Part shown: in pieces, positions 1 through 64,000 of the stretch
How positions within the stretch are numbered: the first letter of the stretch is position 1
How the letters are laid out: every line of letters starts with the position of its first letter
Origin: Cyanobacteria bacterium P01_F01_bin.150
Lineage (GTDB): Bacteria > Cyanobacteriota > Cyanobacteriia > CAKZMO01
DNA length: 64,000 nt
Direction: 5' to 3'
Assembly: GCA_039189765.1 (NCBI GenBank)
Contig: JBCCYL010000012.1
Location: 42,798-106,797 of the forward strand
Translations under genes and position numbers: made by a program
Notes under the pieces: generated by a model
The model's database searches: none
Told to the model about the DNA's origin: nothing
What the model saw: only the letters and a program-made list of their open reading frames with translations

Positions 1-280
1 GATTGTCCGTGCAGAGCTGCCCACAACATCAGAAAAGTGTCGTCATATTCACTAAACGGGCTTATCTGGAATCTAGGCTTTGCCATCAACTTCTCTCCAA
101 CGACTGATCAATTATCACATGCAGCAATAATTCCCAGCCACGAACGCACTATGAATGCAATTTGTATCGCTTTTAGATCGATATTGGATCGAAATCAATA
201 TGTTTATGTTAGCATATTGATATGGCACGTGCCACGGCACATAAACATAAGTTCCCGTAGTACATGCCAAGTGATGATGA

Positions 281-610
281 TTGATATTCGATGTAAACCT
301 AATGACAGAGAGAGTGGAAGCTAAATTTGATGACACGCCACGGTATGGCCCCGATCAGGTGCGATGGGTGCTGTCACGTGTGAGGGGTAAAACACTGTCC
401 GACAGAACCTGGATGCGGTACCTGAAATATGGCCGAGTTTCTAGGGATGAGGATAAGATGTATGGCCCAAGTGAGCTAGTGCATTTGATGGATTTAGCAA
501 TACATCTCTTGCATGGCGGGACTTACGGCGAATTTGAAGAGATTAAATTTGGGGGCGGGCCAAAACCAGTTAACCCCGCTCAAGTAGATGTTCAATATGA
601 GGTGATTTGA
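281..610 (+). CDS. Small putative DNA-binding protein (MerR/HTH-like); first gene of the FtsK-like operon
   Basis: Pattern LSDRTWMRYLKY...MYGPSELVHL resembles a winged-HTH recognition helix plus wing. AT-rich leader upstream. Confidence 0.4.
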   Translation: MIFDVNLMTERVEAKFDDTPRYGPDQVRWVLSRVRGKTLSDRTWMRYLKYGRVSRDEDKMYGPSELVHLMDLAIHLLHGGTYGEFEEIKFGGGPKPVNPAQVDVQYEVI

Positions 611-1077
611 AGATGGCGATTAATAAAGGATTCGGTGAAGGCAACAGCGCAACAAAGCAATCTAAGACGGAGCCTAAAAGCACTTCAAAGGCTAGCTCTG
701 AAAAGGTTTCAGCATCTGCTTTTGACATCGTTAACCAAGGTTCTCAGTCAGCCCAGATGATTGAGGGGTTGCTGCAAAATAACGGTGCAGCACTGAATGA
801 AAGTGTTGATCGATTGGCGGATCAACGAGAGCAAGAAATAGGGATGAATATGGCCATGAGATTGCATCCTGACGTACAGGCGGCAAGGGCTTTGGGCTAC
901 GCGGTAAATTTTCTCAGCAATTGCGATCGCAGTCCCGTAGATCTTTCGCGTTTGGGGCAGTCGCAGGCGTTGCAACCTGTACAGCCCTTGCAGCTTGCAT
1001 CTTTGCAGCACTTGTACGAGGCGAGAGCGTCTCACGGGAAAGCCCAGCAGATCCAGGGCAGCAGCGAACAGAAGTAG
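607..1077 (+). CDS. Hypothetical protein (helical, Q/S-rich)
   Basis: 156-aa ORF overlapping the stop of the upstream gene. Confidence 0.6.
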   Translation: MKMAINKGFGEGNSATKQSKTEPKSTSKASSEKVSASAFDIVNQGSQSAQMIEGLLQNNGAALNESVDRLADQREQEIGMNMAMRLHPDVQAARALGYAVNFLSNCDRSPVDLSRLGQSQALQPVQPLQLASLQHLYEARASHGKAQQIQGSSEQK

Positions 1078-1277
1078 AAGCAATCGCACCCGTAAAAAGG
1101 TGTGAGGCAAATAGGCATTCTGTAAATTACAGGTATCAGCTTTTGTCTTGTCGGCAGCTTGAAAAAAATAATTCCGATTTCTGGGATTCTGGGCAAAAAT
1201 GAACGATGCATTGGGGGTTCCAGCCTTTTTCGATGCAGTGATGCAGTGGAAATGCAGTGAATTAAGGAGGTGATTTT

Positions 1278-1586
1278 GTGGTGAATCGACGCTCAATAAA
1301 CGTATTTTTAGGCGGTGTAGTTGGATGCGCGATCGCCAGTTTTGGGTACTTAGTTTGGTATATGGCAGATGATGGTGAGTTGTCTGCTCGGGGCACAAGA
1401 GACATGATTATTTGCATGGTCAGTGTTGGTGGGGGCGCAACGGTTGGATCTCTGATTGGCCATATAGGCACTGGGAAAAAGCTCAGCACAGAAGAAGTGG
1501 TTCGTTATTGGCTTCAACAAAATCAGACTATCTTGTCTCTCAGTCCTGAAGCGATGGCAGAGATTAAGGAGGTTGTCGATGCTTAA
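1278..1586 (+). CDS. Small two-TM membrane protein
   Basis: Two Gly-rich hydrophobic segments; AAGGAGG RBS upstream. Confidence 0.7.
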   Translation: MVNRRSINVFLGGVVGCAIASFGYLVWYMADDGELSARGTRDMIICMVSVGGGATVGSLIGHIGTGKKLSTEEVVRYWLQQNQTILSLSPEAMAEIKEVVDA

Positions 1587-2304
1587 GGTATTAGGACTTT
1601 TTCGGCATTGGCCAATCCTTCTTTTGGCCTCGCTGCTTATTGGCTCAGCCATAAATGGGCGCAAGACTGAACAACCAACTGTTGTTAGCCCAGAGATTGA
1701 TGAAAGGCTGTTGGACTACGTGGCTGAATCTGGTGAGCGTGGCAAGCAGATTGAGGAGCGCTTAAGTACAATCGAGCAAGCTGCATTGCCTACAGTCCAG
1801 CAACAGCAAGCCGACCAAAAAGAAATTATGACAACTCTCAATGAGTTCCGTGATTTTGATAAGCACGCCTGGGGAGTTTTTGATGCCATGATCTTGGCTA
1901 AGTCCTGGGAGATGTTTGACGAAGCTGACCGCTTAGCTCGTGAGAATCATCATTCTATTGAATGGGAGATTGCAGCAAAAGCGACTAGTGTAAAGGACCA
2001 GTTATTCGCTCTATCTAATCCTCAGCAGGGCTTGATATCAATGGCGGATGGTCCGCAAAGAGACCAGTTTAGCGATGTAGTTACAGATGCCTTGGCTCTA
2101 TCTGCATTGATGGGGCAATTGATGGCTGACTCTAGCCCTAACCGAACTGAGGTTAATTCAAAAGCATTGGTTAGCGCATCTGAGTCCCTCAGTTCAGCTT
2201 TGTATAGTACTGCTTATCGCAATATTCCACTAAGGACAGTAGGACTTCCCCAAGTTAAGCCGTTTGAAGAGCAACAGGACGAGGTGCAGAATGCCTCAAA
2301 CTGA
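1573..2304 (+). CDS. Membrane-anchored coiled-coil protein
   Basis: N-terminal hydrophobic helix followed by a helical E/Q-rich region; AAGGAGG RBS before ATG 1579. Confidence 0.7.
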   Translation: MSMLKVLGLFRHWPILLLASLLIGSAINGRKTEQPTVVSPEIDERLLDYVAESGERGKQIEERLSTIEQAALPTVQQQQADQKEIMTTLNEFRDFDKHAWGVFDAMILAKSWEMFDEADRLARENHHSIEWEIAAKATSVKDQLFALSNPQQGLISMADGPQRDQFSDVVTDALALSALMGQLMADSSPNRTEVNSKALVSASESLSSALYSTAYRNIPLRTVGLPQVKPFEEQQDEVQNASN

Positions 2305-3541
2305 AGCGAAAGTCCCTAACCCCCATTTAGCGTTGGCCTCTTTAGTTTGTAGTGCATCTGCTGCGTTGATAGGGTGGAATTCATTGGGCACCAGTTTAAA
2401 CGGAATCCTTCAAGCGTCTACGTTTGCTGTCCCTCTTCATTATGTTGGAGTTGGCATTCGAAAAAAAAATCAGCTTACATGGTCTGACCATAAGGCGATC
2501 GCTCCTATGATTTGGTCTGCCCTAGTCGATGGAGCTAAAGCTGAACAGCAGTCAACAATTGCTCCGATGATTAAGGAAATGAGGGCTATTCCTGGCGTGG
2601 ATCGCATAAACATCCCGTCTTTGGACTTATCTCCATTACTTAATCATTCGACAATTGTCACGGCTCCTACAGGGACAGGAAAGAGCTTTTTTATGAGTTT
2701 GTTGTTAACCGAATGGATTAAAGCAAATCCCGGATGTCCATTAAAGATTTGCACGATTGATACATTCAAACGTAATCAGACTTGGATGGGAATAGGGTTG
2801 CAGCTTTCATGGATTCAGCGAATGTACATTACTCTTGGCTATAAATACAGGGACCATGCTAAAGATTTTTCTACGGCTATTCACTTAGAGACAGTAGACG
2901 AGGTTTCTAGGCTTTATAACCTTATGCAATCTCGTTCGGAGGAAAGGGCACAAGTTGGCCCAAATGGAGAGATGGACTTAACCCCATCTCTTGTAGTCAT
3001 TGATGAACTTCCCGAATTTTTAGGGTTTCTCAATGACAAAGAAAAATTTCCGGAAGGCCCGGAAATTAGGCGTCAATTAAAAATGCTTCTAACCCGTGGT
3101 CAAGGCTGGAATTGCTTAGTTTATGGCATAGCTCAGGATGATGCAGTTGGAATGCTTGGCTTTTCTCAAGCGGAAAAGAAGCAGGTCATGTTATGCAATC
3201 TGTATAACGAGACTGTTTCTGGCAACGGCGATCGCGCTGCACTTATTAACAGCATTAAAGGTCGTCGGTTCCTTTTGGAGCATGGGGGCAAGGGTGTAGT
3301 CATGCCCATTCCGCATTTGGACAAAGAACCCGAAATTGACTTTTCACACTTGACAAAGGACGGCAGCTTTTACGCATGGATAGAAGAACTTAAGCCATTG
3401 ATTGTCAAGTTCAAAGAGCAAGGGGCATCAATTACTGAGGTTTGGCGTGAGTTAACTAGTCGTGCTGATTTTCCTGGTAAAAAACGTAATGGAACGGACA
3501 ACCCCCATTACGCGTATTTCACTGATCAAATCTGGAGATAA
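2291..3541 (+). CDS. FtsK/HerA/VirD4-superfamily P-loop ATPase with N-terminal TM helices
   Basis: Walker A APTGTGKS, Walker B LVVIDE, then LLTRG...LVYGIAQ (FtsK-like arginine-finger/Gln motif region). Two N-terminal TM segments and a small helical C-terminal domain. ATG 2291 follows GAGG. Confidence 0.85.
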   Translation: MPQTEAKVPNPHLALASLVCSASAALIGWNSLGTSLNGILQASTFAVPLHYVGVGIRKKNQLTWSDHKAIAPMIWSALVDGAKAEQQSTIAPMIKEMRAIPGVDRINIPSLDLSPLLNHSTIVTAPTGTGKSFFMSLLLTEWIKANPGCPLKICTIDTFKRNQTWMGIGLQLSWIQRMYITLGYKYRDHAKDFSTAIHLETVDEVSRLYNLMQSRSEERAQVGPNGEMDLTPSLVVIDELPEFLGFLNDKEKFPEGPEIRRQLKMLLTRGQGWNCLVYGIAQDDAVGMLGFSQAEKKQVMLCNLYNETVSGNGDRAALINSIKGRRFLLEHGGKGVVMPIPHLDKEPEIDFSHLTKDGSFYAWIEELKPLIVKFKEQGASITEVWRELTSRADFPGKKRNGTDNPHYAYFTDQIWR

Positions 3542-3544
3542 GTT

Positions 3545-3760
3545 ATGAAGTTGGATAAATTTTGCGTGATTTTTGTGGGCGGAGCTTTACTGCTCGGAAT
3601 TATCACCCCCGCTGATTTTACTGAAACACTGAAGGGTATGCTTTGGACTGGGTTCCAAGCAGCGGGGGTGATTGATAAGCAGGTCGAGAGCAGCAATGAA
3701 GAAGTTAAGGAGCGCGATCGCCCATGGAACCAGAAGGTCAAGGTCAACATCAACGAATAG
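3545..3760 (+). CDS. Small membrane protein
   Basis: N-terminal hydrophobic helix followed by GIITPADF. Confidence 0.65.
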   Translation: MKLDKFCVIFVGGALLLGIITPADFTETLKGMLWTGFQAAGVIDKQVESSNEEVKERDRPWNQKVKVNINE

Positions 3761-3948
3761 AGCCTAAAACGCCTTGGTTTGTTGATCTGGAAAATACTTT
3801 GTTCTTCCTGATTGGGTTAGCGTGCTTTGTTGTCGGCTGCGACCTGATAGGCGTTAACCCAATCCATTTTATGGGGGATAAGTTAGGAGATTCGTTTGAG
3901 TTGGTGCATGGATGGGTAAAAGATTACGGAGAGGACTCAAGTGATTAG
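3724..3948 (+). CDS. Small membrane protein
   Basis: Hydrophobic helix followed by GVNPIHF. Confidence 0.6.
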   Translation: MEPEGQGQHQRIEPKTPWFVDLENTLFFLIGLACFVVGCDLIGVNPIHFMGDKLGDSFELVHGWVKDYGEDSSD

Positions 3949-4120
3949 CTTTACCACATTGTTTTGGCGATTACTTTTACTGACCACGATCACGGGGTTT
4001 TGTGGCAAAGACCCGATTACATTTTTTGTCCACATGCCTGAAGATTTCATGGATGGGTTTAACGATCATCCCGCTGAGCTTCGGTATCGTCCCGGTTGGC
4101 AGAATTGGGGACAGTTCTAA
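3941..4120 (+). CDS. Small membrane protein, 59 aa (not in the ORF track)
   Basis: GTG 3941 after GAGG. Translates MISFTTLFWRLLLLTTITGFCGKDPITFF...; its TAA overlaps the next ATG (TAATG). Confidence 0.65.
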   Translation: MISFTTLFWRLLLLTTITGFCGKDPITFFVHMPEDFMDGFNDHPAELRYRPGWQNWGQF

Positions 4121-5466
4121 TGGAATGGGTAACGATTGATGTTCCGAATGATGTAGAAACAGGACTGACCACTAGAGAAAAGGGTGGTGGATGGGTCTGG
4201 GGTAAAGCAGGATCTCCGGAAGATCGGCAAACTGCACAGAGCAAAAAGCTTACTGAAGAGCAACGACTTCGTGATTTGGCTGAAGCCATGGGTGGGGTAG
4301 CAGCCGCAAAAGTGCAGGACGCAAAATCGGCTGCTGCTCAAAGAGCGATTAGTTTTGCGGCTGCTCCGGTGCGAAGTGTCTGGGAGGCGCATAAGCAAAA
4401 TTTGCAACTCACTTGCATGGTTCTCGGGGTGATTGCTATTCATGGTTCGGTTAGCTGGATGCGCCCTGCATTGAATACTGCATTTTCAGTTGCTACGTTT
4501 GACCCAATGGGTAGGCTTATAGATGAATTTAAGCCTGTTAGCTTTTCCAGCCAAGATACCACCCCACTGAAGAAAGGTGATCGCGTTGGTGAATTCATTG
4601 TGACCAGTGGATTTGGCCATAGAAATGCACCTACCGCAGGAGCGTCAACATTTCATCGTGGAGTTGACCTGAATACTCCTACAGACACTCCTGTTTATGC
4701 CCCAAAAGCAGGGAATGTAGACTGTCAATACGAAGCTGAAGGTTATGGCCATTACATTAATGCGCAGTGGGGAATGATTGGCCATTTAAGCGAATGTTAC
4801 GGAGGATTCAAGCAGCAGGGAGACTTGATAGGATTGACGGGCGCAACGGGGATAGGAACTGGCCCCCATGCTGACATTCGAGAGGGAGCACATCCTAATT
4901 TCATAAACCCTACGAGGGGCTTTGTAGAGGCAGTGATGGGCATCCAATCTCAAAAAGGGGTAAATCTCACCAGTCATACAATCTCAGCCACCGCCAACAC
5001 CAAAGCGTTTCTTGATGTGATCGCATGGGCCGAGGGTTCGGACTACGATACGTTAGTTGGCGGTGGGAAGATCCACGATCTGTCTCATCATCCAAATCAG
5101 CGAGTCTGGATCAACACGATTAACGATTACTCCACAGCCGCAGGCAGGTATCAGTTCATCGATACGACGTGGAATCAATATTCCAGGGATTTAGGTTTAC
5201 GCGATTTTTCTCCAGCGTCTCAAGACAAAGCAGCGATCGCCGTTCTTGCCAACAATGATGTCCCAGGGATGCTGGAGCGCGGAGCTATAGAGCAAGCTTT
5301 CTGTGCAGTGGGCAATGTATGGGCGTCGTTGCCGTGCAATAGCTATGGTCAACCTCAAGAAAACAGTGATGAGCTAGTCCAGAAATATTATGAGTTCGGT
5401 GGTGGGAGCCTGCACCCTCCTCGATCGCGCACGTTGGATTTATTGAATAGAGGAGAAAGGATTTAA
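4120..5466 (+). CDS. Membrane-anchored M23 peptidase fused to a lambda-type lysozyme/lytic transglycosylase
   Basis: M23 motifs TSGFG, HRGVD, GYG, TGPH. Lysozyme motifs AFLDVIAWAEG, STAAGRYQF, DFSPASQD, WASLP. One TM segment precedes the catalytic domains. Confidence 0.9.
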   Translation: MEWVTIDVPNDVETGLTTREKGGGWVWGKAGSPEDRQTAQSKKLTEEQRLRDLAEAMGGVAAAKVQDAKSAAAQRAISFAAAPVRSVWEAHKQNLQLTCMVLGVIAIHGSVSWMRPALNTAFSVATFDPMGRLIDEFKPVSFSSQDTTPLKKGDRVGEFIVTSGFGHRNAPTAGASTFHRGVDLNTPTDTPVYAPKAGNVDCQYEAEGYGHYINAQWGMIGHLSECYGGFKQQGDLIGLTGATGIGTGPHADIREGAHPNFINPTRGFVEAVMGIQSQKGVNLTSHTISATANTKAFLDVIAWAEGSDYDTLVGGGKIHDLSHHPNQRVWINTINDYSTAAGRYQFIDTTWNQYSRDLGLRDFSPASQDKAAIAVLANNDVPGMLERGAIEQAFCAVGNVWASLPCNSYGQPQENSDELVQKYYEFGGGSLHPPRSRTLDLLNRGERI

Positions 5467-5666
5467 TGGCATGGGCAAACGATTCGATTAAGCTGCCAGC
5501 AGCACAACGTATATTTCCGAAGTTTCAGATAGAGCCACACAAGATAGACGGGAATGCCGCATTCTACACTGCTGAAGTGAATGGGCAGATGATGCAGTCT
5601 ACGGCGTTAACGGTTTTGTGTGAGCGGATAGTAAAAGTATTGATGGGGGCAGAGGATGAGAATTAG
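5466..5666 (+). CDS. Hypothetical protein
   Basis: TAATG-coupled to the upstream gene, with an RBS. Confidence 0.55.
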   Translation: MAWANDSIKLPAAQRIFPKFQIEPHKIDGNAAFYTAEVNGQMMQSTALTVLCERIVKVLMGAEDEN

Positions 5667-5827
5667 TTTTTGCATCAGTTGCATAGGAATTCCGTTGTTT
5701 CAACCATTGACTCCATGGGGTAGATTACGGTTTGGCGTTAAGTGGAGGCCAGGGCATTTTTGCAAAGCTTCTCCGAAACCGTATATTTTCTTTTTTGATT
5801 CGTGGATTAAGTATAGAGGCAAAGTCC

Positions 5828-6328
5828 GTGAGCAGCGGTAAAGTGCATGACTTCGCAGGTAAGGCAACGGTAGGCGCAACACTTCCCATTGCAGTGGTTT
5901 ATCTCCCCGTGGACCTAGCGATCTGCTACGGCCTGTTTAGCATATTAGGCTTTACTCACCTTGGTCCAGACCTGGACAGCAATAACTTTAGGGCCAACAC
6001 CATCCGCCGATGGGGAAGGGCAAAATGGCTGTGGTATCCGTTCAATCGGTTAGTCAGCCCTCATCGTGGCCCTACTCACGTTCCGCTGTTGGGAGCCGCT
6101 TTGGTTTTGTTTTGGCTACTGTTATTGACTGGGGCAGTTGGGCTGATTGCCGTGATGAATGGATGGGTGAGCTTGCCTAGTTTTGAGGTTCGGTGGCTGT
6201 GGTATTTGTTTGTGGCGTTTGTAGCGGTGGCTATTCAGCATGTGGTGCACTTGGCCTTTGATGGCTACCGCTTGTGCCAAGTAGCAGTTGGAGTAGGGGG
6301 TGCGGTTGTATTAGGGATGATTTTGTAG
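5828..6328 (+). CDS. DUF2227-like metal-binding membrane protein
   Basis: SG-x-x-HD start (GTG 5828), PDLD, HRG-x-TH and HxxHLxxD motifs with several TM helices. Confidence 0.75.
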   Translation: MSSGKVHDFAGKATVGATLPIAVVYLPVDLAICYGLFSILGFTHLGPDLDSNNFRANTIRRWGRAKWLWYPFNRLVSPHRGPTHVPLLGAALVLFWLLLLTGAVGLIAVMNGWVSLPSFEVRWLWYLFVAFVAVAIQHVVHLAFDGYRLCQVAVGVGGAVVLGMIL

Positions 6329-6475
6329 GGGGATGTGATAGATAAAAAGTAACTGGGCAGTATTTCATGGTGCGATCAAAATATCCGGCCACACCAGCAG
6401 AGAGGTGGCCAACATGCATGCTTCAAGGCACCCCAGGTCCGCATTTTGTAAAGTGAAGAGAGTAGGAGGGGAAAG

Positions 6476-6799
6476 GTGAGTTTTGAAACTATTTATGCAT
6501 TAGCAAAGAGTCGCGGACTCAAGTTCTGTTCTTTTCGCGAGTTAGAAGATGACTTTATTTGGGTTTCGTTTGCATGGCCTGGTGGAATGAGACTTGTAAA
6601 CGGAGATAATTGGCCAATTCCAGATTATCAGATAAAGAAAAGCGAATTGCTTGATTTAATGAAGCCAATGGCAGGGAGGTGGAGAGATACCGCTTTTGCA
6701 AAAAAGCTAACAGAAAAAGGGTATGCTGTTCAGCCATGGGAGATCAAGCCGATCAAAGATCCTCCTCAAACAAACTCCGCTCCGCCTTCCGCCTCCTAG
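6476..6799 (+). CDS. Hypothetical protein
   Basis: 107-aa ORF with AGGAGG RBS. Confidence 0.55.
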   Translation: MSFETIYALAKSRGLKFCSFRELEDDFIWVSFAWPGGMRLVNGDNWPIPDYQIKKSELLDLMKPMAGRWRDTAFAKKLTEKGYAVQPWEIKPIKDPPQTNSAPPSAS

Positions 6800-7562
6800 C
6801 AAGCCCCGGCACTAACTCCAGTTTGCCATCGCCATCTTGATCGCCTTTATTCCATAACTCAAACGCCGCAGCCGCCTCACGGTAGTTGCGGTTATTTATT
6901 TCTCTGAGCACAGTTGAGTCACCGAAGCCACCCGCCCCAATGTTGTAGCAAAGCAACACACAGGCGCTAAACATATTGCTGCCAATGGGGTAATGTAAGC
7001 GGGACCATACAGCAGACTCGAAAAACTCCAGGTCTTTAGCCAGCAATTTGTTCGCGTCAGCTTCGCTGATTGTCTTGCCGTTGCGAACATCCGCACGGGT
7101 GACGCTCTTTGTGTGGCCCCATCCAATAGTGGGATGACCAGTGGGGCAGATGTAGGCTGCAAATGGCTTATTAGGGAGGCCGTTACCTTCGAATTCTTTC
7201 AATATGGCGATCGCTTTTTCGTTAGTGCGCTGCCTGGGCACATAATGGCCATCCATGATCAGCTTGCCCAGCGCTGCCCCCGTTTGCGGACCAAATACGC
7301 CATCGGGTTTAACCGAGTAGTTAATACTCAACTTAGTTTGCAGTGCGATCATCTTTGCCCCTGTAGCTGGCAATCGTTGCACCCATTCGCTTGGGAGCTT
7401 GCCGTTAGCGAATACTTCCCCCATGGCTCGGCCTGTTTGGCCCCCAAAAAGCCCATCCTCGGCTAAAGGGTGGGCAGGGAGAACCTTATTTAATGAGGAT
7501 TGGAGCTGATGAGCAAGCTTTGGTGTAGCTAGGGACGTTATCAGATGGTCTGCTGCAAGCAT
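6753..7562 (-). CDS. Endolysin: GH24 lysozyme with N-terminal peptidoglycan-binding repeats
   Basis: LKEFEG...AYICPTGHPTIGWGHT, YNIG, GLARRRKAERSLF; two DG-x-FG-x-x-T peptidoglycan-binding motifs. Confidence 0.92.
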   Translation of the reverse strand: MLAADHLITSLATPKLAHQLQSSLNKVLPAHPLAEDGLFGGQTGRAMGEVFANGKLPSEWVQRLPATGAKMIALQTKLSINYSVKPDGVFGPQTGAALGKLIMDGHYVPRQRTNEKAIAILKEFEGNGLPNKPFAAYICPTGHPTIGWGHTKSVTRADVRNGKTISEADANKLLAKDLEFFESAVWSRLHYPIGSNMFSACVLLCYNIGAGGFGDSTVLREINNRNYREAAAAFELWNKGDQDGDGKLELVPGLARRRKAERSLFEEDL

Positions 7563-7644
7563 AATTCATCTGCGCTAGAAGTTCAAGTGAATTATTCCCA
7601 GGAACAGTATTGATGTAGTATTTGACACTTTACTCTACTCTGCA

Positions 7645-8922
7645 ATGATCGTCACTTTAGCCTGTCTAATTTTCGTGCTCTTTCAAAGTGTCATCACGCT
7701 AATTACTCAGAAATCCAACGCTGAGAATTATGCAGCTAGGCAATATTCAATGGCTCGGTTAGACGAATTGACAGGGCTAGGAAATAGGCGAGCTTTTACG
7801 GAGGCATGCTCAGAGTGGGTGAATAGGGATGACTTTATTGTGGTCAGAATAGATTGCAATGGACTGAAACGCGCCAATGATGTTTATGGGCATGAATTTG
7901 GTGATCGAATCATTAAAGAGACCGCTCAGAATATTAGTAGGATTTGTCGCACTGGCCAAGCATTCCGTACCGGGGGGGATGAGTTTACGATTTTCTGGGA
8001 CGCGGATATCGAGATTAATTCCTTGGCCCAGAAGTTTTCTTACTCCCTGAATGTTTTTGTTGAGGATATGGATTACAAAATTTCTTGTGCAATCGGATTA
8101 GCTCACAAGCATTTATTCGTATCACTCCACGAAGCTGTTTGTGTTGCAGATGAAGAGATGTATCGATCCAAAATAAACAGTCTAGACTGGAGTGTGTGTG
8201 ATGACTTTGACATGAGTCTTTATCGCATTGCACAAGGGCTCAAAACTGAATTTGGCAGCACTCGTCACTTAGAGCTTCATTATCAACCGATAATACATTT
8301 AACATCTGGTCAGATTACATCCTATGAGGCGTTGATCCGTTGGAATCGAGACAGCGGATTTGTTGAACCGACTAACATATTGGCTGCGGTAAAAAAGTAT
8401 CATTTATCTGTTGATTTTGCACTGTGGACGCTTCGGCAAGCCCAACAACAATGGGACACTTGGGGACGCCCTCCTATCACAATTGCCGTCAATCTCTCTG
8501 GGTCTTGGTTGTTAAAGCCAGCAGTATTTAATGCAGTGGCCCGTAGTCAGGGATTGACTATTGAAATAACAGAGGATGAGGCTATCGAAGACCCTAAGAT
8601 CCTCGATAAAATAGATGAATTGCGCACACTCGGGATAAAAATATCCATTGATGATTTTGGGGCGCGTTGGTCAGCGATTGCTCAGCTAAGCAGGCTCAGT
8701 GAGAGTTGCGATCGGGTGAAGATTGACAAGGCGCTGCTCAAGGATATTCGGTTATTTGAGGGGGCGCACGGCCTGATAGATTCGCTGAATCTGCCGACAG
8801 TGGCTGAGGGTATAGAAACTCAAGACATGTTGATCGCAATTAGGGACGCTGGTGGGCAATTTGGGCAGGGTTACCTGTTGGGCAGGCCGATGAAGGGTAG
8901 TGATATTGGGATGGGGGAATAG
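7645..8922 (+). CDS. Membrane-anchored GGDEF-EAL diguanylate cyclase/phosphodiesterase
   Basis: DELTGLGNRR, NDVYGHEFGD and RTGGDEF; then YQPI, EALIRW, AVNLS, EITE, DDFG, KID, AEGIE and QGY. Confidence 0.95.
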   Translation: MIVTLACLIFVLFQSVITLITQKSNAENYAARQYSMARLDELTGLGNRRAFTEACSEWVNRDDFIVVRIDCNGLKRANDVYGHEFGDRIIKETAQNISRICRTGQAFRTGGDEFTIFWDADIEINSLAQKFSYSLNVFVEDMDYKISCAIGLAHKHLFVSLHEAVCVADEEMYRSKINSLDWSVCDDFDMSLYRIAQGLKTEFGSTRHLELHYQPIIHLTSGQITSYEALIRWNRDSGFVEPTNILAAVKKYHLSVDFALWTLRQAQQQWDTWGRPPITIAVNLSGSWLLKPAVFNAVARSQGLTIEITEDEAIEDPKILDKIDELRTLGIKISIDDFGARWSAIAQLSRLSESCDRVKIDKALLKDIRLFEGAHGLIDSLNLPTVAEGIETQDMLIAIRDAGGQFGQGYLLGRPMKGSDIGMGE

Positions 8923-8958
8923 TCGGGTTAGGGTGCCATTGCGCATACAGGAGGCACA

Positions 8959-9201
8959 GTGGTAAGCAGCAGGGCTAATTTAGTCAGACTTTTACAGAGC
9001 ACAAATGGGAACGTTCATTTACTAGCGATTGCCGCTGGTTTTTTGTTCTTTTTCCCAACCGTCACACAGGTGTTAGACCGACCGGATCTGTCTGTTTGGG
9101 AAAGAACCGAAATGCTGTCTATTGCTGTTGGAGAATTGCTTTTTACATTAGGGGCCGCGTCTGCATCCCCTGAAACATTCCTTGACGAGGATGATGATTA
9201 G
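8959..9201 (+). CDS. Small two-TM protein (holin candidate)
   Basis: 80 aa, two hydrophobic segments, acidic tail, GGAGG RBS; lies between lysins. Confidence 0.45.
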   Translation: MVSSRANLVRLLQSTNGNVHLLAIAAGFLFFFPTVTQVLDRPDLSVWERTEMLSIAVGELLFTLGAASASPETFLDEDDD

Positions 9202-9202
9202 C

Positions 9203-9310
9203 ATGTTTGCAGTATGGGTGATTGCCTTGCTTGTTCCCTTGGTGTGCATCTCAATTTATCAGGCCGTGAAGACAATCGACGCAACCGACGACTTTGATAA
9301 GAGGCAATGA
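9203..9310 (+). CDS. 35-aa single-TM peptide (not in the ORF track)
   Basis: MFAVWVIALLVPLVCISIYQAVK...; stop overlaps the next start (ATGA). Confidence 0.5.
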   Translation: MFAVWVIALLVPLVCISIYQAVKTIDATDDFDKRQ

Positions 9311-9948
9311 GCACTTACCCAAACAGGAATGATGTTACATATTCATGGGTCAGGCGATCTCTGGATGGAGCGAATGATGTCCCAAAAGAGGAGCTGAAGC
9401 TTTACCTGTGTGAACGCAATACAAAGCACATTGTCGGATATCGATACAGAGCTGACAATCGAGACAAATTTGTTTGCACAATGGCCTATGAAAAATTCAA
9501 ACAGTCTAACCATCATCTTGAATTTCGCCCCGTAACAGAGCGCCGTGGTTCGCTTGCTGTGGATATGTGGCGAGGCAAAGAGGCCGGATGGCAGTACGTT
9601 GGGACCGGAATGTACAGCGCCTATTATCGTTTCCCTGGGGTGGCCAAACCTTATTGGAGGAACGACCCAAAAGAGCTGGTGATGGATGAAAAATACTTAG
9701 TGAATGCTCCCAGCCTATCTGCATTCACTTCAAGCGGGGTGAAAGGTGAATATAGCGCGGTATGGCCAGGGATTTATCTGGGTCAGCCATACCGCAATAA
9801 TCGCAACGAACTGAATTGGGCAATTCTCAGGCACCCAGGCTTGTTCTATCGTTCCACTGGGGAATTGGCAGCAAAAGCTGAATGGGCCAATGTAATGAGT
9901 CTGTCTGTTGATTGGTGGATGCCGTTACCGAAGCTAGGGAGGGATTGA
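9307..9948 (+). CDS. Hypothetical protein
   Basis: 213-aa ORF in the operon; no motif recognised. Confidence 0.65.
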   Translation: MSTYPNRNDVTYSWVRRSLDGANDVPKEELKLYLCERNTKHIVGYRYRADNRDKFVCTMAYEKFKQSNHHLEFRPVTERRGSLAVDMWRGKEAGWQYVGTGMYSAYYRFPGVAKPYWRNDPKELVMDEKYLVNAPSLSAFTSSGVKGEYSAVWPGIYLGQPYRNNRNELNWAILRHPGLFYRSTGELAAKAEWANVMSLSVDWWMPLPKLGRD

Positions 9949-9949
9949 A

Positions 9950-10651
9950 GTGAGAGTTACTGCACTTGTTGATACGTATTTGAAAAAAGATCAGTCGAAA
10001 CAGGCTTTTGAGCTGCCTGACAACGAAAAAGTTTTTGTTGAGGCTGGGCGAGTCTATACGGTGGACCCGCTGGAGTTTGAAAACGACGATCACACTAATC
10101 CATTAGCATATGGCCACGCCAAAATTGACATAAGTTATGGAGCGGGGGAGTGGTGGATATTCCTAGATCATTGGCGATATGAGCATGAGCAATCAGTAGT
10201 AGAAGTCCCAACTGTGTTGCCAGAATGGGACACCGTTGACTGGAATAATTTTGCAGCTCCAGTGTCAAAATACTTCACGGTAGGCGAAGTGATGAACATG
10301 TCCAAAGCTCGCATGCCTAAGGCGATTGAAGTAAAGCGCAATATCATCAAAATCGCCCGTGCTGTTGATCAAGTGAGAGAAGAATGGGGAGGACCTCTAG
10401 GCGTTACATCATTTTATCGTCCGTGGCATATTAACCGGAGAATTGGGTCGAGGTCGAGCAACCATCCAAGGGGTACTGCCATGGATATTCGATGCTTGCG
10501 AGGGAACACAAAGGGGTTGGAGCGAATGGTAGAGAATGACTTTTACAACGCTGGCCGCTGGGATGGCGGGGTCGGTCGAGGCGCTAGCTATAGAGGGTTT
10601 GTCCACCTTGACTTAAACGACGAGTACGGAAAACGCATCTGGAATTACTAG
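9950..10651 (+). CDS. Peptidase M15-family Zn cell-wall peptidase with N-terminal SH3-like domain
   Basis: YFTVGE, VTSFYRP...N...G...SNHPRGTAMDI, GFVHLD. Confidence 0.9.
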   Translation: MRVTALVDTYLKKDQSKQAFELPDNEKVFVEAGRVYTVDPLEFENDDHTNPLAYGHAKIDISYGAGEWWIFLDHWRYEHEQSVVEVPTVLPEWDTVDWNNFAAPVSKYFTVGEVMNMSKARMPKAIEVKRNIIKIARAVDQVREEWGGPLGVTSFYRPWHINRRIGSRSSNHPRGTAMDIRCLRGNTKGLERMVENDFYNAGRWDGGVGRGASYRGFVHLDLNDEYGKRIWNY

Positions 10652-10662
10652 GAGCCATTGCC

Positions 10663-11067
10663 ATGACAACACCCGCACATTACAAGAGCGCATCCGAAAA
10701 AGGGCGTCCCTATTTGCAGCTTCTTCTAGGAGAGGCGATCACCAACAAGCGTGGATTCTTTGATGGCGACCTATTCACAGCCATTGATAGGCATGCTCCG
10801 TACCTCGATAACGACGCCAATGATTTTAACGCAGCTCGCTACTTTTGGAGGCTTGGTCAGAAAATAGAGCAGCAGCCCAATGAACCGATCCATATAGCAG
10901 CAGAACGGGCAGAACGGCAAGACCTGAGCAAAGCCCAACAGTATTTGCAACGGTCACTCAAGTTTCGCAACAGCCCGTGGTACCCAATCGCGCGGTTGTT
11001 TGTGCGGAAGGTGGCGAAACGACGCATAGAGCGGGTGTTGGCTGCTATTGAGGAGAGATTGGGCTAG
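10663..11067 (+). CDS. DUF3310/SaV-like protein (putative nucleotide-kinase family)
   Basis: PAHYK...NAARYFWRLGQK...QDLSKAQQYL matches the P-x-HY / N-x-x-KY-x-x-R-x-G-x-K / EDL-x-KA pattern. Confidence 0.6.
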   Translation: MTTPAHYKSASEKGRPYLQLLLGEAITNKRGFFDGDLFTAIDRHAPYLDNDANDFNAARYFWRLGQKIEQQPNEPIHIAAERAERQDLSKAQQYLQRSLKFRNSPWYPIARLFVRKVAKRRIERVLAAIEERLG

Positions 11068-11338
11068 CTAGTTCCCAGTGATACTCCTCTCCTCTATCTG
11101 TCAATATCGTTGTGTTGTCGTAAATCCAGCCCGAGATAAATCCGTTCCAGTGGCCTCTTGGGCCTGATACGTGACTGACAAAGCAGTAGTTATTGATCGG
11201 ATCTCCATAACGGCCTTCTAAGTCGCCTGAGTAGTGATGGATAATGCGTACTATGCTGCCATACTGGATATAGTCTCCTGGTTTGAATCGGCGTTTAGCT
11301 TTCTTTTTTTTTGACATTGATTTTTCCGTTCGCATCAA
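11045..11338 (-). CDS. Hypothetical protein (FKPGD KOW/SH3-like start)
   Basis: Last gene of the minus-strand cassette. Confidence 0.5.
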   Translation of the reverse strand: MMRTEKSMSKKKKAKRRFKPGDYIQYGSIVRIIHHYSGDLEGRYGDPINNYCFVSHVSGPRGHWNGFISGWIYDNTTILTDRGEEYHWELASPISPQ

Positions 11339-11588
11339 CAGTCATGATCCCGCCATACTTCATCACGAACCCGATGTTTTGCAACAGCAGTCCGATTGCC
11401 CGAGATGCGTTAGGCTTGCCTCGCATCTCTAGCTCTAACCTTTTAGCTAAAGCGATCGCCGCATCCCACTCTCCAGGGGATAGTGAGAGATTCCGGGGCT
11501 TTCGCCTTTGTTCGACTGGAAGCGGTTGGCGGGGTTGAGGTTGAAGATTGGCAAGAGACTTAGGATGTTGTTCTGCCTTCTTACTCAT
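11295..11588 (-). CDS. Putative ribbon-helix-helix DNA-binding protein
   Basis: HPKSLANL N-terminus; RNLSLS-helix-NASRAIGLL ribbon-helix-helix pattern. Confidence 0.55.
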   Translation of the reverse strand: MSKKAEQHPKSLANLQPQPRQPLPVEQRRKPRNLSLSPGEWDAAIALAKRLELEMRGKPNASRAIGLLLQNIGFVMKYGGIMTVDANGKINVKKKES

Positions 11589-11856
11589 AAAGGTTGCGTC
11601 CTTCCTCTTCCGTCAACATCCGATATGTTTCTGACGTAGGAAATGTACGCCCCATGACTAAATCAAACTCTTTATATCCATAAGTTATCTCAAACAACTG
11701 AGTAGCATAAAAAAATATGCCATTTAATAATTGCGTTTTTTGCTCCCAGGTTTCATCCCCACTGAGGAAATGGAGAAATACCTGATGAATGTCAGTCAAC
11801 TTATCTCCGCTATTACACTTACTTAATTGCTCCAAGACTTCGCATCCTTTAATCAT
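11581..11856 (-). CDS. Hypothetical protein
   Basis: TAATG-coupled within the cassette. Confidence 0.55.
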   Translation of the reverse strand: MIKGCEVLEQLSKCNSGDKLTDIHQVFLHFLSGDETWEQKTQLLNGIFFYATQLFEITYGYKEFDLVMGRTFPTSETYRMLTEEEGRNLYE

Positions 11857-12281
11857 TATTCAAACTCCCTGCGATTATCGATCCACCAAGACGCATCTTT
11901 GTTCGAAAGTATTTCAATTGCGTTGTTTTCTGACACAGAGCCATTGACAATTTGCCTCGACAAGGAACGGCAAGCCGAAGCGAAAATATATGATGCCCAT
12001 CGCTTTTGCTTTTGACTGCCCTCTGAGATGCATTCATACATTGAAAGCTGAGCTTCTAGATCTTCTGCACGTTCAGCGTCACTATCATCACAACCCATCA
12101 AATATTCAGCCAATAATTCATCTTCTATGCTTTCTACGCTTACCGCCTTTTTGCTTACAAAACGAGGACGACGCCCAACTATAACAACGCACCACACCCA
12201 GTGAAGCTCGGTCACTTTAGCCACTTGATTGGGGCTGACTTCGAGATATTGAGCGATGGATGAGATTAGTGCGGTGTTCAT
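11856..12281 (-). CDS. Hypothetical protein; N-terminal domain shared with 13891-14424
   Basis: IAQYLEV...WVWCVVIVGRRPRFVSKKAV; GAGGAG RBS. Confidence 0.7.
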   Translation of the reverse strand: MNTALISSIAQYLEVSPNQVAKVTELHWVWCVVIVGRRPRFVSKKAVSVESIEDELLAEYLMGCDDSDAERAEDLEAQLSMYECISEGSQKQKRWASYIFASACRSLSRQIVNGSVSENNAIEILSNKDASWWIDNRREFE

Positions 12282-12298
12282 GGCGTTCTCCTCTGTCT

Positions 12299-12337
12299 AC
12301 ATCTCTAATTGTATGCGCATACAATTAGAGATGTCAA
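12299..12337 (-). promoter_or_regulatory. Sigma70-type promoter overlapping a perfect 36-bp palindrome
   Basis: ACATCTCTAATTGTATGC|GCATACAATTAGAGATGT at 12299-12334. The minus strand reads TTGACA-N18-TACAAT. Confidence 0.8.
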
Positions 12338-12350
12338 AGAGTTTCTGAAA

Positions 12351-12917
12351 TTAATTTTTCGCCACTTGCCGAGAGCCTCTAATCTCAAGATCCCAATCAA
12401 TATCGCGTTCCCGGCTATTCCAATAGGGCAGCAGTAGAGCAAGATCATCCAGTGCTGCGATCGCCCATCTGTGGAAATTGGCATTGTGCCGTGAACGGAA
12501 ATTGAAGTATCCGCTAAACAGCTCTTCTGATTCGAAAGCGCCATTGCGATCACACCAGTGAGAGGTCTTTAATATGGTTACTCGGTGTGTGTTGGCCATT
12601 GAGCGTTGTATCGTGAAGCTGCTACCGTTTGGTTCATTGCGTTCGTTGGGCAGTTTTTCTAGCGTGTCTAGATAGAGGTGGATGTCGTACTGCTTTGCCC
12701 GTGGGGTGTCGCCTCTATGGGGCATGTAGATCCATGTTCGTATCGCGCGGCGGCTTTTTCTCTCTACTAAGGCCACCTGCCCATTAATCGGCTTGCCTTT
12801 GATTCGAGTAATTCGTTTTAGAATTTTTGGCTGGAAGGAGAGGCTTCGTTGTCCCCTTCTATAAAAGTTTTGACGAATCCATTCGTGTATCGCTGTCAGG
12901 ATTCTGTCTATTAGCAT
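12351..12917 (-). CDS. Hypothetical basic protein
   Basis: 188-aa ORF; no motif recognised. Confidence 0.5.
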   Translation of the reverse strand: MLIDRILTAIHEWIRQNFYRRGQRSLSFQPKILKRITRIKGKPINGQVALVERKSRRAIRTWIYMPHRGDTPRAKQYDIHLYLDTLEKLPNERNEPNGSSFTIQRSMANTHRVTILKTSHWCDRNGAFESEELFSGYFNFRSRHNANFHRWAIAALDDLALLLPYWNSRERDIDWDLEIRGSRQVAKN

Positions 12918-13176
12918 CTGCTGCTATCCGCTGGCTTATTTTCTTCCATTTGCGCTTATTGTCAGGGTGCAACTCATGCCGTACCCAGTCCCACAGTTCC
13001 GCTATTTTGAGTGCCACACGCAAGAGGGTGATCATGGCTGCTCCAGAAAAGAAATGATCTGCCTGCGCCCAGTTCCTCTGATGTGACGAGGGTGAGCGCA
13101 GTAGCAGATCAGAGAGAGGCATGCGACGGCGGAGACAACACGAAAGAGCATGGGAACGGGGAAAGCGATATGGTGA

Positions 13177-13428
13177 CTATTCCCTGACTTCTGTCGCTTC
13201 TATTTCGATTAGAGTATCATCTATCCCCATAGGCAAGCATTTTTTGGCTATTTGTTCAGCGATAGAGTCATACTGATCTGCTGAACAAACTTTGTATTTC
13301 CCATCTCGCGGGTCTGTATATCCGTAATGATTCAGGTCAAGGGCTTGTTCCCCGACTGTTCTAATAGGCGTAAATTTTATGCCCCCATACGTTATCTTGT
13401 CAGAAACAATGTTCAATTCCCATTCCAT
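13177..13428 (-). CDS. Hypothetical protein
   Basis: AAGGA RBS; follows 13439-13891. Confidence 0.55.
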   Translation of the reverse strand: MEWELNIVSDKITYGGIKFTPIRTVGEQALDLNHYGYTDPRDGKYKVCSADQYDSIAEQIAKKCLPMGIDDTLIEIEATEVRE

Positions 13429-13438
13429 AATATTTTCC

Positions 13439-13891
13439 TTAATTTAGTGTTTTCGCCCATTCTTCAACAGCGCTTGCTCCCCCCGCTTTTTTGATAGCGG
13501 CGATCGCCTTTTTGCTAAGTGTTAACTCATAACGACTCTTTTCTGAGCTTGGCTTGCGCCCTCCATTACGGCCTACTTCGTACTGGTAGGTAATTGCTAG
13601 GTCGAAATCCCAGAGAAAATCGCAGATGTCCGCATGCACCTGCTCAAGCTCACTAACTGCTCCATGAACCACTCCATTGGGCGACACTTGAGCTGTAGAG
13701 GTAATCCGAAACCAGTTACAGGCGTCGGCAGATGTACCCCGATTAGACCGTCGTCCTACGAACCATTGCGCGGCTTCTTTTGGGGGAGTGACGATCGTTT
13801 TGATGTTGCCAGTGTGACGGGGGCGATCGCTTCCGATGGGTGCCCAGCCCACTAGGGACTGGGCAGAGATTTTGGTGACTTTAGTTGGCAT
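13439..13891 (-). CDS. Hypothetical protein with C-terminal GGRKP/RHH-like DNA-binding module
   Basis: GRNGGRKP...RYELTLSKKA...ASAVEEWA; TAATG coupling at 13891. Confidence 0.6.
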   Translation of the reverse strand: MPTKVTKISAQSLVGWAPIGSDRPRHTGNIKTIVTPPKEAAQWFVGRRSNRGTSADACNWFRITSTAQVSPNGVVHGAVSELEQVHADICDFLWDFDLAITYQYEVGRNGGRKPSSEKSRYELTLSKKAIAAIKKAGGASAVEEWAKTLN

Positions 13892-14424
13892 TATGCATAC
13901 CACTCCCGAGTTATGTGGACTCCTGGCTCATGCTGACCTTCAGGCGCGATAATCCCGTCTTCATCTTCTTGCATCAACACCTTACCTTTTAGCGAAGTAA
14001 TTTTTAACGAGGCTCCCATCTCAGTCAGAATAGGAACAATTAACTCGTTAACCTTGTATTTTTTAGGCACTGAAGTAAACCCAAATTTCCCTTTAATGCC
14101 TTTCATGATTAGAGGGGTATCAATCCTAGTAAAATATATCCTTAGCTCACCTTCCTTTTTGTCCCACAATCGAGCCTTAACAAATCCACCCGCCATTGAG
14201 TTCCACTCAGTTCCTTGGCTGGAGTTCCATTTAGATATAAAACGAGACAAAAAATCTTTACCGCTAACTTCTTCTTTCACGACCTTTTTACTCACGAACC
14301 GAGTGCCAAGCCCCTTCACGATTACCAGCAAAACCCGACCACCAGTCCATGTCCAGAAATCACGAATTTCTTTGATTGCGCTCTCTACAACATTTAGGTG
14401 ACGGGCGATTGCTGTGGTATTCAC
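13891..14424 (-). CDS. Hypothetical protein; N-terminal domain shared with 11856-12281
   Basis: Likely GTG start at 14424: MNTTAIARHLNV...RVLLVIVKGLGTRFVSKKVV. Confidence 0.7.
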   Translation of the reverse strand: MNTTAIARHLNVVESAIKEIRDFWTWTGGRVLLVIVKGLGTRFVSKKVVKEEVSGKDFLSRFISKWNSSQGTEWNSMAGGFVKARLWDKKEGELRIYFTRIDTPLIMKGIKGKFGFTSVPKKYKVNELIVPILTEMGASLKITSLKGKVLMQEDEDGIIAPEGQHEPGVHITREWYA

Positions 14425-14438
14425 TGACCTGGCCTTGT

Positions 14439-14485
14439 TGACTTGCACTTAGATTATGGCACGACAAGAATCTAAGTGCAAGTCA
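14439..14485 (-). promoter_or_regulatory. Sigma70-type promoter inside a 17-bp inverted repeat
   Basis: Arms TGACTTGCACTTAGATT and AATCTAAGTGCAAGTCA with a 13-nt spacer. The minus strand reads TTGCAC-N17-CATAAT. Confidence 0.75.
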
Positions 14486-14509
14486 GGGCGATGAAGCTGA
14501 TGTGAAGAA

Positions 14510-14944
14510 TCAGGTCAGCTTTGTGAAGCGTGGTTTGCCGTTGCGATCGCTCATAAAGTTTTCGAGTGGCCTGCCATAAATGCCTTTCATTTGCCGGGGA
14601 TGAATGCCGTGTTGAGGATAAACAGACTGATAGACTACGAGTGGTGATGGATAAGGATCAGAACTGAGGTCTTTTATTGCCGTACAAACGTCTCCATTCT
14701 GATAGATGGACAGATCTTCACCTGTCTCCGTGTGAATGGCCACGCCAATAAAATGCAGGTCGTCTAGTGTAGAGAGACTTGGGTCTGTGATGCCTAGAAT
14801 CGAATAAATGTGCAGTGCTTTCGGTGGATCGTGTTTCTGATGCTGCTAGATCTCGTATCGCTTTGGTGGCTGAATGAGTGGGGTTGAGTTTTTTGAATCG
14901 GTTTGGTGAATGATCCTGTTGTGACCAATGAACGGTTTACTCAT
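14510..14944 (-). pseudogene. DUF1653-like gene with an in-frame TAG at 14846-14848
   Basis: From ATG 14944: ...KRYEI*QHQK...IYSILGI...AIHTETGE...LVVYQS...GRPLENFMS...RF. Confidence 0.6.
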
Positions 14945-14983
14945 GGGAATGGGTTTGAAATAACGACACTTCTATTATGCCTA

Positions 14984-16687
14984 ATGCCCAGCCTGCCAAG
15001 CGATCCACAAAAATTAGCTCAGCAGATTAGGGATGCTATTCTCTCGCAGCCATTCGAGGCACGAGTAACCCAGGGGGCAGCAGTCGAAGGCTTCGCAACA
15101 CTAATGCCGACCGATCCGATAGTGGCAGGGCTATTTCCCAGTGGCGTAAGGGCACGGGTAAAGTTGGGCGATCTGCTGAGTGGCACGGCGACGGTGCAGC
15201 GTGTGGGAACCGAATATATTGCGTTTGGTCAACCTGCGCAGTTGGTGAGTCAGCGTGTTGAGGCTGGGTTTAAGTCGGCGGTTGAGGTGCCTGTTACTGT
15301 GCCTGAAGAGAAAGAGTTTTCGCCGATTAAGTTTTTATATATTGACAGCAATGAGCTGTTTGTGTTCGACGGCGAAGAGTACCGCAGCCTGGGCACCCCG
15401 TTTGGATTTGAGGGAGCGATCGCTAATACTGGTTCTGCCACTACTGCGTGGAACGGGTGGGTGGAAACTTCCGGCAGCGCAAGGCCATATATTGAGGGAG
15501 TAGCACAGACAGATCAAAGTATTGATGCACAAGCGGATTTGTTAGCAATTGGCCAAGGGTGGGGGCTGTCTTTTCCGTTCGGTTCATCCTCTGCTGATGG
15601 AGTCACTGGGGATGTCACTCAGGATGTTTCGCAGATATCGTTGTCAAATGCGATCGCCACGCAGATTGATGGAACTGTGGTCACTGAGGAGTTAGGGTCT
15701 GGTTATCCTAACTGGTCACAAAGTACTAGCCACTTTACTGATGAGTCGGCGCAAGAAGCGTTCTCAATGGCGGCTAATAATAATTCCGCTCGTGATGATT
15801 TTCAAAACAACGGACCGTTTGAAACGGACCGCCCTTATTGTCCGCGTGGGGCTGGCGGTGTGAAAATTCATATAATGATTCCTCTTACGAAAAATAATAA
15901 CCTTACTCCTAGTCAGCCAAAAGAAGATGACTGGACAAAAGGCCTGAACAGTTTTAATCTGCCAGCACTAACGCCATTCTTGTCTCACACTGTTAGTTTT
16001 TTGGGAAGCAATGGCACCATATATAACTCTTGGGAAAACTGGCAGGTTGACGGATTGGTTAGGCTTAGCGCAACAAGTGGCAATCCGGCCAACCCAGACA
16101 ACTCAGTTAACAGCAGCAACCTTTTACCCTGTGGGTTTGACAGGTCTGAATGGGGTCAGGCGGGTAGCTCGTTTTCTGAGGTCCGACTTTATACTCGAAC
16201 TTACGTGTTTGGGGTCGAGGATTTTGGAGGCCCTTTTGACGGGCAATTTGGCCAAACCTACCAATCATTTGAACCCTGTACCTCAGAGGGCTGCGTTAAC
16301 AGTTTTCTCAATAACTTTTTGGCTGTAGAAGTTCGCAATGGACCGTTGGACGATGTTTACTCTGTCGTTGAGTTTGACGGAGAATTTATAGAGGGCACTG
16401 GCATCAATTTTTGTGGCTCTAACTTTCAGTGTCCAGTTGACTGGAATGGACCGCCTCCGCCTCCACCACTCGACAATCTACCCAATTTTTATTGGGAGCA
16501 AATACTCCTCAGGTCATTTGAGGGCGCATTGATTCACGCTGAAGTGGCTACTCGTATTGAATTTTTGCCTGAGGAAGAGGACGAGGATTATATCTACATC
16601 TTTGACGTGAAATTTTATCTTGGTAGCACTCAGTTTAAGAACACAGCTCCTGTCGTCTATATTCCGCCATCAGGGGGGATATCGTGA
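14984..16687 (+). CDS. Putative virion tail/structural protein
   Basis: Long G/S/T/N-rich acidic ORF; GGGAAT box upstream of ATG 14984. Confidence 0.55.
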   Translation: MPSLPSDPQKLAQQIRDAILSQPFEARVTQGAAVEGFATLMPTDPIVAGLFPSGVRARVKLGDLLSGTATVQRVGTEYIAFGQPAQLVSQRVEAGFKSAVEVPVTVPEEKEFSPIKFLYIDSNELFVFDGEEYRSLGTPFGFEGAIANTGSATTAWNGWVETSGSARPYIEGVAQTDQSIDAQADLLAIGQGWGLSFPFGSSSADGVTGDVTQDVSQISLSNAIATQIDGTVVTEELGSGYPNWSQSTSHFTDESAQEAFSMAANNNSARDDFQNNGPFETDRPYCPRGAGGVKIHIMIPLTKNNNLTPSQPKEDDWTKGLNSFNLPALTPFLSHTVSFLGSNGTIYNSWENWQVDGLVRLSATSGNPANPDNSVNSSNLLPCGFDRSEWGQAGSSFSEVRLYTRTYVFGVEDFGGPFDGQFGQTYQSFEPCTSEGCVNSFLNNFLAVEVRNGPLDDVYSVVEFDGEFIEGTGINFCGSNFQCPVDWNGPPPPPPLDNLPNFYWEQILLRSFEGALIHAEVATRIEFLPEEEDEDYIYIFDVKFYLGSTQFKNTAPVVYIPPSGGIS

Positions 16688-17385
16688 CTCTAACAGTTGG
16701 GCAGCAATTTACTTTTAGTAAGCAGCTATTCGCTCCTACTGGCTTTACAAAGGAGGGATTCGAGGCGGATCATTCCCAAGGCGAGTATCCTGAGATTTCA
16801 ACAGGAGATATTTTAGCAAGCGCTTCAACCCTGAAGAGGCGATCGCCCAATGCAAATGCTTTTTCCTTAAATGCTCGATACACAGGCACTACTCCTAGCC
16901 AGTTGTGGGGGCATGTGGTGATGGGTACTCCAGCGATTGCTTTTGACAACATCTCTAAGCAACGTGGAGATGGAGCGGTGACGAGTGCTACCCCTAACGC
17001 ATTGATAACTGACCCGTTGACAGGCGCTACGACAGCACAGATCGCCATCACAATTACAATCAATTCTGTTATTGACGCTGCCTGGAATTCAGTCCATCAC
17101 GTTTATGGCGGTAATCAGATTGTCTACTTAAATACTGGGTCGATCAGTCAGTTCAGTCATGTATTCCGAGGGGGGCTGGGCAAGAACATTACCTATCGGG
17201 GTAACGATATTTTTATTGCTGCCAACCCAGAAGTGGGCGATACAGAGACTTATGTGGAACGATGGGAGATCTCTATGGATGGTGGACTAGCTTGCATCAC
17301 GCAACAGGAGGGGCGGTTAATTGCTATCCCTGAATTTACAGCTTTATCTCCTAACGTCCTCAGTACTAGTTATTTTCAGGTTTAG
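16684..17385 (+). CDS. Putative virion protein
   Basis: GTGA-coupled to the upstream gene; beta-rich composition. Confidence 0.5.
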   Translation: MTLTVGQQFTFSKQLFAPTGFTKEGFEADHSQGEYPEISTGDILASASTLKRRSPNANAFSLNARYTGTTPSQLWGHVVMGTPAIAFDNISKQRGDGAVTSATPNALITDPLTGATTAQIAITITINSVIDAAWNSVHHVYGGNQIVYLNTGSISQFSHVFRGGLGKNITYRGNDIFIAANPEVGDTETYVERWEISMDGGLACITQQEGRLIAIPEFTALSPNVLSTSYFQV

Positions 17386-18383
17386 AGCGCGTATCTAGCA
17401 ATCAATGTGTTTTCTGCTGATTGGCGATCGCTTGTGCTTAATTCAGTTGGCCAGACTAAGAAGTCTGTCACGTCAGCACTTGGGCTGCCTGTGCCGTCCA
17501 TAAAGGTAAAGACATTCTCCCAGGAGAATGCACTGCCTAAGAAGCTGGCAGTGTGCCATGATTGGCCGTTTTGGAAAAACGCAACCCCTGCACTGTTGAT
17601 AACAATGCTTATTACAGAGAGTGTAGCATTTTGATCATTAATGGCTGTCTCAGGAGGTGCTGGCGTATTTATCTGCCCCCCAGTGAACCCTGTCAAGTAC
17701 ACGCGATTGTTGGTCCCATCCATCACGATTTCTTTTGCAGCAGAGTCGCCATTCATCATAAACAATGCTCCCTCAAGGCATGCCCCAACAAATATAATAG
17801 TCCAGTCCGTGGAGGAAGTCGTTGTGATTGGTCTTCCCCCGCTGGTTAGATTCCCATCAAAATAGAAACCGTCCAATCCGTTGAATGCTGCATCAGACAA
17901 CGTTGGAATTGAACCACTGTAAGTTAGATTATTGCTGCTAGAGCTTTGGTCTAAGATCTCTGTAATTACGCCTGCAACCCCAGTGGTCGTCACTCCAGCC
18001 TCTGCCGATATCCAAAATTCAGGAGTGCCAGGAATCGCGTACGGGCCTGAGCTTCCTGCGGATTCTGCTACCGATGGTGTCCAGACTAAATTTCCTTCCG
18101 TAGACAATGCATAGTAAAGCTTTGGTGGGTCTTCCGCCGTGTCTACAATTTGCTGCATCTCGAAAAAGGGAGTGATATTTCCCCGTGGATCTCCCGTTGT
18201 ATTCGTTGGTTGTGACGCCACTACGACCCAATCAGTAATAGCACCGGTGCCTGTAGCGATCAATACCGCTTTGCCGTTTGTGTTATTGAGCACATACGCT
18301 AAATTGACAGCCGTAGGGGCTGCTGTAGGCATTGCTGATTGCACGTTCAGAGCTGTGCTAGTTAACGTATTATGCTCAACCAT
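17382..18383 (-). CDS. Tail-associated protein with C-terminal LamG/ConA-like domain
   Basis: FWISAEAGV...DQSSSSNNL...FNGLDGFYFDG...DFLVWPTELSTSDRQSAENTLIARY. Confidence 0.7.
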   Translation of the reverse strand: MVEHNTLTSTALNVQSAMPTAAPTAVNLAYVLNNTNGKAVLIATGTGAITDWVVVASQPTNTTGDPRGNITPFFEMQQIVDTAEDPPKLYYALSTEGNLVWTPSVAESAGSSGPYAIPGTPEFWISAEAGVTTTGVAGVITEILDQSSSSNNLTYSGSIPTLSDAAFNGLDGFYFDGNLTSGGRPITTTSSTDWTIIFVGACLEGALFMMNGDSAAKEIVMDGTNNRVYLTGFTGGQINTPAPPETAINDQNATLSVISIVINSAGVAFFQNGQSWHTASFLGSAFSWENVFTFMDGTGSPSADVTDFLVWPTELSTSDRQSAENTLIARYAL

Positions 18384-20700
18384 CTGTTACGACATCTCCA
18401 TTTTCAGTGATTACGCTGCCATTTTCAGTTACTGCATTTGCCGGAACGCTATTGGACCCAACACCCCATTCAAAGCCCCTAATTACAGAGCTAGTGAAAG
18501 ACCTAAACTCATACACGCTCCAGTCACTTGGGGCCTCGGGGACGCTGTCGCCTACCCACGCTATCGAGTTATCCCAGCCTGCCACAGTAAAGCTACTGGG
18601 GTTGATGATTTCCAGGTTGAAGTTAAGCCCTGCTGATATACCCACCAGGTTGATAGCGGTGACATTCTCCGTAAGGGTTAGGGTGTAGAGATTACTCTCA
18701 GTTAAGTCTATGCTCACCACTCCCGCACTACTAGTTAATGCTACAGGCTCAAACTTCTGCCCCTCAGTGAAGATCTGTGACTGATTGAGATAGGCAATAT
18801 TGGTGCCAGCGGATTCAGGGATGACCCTAAGATTACCGCTTGCTGTGCTGTGGTCTACGCTTGTGATCTGTGCGCCATCATAGACAGGGGCGATCGCTAT
18901 CTCGTAGCTTTCAGCAACCAAACTGCTACTTCCGGCGATGGCGGTACTCGTGAATGAACCATGATCAAAAAGGCTAAACGAGGCATCAGAGCTAGAGTCA
19001 GGCAAAGTGCCAACAGTAGAGCCAATGCTGTTGATAGTGATTGTTTGCGGCGAGGTGCCGACAGCGGCGGTGAGCACTTCATAGACAATCCCTCCAAATC
19101 TGGCAAACACAACATAAGACGCTGCATTGAAGGGTGCAGCCTTGCTCCGTACCTGCTCATCAGGGTAATCAGCTCTGACTGTTGTGGGGTGGTCGATGGT
19201 GACCTGTATTTGTTGCCCATTCCCAGAAATAGTAATCGGATTTGACCAATCAGAAGCGGTGTATCGCCCTGACGCTGGCCCTAACCCGGTGCCAATCACT
19301 GCCCGTTGCACTTCGCCAGATTCTACTGATCCGGTGCGAACGTTGACCTGGTTAAGTGCTGTGTTTACAGCCACCAATTGATTGTCGGTGGAACTAGAAA
19401 TGTTGTTTATATCCTGGGCTACGCTGCTAAATGCTAGATGACCCTGAAATGTGGTCTCATCTAACGATTGAATCGCACCGGAGCTGATAGTGGCTTTTGC
19501 CGTGCCTACCGAGGGCAATACGATTCGCTTTTCGCCGACTGACGCAACACCCTCGCCCGATAATGCAGCAGTGGGCGATCGCTCTCCCAGTGGCGATTGA
19601 GCTTTAGCAAAGTATGTGAGTAAAGAGCCTTCAGTGAAGGTGCTGCTTAGCACAGATGCATCGACATTGAGCTGCACCCGATACAGAAATGCATTTCCGC
19701 TGTCAAGCTGTTCAGGAGTTGTGATGCCACCAAGGCCATCGAGCAATGGGCCAAGTGTTACGGGGTTCCCCACGCCTGCTCCGCTTGTATCGAGAGTGCC
19801 AGCGGACAGGTCAGTCTTGCCCAGGTAAGTAGCCGAAACTTTGCCTGATAACGCCGTGCTTACATCTGCTCCATTCTGACGAAATATAAAGGCGATCGAT
19901 GAGTTAACGGGCAATGATGACTGACCCGAAGGGACGACTACCGCCAGTATTGGCGCTTGATTGACTGGCTGGATAACGCCATTAAACAGATAGGGCGCAT
20001 TTTGTAGCACTACGTTAGACTCAATGCCCAGCGCTAACTGATTGATCGGCTTAGCGTAACCCTGCTGCCGAGTAGCTGTGGCACCTTGCGCAGTATCCGC
20101 CACATACGCAGAAAATCCAGTAAGGTGACTGACCCAAAAGCCTCCTCCGCTGGCAAAGTTTCCTGATGCGGCCAATGGATCGTATCTCCAGTACTCACCC
20201 ACGTTTTGGACATAACGGATCATGCCGAATATTGGCGCAGTGGGGAGAGCCGCACTATCGGTTACCGACTGAGAGAGGGCAATATCATCATCAGTGGATA
20301 GCTCGATCACGAGGGGCAGTGATAGATTTGCTCCTGTGCCAGGGTATGAGACGGCCCCGACTGTCGCAGCATCCTTGAACCTCACGCTTGCAAGAATTAC
20401 CGCAGTCGTCGGATCGTTGGTTAATGATGCTGCAATCTGTCCTTCCCAAGTGTCTTCACCAGCTAAGCGAGAACCCACGTCATAAGAAACTTGGATTTTA
20501 TCGCCAGCGTTGTAATTAACTAAAATACCTGCTTCAGCAGGAGTACTGCCACCATCTCCTAATTTGTTGTAGCCAATTTTGTTACGGGATTGGCCAAATA
20601 GATAAAGGCTCCCAGCACTAGTAAACGATCCTCCTGAAACGACGGTGACCGTTATATTAGGCGTTAGTTCTCTAATAGGTCCACTCTGAGCCTGGGCCAT
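18376..20700 (-). CDS. Tail fibre/tail-tip protein
   Basis: S/G/T-rich. The C-terminal VSIDLTESNLYTLTLTENVT...TVAGWDNSIAW domain is typical of fibre ends. Confidence 0.65.
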   Translation of the reverse strand: MAQAQSGPIRELTPNITVTVVSGGSFTSAGSLYLFGQSRNKIGYNKLGDGGSTPAEAGILVNYNAGDKIQVSYDVGSRLAGEDTWEGQIAASLTNDPTTAVILASVRFKDAATVGAVSYPGTGANLSLPLVIELSTDDDIALSQSVTDSAALPTAPIFGMIRYVQNVGEYWRYDPLAASGNFASGGGFWVSHLTGFSAYVADTAQGATATRQQGYAKPINQLALGIESNVVLQNAPYLFNGVIQPVNQAPILAVVVPSGQSSLPVNSSIAFIFRQNGADVSTALSGKVSATYLGKTDLSAGTLDTSGAGVGNPVTLGPLLDGLGGITTPEQLDSGNAFLYRVQLNVDASVLSSTFTEGSLLTYFAKAQSPLGERSPTAALSGEGVASVGEKRIVLPSVGTAKATISSGAIQSLDETTFQGHLAFSSVAQDINNISSSTDNQLVAVNTALNQVNVRTGSVESGEVQRAVIGTGLGPASGRYTASDWSNPITISGNGQQIQVTIDHPTTVRADYPDEQVRSKAAPFNAASYVVFARFGGIVYEVLTAAVGTSPQTITINSIGSTVGTLPDSSSDASFSLFDHGSFTSTAIAGSSSLVAESYEIAIAPVYDGAQITSVDHSTASGNLRVIPESAGTNIAYLNQSQIFTEGQKFEPVALTSSAGVVSIDLTESNLYTLTLTENVTAINLVGISAGLNFNLEIINPSSFTVAGWDNSIAWVGDSVPEAPSDWSVYEFRSFTSSVIRGFEWGVGSNSVPANAVTENGSVITENGDVVTDG

Positions 20701-20757
20701 GTAGGGTTGCGGTGTGGGTCAGTGGTAACCGTTCCCTAACTTTTTTTGATCAAAGAG

Positions 20758-20787
20758 TTGACACCACCCGTCACTTTACCCTACACT
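20758..20787 (+). promoter_or_regulatory. Sigma70-type promoter of the PcfJ-like operon
   Basis: TTGACA-N18-TACACT, followed by a leader hairpin (TCAGCGGGG/CCCCGCTGA) and AAAGGAG RBS. Confidence 0.7.
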
Positions 20788-20863
20788 TAAATCAAGTCAG
20801 CGGGGTTTAATTTCCACATCTCACCCCGCTGAGTGCCATAAGACACTAAAGGAGCTTAGCATA

Positions 20864-22672
20864 ATGTCTCTTCAAGCTATCGCCAACCGTCCGCAATCTC
20901 GTCAAGTTTTACGCTATCAAGCTGATAATGCAGATGCGTTACAGGAGGTGCGGGATTTCTTGGAGGGAGGATTGGTCTACAATCCTCTTCATTTGAGTAG
21001 TGATGAAGTATGCCAGATCCCTACATTGTCTGAAGAGGGACTAAAAAGCTTACTTGAAAGAAAAGCCACGTCATCCCGTTGGATTGGTTGGAAACTGTGG
21101 CGTCAGTCTAATGGGTGGGGCGAGTCAGAGTATCGATCCTTTGAGCAGTTGCTGGGGGACTGGAAAACTCGCTCTAACATCCTGCGTTGGATGCGGCAAA
21201 ACGAAGATCTGTGCTTTGAATGCGGATTGGCCGAGCGTAACTATGATTGCGGTGATCTCACCACTCATTTCTATCCTGATTCTCTAACAGGGATCGGGGT
21301 TGACGGGCCTCGCAGTGCTGAGGAGTTCTGTCAACTATACGTCACAGTCATGAATAAGCAACGGGTGTGGCATTCTTCGAAGCAAATCCCGTTCAGCCCC
21401 GTAGTTAATGTCGCTTGCTTCCCTAATTACAATCGGTTGCCATTGTGGGTTAAGCAGGGTCTTGTAAAGTATGCTCCCAACCATGCTCAAATTGGCGGCG
21501 ATCGCATCGGCAACATCTGGGAACTCCCCACAATGGTAAAAGCCTGGAAGTGGGGCAACTTCCCTAAGCTCATTGCTAAGAAAATCGGCAAGCTATCCGT
21601 CAAGTCTCGCTTAATAGCGGGTTTAGCGTGGGGCGCGGTCGATAGCGACTGGGAGAAAAAAGAAAAGGCTCGTGCTGAGATTGTTAATGATTTCTGGTTA
21701 TGGTTCCGAAAGTTATCTAATAGTTCAGTCATCGAATTGTTGGGTTATATCAATAGTCGTAACGACGACAACTATTGCGACTGCAATTTTCTTGCTACTT
21801 CTAAGCATGTCCGCATTTGTTTAGAAATTTTGCTGGATTTACCATATGAGGCATTGGCAGAAGAGTGGGAGCAGGGCGATCGCGACGAAAACGATTTCAA
21901 TCGGCCCAGTGACGAGCGTATCCTGGAAATAATCGCCTCGTCTGGCGATCCTAAGCAGACGTGTGAAATGCTTCTAGGATGCTCCGGCAAGGCTACAGTT
22001 TCAGCGTTTTTGAACTGCGCTCACTGGGATAAAGTAAAGTGGGCTGCGGCTCTAGCATACGGGAGTCCTGACTCTTGCCAAAAGATTCTTGCGCAATCTC
22101 CGCAGATTGCGTACCAAAGAGATGCCGTTGAGTTTCTCTTAACGCTACCGATGAGTGCCCGAATCCGACTTCTGGGCTGCACCACGTTCAAGTACCGAGA
22201 GCGGGAGTGCGAAATCACAGACGACCATGTTCGTGACACTGGCTATCTTTGGAGCAACATCCAGGACAAGCCGGAATTAGGTCGTGTTCGCAATTGGTTC
22301 TCTATTCACGAACAACTTAGCTCTGCGTTCGTTGAAGAACTACCTGATGAAGCTTTGCCCATCCCCCATGGATGGGAGCATTTAGATGGCCTATCTGCTG
22401 TGGATGGTTCTTGGAGTCTTGAATTCCCACGCAGAGTAGCGACTTTGAAACACTGGGGCAAAGCGCAAAAGAATTGCGTTGGTGGTTATGGTCCCGCCAT
22501 CAAGCAGGGGCGATCGGTTGTGTTTGCAGTTCGTGAGCAAGGGTTACTCACTCATACAGTTGAGTACTGTGGCAAGAGCTGTAATCAGTTCTATGGCTAT
22601 GGAAATGGTTACGCAGACACCCAAATTGAGCTATCTGTTAAGCACGCCATTCACCAAGCGATCGGGGCATAA
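20864..22672 (+). CDS. PcfJ-like domain protein
   Basis: C-terminal IHEQL...LKHWGKAQKNCVGGY...GRSVVFAVR...TVEY...QFYGYGN. Confidence 0.8.
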   Translation: MSLQAIANRPQSRQVLRYQADNADALQEVRDFLEGGLVYNPLHLSSDEVCQIPTLSEEGLKSLLERKATSSRWIGWKLWRQSNGWGESEYRSFEQLLGDWKTRSNILRWMRQNEDLCFECGLAERNYDCGDLTTHFYPDSLTGIGVDGPRSAEEFCQLYVTVMNKQRVWHSSKQIPFSPVVNVACFPNYNRLPLWVKQGLVKYAPNHAQIGGDRIGNIWELPTMVKAWKWGNFPKLIAKKIGKLSVKSRLIAGLAWGAVDSDWEKKEKARAEIVNDFWLWFRKLSNSSVIELLGYINSRNDDNYCDCNFLATSKHVRICLEILLDLPYEALAEEWEQGDRDENDFNRPSDERILEIIASSGDPKQTCEMLLGCSGKATVSAFLNCAHWDKVKWAAALAYGSPDSCQKILAQSPQIAYQRDAVEFLLTLPMSARIRLLGCTTFKYRERECEITDDHVRDTGYLWSNIQDKPELGRVRNWFSIHEQLSSAFVEELPDEALPIPHGWEHLDGLSAVDGSWSLEFPRRVATLKHWGKAQKNCVGGYGPAIKQGRSVVFAVREQGLLTHTVEYCGKSCNQFYGYGNGYADTQIELSVKHAIHQAIGA

Positions 22673-22738
22673 GTCGAAACGCCTCTACATGGGGCGTCTG
22701 TGGGATAGTCGTTCACCCACACTGATGAGATAGACGAT
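22673..22738 (+). ncRNA. Type II hammerhead ribozyme
   Basis: GUC-GAAA, stem III ACGCCUC/GGGGCGU, cleavage triplet GUC ending at 22698, stem I UGUGGG/CCCACA, core CUGAUGA at 22722-22728, stem II GAU/GUC. Confidence 0.9.
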
Positions 22739-22991
22739 GGATGTATTTTTAGAAATAGTAGCAGCTACCTTTTTTGCATGTTTGCTTACATCTTTAACAA
22801 CTTTAGCGTTAAAGGAAGTAGAAATATCAGTTGAGACTTTTGCTGCCAATGGACTGATAATAACTCTTGTTTTTTTGGGCTTAGAATTTTTTGAGATGAA
22901 TTCGCTAAGCTTCTGGCTGCAATCTTCGCTAGGGGGCTTTGCTGGCTTATTCGTTGCTTATTTAGTCAGGGGGAAAAAGAATGAATCATGA
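22737..22991 (+). CDS. Small three-TM membrane protein
   Basis: Three hydrophobic segments and a basic C-terminus. Confidence 0.65.
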   Translation: MDVFLEIVAATFFACLLTSLTTLALKEVEISVETFAANGLIITLVFLGLEFFEMNSLSFWLQSSLGGFAGLFVAYLVRGKKNES

Positions 22992-23391
22992 AGCCTTAGC
23001 GAAGGCAAGGCAATGGGGGCAACAGCAATATCCGAGATCTCCTATCCAACATCACGCAGCCTTCGCCAACTCCGTGGCTTACATGGTCACGGGTGCAAGT
23101 GGTGGTTATGGTGGTGCCTCAGTTAGGGAGCATGCAGTTAGTCATGCTGTTGGCTTGCATGGAGGAGGTGAGCGCACCACAGTCCAAGGGTTGAATGCTT
23201 TTATCCCTGGGAGTGGCCATATCCCCGCTGGGCAATGGGGCTTTGAAGAAGCGTGTCAATTCGCTAGGTCTATATGTTATGGCGAATTAACCGATCTACA
23301 CTTCTTTTGTTATCGATCGGAAAATTGCTTCGATGATGCTGCGGAGGATATCGAAGCGCTAAAAAAGTACTCAGCGATCGACCGCCAATAA
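22981..23391 (+). CDS. Hypothetical protein
   Basis: 136-aa ORF overlapping the upstream stop. Confidence 0.6.
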   Translation: MNHEALAKARQWGQQQYPRSPIQHHAAFANSVAYMVTGASGGYGGASVREHAVSHAVGLHGGGERTTVQGLNAFIPGSGHIPAGQWGFEEACQFARSICYGELTDLHFFCYRSENCFDDAAEDIEALKKYSAIDRQ

Positions 23392-23513
23392 GTAGAGGTT
23401 TTGGTCACATATGCGCTGTCAAAGGGTGCAACAAGAAGTTACGCAGTGATAACAGGACGGGTTACTGTTCTCGGTGCTATAAGAACCGACAGCCCAATTC
23501 AAAATACAGATAA

Positions 23514-23780
23514 ATGACTCACCTCACGATCACCACCTATCTACGTCAATATGCATCGGCTTTTAACCTGCACTGGGCTGAACCACTGGTGAACAAGGCT
23601 AGCGATGATGCCGTTTGTCTTGAATGGTGGCGAGGCGATCGCAAGCTCACTATTTATATTGAGGATGGCAAAGCTGAAGTGCTGCGAGTGTGGGGGACGA
23701 ACCCTGATACTGAGATGGCAAATGAGATAATCAGCACACTCAGCGAACTTGAGGCTCTGTGGGGCTGGTTAGTGGCATGA
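23514..23780 (+). CDS. Hypothetical protein
   Basis: VCLEWWRGDRKLTIYIE motif; last gene before the terminator. Confidence 0.6.
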   Translation: MTHLTITTYLRQYASAFNLHWAEPLVNKASDDAVCLEWWRGDRKLTIYIEDGKAEVLRVWGTNPDTEMANEIISTLSELEALWGWLVA

Positions 23781-23786
23781 ATACTG

Positions 23787-23830
23787 GAAACCCCGTTAGG
23801 CTTGTAGCTCCAACGGGGTTTCTTTTCTTA
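23787..23830 (+). terminator. Intrinsic terminator
   Basis: GAAACCCCGTT...AACGGGGTTTC stem followed by TTTTCTT. Confidence 0.8.
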
Positions 23831-24197
23831 TAAACCTGGATTCTATCTACTCCATCAAATAAATCGACTAGTTTGGCGACGAGCGATTTATTTGTTCCCA
23901 GTAGCAGGGGATGCCAGATCAAATGCACTACAAGAGTGCCTACAATTTAATGTTAAGTCTTCGAACCAGAATTGACAATAGTGTCATCTCTCCCAAAGCA
24001 AAAACTCAACCAACAAGGAAGGAATTGCAAGAGCTGTCAGGCCATCACGCCAACCTATCCATCATCAAATGAGGCTGAGGTATATTCACCGGACGCTAAG
24101 AAGCCAACGCCGATTCTTCTTGTTGACATTATAGCTTAGGTGGCGATCGCCAGTGCTATCATGACGCCAATCAAGCAACTACAAACTCGGTAACACT

Positions 24198-24455
24198 ATG
24201 ACCACATACCAGGAAATCAGCAATCTCGTAGGGCAGATGGTGACGTTGGCAGGCAGAGAAGCAATCGTAAAGCAATGGGCAGCAGAGCACCCAATGGCAA
24301 GGGAGTCCAAAGACGACAACCAAATTGCTGGCCCAATAGAGATGGAGGGCGACCCAAACGGTTGGTTCCGAGTATCCCTGACTCCTGACGGATATGGCCA
24401 ATGGTGGAGGCACGGAATGTTGATAAATCACATAGCCCAAAGCAAAGCCCCTTAA
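24198..24455 (+). CDS. Hypothetical protein
   Basis: 85-aa ORF downstream of a TGcTATCAT extended -10-like box. Confidence 0.5.
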   Translation: MTTYQEISNLVGQMVTLAGREAIVKQWAAEHPMARESKDDNQIAGPIEMEGDPNGWFRVSLTPDGYGQWWRHGMLINHIAQSKAP

Positions 24456-24638
24456 CCGAAGCCAAGGGGACGCACTGAACAAGCCATAGGCTGGGCATAA
24501 CTCCAGCTTTTCACAAATATTGTAGCGCATGAAAAAACTGCTCCGGGTACAAGCAGTTGAAAGGGTGTGTTCATTAAAAGAGGTATACTGCATCGTTAAC
24601 AGCAACAATTAAATGTTAGATCAAGCGCTCTTTCTGTG

Positions 24639-27236
24639 TCAATCCACATCCACCGCATCCAGGCTGACCTCACCACGCAGATCGATTTCCTTACCCCACG
24701 TAAGCTCGATCGGGCCTAGCCTAACTTGACCGTCTCCTACTATCTCAGGGCGAATATCCACACTTAACACACGATGACGCTCACCCTCATAAATAATCAC
24801 GTCTCCAACCTGGTAATAACGGTTAGGGGCAACCAACACGCCAGATCTCACTTTCACTGCCCGTGTATTAGCTATTGACGCGTCTATTTCGGCTGCTGCC
24901 AATGCTTCTGCCCTGCTAAACGTTGATGGGAAGCTCAGAGTGCCGTCAATTGGGTCTGAGCTAGGGTCTCTGCCGGAATTGGGGGTGTTTAGCAGGATAG
25001 TTTGGCTGTCGTCCTCGTCATCAGTGTCGAGTGTTGGGGTGCCAGTCTCCTGGTATATCTCCAGCCTCTCTGCTAGCGAGGGTTTGCCAGATAGCGTTTC
25101 TGTTACGGTGCCAGTATCGAGCACGTTTTTGAGGTTTTCTCCTTGAGCGGTACGGCGGTTAGTGATTACTTTGTATTGATCGTCTTCGGAACGGTAACGC
25201 GCTTCAGGGATGCCAATGAATGGATACACGATGACGGTCTCTATTTCCTCGGTGTAGTCGATGCCCGTGCTAACGTTTAGCCCTTCTACGTCCACGCTAA
25301 AATCAGTATTTGGCTGATTAAAACTCTGAGCCGCGATGGTTGCATTCCCATCGTCATCCACCACGATCGAATCTAAAGCTGATTTGCTGTATATGCTTTT
25401 GTGCGATCGCGTTTGTTTGCGAACATATTTGGGTATTGGATCTCCATCTGCTCTTGTTGGTAGGTTTGGATAATAGGGTTCCATCGATTCGATCTCGAAA
25501 TCAGTAACATCTACCTCTGTTACTTGAAAAGAGTCGTAAAGCGTTAGAGAATCCGCGTACGATTGCCTCAGCAGGGCCTGTCTAGTTGGGTCATTAGATG
25601 TAGCAAAATTGGCAAGTGAATGGAGCCTTAGTGATTCTCTCTCCGCTGTCTCTTGTTTGAATCTCCGCTGTGTTGTGATGCGTTTTACGATTCGAATCAA
25701 GTACCCGTCGGGGTTATACTCGTAATCTTCAAAGGAGTGATATACTTCGCCCCAGCCTTGAAGCCTATCTTGTAGTTCTGGGGCAGGGAATACAGTCCGT
25801 ACATTTGTTGTGCTGCCTGCGGTAAAAGTGCGGAACTCCACAAAGTCACTACACTTATAGCTATATCCAAAATGAGTCTCTTCTACTGATAGTGTTCGGC
25901 CATTCTGGATAACCTCACGGCGAAACGTTTCAACCGGACCACCCTGGTCGAAGTTGGCCGTAGGCATCGATCGATCTACGTTCGCAGGAGGCGTGTAAAC
26001 TACCGTTCCACCTGATTCAGATAAGGCAGAACCGGACAGTAAGACTACAACATTGTTGACTCGCCCATTTTCGTTGTCTTGCCCTTCCTCTTCAAAGGTA
26101 AGCTCACGGTTCTTGTATTCTTCAGCTAGCTTGCAGCCGTTCCACTCAGCTCCTGACAAGTTGTAGGCAATTGTGTATGGTGTGCTGGTGCCGTTGTCAT
26201 CGCCGTTCAGTATTTCGCTAGAGCTGAGATGATGAACGGCGGTATTGTTCCACTCACGGAACTCCAGTCCATCGGGGTTGCTCAGGAAGGCAAAAGCTTT
26301 TGCTGCCCGTGCTCGATTTAGCTCAGAAGACAACACAGTGGCATCGCGATCGCTTCGCCCTGCATCGATCCTGATGACCACATCTGGGCCAATAAAGTTA
26401 AATCCAGCGCGGGCGCACAGGTTGGAAAACGCAATCCGAGTAGCGCCTTCGTTGCTGTTACTGCTAGACAGTCGGATACCAGACGACGCTGAGCCGGGCA
26501 CGTTGGCGATCGCCCCACGATACAATACCTGTTCATCTAGCAGATGGTCGTGTGGACCCTGTAGCCCTACCGTAAACGTAGCTAGTCCATCAGTGTTGTG
26601 AGGGTTGCGGGAGCTAGATACCGTGGCCACGCCGTAAGCTTCACCTCGAAATTCAAAGGTCGTGCCCTCTTCTAAATCGCATGGGTCAAAATCTGCCTCA
26701 ACCATATCAAAATTCATCGAGCCAGTGGGAGACTGGCCAAGGCTATGGCTAAGCGTCACTACTCCATTGAGATTTAGCGTTTTCCACAACTGTGGAATTT
26801 CGCCTCGGTAGACATTAGAGTAGGTTACAGATTTGCCCTTCAGCAGAGCCGTGTAGCGAATTGACTCTCCTGGCTGCGGTGGTGAGCTTGTGCCGGGATA
26901 GATTGTGAGAACTTGAGTTGCAGCATCAAACGTAAAATGCCCTGGATGCCCCGCCCCCAGGGCATCCAGGGCATAGATAGCGCCGCCAATCGATAAGCGA
27001 CTGATGCCTTCTATAGTAAATCCTTCAGCAGTAACTGGCAACGTTACGGAAATTTCCTCAGAATATGTCGGTACGCTGACAATGCCCTGTTCCTCTGTAT
27101 CAGGATTCTCTAACTCCTGATATGCCGTACCCACCCCGCCGCCTTCCGCAGGGCCAACGACAATATTCAGTGGAGATCCGTACCCTGTAGACAACGATGC
27201 AGCGAACCCGATGCCAGTAGGGATAGTGAATGACAT
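24639..27236 (-). CDS. Baseplate hub/tail-tip-like protein
   Basis: 865 aa. The C-terminal NRYYQVGDVIIYEGERHRVLSVDI...IELTWG pattern is typical of hub proteins; GGGAAT box upstream. Confidence 0.6.
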   Translation of the reverse strand: MSFTIPTGIGFAASLSTGYGSPLNIVVGPAEGGGVGTAYQELENPDTEEQGIVSVPTYSEEISVTLPVTAEGFTIEGISRLSIGGAIYALDALGAGHPGHFTFDAATQVLTIYPGTSSPPQPGESIRYTALLKGKSVTYSNVYRGEIPQLWKTLNLNGVVTLSHSLGQSPTGSMNFDMVEADFDPCDLEEGTTFEFRGEAYGVATVSSSRNPHNTDGLATFTVGLQGPHDHLLDEQVLYRGAIANVPGSASSGIRLSSSNSNEGATRIAFSNLCARAGFNFIGPDVVIRIDAGRSDRDATVLSSELNRARAAKAFAFLSNPDGLEFREWNNTAVHHLSSSEILNGDDNGTSTPYTIAYNLSGAEWNGCKLAEEYKNRELTFEEEGQDNENGRVNNVVVLLSGSALSESGGTVVYTPPANVDRSMPTANFDQGGPVETFRREVIQNGRTLSVEETHFGYSYKCSDFVEFRTFTAGSTTNVRTVFPAPELQDRLQGWGEVYHSFEDYEYNPDGYLIRIVKRITTQRRFKQETAERESLRLHSLANFATSNDPTRQALLRQSYADSLTLYDSFQVTEVDVTDFEIESMEPYYPNLPTRADGDPIPKYVRKQTRSHKSIYSKSALDSIVVDDDGNATIAAQSFNQPNTDFSVDVEGLNVSTGIDYTEEIETVIVYPFIGIPEARYRSEDDQYKVITNRRTAQGENLKNVLDTGTVTETLSGKPSLAERLEIYQETGTPTLDTDDEDDSQTILLNTPNSGRDPSSDPIDGTLSFPSTFSRAEALAAAEIDASIANTRAVKVRSGVLVAPNRYYQVGDVIIYEGERHRVLSVDIRPEIVGDGQVRLGPIELTWGKEIDLRGEVSLDAVDVD

Positions 27237-27403
27237 ATCAGTAGTGGGATTAGGGAAAGTCGCAAATACACAGTTGAGGAGGTGGCATGACGACCACTAA
27301 GAGTGCGACTGCCTGGACTATTCCCAAATATGTACAAATGAATAGATGTACAGCCTTTCATGCATTATGCTAGAGGCATACAGCCACGTATCCTCAGTAA
27401 CGC

Positions 27404-28180
27404 ATGAAAGACTTGACTAAAGCCGATCGCAATCGACGGATTGTGGTGGCTACTCTTAATTATTTCCATCAATGGATAAAAAGAGGTCGTAAAGATGATG
27501 ATCCACTTAGGCGGAGGATAATCGAAGAAAACATTGGCTTAGCAGGAAAAGCCGCAACCAAGTTATGCAGAGTCTCTCCTGTCCCCAAAGAGGACTTGTA
27601 TCAGGTTGCTGTCATCGGTCTTGACAAGGCGGTTCGACGGTTTGACCCAACAAAGGGAACCTCTTTTAGCCACTTTTCTAAGACATATACTGAAGGCGCA
27701 ATTAAGCAATATTTGAGGGACAAAGAAGGGGTGTTGGTCCGTACGCCGCGCAAAAATACAGACGAGATCACCACTCTTCCAAGTAAAGTAAAACGATTTA
27801 ACAAGGCTCATAAAACTAGCGTTCATGTTGATGAGGAAGGCATGGCTAACCTGAGGGGCTATTCATCTGAAGAGTACCGAGAGATGAGTCAGTCTACCCA
27901 CAGATCATCTATTGGATCGCTCGATGCATTTGAAAATTTTGAGGTGAGCTACGATGCCCCTAACTATTTAGAGGAAGCAGAGTATAGACAGCAGATGAGC
28001 AATGCGGTTCAATGGCATTTGTCTCAATTGGGCCACACTGGCAGGCTCATTCAAGAGCATTACCATCCTGATTTCGACCTATCCATCAGTGCCATTGCCA
28101 GCCGCCACAAACTTAAGCCGACTGAAGTTGAACAGAGGATAAAGGCTGGTTTGCAACAAATTAGGGAGGCGATCGCATAA
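27404..28180 (+). CDS. Sigma-70 family sigma factor (SigF/SigB-like)
   Basis: ENIGLA...EDLYQVAVIGLDKAVRRFDPTKGTSFSHF...GAIKQYLRD...VRTPR, SLD, and a C-terminal HTH. Confidence 0.93.
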   Translation: MKDLTKADRNRRIVVATLNYFHQWIKRGRKDDDPLRRRIIEENIGLAGKAATKLCRVSPVPKEDLYQVAVIGLDKAVRRFDPTKGTSFSHFSKTYTEGAIKQYLRDKEGVLVRTPRKNTDEITTLPSKVKRFNKAHKTSVHVDEEGMANLRGYSSEEYREMSQSTHRSSIGSLDAFENFEVSYDAPNYLEEAEYRQQMSNAVQWHLSQLGHTGRLIQEHYHPDFDLSISAIASRHKLKPTEVEQRIKAGLQQIREAIA

Positions 28181-28938
28181 TGACAAATTATGTTGTTGAA
28201 ACACCTTCTTTTACTCTTTCAGACCAAGAGCGATCACGACTTGATTTGTTGGAGGCGATGGTGGTTGAGTCTAGTCATAAGTTAGGCGCAGCTCTGTTCA
28301 CCATCCACAATGAAAAACTGTATCGAGAATACGGAACATGGGAGAGTTACTGTCTGCAACGGTTTAAATTTAGTCGATTCACCGTTGATAGACATCTTAG
28401 CGCATACAAGGAAGCTCAACTGCTTAGCAACTTTACAAAGCACACCGATGTGCAAGATAAAGTTGACCAGTTAGACCAAAAAAGTTTGTTAGCCAGCAAG
28501 AATTCAGGTCTAACTAGGGAGCAAAAAGAAAACGCTTTACTTGGCTCTGTTGGCCCCGATGGCAATGTTAACAACCAGGGTTTTCGAGATGGGCTAGATC
28601 AGCAGCGAAATCCTCAGGACTTGCAGAAGCTTGACAGAGTAAGGGTGCGAAGCGCCCACAATGTGATTGAAAGATATCGAGGGCGGCAGGGCTATATTAA
28701 AAGCATCTCTGGCAATGCATACACTGTAGTGCTTGACCCTACTGAATCAGAAGGTTCAGACACTGTAGTATTTATCGAGAGTGAGCTAGAGCTAATTAGC
28801 CGTGCTGACCCTGCATCTACCCCTAAGCGACCATCACAATCAGAAATGCTGGCCACGGCGATCGCACTACTCCAACGGGTGCGGGATGAAGGGGTGAGTG
28901 GTGTGTGTGAGGATATAGGTGAGTTTTTAAGGGGGTGA
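28180..28938 (+). CDS. Putative DNA-binding protein (DUF3102-like N-terminus plus KOW-like domain)
   Basis: LGAALFTIHNEKLYREYGTWESYCLQRF; DRVRV...YRGRQGYI. Confidence 0.55.
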   Translation: MTNYVVETPSFTLSDQERSRLDLLEAMVVESSHKLGAALFTIHNEKLYREYGTWESYCLQRFKFSRFTVDRHLSAYKEAQLLSNFTKHTDVQDKVDQLDQKSLLASKNSGLTREQKENALLGSVGPDGNVNNQGFRDGLDQQRNPQDLQKLDRVRVRSAHNVIERYRGRQGYIKSISGNAYTVVLDPTESEGSDTVVFIESELELISRADPASTPKRPSQSEMLATAIALLQRVRDEGVSGVCEDIGEFLRG

Positions 28939-28939
28939 G

Positions 28940-29380
28940 GTGATGAGCTTAGATGTATATCTGTCCAGAGAGGTTTCTGTTCCGCTGAGTGACGTGAAGA
29001 TAACAGTAGAGGGTGGATTAACTCTGAGTGTAGACGAATTCAATAAGCGCTACAAGGACCATTCGATCCAGGGTGTCAGCATATTAAATGAAGAAGAAGT
29101 ATTCTGGCGCAACATCACACATAACTTGAATGCGATGGCTAAGGCAGCGGGATTGTATCAGTGCATGTGGTGCCCTGAGGACGTAGGGATAAAATATGCC
29201 CGTGACTTGATTGAGCCATTGACTAATGGTCTGAAAAATTTAACATGTGAGCCGTCTCGATTCACCATCTACAATCCCTCAAATGGGTGGGGTGAATACG
29301 GCGATCTAGTCAACTTTGCCCATGCATATTTGGAGGCTTGCAAAAAATATCCAGATAGCGTTATCAGTGTGTCCAGATAA
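28940..29380 (+). CDS. Phage hypothetical protein
   Basis: MSLDVYL...NITHNLNAMA...NPSNGWG...ACKKYPD. Confidence 0.7.
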   Translation: MMSLDVYLSREVSVPLSDVKITVEGGLTLSVDEFNKRYKDHSIQGVSILNEEEVFWRNITHNLNAMAKAAGLYQCMWCPEDVGIKYARDLIEPLTNGLKNLTCEPSRFTIYNPSNGWGEYGDLVNFAHAYLEACKKYPDSVISVSR

Positions 29381-29406
29381 AGCAATTGTTTATAGAGGAA
29401 TGACTC

Positions 29407-29700
29407 ATGACTGAACAGAATCAAGATATTCGCGTTGAAGCCCGTACTGCATCAGATCTGTGCAAAGAGATTCTGGAGTTAGACGGAAAAAGGAAGTCTT
29501 TAAGCCAGATGCTGAGTGAAGCTGACAAGCAATTAGAGCGGTTGTTTAAGCAATTGAGAAATGAGTATATCAATGATGACCATGAGATGGCACCTACTCT
29601 CGTAGAAGTTGATGGAGAAGAATACATCCTACTCAGAGAATCGGCAGGCCAAACACCTAACATTATCAACACTAAAGCACTTCGAAGGTTAGACTCATGA
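29407..29700 (+). CDS. Hypothetical coiled-coil protein
   Basis: GAGG RBS; helical N-terminus. Confidence 0.55.
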   Translation: MTEQNQDIRVEARTASDLCKEILELDGKRKSLSQMLSEADKQLERLFKQLRNEYINDDHEMAPTLVEVDGEEYILLRESAGQTPNIINTKALRRLDS

Positions 29701-29933
29701 CCATTCCAACACCCGCACTAGAAATAACCATATCAGCTCCCGCTGACACAACCGACGAGCAACTGAAGGCGATCGCCCGGCAAGCTGCATTCTGCTCCGA
29801 TTTGCTACACCGCTCATACGGCGGCAATGGGTTGCAAGTTGAAAAGGTAGAAGCGCTAGACCCAGATGACGATGTGGCGCAGTGGTTAGATATGTTGTTG
29901 GAGGAGGATCCGTATTTCAATGCCACACCTTAA
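29697..29933 (+). CDS. Hypothetical protein
   Basis: ATGA-coupled ORF. Confidence 0.55.
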   Translation: MTIPTPALEITISAPADTTDEQLKAIARQAAFCSDLLHRSYGGNGLQVEKVEALDPDDDVAQWLDMLLEEDPYFNATP

Positions 29934-30225
29934 ATTGAATTTGTTTCATCTCCAATACAACGGCCCCATTGAGTACGGCACACCGCTGCACTTTTCGGGG
30001 ACGTGGGAGGAATTACAATGTCTTGATGTGCTGCCAGGATACGAGACTGAAAAGCGACTACTGATTGACGGGAGTAGCGATCGTGCATTCTGGTGCAATA
30101 CCCCACACGATGATGTCGAATTTCGATATGAAGATATGATTGCTCGTGCTCGATACGTGAGAAAGTGCGTTCCACAGCCTCACCCAGTTGTGATGATATT
30201 GCCGGATGTCTTTAGGTCTATCTAG
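29920..30225 (+). CDS. Hypothetical protein
   Basis: GGAGG RBS; overlaps the upstream ORF. Confidence 0.5.
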   Translation: MPHLKLNLFHLQYNGPIEYGTPLHFSGTWEELQCLDVLPGYETEKRLLIDGSSDRAFWCNTPHDDVEFRYEDMIARARYVRKCVPQPHPVVMILPDVFRSI

Positions 30226-30266
30226 ATTAGGATATTCTTGGTCACTCAGCGGTATCGGCAATTTCA

Positions 30267-30560
30267 TCAATCTAAATCCTCCAAATAACGCCCAAATTTT
30301 TCTCTCATCTCCCGAAACGCAGCCACTAGCCCCACTGGCTCATAGTTCACAACCGCATCCACAACGAACGACACTATCGCCCCTTCCTCATCCCATTCTG
30401 CCACGCCAGAGAGTGCTACTTCTTGGCGCAGCTTTGCCGTGAGTTGTTGGGCGATTCCACCATTTGCGGTGATGGCGATCACGTCCCCTGAGTGCAGCTT
30501 TAGCTCAGTGGGAGTTGTCAGGGTGCCGTATAGAGTAGTGGTGCCGATGAGGTGGGTCAT
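30267..30560 (-). CDS. Hypothetical OB-fold-like protein
   Basis: 97-aa beta-rich ORF. Confidence 0.5.
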   Translation of the reverse strand: MTHLIGTTTLYGTLTTPTELKLHSGDVIAITANGGIAQQLTAKLRQEVALSGVAEWDEEGAIVSFVVDAVVNYEPVGLVAAFREMREKFGRYLEDLD

Positions 30561-30641
30561 TACTTGGGTCTTGTTGGGTGTAAATAATTCTCCGACTTGA
30601 AATCGGAGAATTCCAAATGCTTGCCAATCAATGAATAGAGG

Positions 30642-31409
30642 CTATGCTGCTCCTTCTGCGTGTCCATGATGTGTGCTGTGACATTGACGACACAATACTG
30701 TTAAGTCTGATAGCGCTTCATCTCCTCTTCGCTCATAAGTGCGATGATGAACGTCTAAAATGCCTTTGGAGTTACAAACCTGGCAAGCATATCCAGCGCG
30801 TTTTAATGCTACTTGCCTAATGGATTGCCAATGATCAGTTTTGAGATATTCGCAATAAGGCATTGTCCGAAGACGATCGCGCTTTGCCTGTTCTTCCGCA
30901 TCTTTGCGCCTCCATTCTTTATGCATAGCCTCTTTTTCGGATATTTCTTTGGCCTTTTGTTTCTCCTGGCAGCGAGGACACATGAACTCTGTCTTGCTGT
31001 CACGCCAACAAGTTTGAGATTGAAGCTTTGACTGCAACGCTGAACGATTAGCGCGGCTAGTAACTTCTATCAAAAATTCGTTGGCGTGACAGCAAATGCA
31101 CTTCCCTCTTAGATTCGCAGGCCCAACAACCTTATAAAGCATGCAAGTTGGTATGCCAAGAATACCAGCAATTGCCGGAGTATTAATGGATGGATGGTGC
31201 CAATAAAGATTTCTTGCTATTTCTAAGCGTTCATCTTCGTCTGTAATATCAAGGTTGTCGATCCAATAGTTCTTTATCTGTCCTTTTATCTGCTTGAGGT
31301 TTTCCTCTAATTGCTCTTGCTGTTCAATTAGTTCCAGAAATGATTTAGCCAATTCATCTGTAGCGGTTGCATCTTGAGAAATGCCTTGATGTTTTTGATT
31401 GTGTGTCAT
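30642..31409 (-). CDS. HNH endonuclease domain protein with zinc ribbon
   Basis: YLKTDHWQ...CQVC...LDVHHRTY...DLTVLCRQCHSTHH. Confidence 0.88.
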   Translation of the reverse strand: MTHNQKHQGISQDATATDELAKSFLELIEQQEQLEENLKQIKGQIKNYWIDNLDITDEDERLEIARNLYWHHPSINTPAIAGILGIPTCMLYKVVGPANLRGKCICCHANEFLIEVTSRANRSALQSKLQSQTCWRDSKTEFMCPRCQEKQKAKEISEKEAMHKEWRRKDAEEQAKRDRLRTMPYCEYLKTDHWQSIRQVALKRAGYACQVCNSKGILDVHHRTYERRGDEALSDLTVLCRQCHSTHHGHAEGAA

Positions 31410-31549
31410 AATTTAATTAAGTTGAATTTAGTTTTTACCTTTAACTAAGTTGATGAACCGCCTACGAATGAAATTCATGGCGGTTTTTCCATATCTATTT
31501 TATCTCATCCCACTGGCCATAACCCGCTTCAGCCAACAACTTAAGCCCT

Positions 31550-31807
31550 ATGCAACTATCCGTAAACTTAGAGCCAGATCTGTACAATGACACCGCTTAT
31601 CAAGCATTCCTCGAAGACCTGGCCACCAATCCCCCACCCATCAAGACAGCATCGGTGAAGCGGTGGAAGGGACACGCGGAGAAGCCATGTGAAAACCCCG
31701 CCCTCTATTTTGTCGAGGTACGGGGCATGAGGGGGCGATCGGGTTATATGCGGTGCCGTCAATGTGGGATGTTTGACGGCTGGGTGGATTGCAATTCGCC
31801 TCAGTGA
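31550..31807 (+). CDS. Small zinc-ribbon protein
   Basis: HxxxxC and CRQC motifs. Confidence 0.5.
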   Translation: MQLSVNLEPDLYNDTAYQAFLEDLATNPPPIKTASVKRWKGHAEKPCENPALYFVEVRGMRGRSGYMRCRQCGMFDGWVDCNSPQ

Positions 31808-32076
31808 GTTTCAATTTTGGGGCTGATTTTGAGATTAGAGGAGATTAGGTGGGTCCGAGTGCAACATAGCCGCGCCCCACACTGCTTTTGAATACCCTAA
31901 ATTGTATTGCCCTTCAGCCCAGTGAGCTAAGGAGCTATTGCAATCTGGGCAATATTCTTCGTATTCGACTACTACTCCGGAAATCTGTACCTGGTTGCGA
32001 GTACTAATTGCGTCTTTAGAGAAGCATTTGCAGCAACGCTTAGCCATACCGTTGCTGTAATAGAAATCGGTAAAAT

Positions 32077-32715
32077 TCACAGTTCCGCCAAACTCCTCCA
32101 CAGCTCTTCTTTTTCTTCCATCAAATCGTCTAGTATCTCCAGTTCCACACAAGGAAACTGAATGAAATCTTTAGCCCAATGGAAACGACATCCAAACCGT
32201 TCTGCCATTTCTTCATCAGAATCGCGATCGCCAACGTACAGCACTTGTTCAGGGTTAAGCACATCATACTCATCTAGCGAATCAATGTCTTGACCCCAGC
32301 ATGCATGATTGTTGTAGGCGTATAGGGCAACATCAGCCATGCCGAAATTAGGCTTACGATAACCTTGGCTGCTCCAATATTTAGGGTTGCAACCTCCATC
32401 AGTGCGGTTTTCTTGCGCAACTCTAGACCAAAGCATCCACCATGGACGCCTAACGTGAACTATATCGTTGCCCGTCTCATCAATATTTGGGCAAAAGTAC
32501 ACATCATCAATGGGTGGACATATCCTCAGCAAATACCTCATCTCTGCAATTTTCTGACGGACAGTACTGTGCGGCTTGCCTGTCTCAGGGTTGATCGCCT
32601 CACAGCCCCCTTGATTAGATATGGCGCTAATTCGGCAGCCACGGTGTTTGTATTCCGTCAGCCTCTCAAGAGCACCATCAATAAGGCGCTGGTCTTGGGG
32701 CGAATTGGGGCATGG
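32077..32715 (-). pseudogene. 5'-truncated HAD IIIA phosphatase (PNKP/GmhB-like)
   Basis: The frame stays open upstream of ATG 32541 (PQDQRLIDGALERL...AISNQGG) to a TGA at 32716-32718. RKPNFGM and YVGDRDSD are present; the N-terminal DxDGT motif and a start codon are missing. Confidence 0.75.
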
Positions 32716-33682
32716 TCATTTCTTGAAGTGGGTTGAGCTTGAATTTAAGTGGTCGGGACGTCAAGCACAAAGATTGATGGTGATTGGCACTGAGTTTTCA
32801 AATGTGACTGATCAGTCACATTTGCCGACGGGGACTAATCCCGCCTATGCTCTTGCATCAGCTTTGTCTAAACAGGATGAAGAAGATAAAGCTGAGTTGC
32901 TCGGCCATTATCAGCAAGCTTTGTCTGCAAAACAAGTAAGTGCAGTCGCTGATAATAGAGTACGGGCTTCCAATGGCCAAAAACCAAAGTCTATTCCTCA
33001 ATCTTTAACCGAGTCTGAGATAAAAGCTTTAGTTGCTGAACGAGATCGGCTAAAACAGGAGGTTGAAGAAGCAAAGCGACAAGCCGACACCCAAGCCCTA
33101 GATGAGGCGGAAATGGCTGAATTCTTGAGGCAAGAGATTGAAGCTGATTCCCGCAAGGAAATCGACGCGCTGGAAGACCAGATTAGAGGTGAAGCGGAGA
33201 AGGTTATTTTAGCCAAAGATCGGGAGCTGAAGAAAAAAGAAGCGGAGGTAAAAGCCGCAAATCTTGAACTTCTCCAGTTCAAGCGGAATCCCGACCCAAA
33301 AACGAAGCAAAAAATCGATGATCTCTTAACCAAAATGGTTTCCTTGCGAGAGGATGAGTCGGCATTGGCCATTGAACTAAAGCAGCTAAAGGAGAAGCTA
33401 GATAAGGGGCGTGATGCCGCATATTCGGTTTCATTGCTGGCTGAGTCTGTAAAACAGGCTATTGCAGAGCATCATGGGGCGATCGCCAAATTAAATAACC
33501 CAAGCATCCCCCAGATGTCCCTTGACCAAGCTGAAGAACTAGCGAATCTACTCGATGACACTTCTGCCAGGATCAAGGAGAAATTACGCATGGCTCCTAT
33601 TGTTGCTGCGGGAGTTGATATCTCCAAGCTGTTAAACGATAGAGAAGGATCTCAAACTGTTATTGACATTCAGGCTTCATGA
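32702..33682 (+). pseudogene. 5'-truncated DUF3102-like coiled-coil protein
   Basis: Recognisable sequence starts abruptly at ELGHGHFLKWVELEFKWSGRQAQRLM. The track N-terminus (32621-32701) is antisense of the HAD gene. Confidence 0.65.
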
Positions 33683-33715
33683 TCGCTCGCCAAAAGTTGA
33701 TAGGCGATTGATTTC

Positions 33716-33756
33716 GGGTGAAGTTGTCCAAAAAGCATACAACTTCACCCTTGTTC
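33716..33756 (+). terminator. Hairpin, likely terminator
   Basis: 12-bp arms GGGTGAAGTTGT/ACAACTTCACCC followed by TTGTT. Confidence 0.55.
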
Positions 33757-33781
33757 ATCTATTTAATGTGGGCAAAGCATT

Positions 33782-34486
33782 ATGAGAAAAGAAATTACTG
33801 CAGAACGAATATTAGAGGCCAGAGAACGGATTGGCGATGTTAACGATCGTCGATTTGAGGGCATCTACGCATTAATGTTGCAATGTGGGTTGGTTGGCTT
33901 CAGAATGGCCGTAAACCAAGCTGTTGGAGGTCAGGGCGAGCTCATACAAAATGACTCTGCAAAGATCTGGCTAGAGGCTCGATACCACGACATTCCATTA
34001 AGTCAAATATCATTTAAGGAGGTACAAGCCGAATGGCATCGCGGCCTTAACAATCGTCACAAATGGTACCGATGGCTAGACAAAATACAATTGCATCATG
34101 ACATTTCTGGACTGGTGCCTTTCACCGTGGAGTTCCAAGGACGGACGCTAGAAACGCTGGAACAGCATGAATGGCTTGAGCGGACCAGCGACGACAGTCA
34201 AAAGCTAAGAGACGAGAAGCGTAAGGTCGTGCATTTTTTTACAGACTCAGCGCATTTGAATCCAGGGTGGCACTTGATGACTGACGAAGGATCAAACGCA
34301 CAGCCTGCAACTCTTGACCAAATCGCGATCGCTGCCAATTTTTACGAATTCGCTGATTGTTCGAATTGGATGAATAGCGACCAGTTGCATCTACGGCTAT
34401 ACACCCCAGAATCTGATCGGCAGGGCTGTCAAATGCGATGCCCTCACGATGGGTTTGTGCTGTACAAAGATGTTTATTACATGTAG
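33782..34486 (+). CDS. Hypothetical protein (paralogue of 34572-35129)
   Basis: Shares H(D/N)ISGL and L-x-x-T-x-DD...L(R/K)xE...FF motifs with the next gene. Confidence 0.7.
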   Translation: MRKEITAERILEARERIGDVNDRRFEGIYALMLQCGLVGFRMAVNQAVGGQGELIQNDSAKIWLEARYHDIPLSQISFKEVQAEWHRGLNNRHKWYRWLDKIQLHHDISGLVPFTVEFQGRTLETLEQHEWLERTSDDSQKLRDEKRKVVHFFTDSAHLNPGWHLMTDEGSNAQPATLDQIAIAANFYEFADCSNWMNSDQLHLRLYTPESDRQGCQMRCPHDGFVLYKDVYYM

Positions 34487-34571
34487 CCTCATGTAACTAA
34501 AAACAACTCAAGAATTAATCGCCATTCTCAGGGGTGAAAGAAACGCCTTTGTTCGTGGTGACAAAAACATC

Positions 34572-35129
34572 ATGGCCCCGTGGTCGAAAGATGTGGAGTC
34601 CGCTGTAGAGAGAATGGCAGCGGGGACTCTTGCCGGATTTATTGGAGTACAGGGTGCGTGGAATGTTTGCGGATACCACGACATACGAGATCAAATTCAA
34701 GCGTATCAACGAGAACACAATATATCGGGTCTTATCCAAAAGGAGATATCACTGGCTGGCAAAACTATCATTGTTCACGGTCCGGATGACCAACTGATAC
34801 TGACAGAAGACGATGTTGCCATTCTCAAGCGAGAGTGCAAGCGTAATCTTCAATTTTTCTGCCGTTATGCAGTCAAGACGGATCAAGGTATTGCTTACGA
34901 AATCTACGATGAGAAAAACGGCGGCGAATACCCTGTTAAGCTCACAATGCGCTCATTCCGTGAAATGGCTATGTGGATGGATTGGGCAATTCTCAGCATC
35001 GGCAGGACTATAACTATCAAAGATGAGAGTCCACATTTAAACATTCAGATAGGGTATGGGGATTATCATAAAGCGCCCTACAAGGATAAAAGTTCTAATA
35101 TCTGGCTTTTCGAGATCCCGATACTCTGA
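34572..35129 (+). CDS. Hypothetical protein (paralogue of 33782-34486)
   Basis: YHDI...EHNISGL...LILTEDDVAILKRE...QFF. Confidence 0.65.
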   Translation: MAPWSKDVESAVERMAAGTLAGFIGVQGAWNVCGYHDIRDQIQAYQREHNISGLIQKEISLAGKTIIVHGPDDQLILTEDDVAILKRECKRNLQFFCRYAVKTDQGIAYEIYDEKNGGEYPVKLTMRSFREMAMWMDWAILSIGRTITIKDESPHLNIQIGYGDYHKAPYKDKSSNIWLFEIPIL

Positions 35130-35326
35130 CAACACAAGGGGAGAACTGGAAGCTATGCCAGTCATGGCTAGTGACAAAGTGTCACTAGCCCCTAACCCAC
35201 CTTACTCCCACGCCTCACGGTAACGTTAACGGACGATCCACATTGCGCGTACCGTCCGGACACTTCCCTCAATCCTTACGCCTCCCTCTCGCTGCCATGA
35301 AAATCCCGTGATATTCGGGTGTGCTG

Positions 35327-35372
35327 ATCTGCCCCTGGCGTTCTGAGTGAATGCTGGGGGCAGATTTTTATT
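35327..35372 (+). terminator. Intrinsic terminator-like hairpin
   Basis: 17-bp stem with G-U pairs on the plus strand (35327-35343 / 35349-35365), followed by TTTTATT. Confidence 0.7.
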
Positions 35373-35385
35373 GAGAGAGGCTCCC

Positions 35386-35604
35386 ATGCAGAAAAAGCCG
35401 CGAAAACATCCAGTGCCGAATCCTCACTTGGAAGAGCTGAAGCGTCTGAATAAAACGTTAGGCAACATTGAGCAAGACTTAGAACAGATAAATAAGCGCC
35501 TTAACAAGCCCATCGATCTTGTAGACCAAATAGCAAAAGGCGTAGTTTTAGCAGGCGTCGCTTGGGCGATTCTTATTGTGTTGTTGCAAATAATATTTGG
35601 ATGA
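35386..35604 (+). CDS. Small coiled-coil protein with C-terminal TM
   Basis: GAGG RBS before ATG 35386; hydrophobic C-terminus. Confidence 0.6.
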   Translation: MQKKPRKHPVPNPHLEELKRLNKTLGNIEQDLEQINKRLNKPIDLVDQIAKGVVLAGVAWAILIVLLQIIFG

Positions 35605-35611
35605 ATAAACT

Positions 35612-35902
35612 ATGGAAATATCCAAATACCTACCCAGGGAAATGTCGGGTTGGATTGCTTATATGAGCATTGCTATTGTAGCGGTGGGAGCGGTTAGAAT
35701 TACGTGGAAGTTTTTCAACCCACCTATACCAGAAGCTGAGCGACTTGCTGAGTGCGCAAAACTACAAGAAATATTGCAAAAGGTGTATGTCGAAAGATTT
35801 GATCGACTGCAAGCTGATGAAGGCTTTCAGCACCCTGATCTAAATCAACAAGAATTAATGCTGAAAAACGAGATGACCAAATTGGGCTGCGAAGTAGAAT
35901 AA
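35612..35902 (+). CDS. Small membrane protein
   Basis: N-terminal TM helix. Confidence 0.6.
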   Translation: MEISKYLPREMSGWIAYMSIAIVAVGAVRITWKFFNPPIPEAERLAECAKLQEILQKVYVERFDRLQADEGFQHPDLNQQELMLKNEMTKLGCEVE

Positions 35903-36072
35903 CCCTTAGCCACTCCTTTTCCCCCGACTAACAGTCACACTGGGGATTTTGAGTGTGCCTTGCTGGCTAACAATCTCCTGCACTAGCTGGCCATTCTCGA
36001 ATGATGAGCTGGTCCTTGCTTCGCGGAGTTGTAGTAGGTAGCGTAAACCGTCGCGTACTGTGGGTTGGGTCA

Positions 36073-36489
36073 TTAGGTTCTGTCCCAGTCAACTATATTT
36101 TTTACAATGCCCTTTTGGTAAAGCCACGCTCTTAATCTGTGAGTCCATCCGCTTCTATACATTGTTGGCTTAGTGTTCGTCTTTATTTCTATTGCTGGGG
36201 AGTCGCTTCTCATCGTGAATTCATCTATAGATATGCTCTCGGCCTGGATCTGCACGATGAATTCATCGTGCAGAGATTCAAAGACGATTTGATAACTTGG
36301 TTGAGCATTGCCTAGCGAATAAATAACTGGTGACAAAAAACTTATCAATTCATTGCTCTGAAGCGTCACTGAATAATTGGTACCCAATGTAATGCCCTGA
36401 AAGTGAGGATAATTTGTGTATGGTCCATGCACACGAACTGCTTCAAAATAGCGATCTCTATCGTTGCCGTTTTTTATCCAAACTTTCAT
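36073..36489 (-). CDS. Hypothetical protein
   Basis: ATGA-coupled to the upstream gene. Confidence 0.55.
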   Translation of the reverse strand: MKVWIKNGNDRDRYFEAVRVHGPYTNYPHFQGITLGTNYSVTLQSNELISFLSPVIYSLGNAQPSYQIVFESLHDEFIVQIQAESISIDEFTMRSDSPAIEIKTNTKPTMYRSGWTHRLRAWLYQKGIVKNIVDWDRT

Positions 36490-36986
36490 CTTCTTAATGG
36501 CTTTTCTATAAACTCAAATGCATATCCATCATAAATATTTTCTCCCCCAGTTCCCAGATTTGCTTGGGATGCTCTTGGCTTTGGCGGCAACTCCAACCAC
36601 CATTGGCGGATTGTAAACCCTTGGATGCGATCAGCAGGGTCTATTTCGCAACCGTCATGAACGGTAAGATAGTAAGCTCCAGATGATTCAGCATCGTCAA
36701 GAAGCTCTTCTATGACGTCTCTGACGATAATAAATCCAGACGTTACTTCCACTTGGATTCTGTTTTCTAAATTAGGCTTCCGGAACAGCTCCCCGCTTAG
36801 TCCTGTCACCTTACCTCTTTGCCCGATACTCCGATATTGCGCGGTATATCCCCCCACAGGAACCTTGAGCACCATTTTGTTGTTGGTCGTGTCGAAGATA
36901 GAAGCGTAGACAGCATTGACCCCCGTCGAATAATGGCTCACCCTGTCAGAGGCCATGGGAAACGAAATAGTGTTTAGAAATGCCAT
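36486..36986 (-). CDS. Distal-tail-like protein (positional call)
   Basis: 166 aa, immediately downstream of the tape measure; beta-rich. Confidence 0.5.
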   Translation of the reverse strand: MAFLNTISFPMASDRVSHYSTGVNAVYASIFDTTNNKMVLKVPVGGYTAQYRSIGQRGKVTGLSGELFRKPNLENRIQVEVTSGFIIVRDVIEELLDDAESSGAYYLTVHDGCEIDPADRIQGFTIRQWWLELPPKPRASQANLGTGGENIYDGYAFEFIEKPLRR

Positions 36987-36989
36987 AAG

Positions 36990-39900
36990 TTAAAGCCTCT
37001 GACTGAGCATGTTGTTTACAAGGTCAGTAGTAGTTTTAGCAATCTGTTCACGGTCGGGTTCAATGTTCACTTCTTGCCGCTCAATATTCAGCGTGGGTCC
37101 ACCGCTACTCCCATCCTGAATGGCAGCAGTCAACTTATCGAGTGCTCCTATAAGGCGATCGCTAGACTGCATGAATCCGTCGAAGTTGAGGCTAGGCTGG
37201 GCAAGCTCAGGTCGGGTCAGTTCGTTGGCGAGTGCTTCGGGGTCAGTGTTTATATTCTGCGATAGTGCCCGCCGTGCCCGTTCCGCTTCACGGTTCTGAA
37301 TGCCAAGATCAGCAAGTCCTACTAAATCGCCCCGTCCGGCTTGTGAGAGAAATTGTGATGTAAATGCGTTGTCCGTATCAAGCAGTCCCCTAATCGTGCC
37401 AGCGTCAGAACGTCGTGAGAAACGTTCTGCTTCAGATAACCCTGATCTAGCTTCCTCTGCTTGGCGATCGGATAAAATACCAGCTTGCCGAGCTGTGCGA
37501 ATGTTGGACCTGATCTGTTCAAAGGCTTCGTCATTCACTTCTCCAGTAGCCGAACCCAATGCAGAGGCGATCGCATCAACAGTAGGCAGTAGTTCCTCGA
37601 ACTGGCTTCTGATGCCATCTAGTCGTAATTCATTGATTTCTACTAAATTATCTTTTAGCGCAGAGAATTCCAGTTTGGTTAATTCTCCGGTTTCAAGCAA
37701 TCCTTCAATCTCGTCCAGTTCTGCACTGAACTCAAACGCTATGCTGGTAGATTCTTGTTCAGCTTGGGCCAGTAATCGTGCTCGACCTTGAGCCCGCTGT
37801 AATCCAAGATTAAACTGAGAGGACTGCTGACTGGCTCTCTCTACATTGATCGCTGCATCCCCTTCGCCAATCCTCCTTTGTGCAGCAATCCGGCGATCGC
37901 GCTCTGCATCCTGGAATTCTTGAATCAGCCGTAATCGTTGCGCCTCAAATAGTTCAGCGTTTTGGCCTATCTGATCGTCCGCACGGTCTAGAGCTGATTC
38001 AAACTGAGAGATGCGCTGATTCAGATCGGGCAGAATGGCCAGCGCCTCTTCCCCAATCAGCCCCGATGCCACGCCCTGCAATAACTGTTGTCGTACTGCC
38101 CGTGTTTCTGCAACGGTGTCTTCTAAGCCACGCTTGAATTGCTCCAGATCCCGGTTAGTGTCCTGGAACTGATCAGAGATGGATAGCAACCCAGATTCAA
38201 GCTCACGCAATGGGTTGCTATCTCCTATGCTTTGGCCAATATCGCGCAACTGACGTGCAAACCCATCAGACTGCTCTGCAACAGTGCGCTGACCTTCCTC
38301 AAGCTGTCGGGCAATAGATGCGATTGCTGTGTCTACTTCGAGTGATGCGTTGTCAGCTTGTGTAGCCAGATTACGATCAATAGCAGCTAACTGTTCATCA
38401 CGGGAACGTTGGGCCAAATCATTCGCTGCAATAATGTCGTCGTTTTGAAATGCAGTTCCATCCAGTTGGCCGAACTGTGGTGCAGCTACCTGAAGGTTGC
38501 TGAAGTCAGGTGAAGTATTTTCTCTGGATGGCTCGCCAAGGAATGAACCTCCTCCAAACGCTTGCTCGGGGGTGAGTTCGATCACTCTGGTGACGGGCTG
38601 CTGGTTTAGTGATTGAGGGGTGGGTAACCCTGTTGCTGGGTCAGGGCCAAGACCAGCGTTAAAGCTAAACTCATCAGCCTGCCGTTGTAGATCACGGGCA
38701 CCGCGCAATGAGTCTTCCAGTTGGCGTTCTATGCCGTTGCGTTGGTTGATGGCTTCTAGCTCATCCAGCAATGGCTGGCGTAGCGATTCGATTAGCCCAG
38801 TGAAAGTGTCGCCAATGCCAGAAACGAAGCTATCTTCAAGCCCCAGCAATTCACGGCGAATATCATTGGAAATCTCCTGAGTGGCGTTCTGAAAATCCTG
38901 CGATATGATTTCACCTGCCACGTCCTCAGCGCTGCGAAGTGCATCACGGTAGAAGTCGGATATTTGTTCGGAGAGGTCACGGTATTGGAGGGCAAGGTCA
39001 CGGGCTTGATCATTGAGGTCTGTGCGTGCTTGGACTAGCTGGGCATCAAGCTCGATAGTCTGTGCTGACAGCTCTTTCAATTGTGCCGATTCCTCGGCAA
39101 ACTGTTGTGTAATCAGCACTTCGTCTGTTTCTTTCGCTTGTTCCAGCCTTGTCAGAATTTCATTGGCCCCTTGGCTGGCGTCTACGGCTTCAACTAACTG
39201 GAAAGCGTTGTTAATTCGCTCATCATTGAGTACCTTGACCACTTGTTCCATCTGCATCTTGTTGATGCGCAGTTGGGCTTCAATATCAGATATTTCTGCC
39301 TCCGACTGAAGCTGTTGTCTAGCTTGAGATCCTACACCTTGCCCAGCGATCGCCGCCCTTAGCCTAGAATTGGCTGCGTCAATCTGCTGATCTAATCGTA
39401 GATCTTCTGATTGCGCCCTGATCAATGAAAACTCACGATTCAGCTTGGCGGACTCAGCTACATTGGTCTTGGTTGCGTTAGCTATGCGATCCTGCTCTTT
39501 GGCGATATCTTCCAAGAGCTTCTGGGTTTGATCGATCTCTCTTCTGTAGTCAGCCGCATTCTCTGGGTCTAATGCTATCTGTCCCTGCAAGTTGGACAGG
39601 TCGGTTTGCAGTAATTGCTGTTGAGTAGCCAATGTTGACTGTGCACTGCCTACGACACGGGCTTGTCCTTCTCTCCGCGACAGCAGATCTTCTCTCTGCC
39701 TGCGAAGTGCGGCTTTTTCTTGTGCGTTAGTAGCATTACGGATTTGTGCAGAGAGCGCTGCATCTTGCTGATCAATATCATTCAGTTCAGCGATCGCTTG
39801 AGTTACATCCGGGCCAAAAGCACTCGCTGCTAATGTTTGATCTACTGTAGATTGCAACTGATTCCTAGCGATCGTTTGTGCATCATTCTGGCGTTCTCTA

Positions 39901-42900
39901 AAACTACGTACACCATCACGACCAAAAGTCTCAGCTACAAAATTAACTGCTTGAATGGGTCTGCTGTCGATGATGCCTTCTTCCAGCAGTTCACCACCAG
40001 CATTGCCAAGGAGTGACTCTACTAAGGTTCCAGTAAATAAGTTATCCCCTTGGCCTAGCTTTCGAGTCGTTTCGACCAATTTGCTGGTTGCTCCATTGGC
40101 ACGATCTACCGCTTCAGTGAATGCGTTAAAACCCATAGCTGCTTGTTCTGAGAATTCGCCAACTTCTCCAGATAAGTCACTAAATGAATTCTTGGCGATC
40201 TTGATAGTTTCAATAGCGCCAAATACAGCAAGGTATGGACCGACGGCAGATAACATCGCCTTGCCAAAACCAATTGCTGATACTGTTGCAGCTTTTAATG
40301 AGGCTGCAATTCCAGTAACACTACTTGTTTTCGCAAGCCCTATAAATTGCTTAGACAATCCTTTGATCCCACCAGCCGCATCTAAAGCTCCTTGAGCGAC
40401 ATCAAGCGCAAGCTTTCCGGCGATCGCCCCTAACGCTTGAATGACGAAAGGAGCAACACCCACTAATTGCTCCATCAAGTCGGCTGCCAGTTCCAACCCT
40501 AACTGCCTTGCTGGCAGTAGTTGCTCTCCGACAGAAACCTGTAACTCATTCACAGAGTTGTTAAATCGATTGATGGATGCCTGCGCAGTTTTAGCGGCTC
40601 CAGCTACTCCCGTTGCAGTTTCTGCTGCTAGTTGCTGAGCAAATTTAGGAAGGAAATCTTCGCTCAACACTTCACCACGCTGTAGCATCTGATCTAATTC
40701 AGCAGTGGTCACCCCAACCGCTCTGGCTGCAATCTGGAATGAGCCGGAGAACACTCCGCCGACTTCTGCCAATTGTTGGCGGAGTTCTTCAGCGCTAAGC
40801 TTACCTTTACCTGCAATCTGCGAGATCGCTGTATTCGCGCGGTTCAGGGACTCTGCGTCCAACTGTGAGACCGCTGCCGCTTGTTGGACCGCTGAGGATA
40901 ATTGTTCAGTCGCAGCACCTTCTAAAGAGCTGCCTCTAGTCGATGCTGCTAATTGAGAAAATCCCTCTAATCCCTGAGAGAAGTCAGTACCAAGAGATTT
41001 GGACTCCTCTCTTATTCGCGCTATCTGTTCAGCCGCTTCACGAGATGAGCCAGTGACAAATTTGAATGTATTTTCGATCCGCTGGAATGCTGTTGCAGCG
41101 TCTAAAGCATCCCGGCCAAACTGTATAAGCTGCTCTCCTGCTACTTCTAACAGTTTGAATCCAGCGAATAAGCCAGCGATCTTAATTCCTAACCCTTTCA
41201 CTTGGTCGAGGATATTGTCTTGTAAGCTGTTTAACCCATTCTCGAACCCTTCGCCAAAGAATTTCCCTAGCCGTTCTGCTACACGAGACGGCGATCGGAT
41301 TTCTAAAGTATCTTTCAGTTCGTCTACAGTTAGTTGTCCTAGCTCATTGGCTGTTTTCTGGGTTCTATCAAGGGTGGACTGTAATCCTTGATTGAAGCCT
41401 TCACCAGCGTTTATCCCAGCTTCTTCTGTTTGCTTGATAATGCGATTAGCTTCTTTCTTCGCATTAGTGATTGATCGCCTGCTGTTGCCAATAGCTTTAC
41501 GGGATGACTTGGGACGGATGCCGTCAATAGTAAGAAGCCGTTCAAACTGAATTAGCAGATCTACATATTGTTCTTGGAAGGTAAGCAATTCACGTGCGAT
41601 CGCCTGTGCCTTTTCTGGGTCCTCTTGGGTTAGTGCTTTAGCTGATTGAGCCTGCGACTTAAACTCATCACCGATGCTTTTAATGAGTTTGTTGATGTCG
41701 CCTAGTCCATCAATTGTTTCATTCTGCTGTGGCGCTAGTTGTTGATTTAGCTGCTCGAAAGTTGCGGCAAGTTTGGTTAACTGACTCTTCGCATTAGCAG
41801 CTAATGCACCTTCTCCAGTCATCCGTTGATCGGCTGGGATAGCCGCTATCATCTGATCTACTTCTTCAAGCAGATTGGGCAGTAGCCTATTTGCAGTATC
41901 TAGCCTGGGGATAGCCTCATTTGGCCTAGCCCCTGCGAGGGTGGAAATATCTTTAGCCGCTTCTCTAAAGTTATTTATTTTATCGAGGATAGAATCATCA
42001 AATACTTGGACGCCCTGGAATAAATCAGGAATGTTCTCACGCATTGCCTCAACAGCAGCACGCCCAATGGTCTCCCCAATCTTTTCGTATTCAGTTAATT
42101 GAGCATTGTCCACCTCGACCATTACTGGGTCAGGATCTGGCATCTGTTCAGCTAGGTTGGACATATCCATGGCCGACATTTCGGCAGGCAATAAGCTCTC
42201 TAACCGCTGCCCTAGCTGGGTAAATTGGAGGTCTAACTGTTCAAATTGCGCCCTCTCGGTGCCGAATGCTGGCTGGAATGCTTCACGCCCGAGAACTTGC
42301 AATCGACGTACTTTGTCTAGCTGTTTTTGTGCAGCTTCACTATCAATGCTGGGAGCTGTTTCCAGATCTTCTACTGACTGAGTGATGGCTTCTACATTTT
42401 GCCGAACTAACTTTATATCATCCGTTTCAGTCGCAAACTTGAGGTACATTGCCTGCAAATCTTTCGCAAGCATTTCAAGTTCATTCAGATCGTCGCCAAC
42501 CTGTAAAATGATGCGTCGCCTTACGTCATTAGCGCTAGCCATTGCGTCGAAAGCAACCTTCTGAGACTCTTCTGCTGATAGGTCGCTTGTTTTAAGTTCT
42601 TTGCCTGCATCGATATTGGCTTTAAGCTCTTGAATTTCCTCACTTGAAAAGGCTTCGGGTGCTCCAAAGATAGAGTTCATCAGTTCAGGTATTCGAGCTT
42701 GCCTATAGAACTCGAATTGATGATCCTGGAGTCCCAATACGTTCTGCTGAGGGTTATTTGAGTGAAAGAGTCCTCTGGGCGCGATCATCTCAAACACATC
42801 TTGCCCAAGAGGTTCATCTGGGGAAAATATTTTGCGATCGCCTTGTTGGTTTAGCCTGCCAACAAAGTCAGGGGTGCCTACGCTAATATCACTAACGCCA

Positions 42901-44540
42901 TCAATCCCCATCATCTTAAGGATTTCGGCCACTTCTTCTACTACAAACCCGCCGCCGCTCTCGCCTATCAACTCAATCTTTACATTCGGATTTATCTGCC
43001 TCGCCGCTGCGGCCTGCGCTGCCATCTCTACAGAGTCAGGAGAAAACCCGCGAAGGTTAGGCTTCAGCAATGACATAGCAAAGGCTTGCTGCCTGTTTTG
43101 TGCGGCCCTCGCTGAGCTTAAATCTGTATCTGGATTTTTAACAAAGATAGCCTTAGTTCCATCGCCAGTTTCTGCATTAATTTGCTTGGCAATACGAGCT
43201 CCAGACAATCCTCTCGCATTTGCATAACCACCGATGGCAATAATGAGCCGTTCTATCTCTTCATCTCTAACTACCGTGGCATTTCGCCCACTCGTGCGTT
43301 GAGAACTAGCGATTTCCTGTGCTCGCTCTTCGACCATCGGGACTGCACGCATCCGTAACCCCTGCATGCGACGAGATCTAATCAGCGGGTCTAAAACCTC
43401 ACCCATTACAGACAAGTCTCTATTGCCAGGTTGCCTCTCAGGAAAGACATTAAAGTCTAGGCTACGGACCTGGTTAATGATGTCATTTAGTTCAGATCGG
43501 AAGGCACTTAAGTCAAACACCTCCTGAACAAACATCTCGCCCATGTTCAAGTAGGAGCTAGCCCCAAACGTAGCCGCAATTCCATCGCCTAACTTAAACG
43601 AAGCTTTTAGGAAGCTCTTTCCTAAAATGTCGGCAATCTCATCTCCTACACGCTTTATCTGCCCTGTCTCTGGAAGTATCTGATTGAAGGATTCTTGGAC
43701 ACGCGACCTAAATGCTTCTACTGCTTGCTTCTGGCTGGCTTCATCAACTCCTAATGCATTAAACGAAACATCAGTTATTGATTTGAGAGCACTGCTTAAT
43801 TCGTTGATTTTAGAGGTGCCAGTTTTTTCTAGATCGATGCCTGTGATCTTTTCAAATTGAGCAGTTGCACCACGCCCAACCGGGTCTGCAAAAGATGCGC
43901 CTACCCGCTCATTAAACCCTGTAGTAATCTGCTTGATGGTAGAGGTTAGTGGCGATATGAGCGAACCTATTACGCCTTTGTCGTCTTTAGTGATGATCGC
44001 ATTTGCAGAAGTTTTGATAGATGAGTCGATGCGTTTTAATGCTTGTTCGCTGGTTCGTTGACTGCGTTCTGTTGCTTTAGCTAAGTTGTCAATCTGCTTG
44101 CTTAAGCGATCACTTTCAGATTGCGCTGATCGAACAGAAGATCCAATTGATGTAGTTAGCTGTAATTCAACATCTGCAACGATTTTCTTGATTGACTCAG
44201 CGTTGAAGCTTATCTCTACTTCAATTGCTTTTGCGGCTAATTTCTGCAACTCCGAATCATCTACCCTAGGCTTAATCGGATTTGCAGCCATGAAGCGGTT
44301 CAGCTCACGAACATGATCTCCTTTTTTGTCAAGGTGCTTGTTCAGCCCATGCAACGGCTCATGGTCAACTGTTGGTTCGAGATGCAGCTTTGGCATCTGT
44401 ATGTTGCTGCCACCGAATGCTGAATTGATTACTTGGGCGAACTCTGAAGTTTCACCCCTCAGCATATTGAGCTGTTGGCGGTACTCATCAGTGCCCTCTA
44501 GTCGCAGCTCTACACCCAATTCAGCGATGGTGAATGTCAT
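36990..44540 (-). CDS. Tail tape measure protein with internal alpha/beta-hydrolase domain
   Basis: ~2,516 aa helical protein. LEIRSPSRV and QIAGKGKLSAEELRQQL are tape-measure motifs. ATG 44540 overlaps the chaperone-GT stop. Confidence 0.95.
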   Translation of the reverse strand: MTFTIAELGVELRLEGTDEYRQQLNMLRGETSEFAQVINSAFGGSNIQMPKLHLEPTVDHEPLHGLNKHLDKKGDHVRELNRFMAANPIKPRVDDSELQKLAAKAIEVEISFNAESIKKIVADVELQLTTSIGSSVRSAQSESDRLSKQIDNLAKATERSQRTSEQALKRIDSSIKTSANAIITKDDKGVIGSLISPLTSTIKQITTGFNERVGASFADPVGRGATAQFEKITGIDLEKTGTSKINELSSALKSITDVSFNALGVDEASQKQAVEAFRSRVQESFNQILPETGQIKRVGDEIADILGKSFLKASFKLGDGIAATFGASSYLNMGEMFVQEVFDLSAFRSELNDIINQVRSLDFNVFPERQPGNRDLSVMGEVLDPLIRSRRMQGLRMRAVPMVEERAQEIASSQRTSGRNATVVRDEEIERLIIAIGGYANARGLSGARIAKQINAETGDGTKAIFVKNPDTDLSSARAAQNRQQAFAMSLLKPNLRGFSPDSVEMAAQAAAARQINPNVKIELIGESGGGFVVEEVAEILKMMGIDGVSDISVGTPDFVGRLNQQGDRKIFSPDEPLGQDVFEMIAPRGLFHSNNPQQNVLGLQDHQFEFYRQARIPELMNSIFGAPEAFSSEEIQELKANIDAGKELKTSDLSAEESQKVAFDAMASANDVRRRIILQVGDDLNELEMLAKDLQAMYLKFATETDDIKLVRQNVEAITQSVEDLETAPSIDSEAAQKQLDKVRRLQVLGREAFQPAFGTERAQFEQLDLQFTQLGQRLESLLPAEMSAMDMSNLAEQMPDPDPVMVEVDNAQLTEYEKIGETIGRAAVEAMRENIPDLFQGVQVFDDSILDKINNFREAAKDISTLAGARPNEAIPRLDTANRLLPNLLEEVDQMIAAIPADQRMTGEGALAANAKSQLTKLAATFEQLNQQLAPQQNETIDGLGDINKLIKSIGDEFKSQAQSAKALTQEDPEKAQAIARELLTFQEQYVDLLIQFERLLTIDGIRPKSSRKAIGNSRRSITNAKKEANRIIKQTEEAGINAGEGFNQGLQSTLDRTQKTANELGQLTVDELKDTLEIRSPSRVAERLGKFFGEGFENGLNSLQDNILDQVKGLGIKIAGLFAGFKLLEVAGEQLIQFGRDALDAATAFQRIENTFKFVTGSSREAAEQIARIREESKSLGTDFSQGLEGFSQLAASTRGSSLEGAATEQLSSAVQQAAAVSQLDAESLNRANTAISQIAGKGKLSAEELRQQLAEVGGVFSGSFQIAARAVGVTTAELDQMLQRGEVLSEDFLPKFAQQLAAETATGVAGAAKTAQASINRFNNSVNELQVSVGEQLLPARQLGLELAADLMEQLVGVAPFVIQALGAIAGKLALDVAQGALDAAGGIKGLSKQFIGLAKTSSVTGIAASLKAATVSAIGFGKAMLSAVGPYLAVFGAIETIKIAKNSFSDLSGEVGEFSEQAAMGFNAFTEAVDRANGATSKLVETTRKLGQGDNLFTGTLVESLLGNAGGELLEEGIIDSRPIQAVNFVAETFGRDGVRSFRERQNDAQTIARNQLQSTVDQTLAASAFGPDVTQAIAELNDIDQQDAALSAQIRNATNAQEKAALRRQREDLLSRREGQARVVGSAQSTLATQQQLLQTDLSNLQGQIALDPENAADYRREIDQTQKLLEDIAKEQDRIANATKTNVAESAKLNREFSLIRAQSEDLRLDQQIDAANSRLRAAIAGQGVGSQARQQLQSEAEISDIEAQLRINKMQMEQVVKVLNDERINNAFQLVEAVDASQGANEILTRLEQAKETDEVLITQQFAEESAQLKELSAQTIELDAQLVQARTDLNDQARDLALQYRDLSEQISDFYRDALRSAEDVAGEIISQDFQNATQEISNDIRRELLGLEDSFVSGIGDTFTGLIESLRQPLLDELEAINQRNGIERQLEDSLRGARDLQRQADEFSFNAGLGPDPATGLPTPQSLNQQPVTRVIELTPEQAFGGGSFLGEPSRENTSPDFSNLQVAAPQFGQLDGTAFQNDDIIAANDLAQRSRDEQLAAIDRNLATQADNASLEVDTAIASIARQLEEGQRTVAEQSDGFARQLRDIGQSIGDSNPLRELESGLLSISDQFQDTNRDLEQFKRGLEDTVAETRAVRQQLLQGVASGLIGEEALAILPDLNQRISQFESALDRADDQIGQNAELFEAQRLRLIQEFQDAERDRRIAAQRRIGEGDAAINVERASQQSSQFNLGLQRAQGRARLLAQAEQESTSIAFEFSAELDEIEGLLETGELTKLEFSALKDNLVEINELRLDGIRSQFEELLPTVDAIASALGSATGEVNDEAFEQIRSNIRTARQAGILSDRQAEEARSGLSEAERFSRRSDAGTIRGLLDTDNAFTSQFLSQAGRGDLVGLADLGIQNREAERARRALSQNINTDPEALANELTRPELAQPSLNFDGFMQSSDRLIGALDKLTAAIQDGSSGGPTLNIERQEVNIEPDREQIAKTTTDLVNNMLSQRL

Positions 44541-45942
44541 GCTGTTTTCTCCCTGACATACTGAATTGAGCAAGCAAGTTCTTTAGCCCAGTCGGGCAAA
44601 TCGCCCTGATTGATGAGGTGGACTAAAGTCTCATTAGTTGATTTCCTAAGATCTGATGCAGTGGTTTCGTGCTTGAATGGCAGTAAACTCGTGTGCTGAA
44701 TTTTTGGACCTCCACTGGTTAATCCGTTCATTAGGTTTGACCAACCGAGTGATGCCGTCCAGTTCATCTGATTTACGTGTTGTTGATGCTGCTTTTCATA
44801 AAATTCGATACACTGCTTTACTAGCCAGATTGGCTGACGACCAAAGTTTTCGGCGTTGAACCGTTCATCTCCTGTCCTGTAGGATTGGATTCGCCAAAAG
44901 TATTCGCCCCAGTCAATTGCGGGTCTGTCCCAGATTTTTCTGGCAAGCTCTGTTGCTTTCCCACTGGTTCATTTTTGGCTGAAGAAGAACTAGAAGACTC
45001 TCCTATTTGCCCTGTTCGGACTTCGTTAAAAAATTTAAGAAGCTCTTCTTGCAAAGGTTCATTAATTTCCTGATTCGTATCGGCTTCAGACCATTCAATT
45101 CCAGTCCGATAAGTGCTTCCCTCTAAGACAAAGCCAACTGAATTAGGCTCAATAACATCTGAAGTTTTTTCTACCTCTAATCTCTGGGAAACTTCATTTA
45201 CTTCACCGATGCTTAATGCAGCAGCTACAGTTACTTTTACAGGACCGAACTTAACGCGATCGCCTACACTAAGAGGTTCATCAATAGGCTTAATAGTCAA
45301 TATGGTCGAACCCAGAGGTGCTCTTTCTAGCACGGTGACAGCATGAAGCAATCGATTCTGCACCATAGTTGTAGCCGCCTCAAATTTAAGCTCAGGGATC
45401 TCTTTGTTCGACTCACGAATGATTGCCATCTGCTCATCAGTAGCGAGCTGAGCAATATTGATAGTGTCTGAGACCAGTTGAGCTTTTGCTGATATATCGA
45501 ATTCAGCAGGAATTACGTGAAAAGTATTGCCTGAATCATCAGCGCTATCGGGGCCATCTAGCATTAATATCTTTTCGCCATCTCGTAGCCATTCTGTGCC
45601 TTCGACCCCATGGTCAGGCTTAAGCGATACTTTGGTGTCGCCTGCATGATATTTCTTAACGAGTCCAATCGTTGAGACAGTGCGTAGATCTAGAACTGGG
45701 GCAAGATACAGTTTTCTTAAGCAATGATAAAAACTCTGTCCAGACTGCTCTTTCAAGACTAGCGCCAAATCTTGCAAAACAAGCTTGCTAGCATCCGAAC
45801 GATCAACACGCTTCTGCATCGATGGAGGCATTTCGCAGGTTAAAGCTCCAGCCTCTTTCAATAGATAGATCTCACCAATCAAAGGGTTGCCAACTTTAAC
45901 GATCTGATGTTGTGGACGTGTTGCATACGGGAGTCTTGGCAT
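44537..45942 (-). CDS. Tail assembly chaperone G (44821-45942) and -1 frameshift product GT (ending at 44537)
   Basis: Slippery G GGA AAG at 44956-44962. The -1 frame has a TGA just upstream and then runs open (ATELARKIWDRPAIDWGEYFWRIQ...) to the tape-measure start. Confidence 0.88.
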
Positions 45943-46204
45943 TACGAGCGATCCTTAAATCAATAGTGTCTTCTGGGTCGGAAAAAGTGGTGGGTAGTGC
46001 TAGCTGGCGAATAAGTGCCGGAATCATCACATCGACCTTGAATCCGTTGCCATCGCTAACGGTGATAACGGGCTTGAACATGCCTGCTCTCATGAATATG
46101 CACCCTGAGTACACCATTCTTGCCAGCTCCGAAACTTCGACATCGACAAGAATGATGGACTCAATCGGATCAGCTAACTTATCAAAACGCTTTCGGGCAT
46201 ACAT
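45896..46204 (-). CDS. Hypothetical protein
   Basis: TAATG-coupled after the tail tube gene. Confidence 0.5.
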   Translation of the reverse strand: MYARKRFDKLADPIESIILVDVEVSELARMVYSGCIFMRAGMFKPVITVSDGNGFKVDVMIPALIRQLALPTTFSDPEDTIDLRIARNAKTPVCNTSTTSDR

Positions 46205-46929
46205 TATGCAAATGCAGCAGTGTAGCCGGAAGTGAATGAATAAAGCTCATTGCCCTGAATAGGAAAGCTGAAATCATAAGTGGCGGCCTCTCGATTATTG
46301 TTCGATCCACCATTGTCTACAAACAGCGCTGGGCCTTGATGAATATGGCCATTAGATAAAGTCGCCCTCACCCATAGCTGACGTTGAAGCAACGTTCCAG
46401 CCAAATCATTAGAGCGCGGGTCTAGCAGCTCAAACATTGAGCGATCGTTGATAACTGGATTACCCTGAACCTGGACGGTGATGTCGTTTCCTACGTTTAC
46501 GGTTGTCCGCCCAAAGCCAGAGTCCATATCTGGCAATTCAACCGACTGTACTGCTTTAGGAACTGATATAGATGTTGCGCCCAAGATCTTACGGTAGGCG
46601 AATGTCGTTGCTGTTTCTGCTGCTGGGATGGTTGCTGCTAGCGCCAAGACAGGCACACTTACGGCTGTGGTTGTAATAGTGAAAACGTCAGTCAGGGTAG
46701 TGCTGGCAGGCACGTTTACGGTAGCTGTGCCACCGCCAGTAAATGTCAAAGTTTGCCCATGACGAATTTCAAACTCAACATCAGAGCTAAGGGAAATAGT
46801 TTCAGCCCCTGCTGTACCCTCTGCCTCAACAGTAATGGTGTACAAGACTGGCTGACTGGCATTTTCTGGAATCTCGGCCACCTCAACTTGGGAGCCTGTT
46901 CCAATTTGTTTACCTGTAGGAAAAACCAT
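46204..46929 (-). CDS. Major tail (tube) protein
   Basis: Lies upstream of the chaperone and tape measure. KILGATSISVP...TVQVQGN...GPALF...ATYDFSFPIQG is a tube-like pattern. Confidence 0.8.
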   Translation of the reverse strand: MVFPTGKQIGTGSQVEVAEIPENASQPVLYTITVEAEGTAGAETISLSSDVEFEIRHGQTLTFTGGGTATVNVPASTTLTDVFTITTTAVSVPVLALAATIPAAETATTFAYRKILGATSISVPKAVQSVELPDMDSGFGRTTVNVGNDITVQVQGNPVINDRSMFELLDPRSNDLAGTLLQRQLWVRATLSNGHIHQGPALFVDNGGSNNNREAATYDFSFPIQGNELYSFTSGYTAAFA

Positions 46930-46973
46930 GGTTTCACAATTTGATTAAACGTTTGTGAAACTGTTCCCTGTAG

Positions 46974-47342
46974 CTATATTTGCTTTGTTGCCTTTGTAGC
47001 GTGCATATTAAGCTTAACCCATTGAAACCCTTTGCGAGATAGAGGCATGGGCTGCACCCCACGACGGTCCACGTTAATTTCCTCGTCTGTTGAGTTGATC
47101 AACAGCTCGCCTATCTCATCCAAGTACATCTCTGGTTCATGGCTGATTAACGAAACCTCGAAGTACCGTACTCGATCAGGATTACCACGCAAGTAAGGCG
47201 AAATAACAACTTCAATGCCCCCAGTAACTGAATTCTCAGAGATGCGATCGCCATTCTGGATAGCCACATCCCCATTACTGTAAGTGCCGATGTGGTCACC
47301 GATTACCCGTTGTATGGCATGTCTTAGTTTTAGTGGGGTCAT
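46974..47342 (-). CDS. Tail terminator-like protein (positional call)
   Basis: 122 aa, directly upstream of the tube gene. Confidence 0.5.
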   Translation of the reverse strand: MTPLKLRHAIQRVIGDHIGTYSNGDVAIQNGDRISENSVTGGIEVVISPYLRGNPDRVRYFEVSLISHEPEMYLDEIGELLINSTDEEINVDRRGVQPMPLSRKGFQWVKLNMHATKATKQI

Positions 47343-47344
47343 CG

Positions 47345-47653
47345 TTACACCTGAATAATAGCTTCCATATAATTCACTACTTCACGCATCCGCTCATCCC
47401 ACTGCAACCGCTCTTTAACGATCTGGCTCAGGTACCCACCCTGTTCATGTATCCGCTCCAGTTCATCAGGATGCGTTAGACACTCCAGCACTCGAACATG
47501 CCCTTGAATCAAACCCCACCGATATGCTGACCAGTTCTCTTTTACGTGCTGCTGTGCGATGGTAAGTCGTAGTGCGGTATCTTCGTATGCCGCTTCTAGT
47601 ATCTCCACTATTTCAGTGATGCAGTGTTCTTTGATGTCGGCGATCGCATTCAT
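47345..47653 (-). CDS. Hypothetical helical protein
   Basis: Co-oriented ORF within the morphogenesis cluster. Confidence 0.5.
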   Translation of the reverse strand: MNAIADIKEHCITEIVEILEAAYEDTALRLTIAQQHVKENWSAYRWGLIQGHVRVLECLTHPDELERIHEQGGYLSQIVKERLQWDERMREVVNYMEAIIQV

Positions 47654-47656
47654 ATA

Positions 47657-48070
47657 CTAGACCCCCGTAATATCAATAGTCTGGCTATCCCTAAGTGTCC
47701 CCTTATCCACAATATCCCGTGGGCTGCTCACTACTGAGCCGTCTGACCTCACCGTACGCCCTGGCCAATCCCAAATGGGCGCTTCTATGGCTTCCTGGAA
47801 TGCAAAGCCAAGGCTGAATGCGAAGTTGATGAACGTTTGCCTAATGTCACCGTATACCAAGGAGTCTAACAGAAGATCATCAAGGATGCCGTCTTCATAT
47901 TCGACCACGTAATCTACCCATGGACGCCCAGGTGAGTAGCCATCACCGAAATACACGTCAGCCGCATAAGGAGCAGACTCGCCACCCCAGGTGTAGGTTG
48001 CTGTTGCATCGTCGGGGATATCGAAGGGCAGGTTGCCCCAGGTTAGTGTTGATTTAGCTGATAGTTTCAT
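47657..48070 (-). CDS. Tail completion/neck protein (HK97 gp10-like)
   Basis: APYAADVYFG...GRPW and PRDIVDKGTLRDS motifs. Confidence 0.65.
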   Translation of the reverse strand: MKLSAKSTLTWGNLPFDIPDDATATYTWGGESAPYAADVYFGDGYSPGRPWVDYVVEYEDGILDDLLLDSLVYGDIRQTFINFAFSLGFAFQEAIEAPIWDWPGRTVRSDGSVVSSPRDIVDKGTLRDSQTIDITGV

Positions 48071-48253
48071 TAGCTTGATTCGTAACGTACTTTGGGGATG
48101 TGGAGGTCTGGAACTTCATAGATAATATCGTTGATGATTAACTCAGTCGCTTGCACAACTACACGGCTGTAGCTCTTTCCATCAATAGTATGGTCATCAT
48201 TATTGAATGCTCCTGAACGTATTATCTCAAGCGCGATCGCCATTTTTTGCTCA

Positions 48254-48718
48254 TTAACTCGTCCCATCACCACTTACCTCTAACATCCCATAAATTATAT
48301 CGCCCACCTTTGCGTGAATTTCGTTGACCGACTTACTAAGCGACGGCTGCACCTGAAACTGCCCCACCATGTCGCGTCCATTACTTTGCCGATAAGTCGC
48401 TGTCACCGCCATCTTGGGTGCGATCGTTACGGGCAATGCTGTGGTAGCAGAGCCGTTCACTGTGGTGACGTTGACCTTGAGTGGCAGATATCTGTTGCCA
48501 GTCCCTGGCAACTCCTGATTCTGACGGGTCACGCTGGCGATCGTTGCCTTGCCCTTTATTGTCACTACCGTTTCTTCTCTCTCATTGTTGCCTAATCTAT
48601 CCGTGCCCGTTACTGCGCCCTCCACTTTGAATACAATAGTTATGTTCTCCTGCCCCAAATGCATGTTATTGGGGAATACGGAGAGTCCTTGTTTTACTGT
48701 GCTGTAGGGATTGATCAT
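48254..48718 (-). CDS. Head-closure-like protein
   Basis: GTDRLGN motif, size and position. Confidence 0.5.
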   Translation of the reverse strand: MINPYSTVKQGLSVFPNNMHLGQENITIVFKVEGAVTGTDRLGNNEREETVVTIKGKATIASVTRQNQELPGTGNRYLPLKVNVTTVNGSATTALPVTIAPKMAVTATYRQSNGRDMVGQFQVQPSLSKSVNEIHAKVGDIIYGMLEVSGDGTS

Positions 48719-49380
48719 ACCGCAACCTCCACTATCTCAATACGACACTGACACCGCGTAAAGCACTGTGGGCAACACCCCAGCGCTGGCACCTCATCAA
48801 TAGGTCTTACATCTTTAGCGGCCTCCGCCACACAAAACTTGCAATGGTTGTCTGTAGCGCCTAACACTCGGATAGCGAAGGCTCCCACGTTGAACGCCTT
48901 AAAGCCCTGAGATTCAGAAACTTTGCCCGACAAGGCATACATATCCAGCCTATTGAGTAGTTGTGCCGCTGATACTTCGCCACTGGCCACTTCCTCTGCC
49001 AAGTGCTTTATCCCGAATCGGCGATCGCCATCACGGCCTTGATAGTATTGTCGCTTCAACTCAGCCCCAACACGCCCCCAATCAGCGCTGCCCATATTCT
49101 CCATGCCATCGTGGCCAATGATCGCAGATGACACATGGATGTTGCGGAGACGTTCGCCTATCTGTTGTTGAAATTCCTGAAGGGTGATGTTGCCATCGAT
49201 TAGGTTTTGACCAGTGGATTGAACGCCAGTGCGTTGCTCACCAATGTATGTCCGCAGCCGAGCCATTACCGCAGACTTAGACGCGAATTGTCCGCCCCCA
49301 GTGCCACGCCATCGGTAACGACGGGTCCGAGGGTCGTAGGTAAATTCCTGAATGCGATCGCGACGGGCAATGAGGGTCAT
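48715..49380 (-). CDS. Minor head morphogenesis protein (Mu gpF/SPP1 gp7-like)
   Basis: Downstream of the portal; C-terminal HCKFC...CFTRCQCRI. Confidence 0.75.
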   Translation of the reverse strand: MTLIARRDRIQEFTYDPRTRRYRWRGTGGGQFASKSAVMARLRTYIGEQRTGVQSTGQNLIDGNITLQEFQQQIGERLRNIHVSSAIIGHDGMENMGSADWGRVGAELKRQYYQGRDGDRRFGIKHLAEEVASGEVSAAQLLNRLDMYALSGKVSESQGFKAFNVGAFAIRVLGATDNHCKFCVAEAAKDVRPIDEVPALGCCPQCFTRCQCRIEIVEVAV

Positions 49381-49619
49381 TCAGTTTCCTTGACTATAGT
49401 TATAGCCCCATTATCTGCCTCTATTATTTGTTGCTTGAATAACCTCACAAAGTCATCAAATTCATTTGTGGGCAGGTTATTCGGAGCCGATGAGACGAAA
49501 TGCTTTTCAGGATGAGATTCCATCATGACCTTGAGGGATGTTTTCTCCTCATCAGATAGATAGACGCTAATAGCCTGATCAGACGATGAAAATATTTGAT
49601 TGCCTATTTTGACTATCAT
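49377..49619 (-). CDS. Hypothetical protein
   Basis: ATGA-coupled on both sides. Confidence 0.55.
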   Translation of the reverse strand: MIVKIGNQIFSSSDQAISVYLSDEEKTSLKVMMESHPEKHFVSSAPNNLPTNEFDDFVRLFKQQIIEADNGAITIVKETE

Positions 49620-52102
49620 TTTTCTAAAGCCTCACTCAATACAGCTAATACATTCTGTTCCCCTATGTTAGCCATCGCTTCCCATTCATCATCGGACAAG
49701 CCACCCCCATCAATCTCTAACGGCTCAGCATCTTTGCGGGTGGAACGTTTATGACTTTTGGGCAGAAGATCATTATCCTGGATATATTTCTTGTTCTTGG
49801 GCTTGCCAGTGGCTAACAGCCGGAGAAATGCTTTTACTCTGCCAATCGCCCATGAGTGCTTAGTAAAATCACCGCCCCTATAAGCATCTTCGCCACGCCC
49901 GTACACTTGACGTAATACTGTGACTGACGCCCGTTGCCCTGGCTTGGGGTTTTCCTCATTGTGCTTGGTGGCCATATTCTGCAATTGATCGCCCAAAGCA
50001 TCATCACACCTGCACTCCGCAATATCAGCCATAGCCACTATCTCAACACGTCCGAACGCCCATTGAGGCATGTGGTGTAAATAGAGGTTCTTGGCTTCTA
50101 TTGACGAGCTAACGCCAAAAATATATTTGTACTCATCAAAGTCACCGTCATCCCGTGATAACTGGGCAATGCGATAGATCGGATAATTGGGAGATTCACC
50201 ACCTTGGATGTCTTGCAGAAAATCAGCAGACACATAACAGTCAAGTGCTTCACCGTCTGCACCAATGTGCTTTCTGATGTGGCCATATGCTGCTTTCATC
50301 TTGCGGTTAAAGCGCTTGTCACCTGGCAGGTATTCAAGCCCTAACTCTAGTCCGCGCCATTTAATAATCCTGCGCACATAAGAGTAGTCTTCGCGCTTGT
50401 GCGCCTTCCAAATACGATTGACCCACGCTTTGCCAGGGTCGCCTCCCCATAGCAGCCAGGCTATCTTGCCGTTAGATGGCTTATTCCAATCCTTTCCCTT
50501 TTTGTTGCCTTCATGCCGTGCAAAGAACGACACCATCCGAGCAATAGTTTGGATGGGGATAGATTTACCATTGGAGAGATCACGCGCCCGAGCAATTCCC
50601 ACCTCTGTCCCGCCCCTGCCATGCTCGGACCGTAGATCTAAGCCCCGTTGCGCTGCCCGTTGTACTGCCTGAGGTGGAGTGAACCCATCAGTATCTGATC
50701 GTTCATCATCTTCGATGTCTTCGGGTGAGTCATTCTCATCTAAGTCTATGACTGCTTCCAGTGGCTGCTCAGTGGCGATCGCTCTGCGAAACTCTTCAGC
50801 AGTTATCACCCCTGGGATAGTGGAATAAATTTGATAAGTCTCTGCTGTCGTTTTCTTTCCTTCTCTGCGCTCCTGCTCAGTCTCCTCATATATCGATGGA
50901 TAGCGAACCTCAAACGACACTGGGATGCGCCCCAATTCGAGGGAAGAGAGGATTTTGATTATCCGTTCATCATTGGATAAATGCTTCGTCTTCTGTGCGG
51001 TGGTGTTCATCTCCGCATAGGCTCGGGCTTCCGGTGCGCCACTATCAGCCAGCCCAGCCTTGCCGATAGTGCCCCATAATTTGTAGTAGGGCAGACTAGA
51101 AGCGGCAGTAAGCTCTTCCCTAAATATCTCAAAATTCTCACGCACCCCTGAAAGGTTGCGCCCTTCAAATCCCGTGCCAGACGCCTCTGGATCAGTAATG
51201 AGAATGTTGAAAAGAGATTTTTGCAAGCCAATCTCTTTAACAAGTGCTTTAACCTCAGGTAGCTTCCCCGCTGATATTAATTGAGCCAGATTGTTGATCG
51301 ATACCGTAAGCAATGAGAAGGACTTAAGCGCCTCTTGCACAGACCCTTTAACTTCACCATGAGAAGCAAATACAGTCCACATCGATTGAATGATAGAGTC
51401 TGCTAAAGCGTCACCCACCTGCTGATCATAAGGGTGAATCTTATTGCCAAAGTATGGCAGGACTCGGGATTCATGAATAAGTTGCCCTGAGTTGGCCTCT
51501 AGTTGATTCTGACGATCATAGATTAACTGATAAAATTCAGGGTCAGAGCGGTTAAAATCTTGGTGGGATGGCCTGATAGAGTAGCAATCCAACACTGCTA
51601 TCCCGTCCAAAGAATTAATTTCAGTCAACGGCTCTTGTGGATCTTCATCTCCATTAACCCGCAACACAATATAAGCTGCACCAAATTGGCGCGCCCATCG
51701 CTCTGCATCCTCTTTGGCCTGGTCAAAGCCATATGACGATTTACGACTGAATGGCGACACATCCTGCAAAGGCGATCGCCACCGAGCCATCACTTTGTCA
51801 GCGTCATCCTCGTCGCCATCCTTAATTACCAGCTCAATCGACTTCTTTGTCATATCGAGTGCTGGGAGGTCACATACCCTGCGCAACAACCAGCTAGAGC
51901 GATACAACCATCTTAATTCTTGCTCATGCAAAAGAAACGGAGCACCAGCACGAACATTTGTAGAGCTATCCCTGGATGTGCCAAAACCTGTATGGGAGTT
52001 ATACAAAAGGCTTGTCTCTATTGTGTTGGAAAGGAATCCGTCATTCCGCACAACCAACAATCCACTATCTAGAGTCTCTATGCGCTGATTATTGCTGGTC
52101 AT
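49616..52102 (-). CDS. Portal protein (DUF1073 type) with three C-terminal accessory domains
   Basis: LYRSSWLLRRVCDLPALDMT, WARQFGAAYI, IHESRV, LPYYKLWG; follows the large terminase. Confidence 0.9.
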   Translation of the reverse strand: MTSNNQRIETLDSGLLVVRNDGFLSNTIETSLLYNSHTGFGTSRDSSTNVRAGAPFLLHEQELRWLYRSSWLLRRVCDLPALDMTKKSIELVIKDGDEDDADKVMARWRSPLQDVSPFSRKSSYGFDQAKEDAERWARQFGAAYIVLRVNGDEDPQEPLTEINSLDGIAVLDCYSIRPSHQDFNRSDPEFYQLIYDRQNQLEANSGQLIHESRVLPYFGNKIHPYDQQVGDALADSIIQSMWTVFASHGEVKGSVQEALKSFSLLTVSINNLAQLISAGKLPEVKALVKEIGLQKSLFNILITDPEASGTGFEGRNLSGVRENFEIFREELTAASSLPYYKLWGTIGKAGLADSGAPEARAYAEMNTTAQKTKHLSNDERIIKILSSLELGRIPVSFEVRYPSIYEETEQERREGKKTTAETYQIYSTIPGVITAEEFRRAIATEQPLEAVIDLDENDSPEDIEDDERSDTDGFTPPQAVQRAAQRGLDLRSEHGRGGTEVGIARARDLSNGKSIPIQTIARMVSFFARHEGNKKGKDWNKPSNGKIAWLLWGGDPGKAWVNRIWKAHKREDYSYVRRIIKWRGLELGLEYLPGDKRFNRKMKAAYGHIRKHIGADGEALDCYVSADFLQDIQGGESPNYPIYRIAQLSRDDGDFDEYKYIFGVSSSIEAKNLYLHHMPQWAFGRVEIVAMADIAECRCDDALGDQLQNMATKHNEENPKPGQRASVTVLRQVYGRGEDAYRGGDFTKHSWAIGRVKAFLRLLATGKPKNKKYIQDNDLLPKSHKRSTRKDAEPLEIDGGGLSDDEWEAMANIGEQNVLAVLSEALEK

Positions 52103-52144
52103 GGCAATTCCGTGAGCTTGTTAAAATATTCCCTTGAAGATGGA

Positions 52145-53608
52145 TTAGCCAGTAAGAGCCAATATGCGATCAACTGCACCGCTAAGCTCATCATCCTTAG
52201 AGCGAAACCATCGCAAAAACTGCGATGTTGAGTCAATGGGGTCCATAATAGCGACCGCTGGAAAGTCGAATAGCAACTTTTCATAATCTGCCAACCAATC
52301 AGCCTTCTCTGGCAACATAGCTCGTCCACCCTCAAAAGCAGCAGATTCCACCACCATTCGCGTGATCTTGTCACCCTCAGGCTGTATCTCTACATCGTTG
52401 TATCGATAGTCATAGTCTCTACGATGCTCTTGCAATAAAGATTGCCCAGTACTTTTATCCTCAATCAGCACATACAACGGTTGCCATTTATCCGCTAATG
52501 CTTGTACCTGATGTTTCCCGTCTGGGTATTCGTATCGGTGAGTATGAACATCCAGTAGGTAAGCGATCGCACCCTTAACCCCCCAAGTAGTGCAACACCA
52601 TGGGCAGTTCAAGTCCTTGGCCTTTGATGCTGTATCCCACGATTGGACAAGATAATCAAATAATGGCGGCTCAGAATATCGCTGTATCCACTTTCGCTTG
52701 ATTTTACCGCCCTCTAGTGGTGAAGGTCTTTGCTGGTAAAGTGCTTCCCAAAAATAGGAGCCGATTTTTCCGCATATCTTTTTAAGCCTAGACAATGACA
52801 ACCTGACTGGGTTAAGCGGCTCACCTACTTTTCTCCAGTCCGGTTCTAGCGTGCATGTATCAGGGATAACAGGTTCAGACTCGGTTTTAATAGCCTCCAA
52901 TGAGACAATATGCCAGTTCTCCGGCTCCTCTTTTTCATTCTCCAGTAGCCAGCCTGACAAATCATCTTGATGCCATCGCGTCTGTACAATAACGATAGCT
53001 GCATCTTCTTCTGCCCGAGTGTAGAACGTTGAGAGATACCAGTCCTTTTGCTTATCTCGAATCGTTGAACTATTAGCTTCTTCAGCATTTTTTAGGGGGT
53101 CATCAATGATACCCAACGAGAACCCTTTGCCAGTGATCGGCCCTCCTACTCCTGCTGCCCAGTAACCACCTTTCTTAGTAGTTTCCCAATTGTCTACAGC
53201 CCTGGACTCTTCGGACAAAGGGCCACCCATATCCCTAAAATTAGCTCTAGCAGATCGACTAAATCCATAAGCCAAACTGGCAGCATAGCTATTGATGCCG
53301 ACCCATTTCTCTGGATACCGATAAAGATAGTATGCAGAGAACAAACGGCTAATCAACTCAGATTTCCCATGCCTAGGAGGAAGAAAACACATTACTCTAA
53401 GAAGCTCTCCGTCAGCCACCCGTTGCAGCACAACAACAAGGCGATCGCTCATTGTTGACCACTTATATTTTGGGTTTACTTTGTTAATAAACTCCCTGAA
53501 GGTTAAACAGCGATCTTTTCTTTTGGGTTTAGGCGTTGCCCTCTGACGCTCACGAAAACGGATCGTGGGAACATGAACGGGCATTGTCGCGACACTACTC
53601 GTTATCAT
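52145..53608 (-). CDS. terL: Terminase large subunit
   Basis: PPRHGKSEL (Walker A), ITGKG...IIDDP, QTRWH, LYQQRP, QSWDTA, IEDKSTG. Confidence 0.96.
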   Translation of the reverse strand: MITSSVATMPVHVPTIRFRERQRATPKPKRKDRCLTFREFINKVNPKYKWSTMSDRLVVVLQRVADGELLRVMCFLPPRHGKSELISRLFSAYYLYRYPEKWVGINSYAASLAYGFSRSARANFRDMGGPLSEESRAVDNWETTKKGGYWAAGVGGPITGKGFSLGIIDDPLKNAEEANSSTIRDKQKDWYLSTFYTRAEEDAAIVIVQTRWHQDDLSGWLLENEKEEPENWHIVSLEAIKTESEPVIPDTCTLEPDWRKVGEPLNPVRLSLSRLKKICGKIGSYFWEALYQQRPSPLEGGKIKRKWIQRYSEPPLFDYLVQSWDTASKAKDLNCPWCCTTWGVKGAIAYLLDVHTHRYEYPDGKHQVQALADKWQPLYVLIEDKSTGQSLLQEHRRDYDYRYNDVEIQPEGDKITRMVVESAAFEGGRAMLPEKADWLADYEKLLFDFPAVAIMDPIDSTSQFLRWFRSKDDELSGAVDRILALTG

Positions 53609-54128
53609 CAGCTTCTATTGGCACTAGCTTATATCCATACTTTTCAGCAGTAGCCCCTGCAATATTAAGGTCACTTAGTAAGCCCATATGCTTCATGAGA
53701 AGTTCTAAAGCTTTGGTTTTATTGTGCATCTTTACGTCAGTGTCAAAGACTTCTCTATCTTCTGAGATAATCTGACGAATTTTTATTGAATCGACGCCCG
53801 CTTTCTCTGCTTCGTCCCACTGGTCAGAGTCTTTAATTTCAACGACAGAATTTTTTACTGTTGCAATATTCGATTTTCGAGCAAACGCAATATAGGCGAC
53901 TTCCTGAATCACTCTGTCGGCTGTAATTTCAGTGCGCTCTTGCTGTGCTGCTCTTAGTTCTTGAATATATTCTTCGATGTCAGCATTTGTCAGCATCCGA
54001 TTGGCATTTGTCGTAGCGGTAGAACCTTTGCCTTTATACCCAGCACGAAAATATGCCTGGGTAGCATTTAAGTCGATTAGATACTCTTCACAAAACCTTT
54101 TCTGCTTTGGCGTCAAGTTTTTCGCCAT
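53595..54128 (-). CDS. terS: Terminase small subunit
   Basis: LTPKQKRFCEEYLIDLNATQAYFRAGY...KTKALELLMKHMG. Confidence 0.95.
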   Translation of the reverse strand: MAKNLTPKQKRFCEEYLIDLNATQAYFRAGYKGKGSTATTNANRMLTNADIEEYIQELRAAQQERTEITADRVIQEVAYIAFARKSNIATVKNSVVEIKDSDQWDEAEKAGVDSIKIRQIISEDREVFDTDVKMHNKTKALELLMKHMGLLSDLNIAGATAEKYGYKLVPIEADDNE

Positions 54129-54146
54129 TTTTACCTGAAAGATTCC

Positions 54147-54900
54147 CTAGTCATAAACCTCAGCATAACCATTCACCACTAGCCACTCATTGCAGTTCAC
54201 ATCATCCTCATTCCACACCGTAGCCAGCCACCGCCCGTACTTGCCCTTCCCGTGAGTCTCAATACCAATGGGACGATCGCCTATCAGCTTCCAACTGAAA
54301 AACCGACTTCTTTAGTCATCTCTCCAATGGTTCTCTAGGCCCGGGAGAAGAGTAAAGAAATCGGTTTGAAGTTGGGTTCAAATTACCAGTGAGGTAGCAC
54401 TCAATGAATTTTTGCCCAGATAACGGAACCCCCGAAGGAGTTTCGCGTGATACTTAATTACAATCTATCCCACCAGATCGAAGAAAGCAATATTTTCGTT
54501 ACATTCGCTCAAACGTCCACCCCTAGGACGTTTAGCGCGACGGCTCTCCTTAAAAAACTACTGAAAGACGCCCCAGGACAGGGTTTAGAAGAGCTTTTCA
54601 ATAGCGATCAGAGCGCTAATCCATACTCACTTCGCCTTACAAGTGACATTGTAGCACAAACACTACAAAACTCTCTACCTTACTGGAGACTTTTCCGCCC
54701 TTCCACGCCTCAATGAGCTTATTCCGTGAATCAATCCCCTTCAGGCGCTCCGGCCCTCTCAATTCAGGAGTGTTGATACCAATAAGTCGAAGCTTTATAG
54801 ATTTCTGCCACGTGTGAAAACCCAGGTCAACATCAACGGTAATAGTGTCACCGTCGTAGATCTTGGTAGCGATCGCTCTATATCGGTAAGCGGGAGTCAT
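54147..54900 (-). pseudogene. Thermonuclease (SNase) gene split by a 421-bp insertion
   Basis: The 5' part (54900-54709) has YDGDT and RLIGINTPE. The 3' part (54287-54147) has GKYGRWLA and NEWLVVNGYA. Joined in frame they give 110 aa reading ...RNKLIE|LIGDRPI... Confidence 0.88.
54288..54710. mobile_element. Non-autonomous structured insertion bounded by a CT dinucleotide at both ends
   Basis: Removing it restores the nuclease ORF. It contains several hairpins and no transposase. Confidence 0.75.
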
Positions 54901-55154
54901 TGCGATTGCCTCTCAGAAATGCCGTTACCAAAAACTTTTGAAGTTTTGAAAAGCAATTCACCACAGACTAAGGCAAAGAATACTCCCGCAAAGAATGCAA
55001 ACCAGTGGTCCGGAGGTGTGGCTATCAAAGGAATAACGTTTGCACAAATCAACATAAATGCACCAAATGTTTTAATTGCCAGCCAAACTCTTTCGGTAGC
55101 ATTATCCGAGCAATCATCCAGAAAACTAAGATAGCTGTCAACAAGTTTACTCAT
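54897..55154 (-). CDS. Small two-TM membrane protein
   Basis: Two hydrophobic segments; ATGA-coupled to the nuclease gene. Confidence 0.55.
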   Translation of the reverse strand: MSKLVDSYLSFLDDCSDNATERVWLAIKTFGAFMLICANVIPLIATPPDHWFAFFAGVFFALVCGELLFKTSKVFGNGISERQSQ

Positions 55155-55188
55155 GGGAATAGTCCGAACATCTATATTGGCTATTCTA

Positions 55189-56406
55189 ATGGCTCATCGC
55201 TTAGATAACGGCAGAATCAATAATTGGCAAAAGTTGGATGATGGACGGCTCCGTGTGATGGCGTCTGTTTCTCGTGTTGGCGATCTAGAGTACCGACTAC
55301 CCAATGGGGAAAGGCAGATAGAGTCGCTAACCGCTGAAGAACTGTTCAATGCTGATTCACTTGATACCGCTGCTACTGCCCCTGTCACGCTTACGCACCC
55401 TCCTGAATTCGTGACACCTAAGACGTGGAAGAAATACAACGTAGGGGCTACAGGATCTCAAGTCTTTGCAAAGCAAGACGAGGGGCTAGTAGACATTGTG
55501 TTCGTGGTAGGCGATGAAGAAGCTATTAAAGCAGTGGAAGAAGACGGAATACGAGAAGTTAGTGCCGGATACACCACTGAGCTAAAAGCCGATGGCGAAA
55601 AAATCTATCAAACCAATCGCAGATACAACCATTTTGCTTTAGTACCGAAAGGGCGCGCAGGCGAAACAGTTGCTCTGCACATGGACTCGTGCGAGGAGCT
55701 AGCAGTCCAAATCACAAATGTTGACTCTGACATACACGAGAAAAACGAAATGAAAAAATATAATGGGCATGAGGTCAGCGATGCTGTCTACGACATGCTC
55801 AAAGATATGGCTGAACAGCTTGACATGGCCAAGAAGGACATGGGCAAGAAAGATGCAACCATTGATTCCTTGAAAACTGACGCATCAGACGCCCAAAGCT
55901 ATCGCGACAAGTACGCTGCTGCCCAAGCAAAAGTTGACTCCCTTGAAGCTGAGAACGCTACGCTACGTAGTGACCTCGACGGCAAAATGGACGCATCTGA
56001 AGTAGCAAAAGAGATCGAGAGCCGACAAACTGCTTGGTCTGCTGCGCTTCCATTCCTGGGTAGTGAAGCGAAATTAGACGCATCTGATGATGTGCTAGCT
56101 ATCCAGCTTAAAGCCATTAAAGCGGTCAATCCAGAAACCAAGCTAGATGAATTAGCTACCAAATGGGGCGACTCTTTTCCTGTCTATGTACAAGCCACTT
56201 TTGATGGCTTGAAAGTACCAACCGTAGAAGCTAAGCCTGCATCGTTAAAAACCGATGCATATGCTGAAGCAATCGCTAAAGCCACTGTAGGCGGCGATCG
56301 CTCTGGAGCTTCTATGCAATCAGCCAAAACAGACGAAGCCGAAAAGCAACGTCTCGATGACATGGCAACTCTTGAGAATATGTACCGTTCCGGGAGGGCT
56401 GCATAA
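55189..56406 (+). CDS. Prohead protease/scaffold (DUF2213 type)
   Basis: APVTLTHP, EVSAGY, NHFALVPKGRAG; coiled-coil scaffold C-terminus. Confidence 0.92.
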   Translation: MAHRLDNGRINNWQKLDDGRLRVMASVSRVGDLEYRLPNGERQIESLTAEELFNADSLDTAATAPVTLTHPPEFVTPKTWKKYNVGATGSQVFAKQDEGLVDIVFVVGDEEAIKAVEEDGIREVSAGYTTELKADGEKIYQTNRRYNHFALVPKGRAGETVALHMDSCEELAVQITNVDSDIHEKNEMKKYNGHEVSDAVYDMLKDMAEQLDMAKKDMGKKDATIDSLKTDASDAQSYRDKYAAAQAKVDSLEAENATLRSDLDGKMDASEVAKEIESRQTAWSAALPFLGSEAKLDASDDVLAIQLKAIKAVNPETKLDELATKWGDSFPVYVQATFDGLKVPTVEAKPASLKTDAYAEAIAKATVGGDRSGASMQSAKTDEAEKQRLDDMATLENMYRSGRAA

Positions 56407-56957
56407 TGGCAATTACCAATTACTCCGACGTTCAGTCTGGTGATCTGATTGTTGGGCAAGTCTATTCTGACGAGGCCAATACGGTTATCCGCTCTGGGTT
56501 TAACTCCGAAGCCTCCACCATTCTACCTGCTGGATTTGCTTATTGCCGTGCTGCTGCATCTGTAGGCGAAGAATCACGCTTAGGCATTCCCCTTATCCTG
56601 CCCGTAGACGCAAACAGCGTCTTTACTGGGATTGGGTTTATTCCTCGTGGGCTAGAGAAACGTGATGGTTATTCGCTAGACGCTGATGACCGCTTTGGCT
56701 ACCCAGTTGACTACGAAGTTTCTTATGTAGTCAAAGGCATCATTGCTGTCGAAGTTGACGACACCGTTGCTTACGGCGATCCTGTTTTCTGGCGTCACAC
56801 AGCCACAGGTGACGAGCGTGCCGGAATGTTCCGCATGGATGCAGATACATCCGATGCTGTCCAGATTGGCGGCGTAGACACCTGCAAATTTGTTAGCGAT
56901 GTCGCCGGGACCGCTGCGGCTCCTGCGATCGCTCTAGTTTCCATCAATATTGCATAA
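56406..56957 (+). CDS. Capsid decoration/cement protein
   Basis: Lies between scaffold and major capsid; KGIIAVEV...GDPVF. Confidence 0.75.
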   Translation: MAITNYSDVQSGDLIVGQVYSDEANTVIRSGFNSEASTILPAGFAYCRAAASVGEESRLGIPLILPVDANSVFTGIGFIPRGLEKRDGYSLDADDRFGYPVDYEVSYVVKGIIAVEVDDTVAYGDPVFWRHTATGDERAGMFRMDADTSDAVQIGGVDTCKFVSDVAGTAAAPAIALVSINIA

Positions 56958-56970
56958 GGAGGATTCCACT

Positions 56971-57936
56971 ATGACTATTGGTGGAGAATATTTACACCGC
57001 GCATTACAACAAAAACTGCCCAAGGTTTTGATGGCTAAGCGCAAAAAGCTACTTTTTGAGAACGGGGTACTCATCCCCACCGACCCTAGCCTGGTTCCTG
57101 GTGCCCGTGAAGTTGTTCAGGACCAAATCTCTGAGCACGGAGAGGCTGCTCTCATGAGCACTGACGCAAGTGATATTCCACTAGTAGAAATCACTGCATC
57201 GGAAAACAATTACCGTGTAGCCAAAGCAATGGCGGGATTCTCTATCTCATACGATGAAGAGCAAGCTGCTGCCATCGCCGCGACAAATGGCGTAACTTAC
57301 AACGTGCGCAACACAAAGCAGACCACAGCAGCCCGAGTGATCGGCGAGAGATTAAACGATTTCGCAGCATATGGTTCAACCAATCTAAACGTAACGGGAT
57401 TGGTTAATGACGGCAACGTCACCTTAACTGATAGCAGCTTTGATCCGTACGACGCTAATTCATCCGCTGAGGATATTGCCGACTTCATCCTGGAAGAGTT
57501 AACAGCGATCGCCACTGCGACAAACAACGTCGAAGATCCGACCGACCTCATTGTTGATACTGAATTCTGGGGCTTGATTCGTCGTCGGACGATGAAAGAT
57601 TCTGCAACTCCTGTCCTCGATTTTATTAAAGCGCGGCTTGAAGAGAGCGAAGTCCCCAATGGGATTCAGAATATCTATCCACGGCCTGAGCTTTTGAGCA
57701 CAAATCTAGAAGCAAAAGGAGTACAATCTGCTGGCACTAACAAGAGCCGCTTTGTCCTATATGCACGGGATGAGGAACTAGTCTGTCGCTACAACCGCAT
57801 CACTGAGATGCTGCCCTTTGAGTTTACTGAGGTTCGCAATGGCCGCAGACTTTATTTGATGCAGGGATGCAGTACAGAAACTATCGTCAAATATCCAGGC
57901 TCAATGCGTTATGTTGATGCTCCCAAAAAATCATAG
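56971..57936 (+). CDS. Major capsid protein (DUF2184 type, HK97 fold)
   Basis: SDIPLV, AAYGS...VTGLVND, VKYPGSMRYVD; AAGGAGG RBS. Confidence 0.88.
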   Translation: MTIGGEYLHRALQQKLPKVLMAKRKKLLFENGVLIPTDPSLVPGAREVVQDQISEHGEAALMSTDASDIPLVEITASENNYRVAKAMAGFSISYDEEQAAAIAATNGVTYNVRNTKQTTAARVIGERLNDFAAYGSTNLNVTGLVNDGNVTLTDSSFDPYDANSSAEDIADFILEELTAIATATNNVEDPTDLIVDTEFWGLIRRRTMKDSATPVLDFIKARLEESEVPNGIQNIYPRPELLSTNLEAKGVQSAGTNKSRFVLYARDEELVCRYNRITEMLPFEFTEVRNGRRLYLMQGCSTETIVKYPGSMRYVDAPKKS

Positions 57937-57947
57937 GTAGGTAAACA

Positions 57948-58334
57948 TTGAAAACTGTAATTTACAATCCAAAAAAGGGAGGTATCCGCCTCCCTCGTTA
58001 CTTAAATTTAACGACCCTTAAAGAGAGGATCGAGTTAGTTAGCGGAGCCAATCATTTAGACGATAGCGAGGTAAAAATCCTGCAAGCTCACGATGCTTAC
58101 CATCGCCACTCACAAACAGGGGTTTTAACAATCGTTGCTCCCGAAGTGTCTACGAATGCCGAGGATGGGGCACCATCTGACCTAAAAGCTTACAGCGTAA
58201 ATGACGCTGAAGAGATTATTGGCAAAGAGTCAGACACTGAAATCCTCGCCATATGGCGCAAACGAGATACCCGCAAAGGAATCTTTGAAGCCATCGACAA
58301 AAGAGTTGCAGACCTTAAAGCAGGTGCTCGATAA
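57948..58334 (+). CDS. Small head-associated protein
   Basis: Follows the major capsid; DTRKGIFEAIDKR C-terminal motif. Confidence 0.6.
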   Translation: MKTVIYNPKKGGIRLPRYLNLTTLKERIELVSGANHLDDSEVKILQAHDAYHRHSQTGVLTIVAPEVSTNAEDGAPSDLKAYSVNDAEEIIGKESDTEILAIWRKRDTRKGIFEAIDKRVADLKAGAR

Positions 58335-58708
58335 TGGCGTTTGACGTATCAGATTTTCGATTGGATTTTCCCCAGTTTGCTGATCCGTCAGTGTATTCAG
58401 ATGCTCAACTAATTCGAGCATCTGAACGTGCCGCTCTCAGAGTTGACGAAACAGTCTGGGGAGATCTTTACGACGAAGGGATATCATATCTAGCGGCCTA
58501 CCTACTGTCCGACGCAGAAATATCACGTCAATCTAGCGGAAACTCTGTCGGCGGGATGAGGTCGGCTTCAATTGCCGGAGAAGTTTCGGTAAGCTTTTCC
58601 GACAACAGCTCAGCATCATCTAGCTCTAGCAACTTAAGCACTAATCGCTATGGGCAAGAATTTCTAGAACTTCAGCAACAGGTCGTAATCCCTGTCAGAG
58701 TAATTTGA
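58334..58708 (+). CDS. Head-tail adaptor (DUF4054-like)
   Basis: FRLDFPQFAD...SASIAGEVSVSF...TNRYGQEF. Confidence 0.85.
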   Translation: MAFDVSDFRLDFPQFADPSVYSDAQLIRASERAALRVDETVWGDLYDEGISYLAAYLLSDAEISRQSSGNSVGGMRSASIAGEVSVSFSDNSSASSSSSNLSTNRYGQEFLELQQQVVIPVRVI

Positions 58709-58854
58709 GAGTAAATATTAAATAGGCGACGGAGATACGCGCACTGACTCCGCCTCAACAGACCCAGGATTCCCAGTGATCTTATGCCCCCACAAATGAT
58801 TACCCGATTCAGTGTAAGTATATGAAACCTCGTACTTTCCAAGGGTTAGCCTAA

Positions 58855-59190
58855 TCACCTCCGAATCCGTGGGGTAAGTATATTCGTGAGTAGTTGTCGG
58901 AGTTTTAATAAAAATAACAAGCGTTCCTGAAGGAGGGTCGGACGCCTATGCACAATGGGCTGCGTACCGTCACTTTCCACAACGATAGGCGTCACGCCAT
59001 CAAAAATATGGTTAGAGGTTTCCAGTCTTAACGAACCATCAATGCATTCACCATCATTGGCAACGGTAATAGGGGCGAGGAACCCATCATTCTGCATGGA
59101 GTGTTCCAGCATGCCTTGACCTCGCTGCGAGTGGTCGTTAGCATTCTGCTGTTGTGGGATGAACCTGGGTTCTTTAGGAGCTTTCGCCAT
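58855..59190 (-). pseudogene. ParB-like N-terminal domain gene, probably truncated or frameshifted
   Basis: NANDHSQRG...SMQNDGFLAPITV...IDGSLRLE, followed by an atypical short tail. Confidence 0.5.
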
Positions 59191-59413
59191 GGGAATTGTT
59201 TCTAAGAAATATTCCCTTATCTCCGCTATGAGGTTTAATGCACACTGATTGCCTAGCACTACGGGCCATATTCAATGCTCGCATGTCATGGGGTATAGTC
59301 ACTTGGATTGGCGACAGCGGCACAGCAAAATATTCGTGTACTAATTACCAGTAAAACACATTTACTGGATTGTCATAACATATAATGGACGAATAATACA
59401 AAAAGACTGCCAA

Positions 59414-62400
59414 ATGACCGTCCCATACAATTTTGGATTTAGTGCAAACAGCAATCTAATCTTGACTGACTCAAGCCTATCCAAGCTCGAAGATTCCGTT
59501 ACTTTTATCGACGCTTCAGGGATAACCTGGACCTGCTTCGCCCGAAATATTGGTGGGAGCCAGCAACTGTCCTTGCTGCAAATTTCAGGCACTGATGGAA
59601 TAATTGACGATGCATCATTAATACAATCCAGAAACACAATAAACATCGGCCTTCCTAACGGATGCATCACTCTTGATCATTTCGTTGCCAACAATGGAGT
59701 CCACTGGATTGTGGCAGGAAGGAACAATGGAGGTTCGCTTTACCTAGCGCAAATTTCAGGCACTGCCGGGGTTGTCGATGACCAGGGGACGATTAATGCA
59801 TATGCTCAAATTGCTAAAGATGTTTCGATTGGCAATAATGTATCGAAGGTGAAAGCGTTTCAAGACTCCTCAGGAATCCGTTGGCTTTTTGCGGGTGGGC
59901 GCAATAGTGGAGTAGTTGCTCTACTGCAAATTTCAGGCACTGCCGGAGTTGTCGATGACCAAGCAACAATTGACACTTATCCTCTAATAACAAGAGACAT
60001 TGGAGTTAGCAGCATTTATTCCGGAGATCATTTTGTTGCCAGCAATGGAATTCACTGGATTTCCCTAGCTACCTTCACAGGGCACGTTGTCACTCTACTG
60101 CAAATTTCAGGCGCTGACGGAATCATTGACGATCAAGTAACAATTGACACTTATCCTCTAATAACAAAAGCAATTTTAACAACAACAGACATTAGCGCTT
60201 TTCAGGACGCGTCAGGCACGTATTACATCGTAACCTGTAGTTTTGCGAACTCAAACGCAATTTCAATATTTCCGATCTCAGGCACTGACGGAATCGTTGA
60301 TGACCAGGTAACAATTGACACTTATGCAGTGCTCACTATCAACACCGGGCAAACAGCCTCAATAAACTCTATCCAGTCGGATAGAGGATTTGTCTATCTA
60401 AATTATGCGGGAAGAAGCTCCGGCATCATGGCGATACAAAGAGTTTCGGATGCTTCTGGCGTAATGCCAACTTCCCAGGCCCAGTTAGATACTGTCGCAG
60501 GAGTCCAGCAAGCCGTCACAATTCTGGACGAAGGGGTGGTGAGAGAAGCCGATACTAGACAGTTTCAAACAGCCGAGTCTAAGCGATTAGCGGTTACCAC
60601 CACTGCGGGGACATATTATTTGCATGACATATCGTTTGTCGATGATCCGCGAACGATTAACAATATTTTGTCTGAGCCTATTTCGAGCATTACAGAGAGC
60701 TTGTTGGTAGCAAATAATAGCGCTCAAGTCCCTGGCACTCTAAATTACTTCAGCCTTGACATCGGGATTTCAACAAACGAGTATTCGTTTGATTTTCTGT
60801 ACACGAGAGATGAGGCGGACTCAGGGACTCTGGGCAGTGGATCTACAATTGATTTCATCAACATAACAAGCGACATCACCAACTCATCAGGCATAACAGT
60901 AGCGAGTGGAGCAACAATCAGGCTGGGCAAAAAGGCGGGACCCTTCGCAATTGATTTCACATTCCAAAGCGGATCAACTTTGGAGGTTTACCCAGACAGC
61001 GATCGAGGCGGAGCGCCGCTAGACCTGAGCAACCACACATTTAACAGTGGCACTACTATCAACGTGACCAGTGGCACGGCTAACGTAACGGTTGGCTCTG
61101 GCCAGTCTGGCAATATCACAGCAGGTGCGGGAGTGGCAGTATCGGGGCCACAAGTTTCGTTAGCAATACCGAACGCAGAGGATGGGGTTAGGGTTCAGAT
61201 TAGCAGGCTTGACACGATCAGCTTCAACGCTACAGACATAAGCACAACGACCAATCAAATCACCCTAACTGGCAATAATTTCTCTGCCGCATCATTCCCA
61301 ACCCTGGTAAGAATAGCATTTGAAGGTGATGCGACTATTCCGACTTCCACTCCTCAGATAGTTGATGGGGGGCTGTATTTTGTTACTGCTGTTAGCGCTG
61401 ATCTGGTGACTCTTAGCACAACAGAAGGCGGAACTACTATCAGTTTTAGCGATCAAGGTGTAGATGGTGCGGCTCGATTGGCGATCGCATCTGGATTCAC
61501 AGAGCTAGACGATTCTATTGTTGCTGGTGGTTCTGGCTATTCCGCCTCATTTTCACTGCCAAACGGGACACCGATTCTAGTTAAAGCTGCGCATTGGTCT
61601 AGCTCTGGCGGTATTGCTTCAGCCTCAGAATTTTTTCAAACTACGGTTGCATGGAGTACTGCCGCAGGGGCGACTATAGTAGATGCGATCGGCATCTCTT
61701 CCATGTCAGATACTATTCACAATCAAATCGCTTCCCTGTCTTCTATCGCGTTATCGTCTGAAGTGATTGACGCCAACGGCAACGCCGTCAGCTCGATTAA
61801 CCCGGTTTCGGATGGCTCCACCGTAACGGGAGTCAACATTATTTTGGAAGGCGTTGGCCGTGTCCAAGTCAACGCCAACGATTCCGACGGGATACTTGCA
61901 GTGGTTGATTTGTATATGTTTGCGGCTTATTTTCGCGCAACGGAGGCAGGCATAAGAATAGTATTTGGGGGTTCGGATGCTTCTGTGATCGCAACTGACA
62001 TTTTTAATATAATCACCAATAATATTCAGTTTGATAACACAAACATGACAGTACCCTTATCGCTCGTAGGGGCAATACTGCGAGACGGGAAAGGGCGATC
62101 ACTAGTTGCCCCTGGCTCTAACTCGATCGCGTTCAACGTGGCCACTACTGGGACAGGAGCAGTAGTAGAAACCGGGACCAGTGGCTTAACCTCTGGAGAA
62201 TCGAATATTCTGTCAAATCTCGACACTCGCACCACACGAGTAGACGCCCTGATTGAAGATAGTTCAGGCGACCGATTTACAGCCAAAGCCCTTGAAGCTG
62301 GGCCATCTGGCGGCGGAAGCGGCGGAGATGCTTCCGCCGCCAACCAGACCACAATAATCAATGCTCTCGCAGACATTCCTACAACGACCGAGTTTGTGGC

Positions 62401-63283
62401 TAGGACCCTACCCGCTGCCGATTATTTCGATGCAGCTAGTGACATTGTGGCGCGTGTCACTCTGGTTGATACTACAACGACAAATACTGACATGCGTGGA
62501 ACTGATGGGGCCAACACCGTAGTCCCTGATAATGCAGGCATTGCCGCAATCCCCACCAACCCACTTCTGACGACCGACACGCGCCTAAACAATTTAGATG
62601 CAGCGGTAAGCAGTCGTTCGTCTTTTGACCCTAGCTCTGACACCGTCGCCAGAGTAACCCTAGTCGATACTACGACGGTTAATACTGACATGAGAGGAAC
62701 AGATGCGGCCAACACTGTAACGCCCGACAACGCCAGCATTGCCGCTATCCTGATTGATACTGGAACAGATATTCCAAATGCGATCGCATCTATTCCCACC
62801 AATCCTTTGCTGACCACAGACACCAGACTAAACAACTTAGACGCTGCCATCTCAAGTCGCTCTAGCCATCCAGAGCCTGATTTATCCAACTTAGATGTGG
62901 CTGTCTCATCTCGTTCTACGTTTAACCCCATATCAGACAGCGTAATCGCTGCCAACATGAGGGGGACCGACGGGGCGTTGACTGATCTGCCAGCAGCAAT
63001 CCCAGCTACATGGGTGACGGATATCCAAAGCGGACTAGGGACCGAAGCAAAGCAGGACACAATTATTGCCAACATTGCGGCACTTACATCAAGCGATGCA
63101 ACTCTAGCCAATCAAACAGCAATCCTAACAATAGTGGAACGAGTGCAAGGCAAGCTTGGCTTTGACCCAGCAAGGCCCATGGTCTCCACTGACAATGAGG
63201 GGACAGGCGATCGCATCGAATGGAATGGAGAGGTGACTGAAGTGAATACCGTCGGCAATATTAGAACCTACGCATCCCTATAA
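59414..63283 (+). CDS. Large repeat-containing virion protein (fibre/adhesin-like)
   Basis: 1,289 aa, T/S/G/A-rich, with five ~58-aa N-terminal repeats and duplicated C-terminal blocks. Confidence 0.75.
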   Translation: MTVPYNFGFSANSNLILTDSSLSKLEDSVTFIDASGITWTCFARNIGGSQQLSLLQISGTDGIIDDASLIQSRNTINIGLPNGCITLDHFVANNGVHWIVAGRNNGGSLYLAQISGTAGVVDDQGTINAYAQIAKDVSIGNNVSKVKAFQDSSGIRWLFAGGRNSGVVALLQISGTAGVVDDQATIDTYPLITRDIGVSSIYSGDHFVASNGIHWISLATFTGHVVTLLQISGADGIIDDQVTIDTYPLITKAILTTTDISAFQDASGTYYIVTCSFANSNAISIFPISGTDGIVDDQVTIDTYAVLTINTGQTASINSIQSDRGFVYLNYAGRSSGIMAIQRVSDASGVMPTSQAQLDTVAGVQQAVTILDEGVVREADTRQFQTAESKRLAVTTTAGTYYLHDISFVDDPRTINNILSEPISSITESLLVANNSAQVPGTLNYFSLDIGISTNEYSFDFLYTRDEADSGTLGSGSTIDFINITSDITNSSGITVASGATIRLGKKAGPFAIDFTFQSGSTLEVYPDSDRGGAPLDLSNHTFNSGTTINVTSGTANVTVGSGQSGNITAGAGVAVSGPQVSLAIPNAEDGVRVQISRLDTISFNATDISTTTNQITLTGNNFSAASFPTLVRIAFEGDATIPTSTPQIVDGGLYFVTAVSADLVTLSTTEGGTTISFSDQGVDGAARLAIASGFTELDDSIVAGGSGYSASFSLPNGTPILVKAAHWSSSGGIASASEFFQTTVAWSTAAGATIVDAIGISSMSDTIHNQIASLSSIALSSEVIDANGNAVSSINPVSDGSTVTGVNIILEGVGRVQVNANDSDGILAVVDLYMFAAYFRATEAGIRIVFGGSDASVIATDIFNIITNNIQFDNTNMTVPLSLVGAILRDGKGRSLVAPGSNSIAFNVATTGTGAVVETGTSGLTSGESNILSNLDTRTTRVDALIEDSSGDRFTAKALEAGPSGGGSGGDASAANQTTIINALADIPTTTEFVARTLPAADYFDAASDIVARVTLVDTTTTNTDMRGTDGANTVVPDNAGIAAIPTNPLLTTDTRLNNLDAAVSSRSSFDPSSDTVARVTLVDTTTVNTDMRGTDAANTVTPDNASIAAILIDTGTDIPNAIASIPTNPLLTTDTRLNNLDAAISSRSSHPEPDLSNLDVAVSSRSTFNPISDSVIAANMRGTDGALTDLPAAIPATWVTDIQSGLGTEAKQDTIIANIAALTSSDATLANQTAILTIVERVQGKLGFDPARPMVSTDNEGTGDRIEWNGEVTEVNTVGNIRTYASL

Positions 63284-63284
63284 A

Positions 63285-63581
63285 ATGGTTTTTCCTTCCA
63301 TCCATCAAACAACTGACAGAGGTATCTTTACTGGGGTTCATTTATACCCCACAGGCTTTTTCTTAGGCGAAATCATCGTCTACACCGAAAAGCCTTGCAT
63401 CACCATGCAAATGGGCCTCACCCCCAACGGACTAACAAGCATCGGCATTGCCCCCAGCGCAACAACAGTACTTTTGGTCATCCCTGTCGCAGCAACAGCC
63501 TTGGGCGATCTCCCCATAGTATCTACAGATCTGGGAATCGTTCCAATAGCCAGCAGTGAATACGATGAGTGTGACCATTGA
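63285..63581 (+). CDS. Hypothetical virion-associated protein
   Basis: Co-oriented downstream ORF. Confidence 0.5.
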   Translation: MVFPSIHQTTDRGIFTGVHLYPTGFFLGEIIVYTEKPCITMQMGLTPNGLTSIGIAPSATTVLLVIPVAATALGDLPIVSTDLGIVPIASSEYDECDH

Positions 63582-63964
63582 GTACTCTAAACGGCGCAAC
63601 CCTTACACAAGGGGCAACACAACCATTTACGCTTACCCTAAACAATCCAACAGCGGATCATCCCCTCAATCCTAGCGGGTTCAATACTGCCAACTATCAA
63701 TTGTGTTTTATTGCCAAGCAATCTGTTTTTGATGCCGACAATGGCGTAACAGTCATCAATCTAGCGAATTCACGCTTCACAGCTAGTTCTGATGGCCTGA
63801 CAGCAGAATACTCATTGCAGCCCAGCGACACGAACACGATCGCTATCAATAGAGATACTACGTACACCTACGAAATATGGATAGAAGATTCCACCGCTCC
63901 AACACTCCGAGCATATCCAATTGAAAATGGGTCATTCACCCTCAAGAAATCGGTTAAAGACTAG
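63578..63964 (+). CDS. BppU-N-like beta-sandwich structural protein
   Basis: QGATQPFTLTL...LQPSDT...YTYEIWI...GSFTL. Confidence 0.65.
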   Translation: MSTLNGATLTQGATQPFTLTLNNPTADHPLNPSGFNTANYQLCFIAKQSVFDADNGVTVINLANSRFTASSDGLTAEYSLQPSDTNTIAINRDTTYTYEIWIEDSTAPTLRAYPIENGSFTLKKSVKD

Positions 63965-64000
63965 AAACCTAAATTCGCAGTAGAGTGACTCGGGCACTGC

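What the first reader, a model, noticed from the sequence alone, without database searches (positions are those of the whole stretch)
281..5466. Phage-borne FtsK/TraB-like ATPase operon with membrane proteins and a dual wall hydrolase: candidate cell-to-cell DNA spreading system
Seen: a tightly coupled operon encodes an HTH-like protein, a coiled-coil protein, five membrane proteins, a TM-anchored FtsK/VirD4-type ATPase and a TM-anchored M23-lysozyme fusion. No relaxase or VirB4 is visible in the window. The phage already has TerS/TerL for packaging and separate endolysins, so this module is not needed for either job. Known: Streptomyces plasmids move dsDNA with a single FtsK-like TraB plus small Spd membrane proteins and wall hydrolases. 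Inference: this may be an analogous machine that moves phage DNA across septa or between cells of a (possibly filamentous) cyanobacterium without virions.
Basis: partly seen in the sequence, partly recalled or inferred. Interest (0 to 1): 0.8.

Follow-up and report, generated by a model that had tools for sequence, protein, structure and literature searches.

The report
Phage-plasmid membrane ATPase wall-hydrolase module
A cyanobacterial phage carries a gene block (a membrane-anchored FtsK/TcpA-like motor ATPase, small membrane proteins and a membrane-anchored cell-wall hydrolase) that recurs in the same order on cyanobacterial plasmids and other phages, so it is a real, undescribed mobile-element machine that may move DNA between cells, though that function is not shown.

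Summary
The gene block is real and its order is conserved. The window is the right-hand 64 kb of a 106.8-kb phage-like contig in a metagenome-assembled cyanobacterial genome. The ATPase has no Pfam family above cut-off. Only 14 proteins match it among 1.84 billion representatives. By fold its core is an FtsK/TcpA/HerA-type motor (Z 14.6 FtsK, 14.2 TcpA, 13.7 HerA, statistically tied) behind an N-terminal helical hairpin.

A profile finds the family in 14 of 401 genomes of the class. In 11 of 12 further loci the order is the same: small membrane protein, bitopic protein, ATPase, one to three small membrane ORFs, membrane-anchored M23 hydrolase. Two complete Oscillatoria acuminata plasmids show that order with a GH108 hydrolase.

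The hosts of the block are plasmids (RepA/ParAB, DUF3854/CyRepA-like, ParM) and phage-like regions, and the two kinds interleave in the ATPase tree. No VirB4 was found. A relaxase shares the contig in only 1 of 12 cases. All 14 positive genomes carry hetR (211 of 401 overall).

My best reading, at 0.4, is a minimal conjugation-like DNA-transfer apparatus, with the TraB/Spd and TcpA systems as analogues. Function, DNA binding and oligomer state remain untested.

The parts
281..610 (+).
   Evidence: ORF. No family in Pfam, PHROGs, NCBIfam or PADLOC. No membrane segment. The HTH label is unverified. In L039, L040, L043 and L044 a conserved protein of about 190 aa sits at the equivalent position.
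607..1077 (+).
   Evidence: No family. Coiled coil not tested.
1278..1586 (+). Small membrane protein, 102 aa, two predicted membrane segments
   Evidence: Hydropathy segments at 9-27 and 43-61, and the ribosome site AAGGAGGT upstream. A two-segment protein of about 100-140 aa occupies the same position in L018, L019, L020, L038, L039, L042 and L044.
1573..2304 (+). Bitopic protein, 243 aa: N-terminal membrane anchor followed by a long helical part
   Evidence: Membrane segment at 6-24. A protein of the same kind sits at the same position, overlapping the ATPase start, in 11 other loci. Eight of those form one sequence family. The window copy is not detectably homologous to them.
2291..3541 (+). 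Membrane-anchored P-loop ATPase of the FtsK/HerA superfamily, 416 aa (the ORF is open from 2264). It has an N-terminal helical hairpin, a RecA-like core at residues 106-357, and a small conserved helical C-terminal domain (window 3323-3538).
   Evidence: Gene call P0001. Walker A G130/K131 and Walker B D238/E239 are invariant or nearly invariant across 13 members. AF2 model has pLDDT 79.9. Foldseek top hit is TcpA 6o1x at E 1.2e-5. VIA gives FtsK Z 14.6, TcpA 14.2, HerA 13.7 and VirB4 11.5. The C-terminal domain model has pLDDT 83.7 and four helices, with best Z 3.9.
3545..3760 (+). Small membrane protein, 71 aa, one membrane segment
   Evidence: One to three small membrane ORFs lie between the ATPase and the hydrolase in the other loci.
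3724..3948 (+). Small membrane protein, 74 aa, one membrane segment
3941..4120 (+). Small ORF, 59 aa, hydrophobic N-terminus (borderline)
   Evidence: Hydropathy peak 1.46.
4096..5466 (+). Membrane-anchored double wall hydrolase, 456 aa. It has a cytoplasmic N-terminal stretch of about 100 aa, a membrane segment at 103-121, an M23 endopeptidase domain (about 166-280) and a lambda-type lysozyme domain (about 300-436). The likely true start is the ATG at 4120.
   Evidence: Peptidase_M23 at E 2.9e-9. PDB 1am7 lambda lysozyme at E 6.9e-29. phrog_90 endolysin at E 2.1e-35. Membrane segment. HRGVD is intact, but H-A-D stands where HxH is expected. Homologous over residues 44-280 to the contig C22 hydrolase (E 9e-16).
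5466..5666 (+). Small ORF, 66 aa, start overlaps the hydrolase stop
   Evidence: No family.
5732..6328 (+). Polytopic membrane protein, DUF2227 (named 'metal-binding' in Pfam), probable last gene of the block
   Evidence: PF09988 at E 4.5e-15. Four to five membrane segments. A DUF2227 gene also ends the block in L020 (E 7.1e-37; E 1e-7 to the window protein).

Best explanation
This is the phage-borne copy of a conserved, so far unnamed envelope module of cyanobacterial mobile elements.

The core is a membrane-anchored ATPase with an FtsK/TcpA-like motor domain and a small conserved helical C-terminal domain. It is always flanked in the same way. Upstream lie a two-segment small membrane protein and a bitopic protein. 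Downstream lie one to three tiny membrane proteins and one or two membrane-anchored peptidoglycan hydrolases (an M23 endopeptidase plus a muramidase or lytic transglycosylase).

The most likely mechanism is inferred, not shown. The ATPase would form a ring in the cytoplasmic membrane and pump the element's DNA. The hydrolases would open the thick cyanobacterial wall locally. The small membrane proteins would build or gate the passage. Together these would give a minimal conjugation-like transfer of phage or plasmid DNA to a neighbouring cell without virions.

Shown: the genes, the folds, the conserved order, carriage by both plasmids and phages, and the absence of VirB4 and (mostly) of relaxases.

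Inferred: ring formation, DNA as substrate, cooperation of the parts, and direction of transport.
For: 1. Fold. The ATPase core (residues 106-357) matches FtsK (Z 14.6, rmsd 3.7, 213 aligned) and the pCW3 conjugation coupling protein TcpA (Z 14.2, 222 aligned). TcpA is also the top Foldseek hit at E 1.2e-5. The L019 homologue matches phrog_1358 'FtsK/SpoIIIE-like' at 5e-8.

2. Architecture. An N-terminal helical hairpin followed by one motor domain and a small C-terminal domain is the layout of TraB, TcpA and FtsK, not of soluble HerA. A membrane segment was predicted in 9 of 11 homologues.

3. Conserved order. A membrane-anchored M23 hydrolase follows the ATPase in 11 of 12 further loci. A GH108 hydrolase does so on 2 of 2 Oscillatoria acuminata PCC 6304 plasmids. 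Hydrolase partner domains vary (SLT, Phage_lysozyme, lambda-type, trypsin-like) while the position is kept.

4. Carriers are mobile elements of two kinds.
- Plasmid-like: C22 with RPA RepA, ParB and ParA; DUF3854/CyRepA1-like Rep in L018, L040, L041 and L042; two complete circular plasmids.
- Phage-like: the window itself; L038 with portal, prohead protease and capsid; L019 with tail collar and fibre; L043 with a virion protein.
- The two kinds interleave in the ATPase tree, with starred clades 99/96 and 100/99.

5. The phage already has TerS/TerL and two other lysins.

6. No VirB4 (PF03135) was found in 4 of 4 genomes tested. Of 12 module contigs in 11 genomes, only C22 carries a relaxase from the three families searched. 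pOSCIL6304.01 is typed non-mobilizable.

7. All 14 positive genomes of 401 carry hetR, against 211 of 401 overall. The hypergeometric P is 1e-4 by genome and 1.2e-3 by genus, not corrected for kinship.

8. Precedent. Streptomyces TraB plus Spd membrane proteins form a DNA-translocation complex. [quoted passage not shown]
Against: - No direct evidence exists for DNA binding or transport.
- The C-terminal domain has no significant structural match. Foldseek found none at E <= 0.001. The best VIA Z is 3.9, to the CENP-B HTH domain, and several HTH domains follow at Z 3.0-3.6. It is all-helical, not a winged helix like FtsK gamma.
- No array of short direct repeats (a clt candidate) was found in window 1-7000.
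- FtsK, TcpA and HerA are tied within 1 Z unit.
- At sequence level the best PDB profile hits are HerA-type defence ATPases: 8j4u at E 9.4e-6 and 8yho at 1.4e-4, against FtsK/SpoIIIE 4nh0 at 0.13.
- PF01580 (FtsK_SpoIIIE) did not appear for any of 13 members.
- The only PADLOC hits are weak mad8 matches in 8 of the 15 ATPases scanned (best 5.7e-8).
- C22 carries a canonical TrwC relaxase and a VirD4-type coupling protein elsewhere on the contig, so on that plasmid the module may serve an ordinary relaxase-driven system.
- The window hydrolase has H-A-D in place of the HxH motif.
- The small membrane proteins of the window have no detectable homologues in the other loci.
- The genome is a metagenome bin, so host assignment rests on binning plus HIP1 density.
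Confidence: 0.4

Rival explanations
1. A wall-remodelling or protein-export device that moves no DNA. The membrane ATPase would control or energise the membrane-anchored hydrolases, as FtsEX controls EnvC/PcsB-type LytM factors. Alternatively it would export a protein, as the FtsK-like EssC/EccC ATPases of type VII secretion do. The benefit to the element could be wall opening for release, filament breakage or effector delivery.
For: - The constant partners of the ATPase are wall hydrolases and a bitopic helical protein.
- M23 domains in some loci lack HxxxD (L019, L020) or carry H-x-D (window, L041). This recalls degenerate LytM activators.
- EccC/EssC ATPase domains are close structural matches at Z 12.4-12.9.
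- L018 has weak EccCb/EssC NCBIfam hits at 5e-4 to 6e-4.
- No DNA-binding fold was shown for the C-terminal domain.
Against: - The motor fold is FtsK/HerA-type, not ABC.
- No WXG100-like substrate gene or type VII membrane component matched.
- 8 of 12 M23 domains keep both canonical motifs.
- It is not obvious why plasmids would need wall remodelling without transfer.
Confidence: 0.2
2. An exclusion or defence module carried by mobile elements. A HerA-like membrane ATPase with membrane and wall-active effectors would block or abort infection or entry by competing phages and plasmids.
For: - The best sequence-profile PDB hits are HerA ATPases of anti-phage systems: 8j4u at 9.4e-6 and 8yho at 1.4e-4.
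- HerA structures score Z 13.1-13.7.
- Sub-threshold Pfam DUF87/HerA hits occur in 6 of 13 members.
- Weak PADLOC mad8 hits occur in 8 of the 15 ATPases scanned.
- Prophages and plasmids often carry defence genes. Neighbours include Cas3 (L040), NACHT (L043) and a SocA/Panacea antitoxin (L044).
Against: - No other PADLOC component matched any module protein.
- No nuclease, Sir2 or DUF4297 partner is present.
- The N-terminus is a membrane hairpin, not HerA's barrel domain.
- The constant partner is a wall hydrolase, which no known HerA system has.
- The mad8 matches have E-values no better than 5.7e-8, and most list no matched stretch that passes the threshold on its own.
Confidence: 0.12
3. 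A segregation aid. An FtsK/SpoIIIE-like pump would clear or deliver copies of a large low-copy element across closing septa of the host, working with the neighbouring actin-like partition system.
For: - An actin-like ParM/ALP gene lies just upstream of the block in L019 and L042 (ALP_N) and on both Oscillatoria plasmids (annotated ParM/StbA). C22 probably has one too: weak BLAST similarity to the L019 ALP at E 0.001, but no Pfam hit.
- The fold is FtsK-like.
- The family was found only in hetR-positive genomes.
Against: - FtsK-type septal clearance needs no wall hydrolases or small membrane proteins.
- The window phage contig has no ParM, ParA or ParB hit among the ORFs scanned.
- ParM adjacency may only reflect a shared plasmid backbone.
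Confidence: 0.12
4. An ordinary phage lysis cassette (holins, spanin-like proteins and a signal-anchored endolysin), with an unrelated ATPase gene inserted.
For: - Small membrane ORFs directly precede a membrane-anchored lysin whose C-terminal domain is lambda-lysozyme-like.
- PHROGs files that domain under endolysins.
- A canonical endolysin gene lies 1.3 kb downstream on the opposite strand.
Against: - The same block, ATPase included, sits on plasmids that show no virion genes in the stretches examined.
- The ATPase-hydrolase pairing holds in 11 of 12 loci.
- The phage has two other lysin candidates.
Confidence: 0.04

Closest known systems
TraB plus Spd proteins of Streptomyces conjugative plasmids and AICEs (for example pSVH1)
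   Same: - A single membrane-anchored FtsK-like ATPase sits in a translationally coupled operon with several small membrane proteins.
- No VirB4 is present and mostly no relaxase.
- Hosts are multicellular.
- Spd homologues are also reported on some actinophages.

The TraB/Spd features come from passages of PMC4447253 and PMC3429521.
   Different: - No sequence-level membership: PF01580 was not matched.
- The protein is much shorter (416 aa, against the 772-residue TraB constructs named in PMC4447253).
- The C-terminal domain is all-helical with no winged-helix match.
- No clt-like repeats were seen.
- Dedicated M23 plus muramidase hydrolases are constant partners here, whereas in pSVH1 wall binding, not hydrolysis, is reported.
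- The hosts are diderm cyanobacteria.
TcpA coupling protein and the Tcp locus of Clostridium perfringens pCW3 (the FtsK-like T4CP of Gram-positive T4SS; PDB 6o1x)
   Same: - It is the top Foldseek hit and is tied for the best Z.
- It has an N-terminal membrane anchor.
- The locus also contains small membrane proteins and a membrane-anchored bifunctional wall hydrolase. That description of the Tcp locus is recalled knowledge. Anchored VirB1-like hydrolases in monoderm systems are stated in PMC4027160.
   Different: - Tcp-type systems need a VirB4 ATPase, a VirB6-like channel protein and a relaxase.
- No VirB4 was found here.
- No conjugation family in NCBIfam matched any module protein.
- Identity to TcpA is only 15-19%.
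MPF_C, the cyanobacterial class of type IV secretion or conjugation systems (model: Nostoc PCC 7120 alpha plasmid)
   Same: It is a cyanobacterial mobile-element transfer apparatus (PMC4027160, MPFC section read).
   Different: MPF_C loci are defined around VirB4 and have VirB3/6/8/9/10 homologues. PF03135 VirB4 is absent from the four genomes tested. I could not run the MPF_C profiles themselves.
HerA ATPases of anti-phage systems (Sir2-HerA, DUF4297-HerA; PDB 8j4u, 8xaw, 8ziq)
   Same: They have the same superfamily core. They are the best sequence-profile hits in the PDB, at Z 12.5-13.7.
   Different: - This protein has a membrane hairpin instead of the N-terminal barrel.
- It has no effector partner.
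- Its constant partner is a wall hydrolase.
- No PADLOC system was recognised.
Unannotated members on Oscillatoria acuminata PCC 6304 plasmids pOSCIL6304.01 and pOSCIL6304.02 (WP_015163260.1, WP_015152081.1, both 'hypothetical protein')
   Same: The order is ParM, two small ORFs, a protein of about 360 aa, an ATPase of about 480 aa, two small ORFs, then a wall hydrolase. tblastn from the L040 and window ATPases gives E 6e-9 and 7e-4.
   Different: The hydrolase is annotated as GH108, not M23. The carriers are plasmids with a DUF5906 Rep, not a phage. Identity is only 24-29% over part of the protein.

Membership tests
FtsK/SpoIIIE/TraB-type DNA translocases | RecA-like motor domain with the FtsK fold | tested here: met
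   VIA Z 14.6 (6t8o), 14.5 (2ius) and 14.2 (TcpA 6o1x) over residues 106-357. HerA at 13.7 is within the tie margin.
FtsK/SpoIIIE/TraB-type DNA translocases | Sequence match to Pfam FtsK_SpoIIIE (PF01580) above cut-off | tested here: not met
   PF01580 is not among the families matched by any of 13 members at E <= 1. PDB profile gives FtsK/SpoIIIE 4nh0 at E 0.13 only. One homologue (L019) hits phrog_1358 'FtsK/SpoIIIE-like' at 5e-8.
FtsK/SpoIIIE/TraB-type DNA translocases | N-terminal membrane anchor | tested here: met
   AF2 helices 11-31 and 36-59. Hydropathy peaks 1.44 and 1.23 in the window protein. Segments at or above 1.6 in 9 of 11 homologues.
FtsK/SpoIIIE/TraB-type DNA translocases | C-terminal winged-helix DNA-recognition domain (FtsK gamma, or the TraB clt-binding domain) | tested here: inconclusive
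   The domain model has pLDDT 83.7 and four helices with no strands. No Foldseek hit at E <= 0.001. Best VIA Z is 3.9, with weak HTH-type rows.
FtsK/SpoIIIE/TraB-type DNA translocases | Cis-acting array of short direct repeats (clt or KOPS-like) recognised by the motor | tested here: inconclusive
   No multi-copy short repeat family in window 1-7000. The site could lie elsewhere or be too short to detect.
FtsK/SpoIIIE/TraB-type DNA translocases | Hexameric ring and DNA-stimulated ATPase | not testable with these tools
Needs biochemistry or EM.
Type IV secretion / conjugation (MPF classes, including MPF_C and the Gram-positive Tcp type) | VirB4-family ATPase | tested here: not met
   PF03135 has 0 matches in G000, G228, G174 and G099. 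VirB4 structures score lower than FtsK/TcpA, at Z 11.5.
Type IV secretion / conjugation (MPF classes, including MPF_C and the Gram-positive Tcp type) | Relaxase on the same element | tested here: not met
   TrwC, Relaxase and Mob_Pre searches found a match on only 1 of 12 module contigs (C22), and none on the window's contig C12. Other relaxase families were not searched. pOSCIL6304.02 is typed MOBP by PLSDB.
Type IV secretion / conjugation (MPF classes, including MPF_C and the Gram-positive Tcp type) | Membrane-anchored VirB1-like wall hydrolase | tested here: met
   M23 plus lysozyme or SLT domains behind a membrane segment.
Type IV secretion / conjugation (MPF classes, including MPF_C and the Gram-positive Tcp type) | VirB3/VirB6/VirB8-like membrane components | tested here: inconclusive
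   No Pfam or NCBIfam conjugation family matched any of the small membrane proteins.
HerA-type anti-phage defence systems | HerA N-terminal barrel domain plus an adjacent effector (Sir2, DUF4297 or nuclease) | tested here: not met
   Residues 1-105 of the model are helices and a disordered linker. No effector family in the neighbouring genes. PADLOC gives only weak mad8 hits to the ATPase.
Phage holin-endolysin lysis cassette | Restricted to phages and adjacent to, or acting as, the phage's lysin | tested here: not met
   The same block occurs on plasmids. The phage has separate lysins at 6753-7562 and 9950-10651.

The most novel reading that the evidence does not exclude
The module is a cyanobacterial counterpart of Streptomyces TraB/Spd. 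It would be a relaxase-independent pump for double-stranded DNA that, with its own wall hydrolases, opens a passage through the peptidoglycan between neighbouring cells of a filament. That would let plasmids, and a tailed phage genome, spread from cell to cell without virions. This would be a second, independently evolved FtsK-type conjugation system in a multicellular bacterium. It would also be the first case of a tailed phage carrying a working cell-to-cell DNA transfer apparatus.
Probability: 0.2. Interest if true: 0.9.

Novelty: new variant of a known kind. Interest (0 to 1): 0.7.

Why it matters
Conjugation in cyanobacteria is almost unstudied. The one catalogued class (MPF_C) is defined around VirB4, and the 2014 survey that defined it found no experimental work on it (PMC4027160).

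Here is a compact, VirB4-less and mostly relaxase-less ATPase-hydrolase module. It is annotated only as 'hypothetical' on complete plasmids of a cultured strain, Oscillatoria acuminata PCC 6304. It is shared by plasmids and tailed phages, and in the sample it was found only in hetR-positive genomes.

If it moves DNA, three things follow.
- It would explain how plasmids typed 'non-mobilizable' travel in filamentous cyanobacteria.
- It would add a second FtsK-type transfer system outside actinomycetes.
- It would make virion-independent spread of a phage genome directly testable.

Tried and rejected
- Single-protein searches were nearly blind to the family. The search for homologous proteins found the query itself plus one other protein. 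The order-level genome search found only the window's own genome. tblastn against phages found nothing.
- The search for related loci found nothing in viral, genome or metagenome contigs with A1 or A3.
- A blastn of the whole block against phage records found no match.
- Profile comparison of the bitopic-protein family (A4) with the window protein gave probability 0.05, and with the C22 protein 1.3. Homology is therefore not shown.
- The Atlas search with the bitopic protein gave no usable hit.
- The C-terminal domain gave no clear fold match.
- No clt-like repeat arrays were found.
- The sigma-70-type promoter scan found fewer sites than the shuffles did (6 against 11.3), so it is uninformative.
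- The look-up of sequencing runs listed no RNA holder. The one DNA holder is a marine metagenome that may be the source.
- Complex prediction (ATPase with the hydrolase's cytoplasmic tail) was not available.
- The idea that the 1289-aa window protein (59414-63283) and the 1288-aa L044 protein mark related phages was rejected, since BLASTP gives E 7.4.
- Cluster look-up of ten relatives gave almost no names. One cluster is labelled 'MAG: ATP-binding protein [Actinomycetota bacterium]'.
- Literature searches turned up no paper describing this module. I judged them from the search listings and did not open most of the papers. No supplements were read.
- Three hits on short contigs (L031, L032, L036) were not examined. 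Nor were the six weak partial hits (G236, G018, G111, G027, G188, G379).

Full report
**Where the window lies**

The window is bases 42,798-106,797 of contig C12 (106,797 bp) in a 10.6-Mb, 350-contig genome. The only public run that holds the stretch is a marine metagenome, which may be the source of this DNA. I therefore take the genome to be a metagenome bin, and "same genome" means "same bin".

The window encodes the following:
- TerS, TerL and a portal
- a cement protein and a major capsid protein
- a 2,527-aa tape measure
- a sigma factor
- two lysins

The 42.8 kb upstream encodes replication and recombination functions, with no integrase among the ORFs scanned:
- an intein-bearing ribonucleotide reductase
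- ThyX, RusA and a cytosine methylase
- DnaB, RecT and SSB
- a Rha-like regulator and a TnpB

The nearest TerL is that of cyanophage PSS2 (107.5 kb), at 37% identity. The cyanobacterial HIP1 octamer occurs 56 times in the window, against 0.96 expected. Its density on C12 is 0.76 per kb, close to the bin's median of 1.08. The contig is thus a large tailed cyanophage or prophage whose composition fits the bin. The bin itself has hetR.

**The observation**

Hydropathy supports membrane segments in the following proteins:
- the 1278 protein (two segments)
- the 1573, 3545 and 3724 proteins (one each)
- the hydrolase (one segment)
- the 3941 ORF (borderline)
- the N-terminus of the ATPase (two moderately hydrophobic helices)

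The hydrolase combines an M23 domain with a lambda-lysozyme-type domain. Two labels are unsupported: "HTH-like" for 281-610 and "coiled-coil" for 607-1077. No library matched either protein.

The DUF2227 membrane protein at 5732-6328 probably belongs to the block. A DUF2227 gene ends the equivalent block in locus L020.

**The ATPase**

Pfam gives only sub-threshold DUF87/HerA and AAA_22 hits. An exhaustive HMMER search of 1.84 billion representatives found 14 proteins at E <= 0.001, five of them at E <= 1e-30.

In an alignment of 13 members, Walker A (G130, K131) and E239 of Walker B are invariant and D238 is nearly so. R215 and an A-V pair (285-286) are also invariant, and R326 and Y407 are nearly so. 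The C-terminal region is conserved.

The AF2 model (pLDDT 79.9) shows two N-terminal helices, a poorly ordered linker, a RecA-like core and a helical C-terminal domain. Foldseek ranks the pCW3 coupling protein TcpA first (E 1.2e-5), followed by FtsK and EccC, with DnaB chains interspersed.

The second-look aligner scored the core as follows:

| Match | Z |
|---|---|
| FtsK | 14.6 and 14.5 |
| TcpA | 14.2 |
| HerA | 13.7 |
| EccC | 12.9 |
| VirB4 | 11.5 |

At sequence-profile level the PDB hits are HerA-type ATPases first (9.4e-6), then EccC and FtsK/SpoIIIE at E 0.05-0.13.

The protein is therefore a member of the FtsK/HerA superfamily. Its domain layout (membrane hairpin, one motor, small C-terminal domain) is that of FtsK, TraB and TcpA, but it is not a sequence-level member of FtsK_SpoIIIE.

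I modelled the C-terminal domain separately. It is confident (pLDDT 83.7) and all-helical, but it has no significant structural neighbour. Foldseek found nothing at E <= 0.001. The best Z is 3.9, to a CENP-B HTH domain, and a few other HTH domains score Z 3.0-3.6. DNA binding is possible but not shown.

**Conserved order**

A profile search of whole genomes gave these results:
- A paralogous copy on contig C22 of the same bin.
- Strong matches in 3 other genomes of a 401-genome phylum sample.
- Matches in 14 of 401 genomes of a class sample at E <= 1e-15.

I examined 12 loci besides the window: C22, L018-L020 and L038-L045. In 11 of them the layout is the same:
1. a two-segment small membrane protein in most loci, then a bitopic protein of 170-340 aa whose end overlaps the ATPase start
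2. the ATPase
3. one to three tiny membrane ORFs
4. a membrane-anchored M23 protein

The M23 protein is either fused to, or followed by, a second wall-active domain. These are SLT in L018, L020 and L039, Phage_lysozyme in L041, an SLT-like motif in C22 (my reading of the sequence), and a trypsin-like protease in L038 and L039.

The exception is L045, which is also the weakest ATPase match. Three hits on short contigs were not examined.

Two complete plasmids of Oscillatoria acuminata PCC 6304 show the same order with a GH108-family hydrolase. All other genes of the block are annotated as hypothetical there.

Eight of the bitopic proteins form one sequence family. The window and C22 copies, and the window's small membrane proteins, are conserved in position only.

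**Carriers**

Plasmid-like carriers:
- C22 has an RPA-type RepA, ParB and ParA. It also has ArdA, a TrwC relaxase and a VirD4-type coupling protein about 42 kb away.
- L018, L040, L041 and L042 have DUF3854 proteins. The L040 protein matches NCBIfam "plasmid replication protein, CyRepA1 family" at 6.7e-53, just under its cut-off.
- The two Oscillatoria records are circular plasmids.

Phage-like carriers:
- the window itself
- L038, with portal, prohead protease-capsid and major head genes next to the block
- L019, with tail collar, fibre and tail proteins
- L043, with a virion structural protein

L039 has only a Rha-like regulator and a sigma factor. Adjacency in draft contigs does not prove that block and virion genes belong to one element.

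In a maximum-likelihood tree of 23 ATPases, phage-linked and plasmid-linked copies interleave:
- window plus C22, support 99/96
- plasmid L018 with phage-linked L019 and L020, support 100/99
- phage-linked L043 next to plasmids L040-L042, support 93/94

One caveat applies to C22. It has the lowest HIP1 density of all 176 contigs of at least 20 kb (0.05 per kb) and a lower G+C content (43.2% against a median of 46.8%). It may be mis-binned or recently acquired.

**What is missing**

- VirB4 (PF03135) has no match in the four genomes tested.
- Three relaxase families were searched in the 11 genomes that hold the 12 module contigs. Only C22 has one on the same contig. Other relaxase families were not searched, and several contigs are short.
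- PLSDB types pOSCIL6304.02 as MOBP-mobilizable and pOSCIL6304.01 as non-mobilizable.
- No NCBIfam conjugation family matched any of 54 module-region proteins.
- PADLOC gave only weak mad8 hits to the ATPases.

**Host range**

All 14 positive genomes of the class sample carry hetR (Peptidase_S48), which is present in 211 of 401. None of the 190 hetR-negative genomes has the module.

The hypergeometric P is 1e-4 by genome and 1.2e-3 by genus. These figures ignore kinship. The hetR-negative set includes many small-genome lineages, so the association is suggestive only. That hetR marks mainly filamentous cyanobacteria is recalled knowledge.

**Interpretation**

A membrane-anchored FtsK/TcpA-like motor is constantly paired with membrane-anchored wall hydrolases and small membrane proteins. 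Plasmids and phages carry it interchangeably, and it is surplus to the phage's own packaging and lysis genes. Such a block is most simply read as an apparatus that takes something through the envelope.

DNA is the most likely cargo. All the closest membrane-anchored relatives with this layout (FtsK/SpoIIIE, TraB, TcpA) handle DNA, and transfer is the one need that plasmids and temperate phages share.

The Streptomyces TraB/Spd system is the best analogue. Its authors already suggested that Spd homologues on actinophages might spread phage DNA (PMC4447253, passages read). I put this reading at 0.4.

On C22 and pOSCIL6304.02, which have relaxases, the same block might instead serve as a VirB4-less mating channel for a relaxase-driven system. 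My data do not separate the two variants.

The rivals are a non-DNA wall-remodelling or export device, exclusion or defence, septal segregation, and a lysis cassette. They are weighed in their own sections.

**Novelty**

Five full-text searches gave no paper describing this module. I read passages of four papers only: PMC4027160, PMC3429521, PMC13492992 and PMC4447253. I read no supplements.

The named plasmid copies are annotated as hypothetical. Its function is still to be shown.

Noticed in passing
window 7645-8922 (+): A GGDEF-EAL (cyclic-di-GMP turnover) protein is encoded on the phage contig just after the block (GGDEF 1.6e-18, EAL 1.7e-44). A GGDEF-EAL protein also lies near the weak ATPase relative in L045.
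   Followed up: no
window 49616-52102 (-): The portal protein (Phage_portal_3, 2e-45) is fused to a C-terminal 'InPase' inorganic-pyrophosphatase-like domain (2.2e-19).
   Followed up: no
window, whole length: The HIP1 octamer GCGATCGC occurs 56 times against 0.96 expected. The phage contig has nearly the host bin's density, 0.76 against a median of 1.08 per kb.
   Followed up: partly
G000 contig C22 (L007, L021-L024, L026): This plasmid-like contig carries the paralogous module. It has the lowest HIP1 density of all 176 contigs of at least 20 kb (0.05 per kb) and 43.2% G+C, so it may be mis-binned. It also encodes a 4,286-aa RHS-repeat protein, ArdA, a TrwC relaxase and a VirD4-type coupling protein.
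   Followed up: partly
window 20864-22672 (+): A 602-aa protein with a PcfJ-like domain (2.8e-6) sits in the phage contig. The family is named after a pCF10 plasmid gene.
   Followed up: no
L003:3-4655 (-) and L002:11043-12728 (-), upstream part of contig C12: A ribonucleotide reductase of more than 1,551 aa carries intein and LAGLIDADG domains. A TnpB/IS605 OrfB gene also lies inside the phage contig.
   Followed up: no
L039:11780-12319, L040:12257-12847, L043:6331-6909, L044:9723-10313: A conserved protein of about 190 aa with no family (pairwise E 1e-25 to 1e-58) sits at the head of the module in four loci that otherwise have different backbones. It may be the module's regulator or DNA-binding adaptor.
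   Followed up: partly
window 36990-44573 (-): A very long tape-measure protein of 2,527 aa (TMP_3, 2.7e-24).
   Followed up: no
Atlas neighbours of P0001: The nearest clusters by language-model features are unnamed ATPases of 441-575 aa, mostly from tailed phages (Uroviricota) and Cyanobacteriota. Some carry FtsK_SpoIIIE. Membrane or FtsK-like ATPases of this size may therefore be widespread in phages beyond this family.
   Followed up: no

Follow-up and report, generated by a model that had tools for sequence, protein, structure and literature searches.

A segment of 421 nt (54288..54708) interrupts a small nuclease gene of a phage in the 64,000-nt stretch of DNA analysed here (the window, G000:C12:42798-106797), and it is a real and clean insertion, which looks like either a mobile insertion or an unusual intron and fits no known family. 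The reading adopted here, tentatively and at somewhat less than an even chance, is that of a mobile DNA insertion which has neither a transposase nor terminal inverted repeats (TIRs) and which carries a structured-RNA unit of its own. A mobile element or an intron is favoured over random capture because the insertion is exact: it lies between codons 64 and 65 of the nuclease, and no target codon was lost or gained.

The interrupted gene belongs to a minus-strand series consisting of an 85-codon ORF, the small nuclease gene, terS, terL and the portal gene, in this order. Its first part (exon 1, 54709..54900, minus strand) comprises 64 codons, from the ATG at 54900 to the GAG at 54711-54709, within an ORF spanning 54637..54900; when left unspliced, this frame runs on for 23 further codons inside the insert up to a TAA stop at 54639-54637. 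The second part (exon 2, 54147..54287, minus strand) contributes 46 codons and the stop TAG at 54149-54147 and matches PF00565 (E 8.6e-6), with terS starting 18 nt downstream. Besides itself, exon 1 has 95 homologues of 66-138 aa, and PF00565 was found in 91 of these 95; judging from these sequence matches, the interrupted gene is a real SNase-family nuclease gene. On an HMM built from the 90 homologues of 100-135 aa (five of the 95 were left out for their length), the frame of exon 1 covers positions 2-60 and beyond and that of exon 2 positions 60-110, and the near-invariant residues of the family are all kept in both halves. The insertion site itself is weakly conserved (lower-case HMM columns 58-63).

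In line with the claim of the initial annotation that removal of the insert restores the nuclease frame, deletion of 54288-54708 (421 nt) yields KLIE/LIGD (the slash marks the joint) without a gap, both against the HMM of 90 homologues and against an alignment of 12 chosen homologues. A second junction three bases over, obtained by deleting 54291-54711, is likewise gapless against the HMM and gives KLI/KLIGD, so that the boundaries are movable by 2 nt (CT/AG) or, to 54291-54711, by 3 nt; the exon joins implied by these two junctions are CAUUGAG/CUGAUAGG and CUCAUU/AAGCUGAU, respectively. Excision at the TGGAAG direct repeat, which would give LIEAWKLIGD, is disfavoured by three extra residues relative to the HMM and also by the similarity to a second contig (see below), which extends 4 nt beyond the repeat. 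The placement of both junctions for exact frame restoration speaks as well against an assembly artefact in the form of a chimeric join. Such an artefact might be suspected in a metagenome-derived genome that was compared with contigs rather than raw reads, but an independent contig set, possibly derived from the same reads, holds the whole 1201-nt stretch in one piece of 37,205 nt with 0 differences, and this explanation is considered extremely improbable. Among 160 nuclease loci there was no interrupted copy, nearly all of them giving a full or near-full uninterrupted match and two covering part of the query. The phage has no close relatives from which an empty site might be read, terS identity being at most 49% over most of the protein, and no nuclease gene lies near terS in loci L198-L357.

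The first 141 nt of contig C12 are repeated as its last 141 nt, and because of this terminal overlap the contig is a closed circle of ~106.66 kb. Rather than a decaying prophage, it represents the complete genome of a phage (or phage-plasmid), with the tailed-phage genes for the small and large terminase, portal, DUF2213, cement protein and major capsid protein, and it further codes for a tape-measure protein, lysozyme and peptidases as well as for ThyX, DnaB, RecT and SSB. On C12 the cyanobacterial HIP1 octamer is present in 2 to 12 copies per full 10-kb block, as compared to 10.7 per 10 kb assembly-wide, and on account of this host-like density the replicon is taken to be adapted to its cyanobacterial host. 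An intein with a LAGLIDADG domain is present in the class II RNR of 1580 aa (L440:2710-7452, minus strand, equivalent to G000:C12:2710-7452), and a solo TnpB-type gene (OrfB_IS605 plus a Cas12f1-like TNB domain) with no adjoining TnpA is located at L441:13840-15525 on the minus strand (G000:C12:33840-35525). A large serine recombinase with Resolvase and Zn_ribbon_recom domains (L440:189-1793, plus strand, equivalent to G000:C12:189-1793) is presumably the phage integrase, and the likeness of its surroundings to the insert junctions is not above that of shuffled sequences.

Some further features of this phage may be recorded here in their own right. The DnaB protein encoded at L440:12037-14184 has 715 aa, about 250 aa above the usual size of DnaB. 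The portal protein (window 49616-52102, minus strand) bears a C-terminal inorganic-pyrophosphatase-like domain (PF18823, residues 571-691). A Type II hammerhead ribozyme (RF02276, 44.8 bits at a gathering threshold of 37) at window 22672-22739 on the plus strand begins on the final base of a 602-aa PcfJ-like ORF (20864-22672) and is the sole Rfam match across the whole 106.7-kb phage.

With respect to the insert itself, all sequence features listed in the initial annotation were recovered at their positions. The dinucleotide CT occurs at both junctions (54288-54289 and 54709-54710) and CTTCCA at 54288 and 54700, the reverse complement of CTACCTTACTGG (54675-86) agrees with CCAGTGAGGTAG (54386-97) at 11 of 12 positions, AAACGTCC is found at 54511 and GGACGTTT at 54526, and on the minus strand AACTCCTTCGGGGGTT occupies 54442-54427 and TGCTACAAT 54656-54648. 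Neither the 12-nt inverted repeat nor the repeated CTTCCA nor the CT dinucleotide goes beyond what chance would give. There are no TIRs above shuffles, the best end-to-end alignment being equalled in 402 of 1000 of them, and the two junction regions are no more alike than shuffled sequences.

The predicted structure, in turn, exceeds that of shuffled sequences, the whole-insert fold reaching z -2.65 on the minus and z -3.83 on the plus strand. Its most prominent part is a long terminal hairpin at 54291..54375, in which CCAACU and AGUUGG form a base of 6 bp and a 3x3 internal loop separates this base from a stem of 15 bp with an irregular tip. It has base-pair probabilities of 0.90-0.98 and was matched by none of 200 shuffles (minus strand, z -4.9; plus strand, z -5.5), and on the minus strand it is followed by UUUUU. 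On the minus strand there are, in addition, a hairpin with a AAACGUCC/GGACGUUU stem at 54505..54540 (z -4.05; 1/200 shuffles as good; pair probability 0.99), a cUUCGg-capped hairpin at 54423..54446 (-10.1 kcal/mol; z -1.8; 6/200), and a rod-like irregular stem of ~35 pairs in the MFE fold at 54573..54686 (z -2.67; for the domain 54570-54690, z about -2.7 and 2/200), which competes with the 12-nt inverted repeat 54386-97/54675-86. A promoter-like site on the minus strand at 54648..54677 (TAGAGA-18-TACAAT with TG before the -10; 9/12 matches) points into the insert in the sense of the nuclease; as four such sites were found in the region against 2.6 expected, it is weak when taken alone.

An internal copy of the putative core plus right flank, CTCAATGA, is located at 54400..54407, the other copy being at 54709-54716. 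Since this 8-mer is nearly palindromic, 'copy' and 'complement' are almost equivalent, and the internal copy is able to pair with the flank copy too. An 8-mer abutting a junction (either junction, either strand) recurred inside 562 of 20000 shuffles (2.8%), which is nominally unusual but was noticed after the fact, and in a looser test any 8-mer in common with the 22-nt flanks was present in 513 of 2000 shuffles. The internal 8-mer could alternatively be the trace of two adjacent insertions, namely a 110-bp hairpin element (54290-54399, CT-flanked) and a 301-bp element (54408-54708) which would have generated it as an 8-bp target-site duplication, with the frame still restored. Yet neither part has TIRs or other copies, the second element would have had to insert precisely at the border of the first, and the 12-nt inverted repeat spanning both parts would be left as a coincidence, which makes this scenario highly improbable.

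The insert is judged to be non-coding and devoid of a credible ORF, and no transposase or recombinase ORF lies within it. An 89-codon ORF on the plus strand (54447..54716), with a GTG start and a good Shine-Dalgarno sequence (AAGGAG, 6 nt upstream), was rejected as a gene, as neither the 5.8 billion clustered proteins nor the 1.84 billion representatives searched contain a homologue. An exhaustive search with its 89-aa product returned only two matches, to long proteins of 2505 and 1549 aa, one of them in eight stretches, and both are read as spurious. Atlas language-model recognition of the product was 1516, below 2300, and AF2 predicted a poor fold (pLDDT 53).

In the 10.6-Mb assembly the insert is single-copy and has no partner with similar ends. 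Relatives were found in 0/16 other genomes of the family (which, as sampled, equals the whole order), in 0/400 other genomes of the class, where both matches fell in the flanking genes, in 0/400 genomes of the phylum, and in none of the phage and plasmid collections. Scans with motifs taken from the window produced 9, 22, 4 and 13 loci in viral contigs and 58 loci in metagenome contigs, all of them chance matches or unrelated coding sequence, and the longest extension of any such match was 27 nt. Further copies, or longer versions bearing a recombinase, for which the initial annotation had suggested a search, were not found in the genome or in phage, plasmid, viral and metagenome sequences.

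A part of the insert does recur, in a second contig (20,943 nt; depth 82 vs 34 for the phage) of run X1, the contigs of which may represent the source sample. This contig matches the window solely at 54652..54709, over 58 nt with 8 differences and no gaps, and is unlike it on both sides of the match, the ends of which coincide with the right junction of the insert and with the inside of the -10 of the minus-strand promoter-like site. The hairpin end of the insert has no match in the second contig, only one end being shared, and no joint across the insert was present among the run contigs compared. As an observation in its own right, the second contig contains, just before the 58-nt match, another, diverged version of the motif with which the match begins (GC.AAACACTA.). 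The 30-nt loose end of this contig has no exact match in genome_contigs or metagenome_contigs and is absent at up to three mismatches from the assembly that carries the insert. That a 58-nt right end recurs and stops at the junction is a hint, at the level of sequence, of a wider family behind the insert. Sharing of one end would be expected where a miniature element has just an end in common with a longer or different relative.

The same 58 nt bear on another explanation, in which a moron-like unit consisting of a promoter, a small structured RNA and a stem-loop, and not mobile by itself, was captured by illegitimate or short-homology recombination. In this unlikely scenario the shared 58 nt would be a promoter module like those of PeSLs; they comprise what lies upstream of the -10 and come to an end inside the -10 itself. 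Morons and PeSLs resemble the insert in having a promoter-like site and a stem-loop, here the hairpin with U5, on one strand and in representing a short conserved module in otherwise unrelated contexts, and the microhomology at the junctions is only 2 nt. Shuffling of this kind through PeSL promoter-terminator cassettes is reported for T4-like phages (PMC4122927). However, morons and PeSLs are intergenic and recur within a genome, whereas the insert lies within a coding sequence and its module is unrepeated in the phage, two module motifs (17 and 21 nt) each occurring just once in the 64-kb window even when three mismatches are allowed. Moreover, illegitimate insertion is rarely exact, yet the target is exactly intact, and the promoter call is weak.

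Amongst the known kinds of transposase-less elements, MITEs and PATEs, miniature derivatives of DDE or IS200/IS605 elements, come to mind as being, like the insert, small, non-coding and hairpin-bearing; that the insert has only an end in common with another sequence is a further likeness. In contrast to them, the insert has neither TIRs nor a convincing target duplication and is unrepeated in host or phage. A classical MITE is therefore rejected on the lack of TIRs above shuffles and on the one copy in 10.6 Mb, an IS200/IS605-type PATE on the presence of a strong hairpin at one end only, and descent from the TnpB element of the phage itself on a likeness to the TnpB flanks that is not above shuffles. 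The initial annotation had named ends of a conventional MITE or IS605 derivative as evidence that would speak against its proposal; with no TIRs and no TnpB-flank likeness, such ends were not seen.

The attC sites of integrons have the consensus RYYYAAC...GTTRRRY. The 85-nt hairpin of the insert is similar to them in its base (ACCCAAC/GTTGG), its small unpaired spacer and its long stem, but no extrahelical bases are evident and the attC-like hairpin is intact, not split. An integron cassette is rejected since a G/TT crossover (54295/54294) would leave an empty site that is one base out of frame.

The mechanism that the initial annotation had brought forward for the insert was RNA-guided recombination as in IS110/IS1111 elements. 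Bridge or seek RNAs are described as having two target guides, which pair with opposite strands and whose overlap lies at the core, together with a pair of donor guides (PMC11208160; PMC11187229). With such elements the insert shares the absence of TIRs, a long structured non-coding sequence, an internal stretch identical to the target plus core, and the CT at both junctions, which agrees with the short core that IS110/IS1111 requires but as a dinucleotide can be due to chance. A miniature element of this type, with the ends of a bridge or seek RNA, without a recombinase and moved in trans at a CT core, would also be in line with the inward promoter on a structured RNA and with the occurrence of the junction-abutting 8-mer in few shuffles. 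In the minus sense the internal copy reads UCAUUG-AG and so has the sense, and the inclusion of the core, that the left target guide should have (PMC11208160); the RE-LE of IS621, of 298 bp according to the same source, is comparable in size to the insert. That a module of RNA alone can move in trans has a precedent in ssr9 of ISPpu9, which codes for an sRNA only and is reported to be mobilised by an IS110 transposase (PMC12288879).

Nonetheless, such a miniature IS110/IS1111-type element is considered very unlikely. Of the four guides only one is represented: neither the other target half nor the two element ends have a match of at least 6 nt in the required sense or position, so that the right target guide and the donor guides are missing, the sole candidate for the latter being ACTGAAA, which lies 6 nt in from the end, recurs at 54560 and is not core-adjacent. 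The internal 8-mer lies in predicted stems, outside internal loops, in a local fold no better than shuffles, and an internal-loop architecture is not evident. The insert furthermore is single-copy, without a DEDD recombinase, and no partner with matching ends exists in the genome. The one IS110-family transposase (PF01548, DEDD) of the assembly (G000:C227:11547-11967) lies on another contig, close to the end of that contig, is divided between two reading frames and has no DNA in common with the insert. Thus, what holds of the original proposal of a transposase-less, structured, RNA-guided element is that the insert is discrete, transposase-less, structured and non-coding and has left its target intact; RNA guidance by an IS110-type bridge mechanism found no support beyond one 8-nt match, and the reservation made at the outset that a second guide could not be placed with confidence was justified, no suitable match of at least 6 nt being present.

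If the event had taken place at the RNA level instead, the insert would be an ORF-less atypical or undescribed intron which splices itself from the nuclease mRNA and leaves the nuclease functional, a minority possibility that nevertheless deserves serious attention. ORF-less group I introns occur in phage protein genes such as td, nrdB and sunY of T4, in Twort and in psbA of cyanophages, and introns are usually single copy. The insert is like these group I introns in its length of ~400 nt, its sense orientation inside a gene, here of a complete circular phage genome, the exact restoration of the frame, its single copy and the presence of an intein in the same phage. Both exons are intact with all near-invariant residues, and the cUUCGg hairpin is found on the sense strand together with helices that include G.U pairs. 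The group I rule, by which U is the last base of the 5' exon (AUU/) and G that of the removed part (..UUGG/), is moreover obeyed at one gapless junction of the two; this possible U...G boundary holds only for the alternative junction AUU/GAG...UUGG/AAG and not for that at 54288-54708.

Against an intron stands above all the silence of the covariance models. An Rfam scan of 54100-54950, which had been suggested as a check for a known RNA, assigned the insert to no family, RF00028, RF00029 and all other models giving no match at gathering thresholds or at E<=10, and a genome-wide search with RF00028 led to five places, none of them at the insert. As a positive control, the same search detected a canonical group I intron at G000:C23:65531-65806 on the minus strand (61.3 bits), which resembles the cyanobacterial tRNA-Leu intron, and RF00028 was over its cut-off in two of 14 control genomes. 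Unlike in group I introns, the insertion site is poorly conserved; a P3-P8 core was not recognisable in a crude helix enumeration, which yielded no convincing P3-P7-P8 pseudoknot, and as read from the sequence no guide near the 5' end pairs with the exon (P1). Group II introns have the consensus ends 5' GUGYG and 3' AY; the insert starts with GCGUGG and ends with UUGGAAG, and domain V is missing. G.U pairs of the sense strand are not enriched (16/137 pairs vs 0.18 in shuffles) and gave no guide to the choice of strand, and the long hairpin with its U5 would lie immediately before exon 2.

The shared 58-nt end, the lack of a ribozyme signal and the weakly conserved site are the reasons for leaning towards an event at the DNA level, that is, towards the mobile insertion. 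Supporting this preference, the second contig shares 54652-54709 only, up to the junction, the structure is above shuffles, there is no ORF and a promoter-like site is found on the minus strand, the site is unlike typical homing sites, and the phage already hosts an intein and a TnpB gene. On the other side, there is no second copy, there are no TIRs and only a 2-nt repeat, just one end is shared, and the complete circular phage with its intact nuclease residues would suit an intron equally.

From these observations we infer mobility, membership of a family, a trans-acting enzyme, transcription and an effect on the nuclease. A non-coding segment of ~419 bp may have been inserted by a clean cut-and-join at or beside CT into the SNase-type nuclease gene, in an operon that goes on with terS, terL and the portal gene. 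The insert would be a miniature member of its family, the conserved end of which might be recognised by an enzyme supplied in trans, possibly a conservative recombinase or a transposase of a TIR-less type, not coded in the insert. The inward promoter TGcTACAAT in the conserved end could give rise to a structured RNA of ~345 nt in the sense of the nuclease, predicted to begin near 54641 and to end near 54296 on the minus strand, at the long hairpin and U5. As the insertion truncates the nuclease after residue 64, the enzyme would be inactivated at the DNA level, and its loss may be tolerated because the gene is an accessory one and because an AU-rich hairpin would be a poor terminator.

It is also conceivable, if rather far-fetched, that the insert represents a so far undescribed kind of small mobile phage element with RNA at its centre. 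Such an element might be either a self-splicing intron without group I or group II cores or a transposase-less element with a structured RNA that uses the internal UCAUUGAG, a copy of target plus core, to choose its site, with the 58-nt end recognised by an enzyme. If the 8-mer were functional, this would amount to RNA-assisted target choice without an encoded recombinase. A merely captured fragment would turn the nuclease gene into an ordinary pseudogene, and splicing of the insert would make it a bacterial or phage intron outside both known ribozyme models, a rare find. If, in line with the reading preferred here, the insert is mobile DNA, a TIR-less miniature element residing in a complete phage genome, with no partner in the host, would point to a traffic of such elements between phages.
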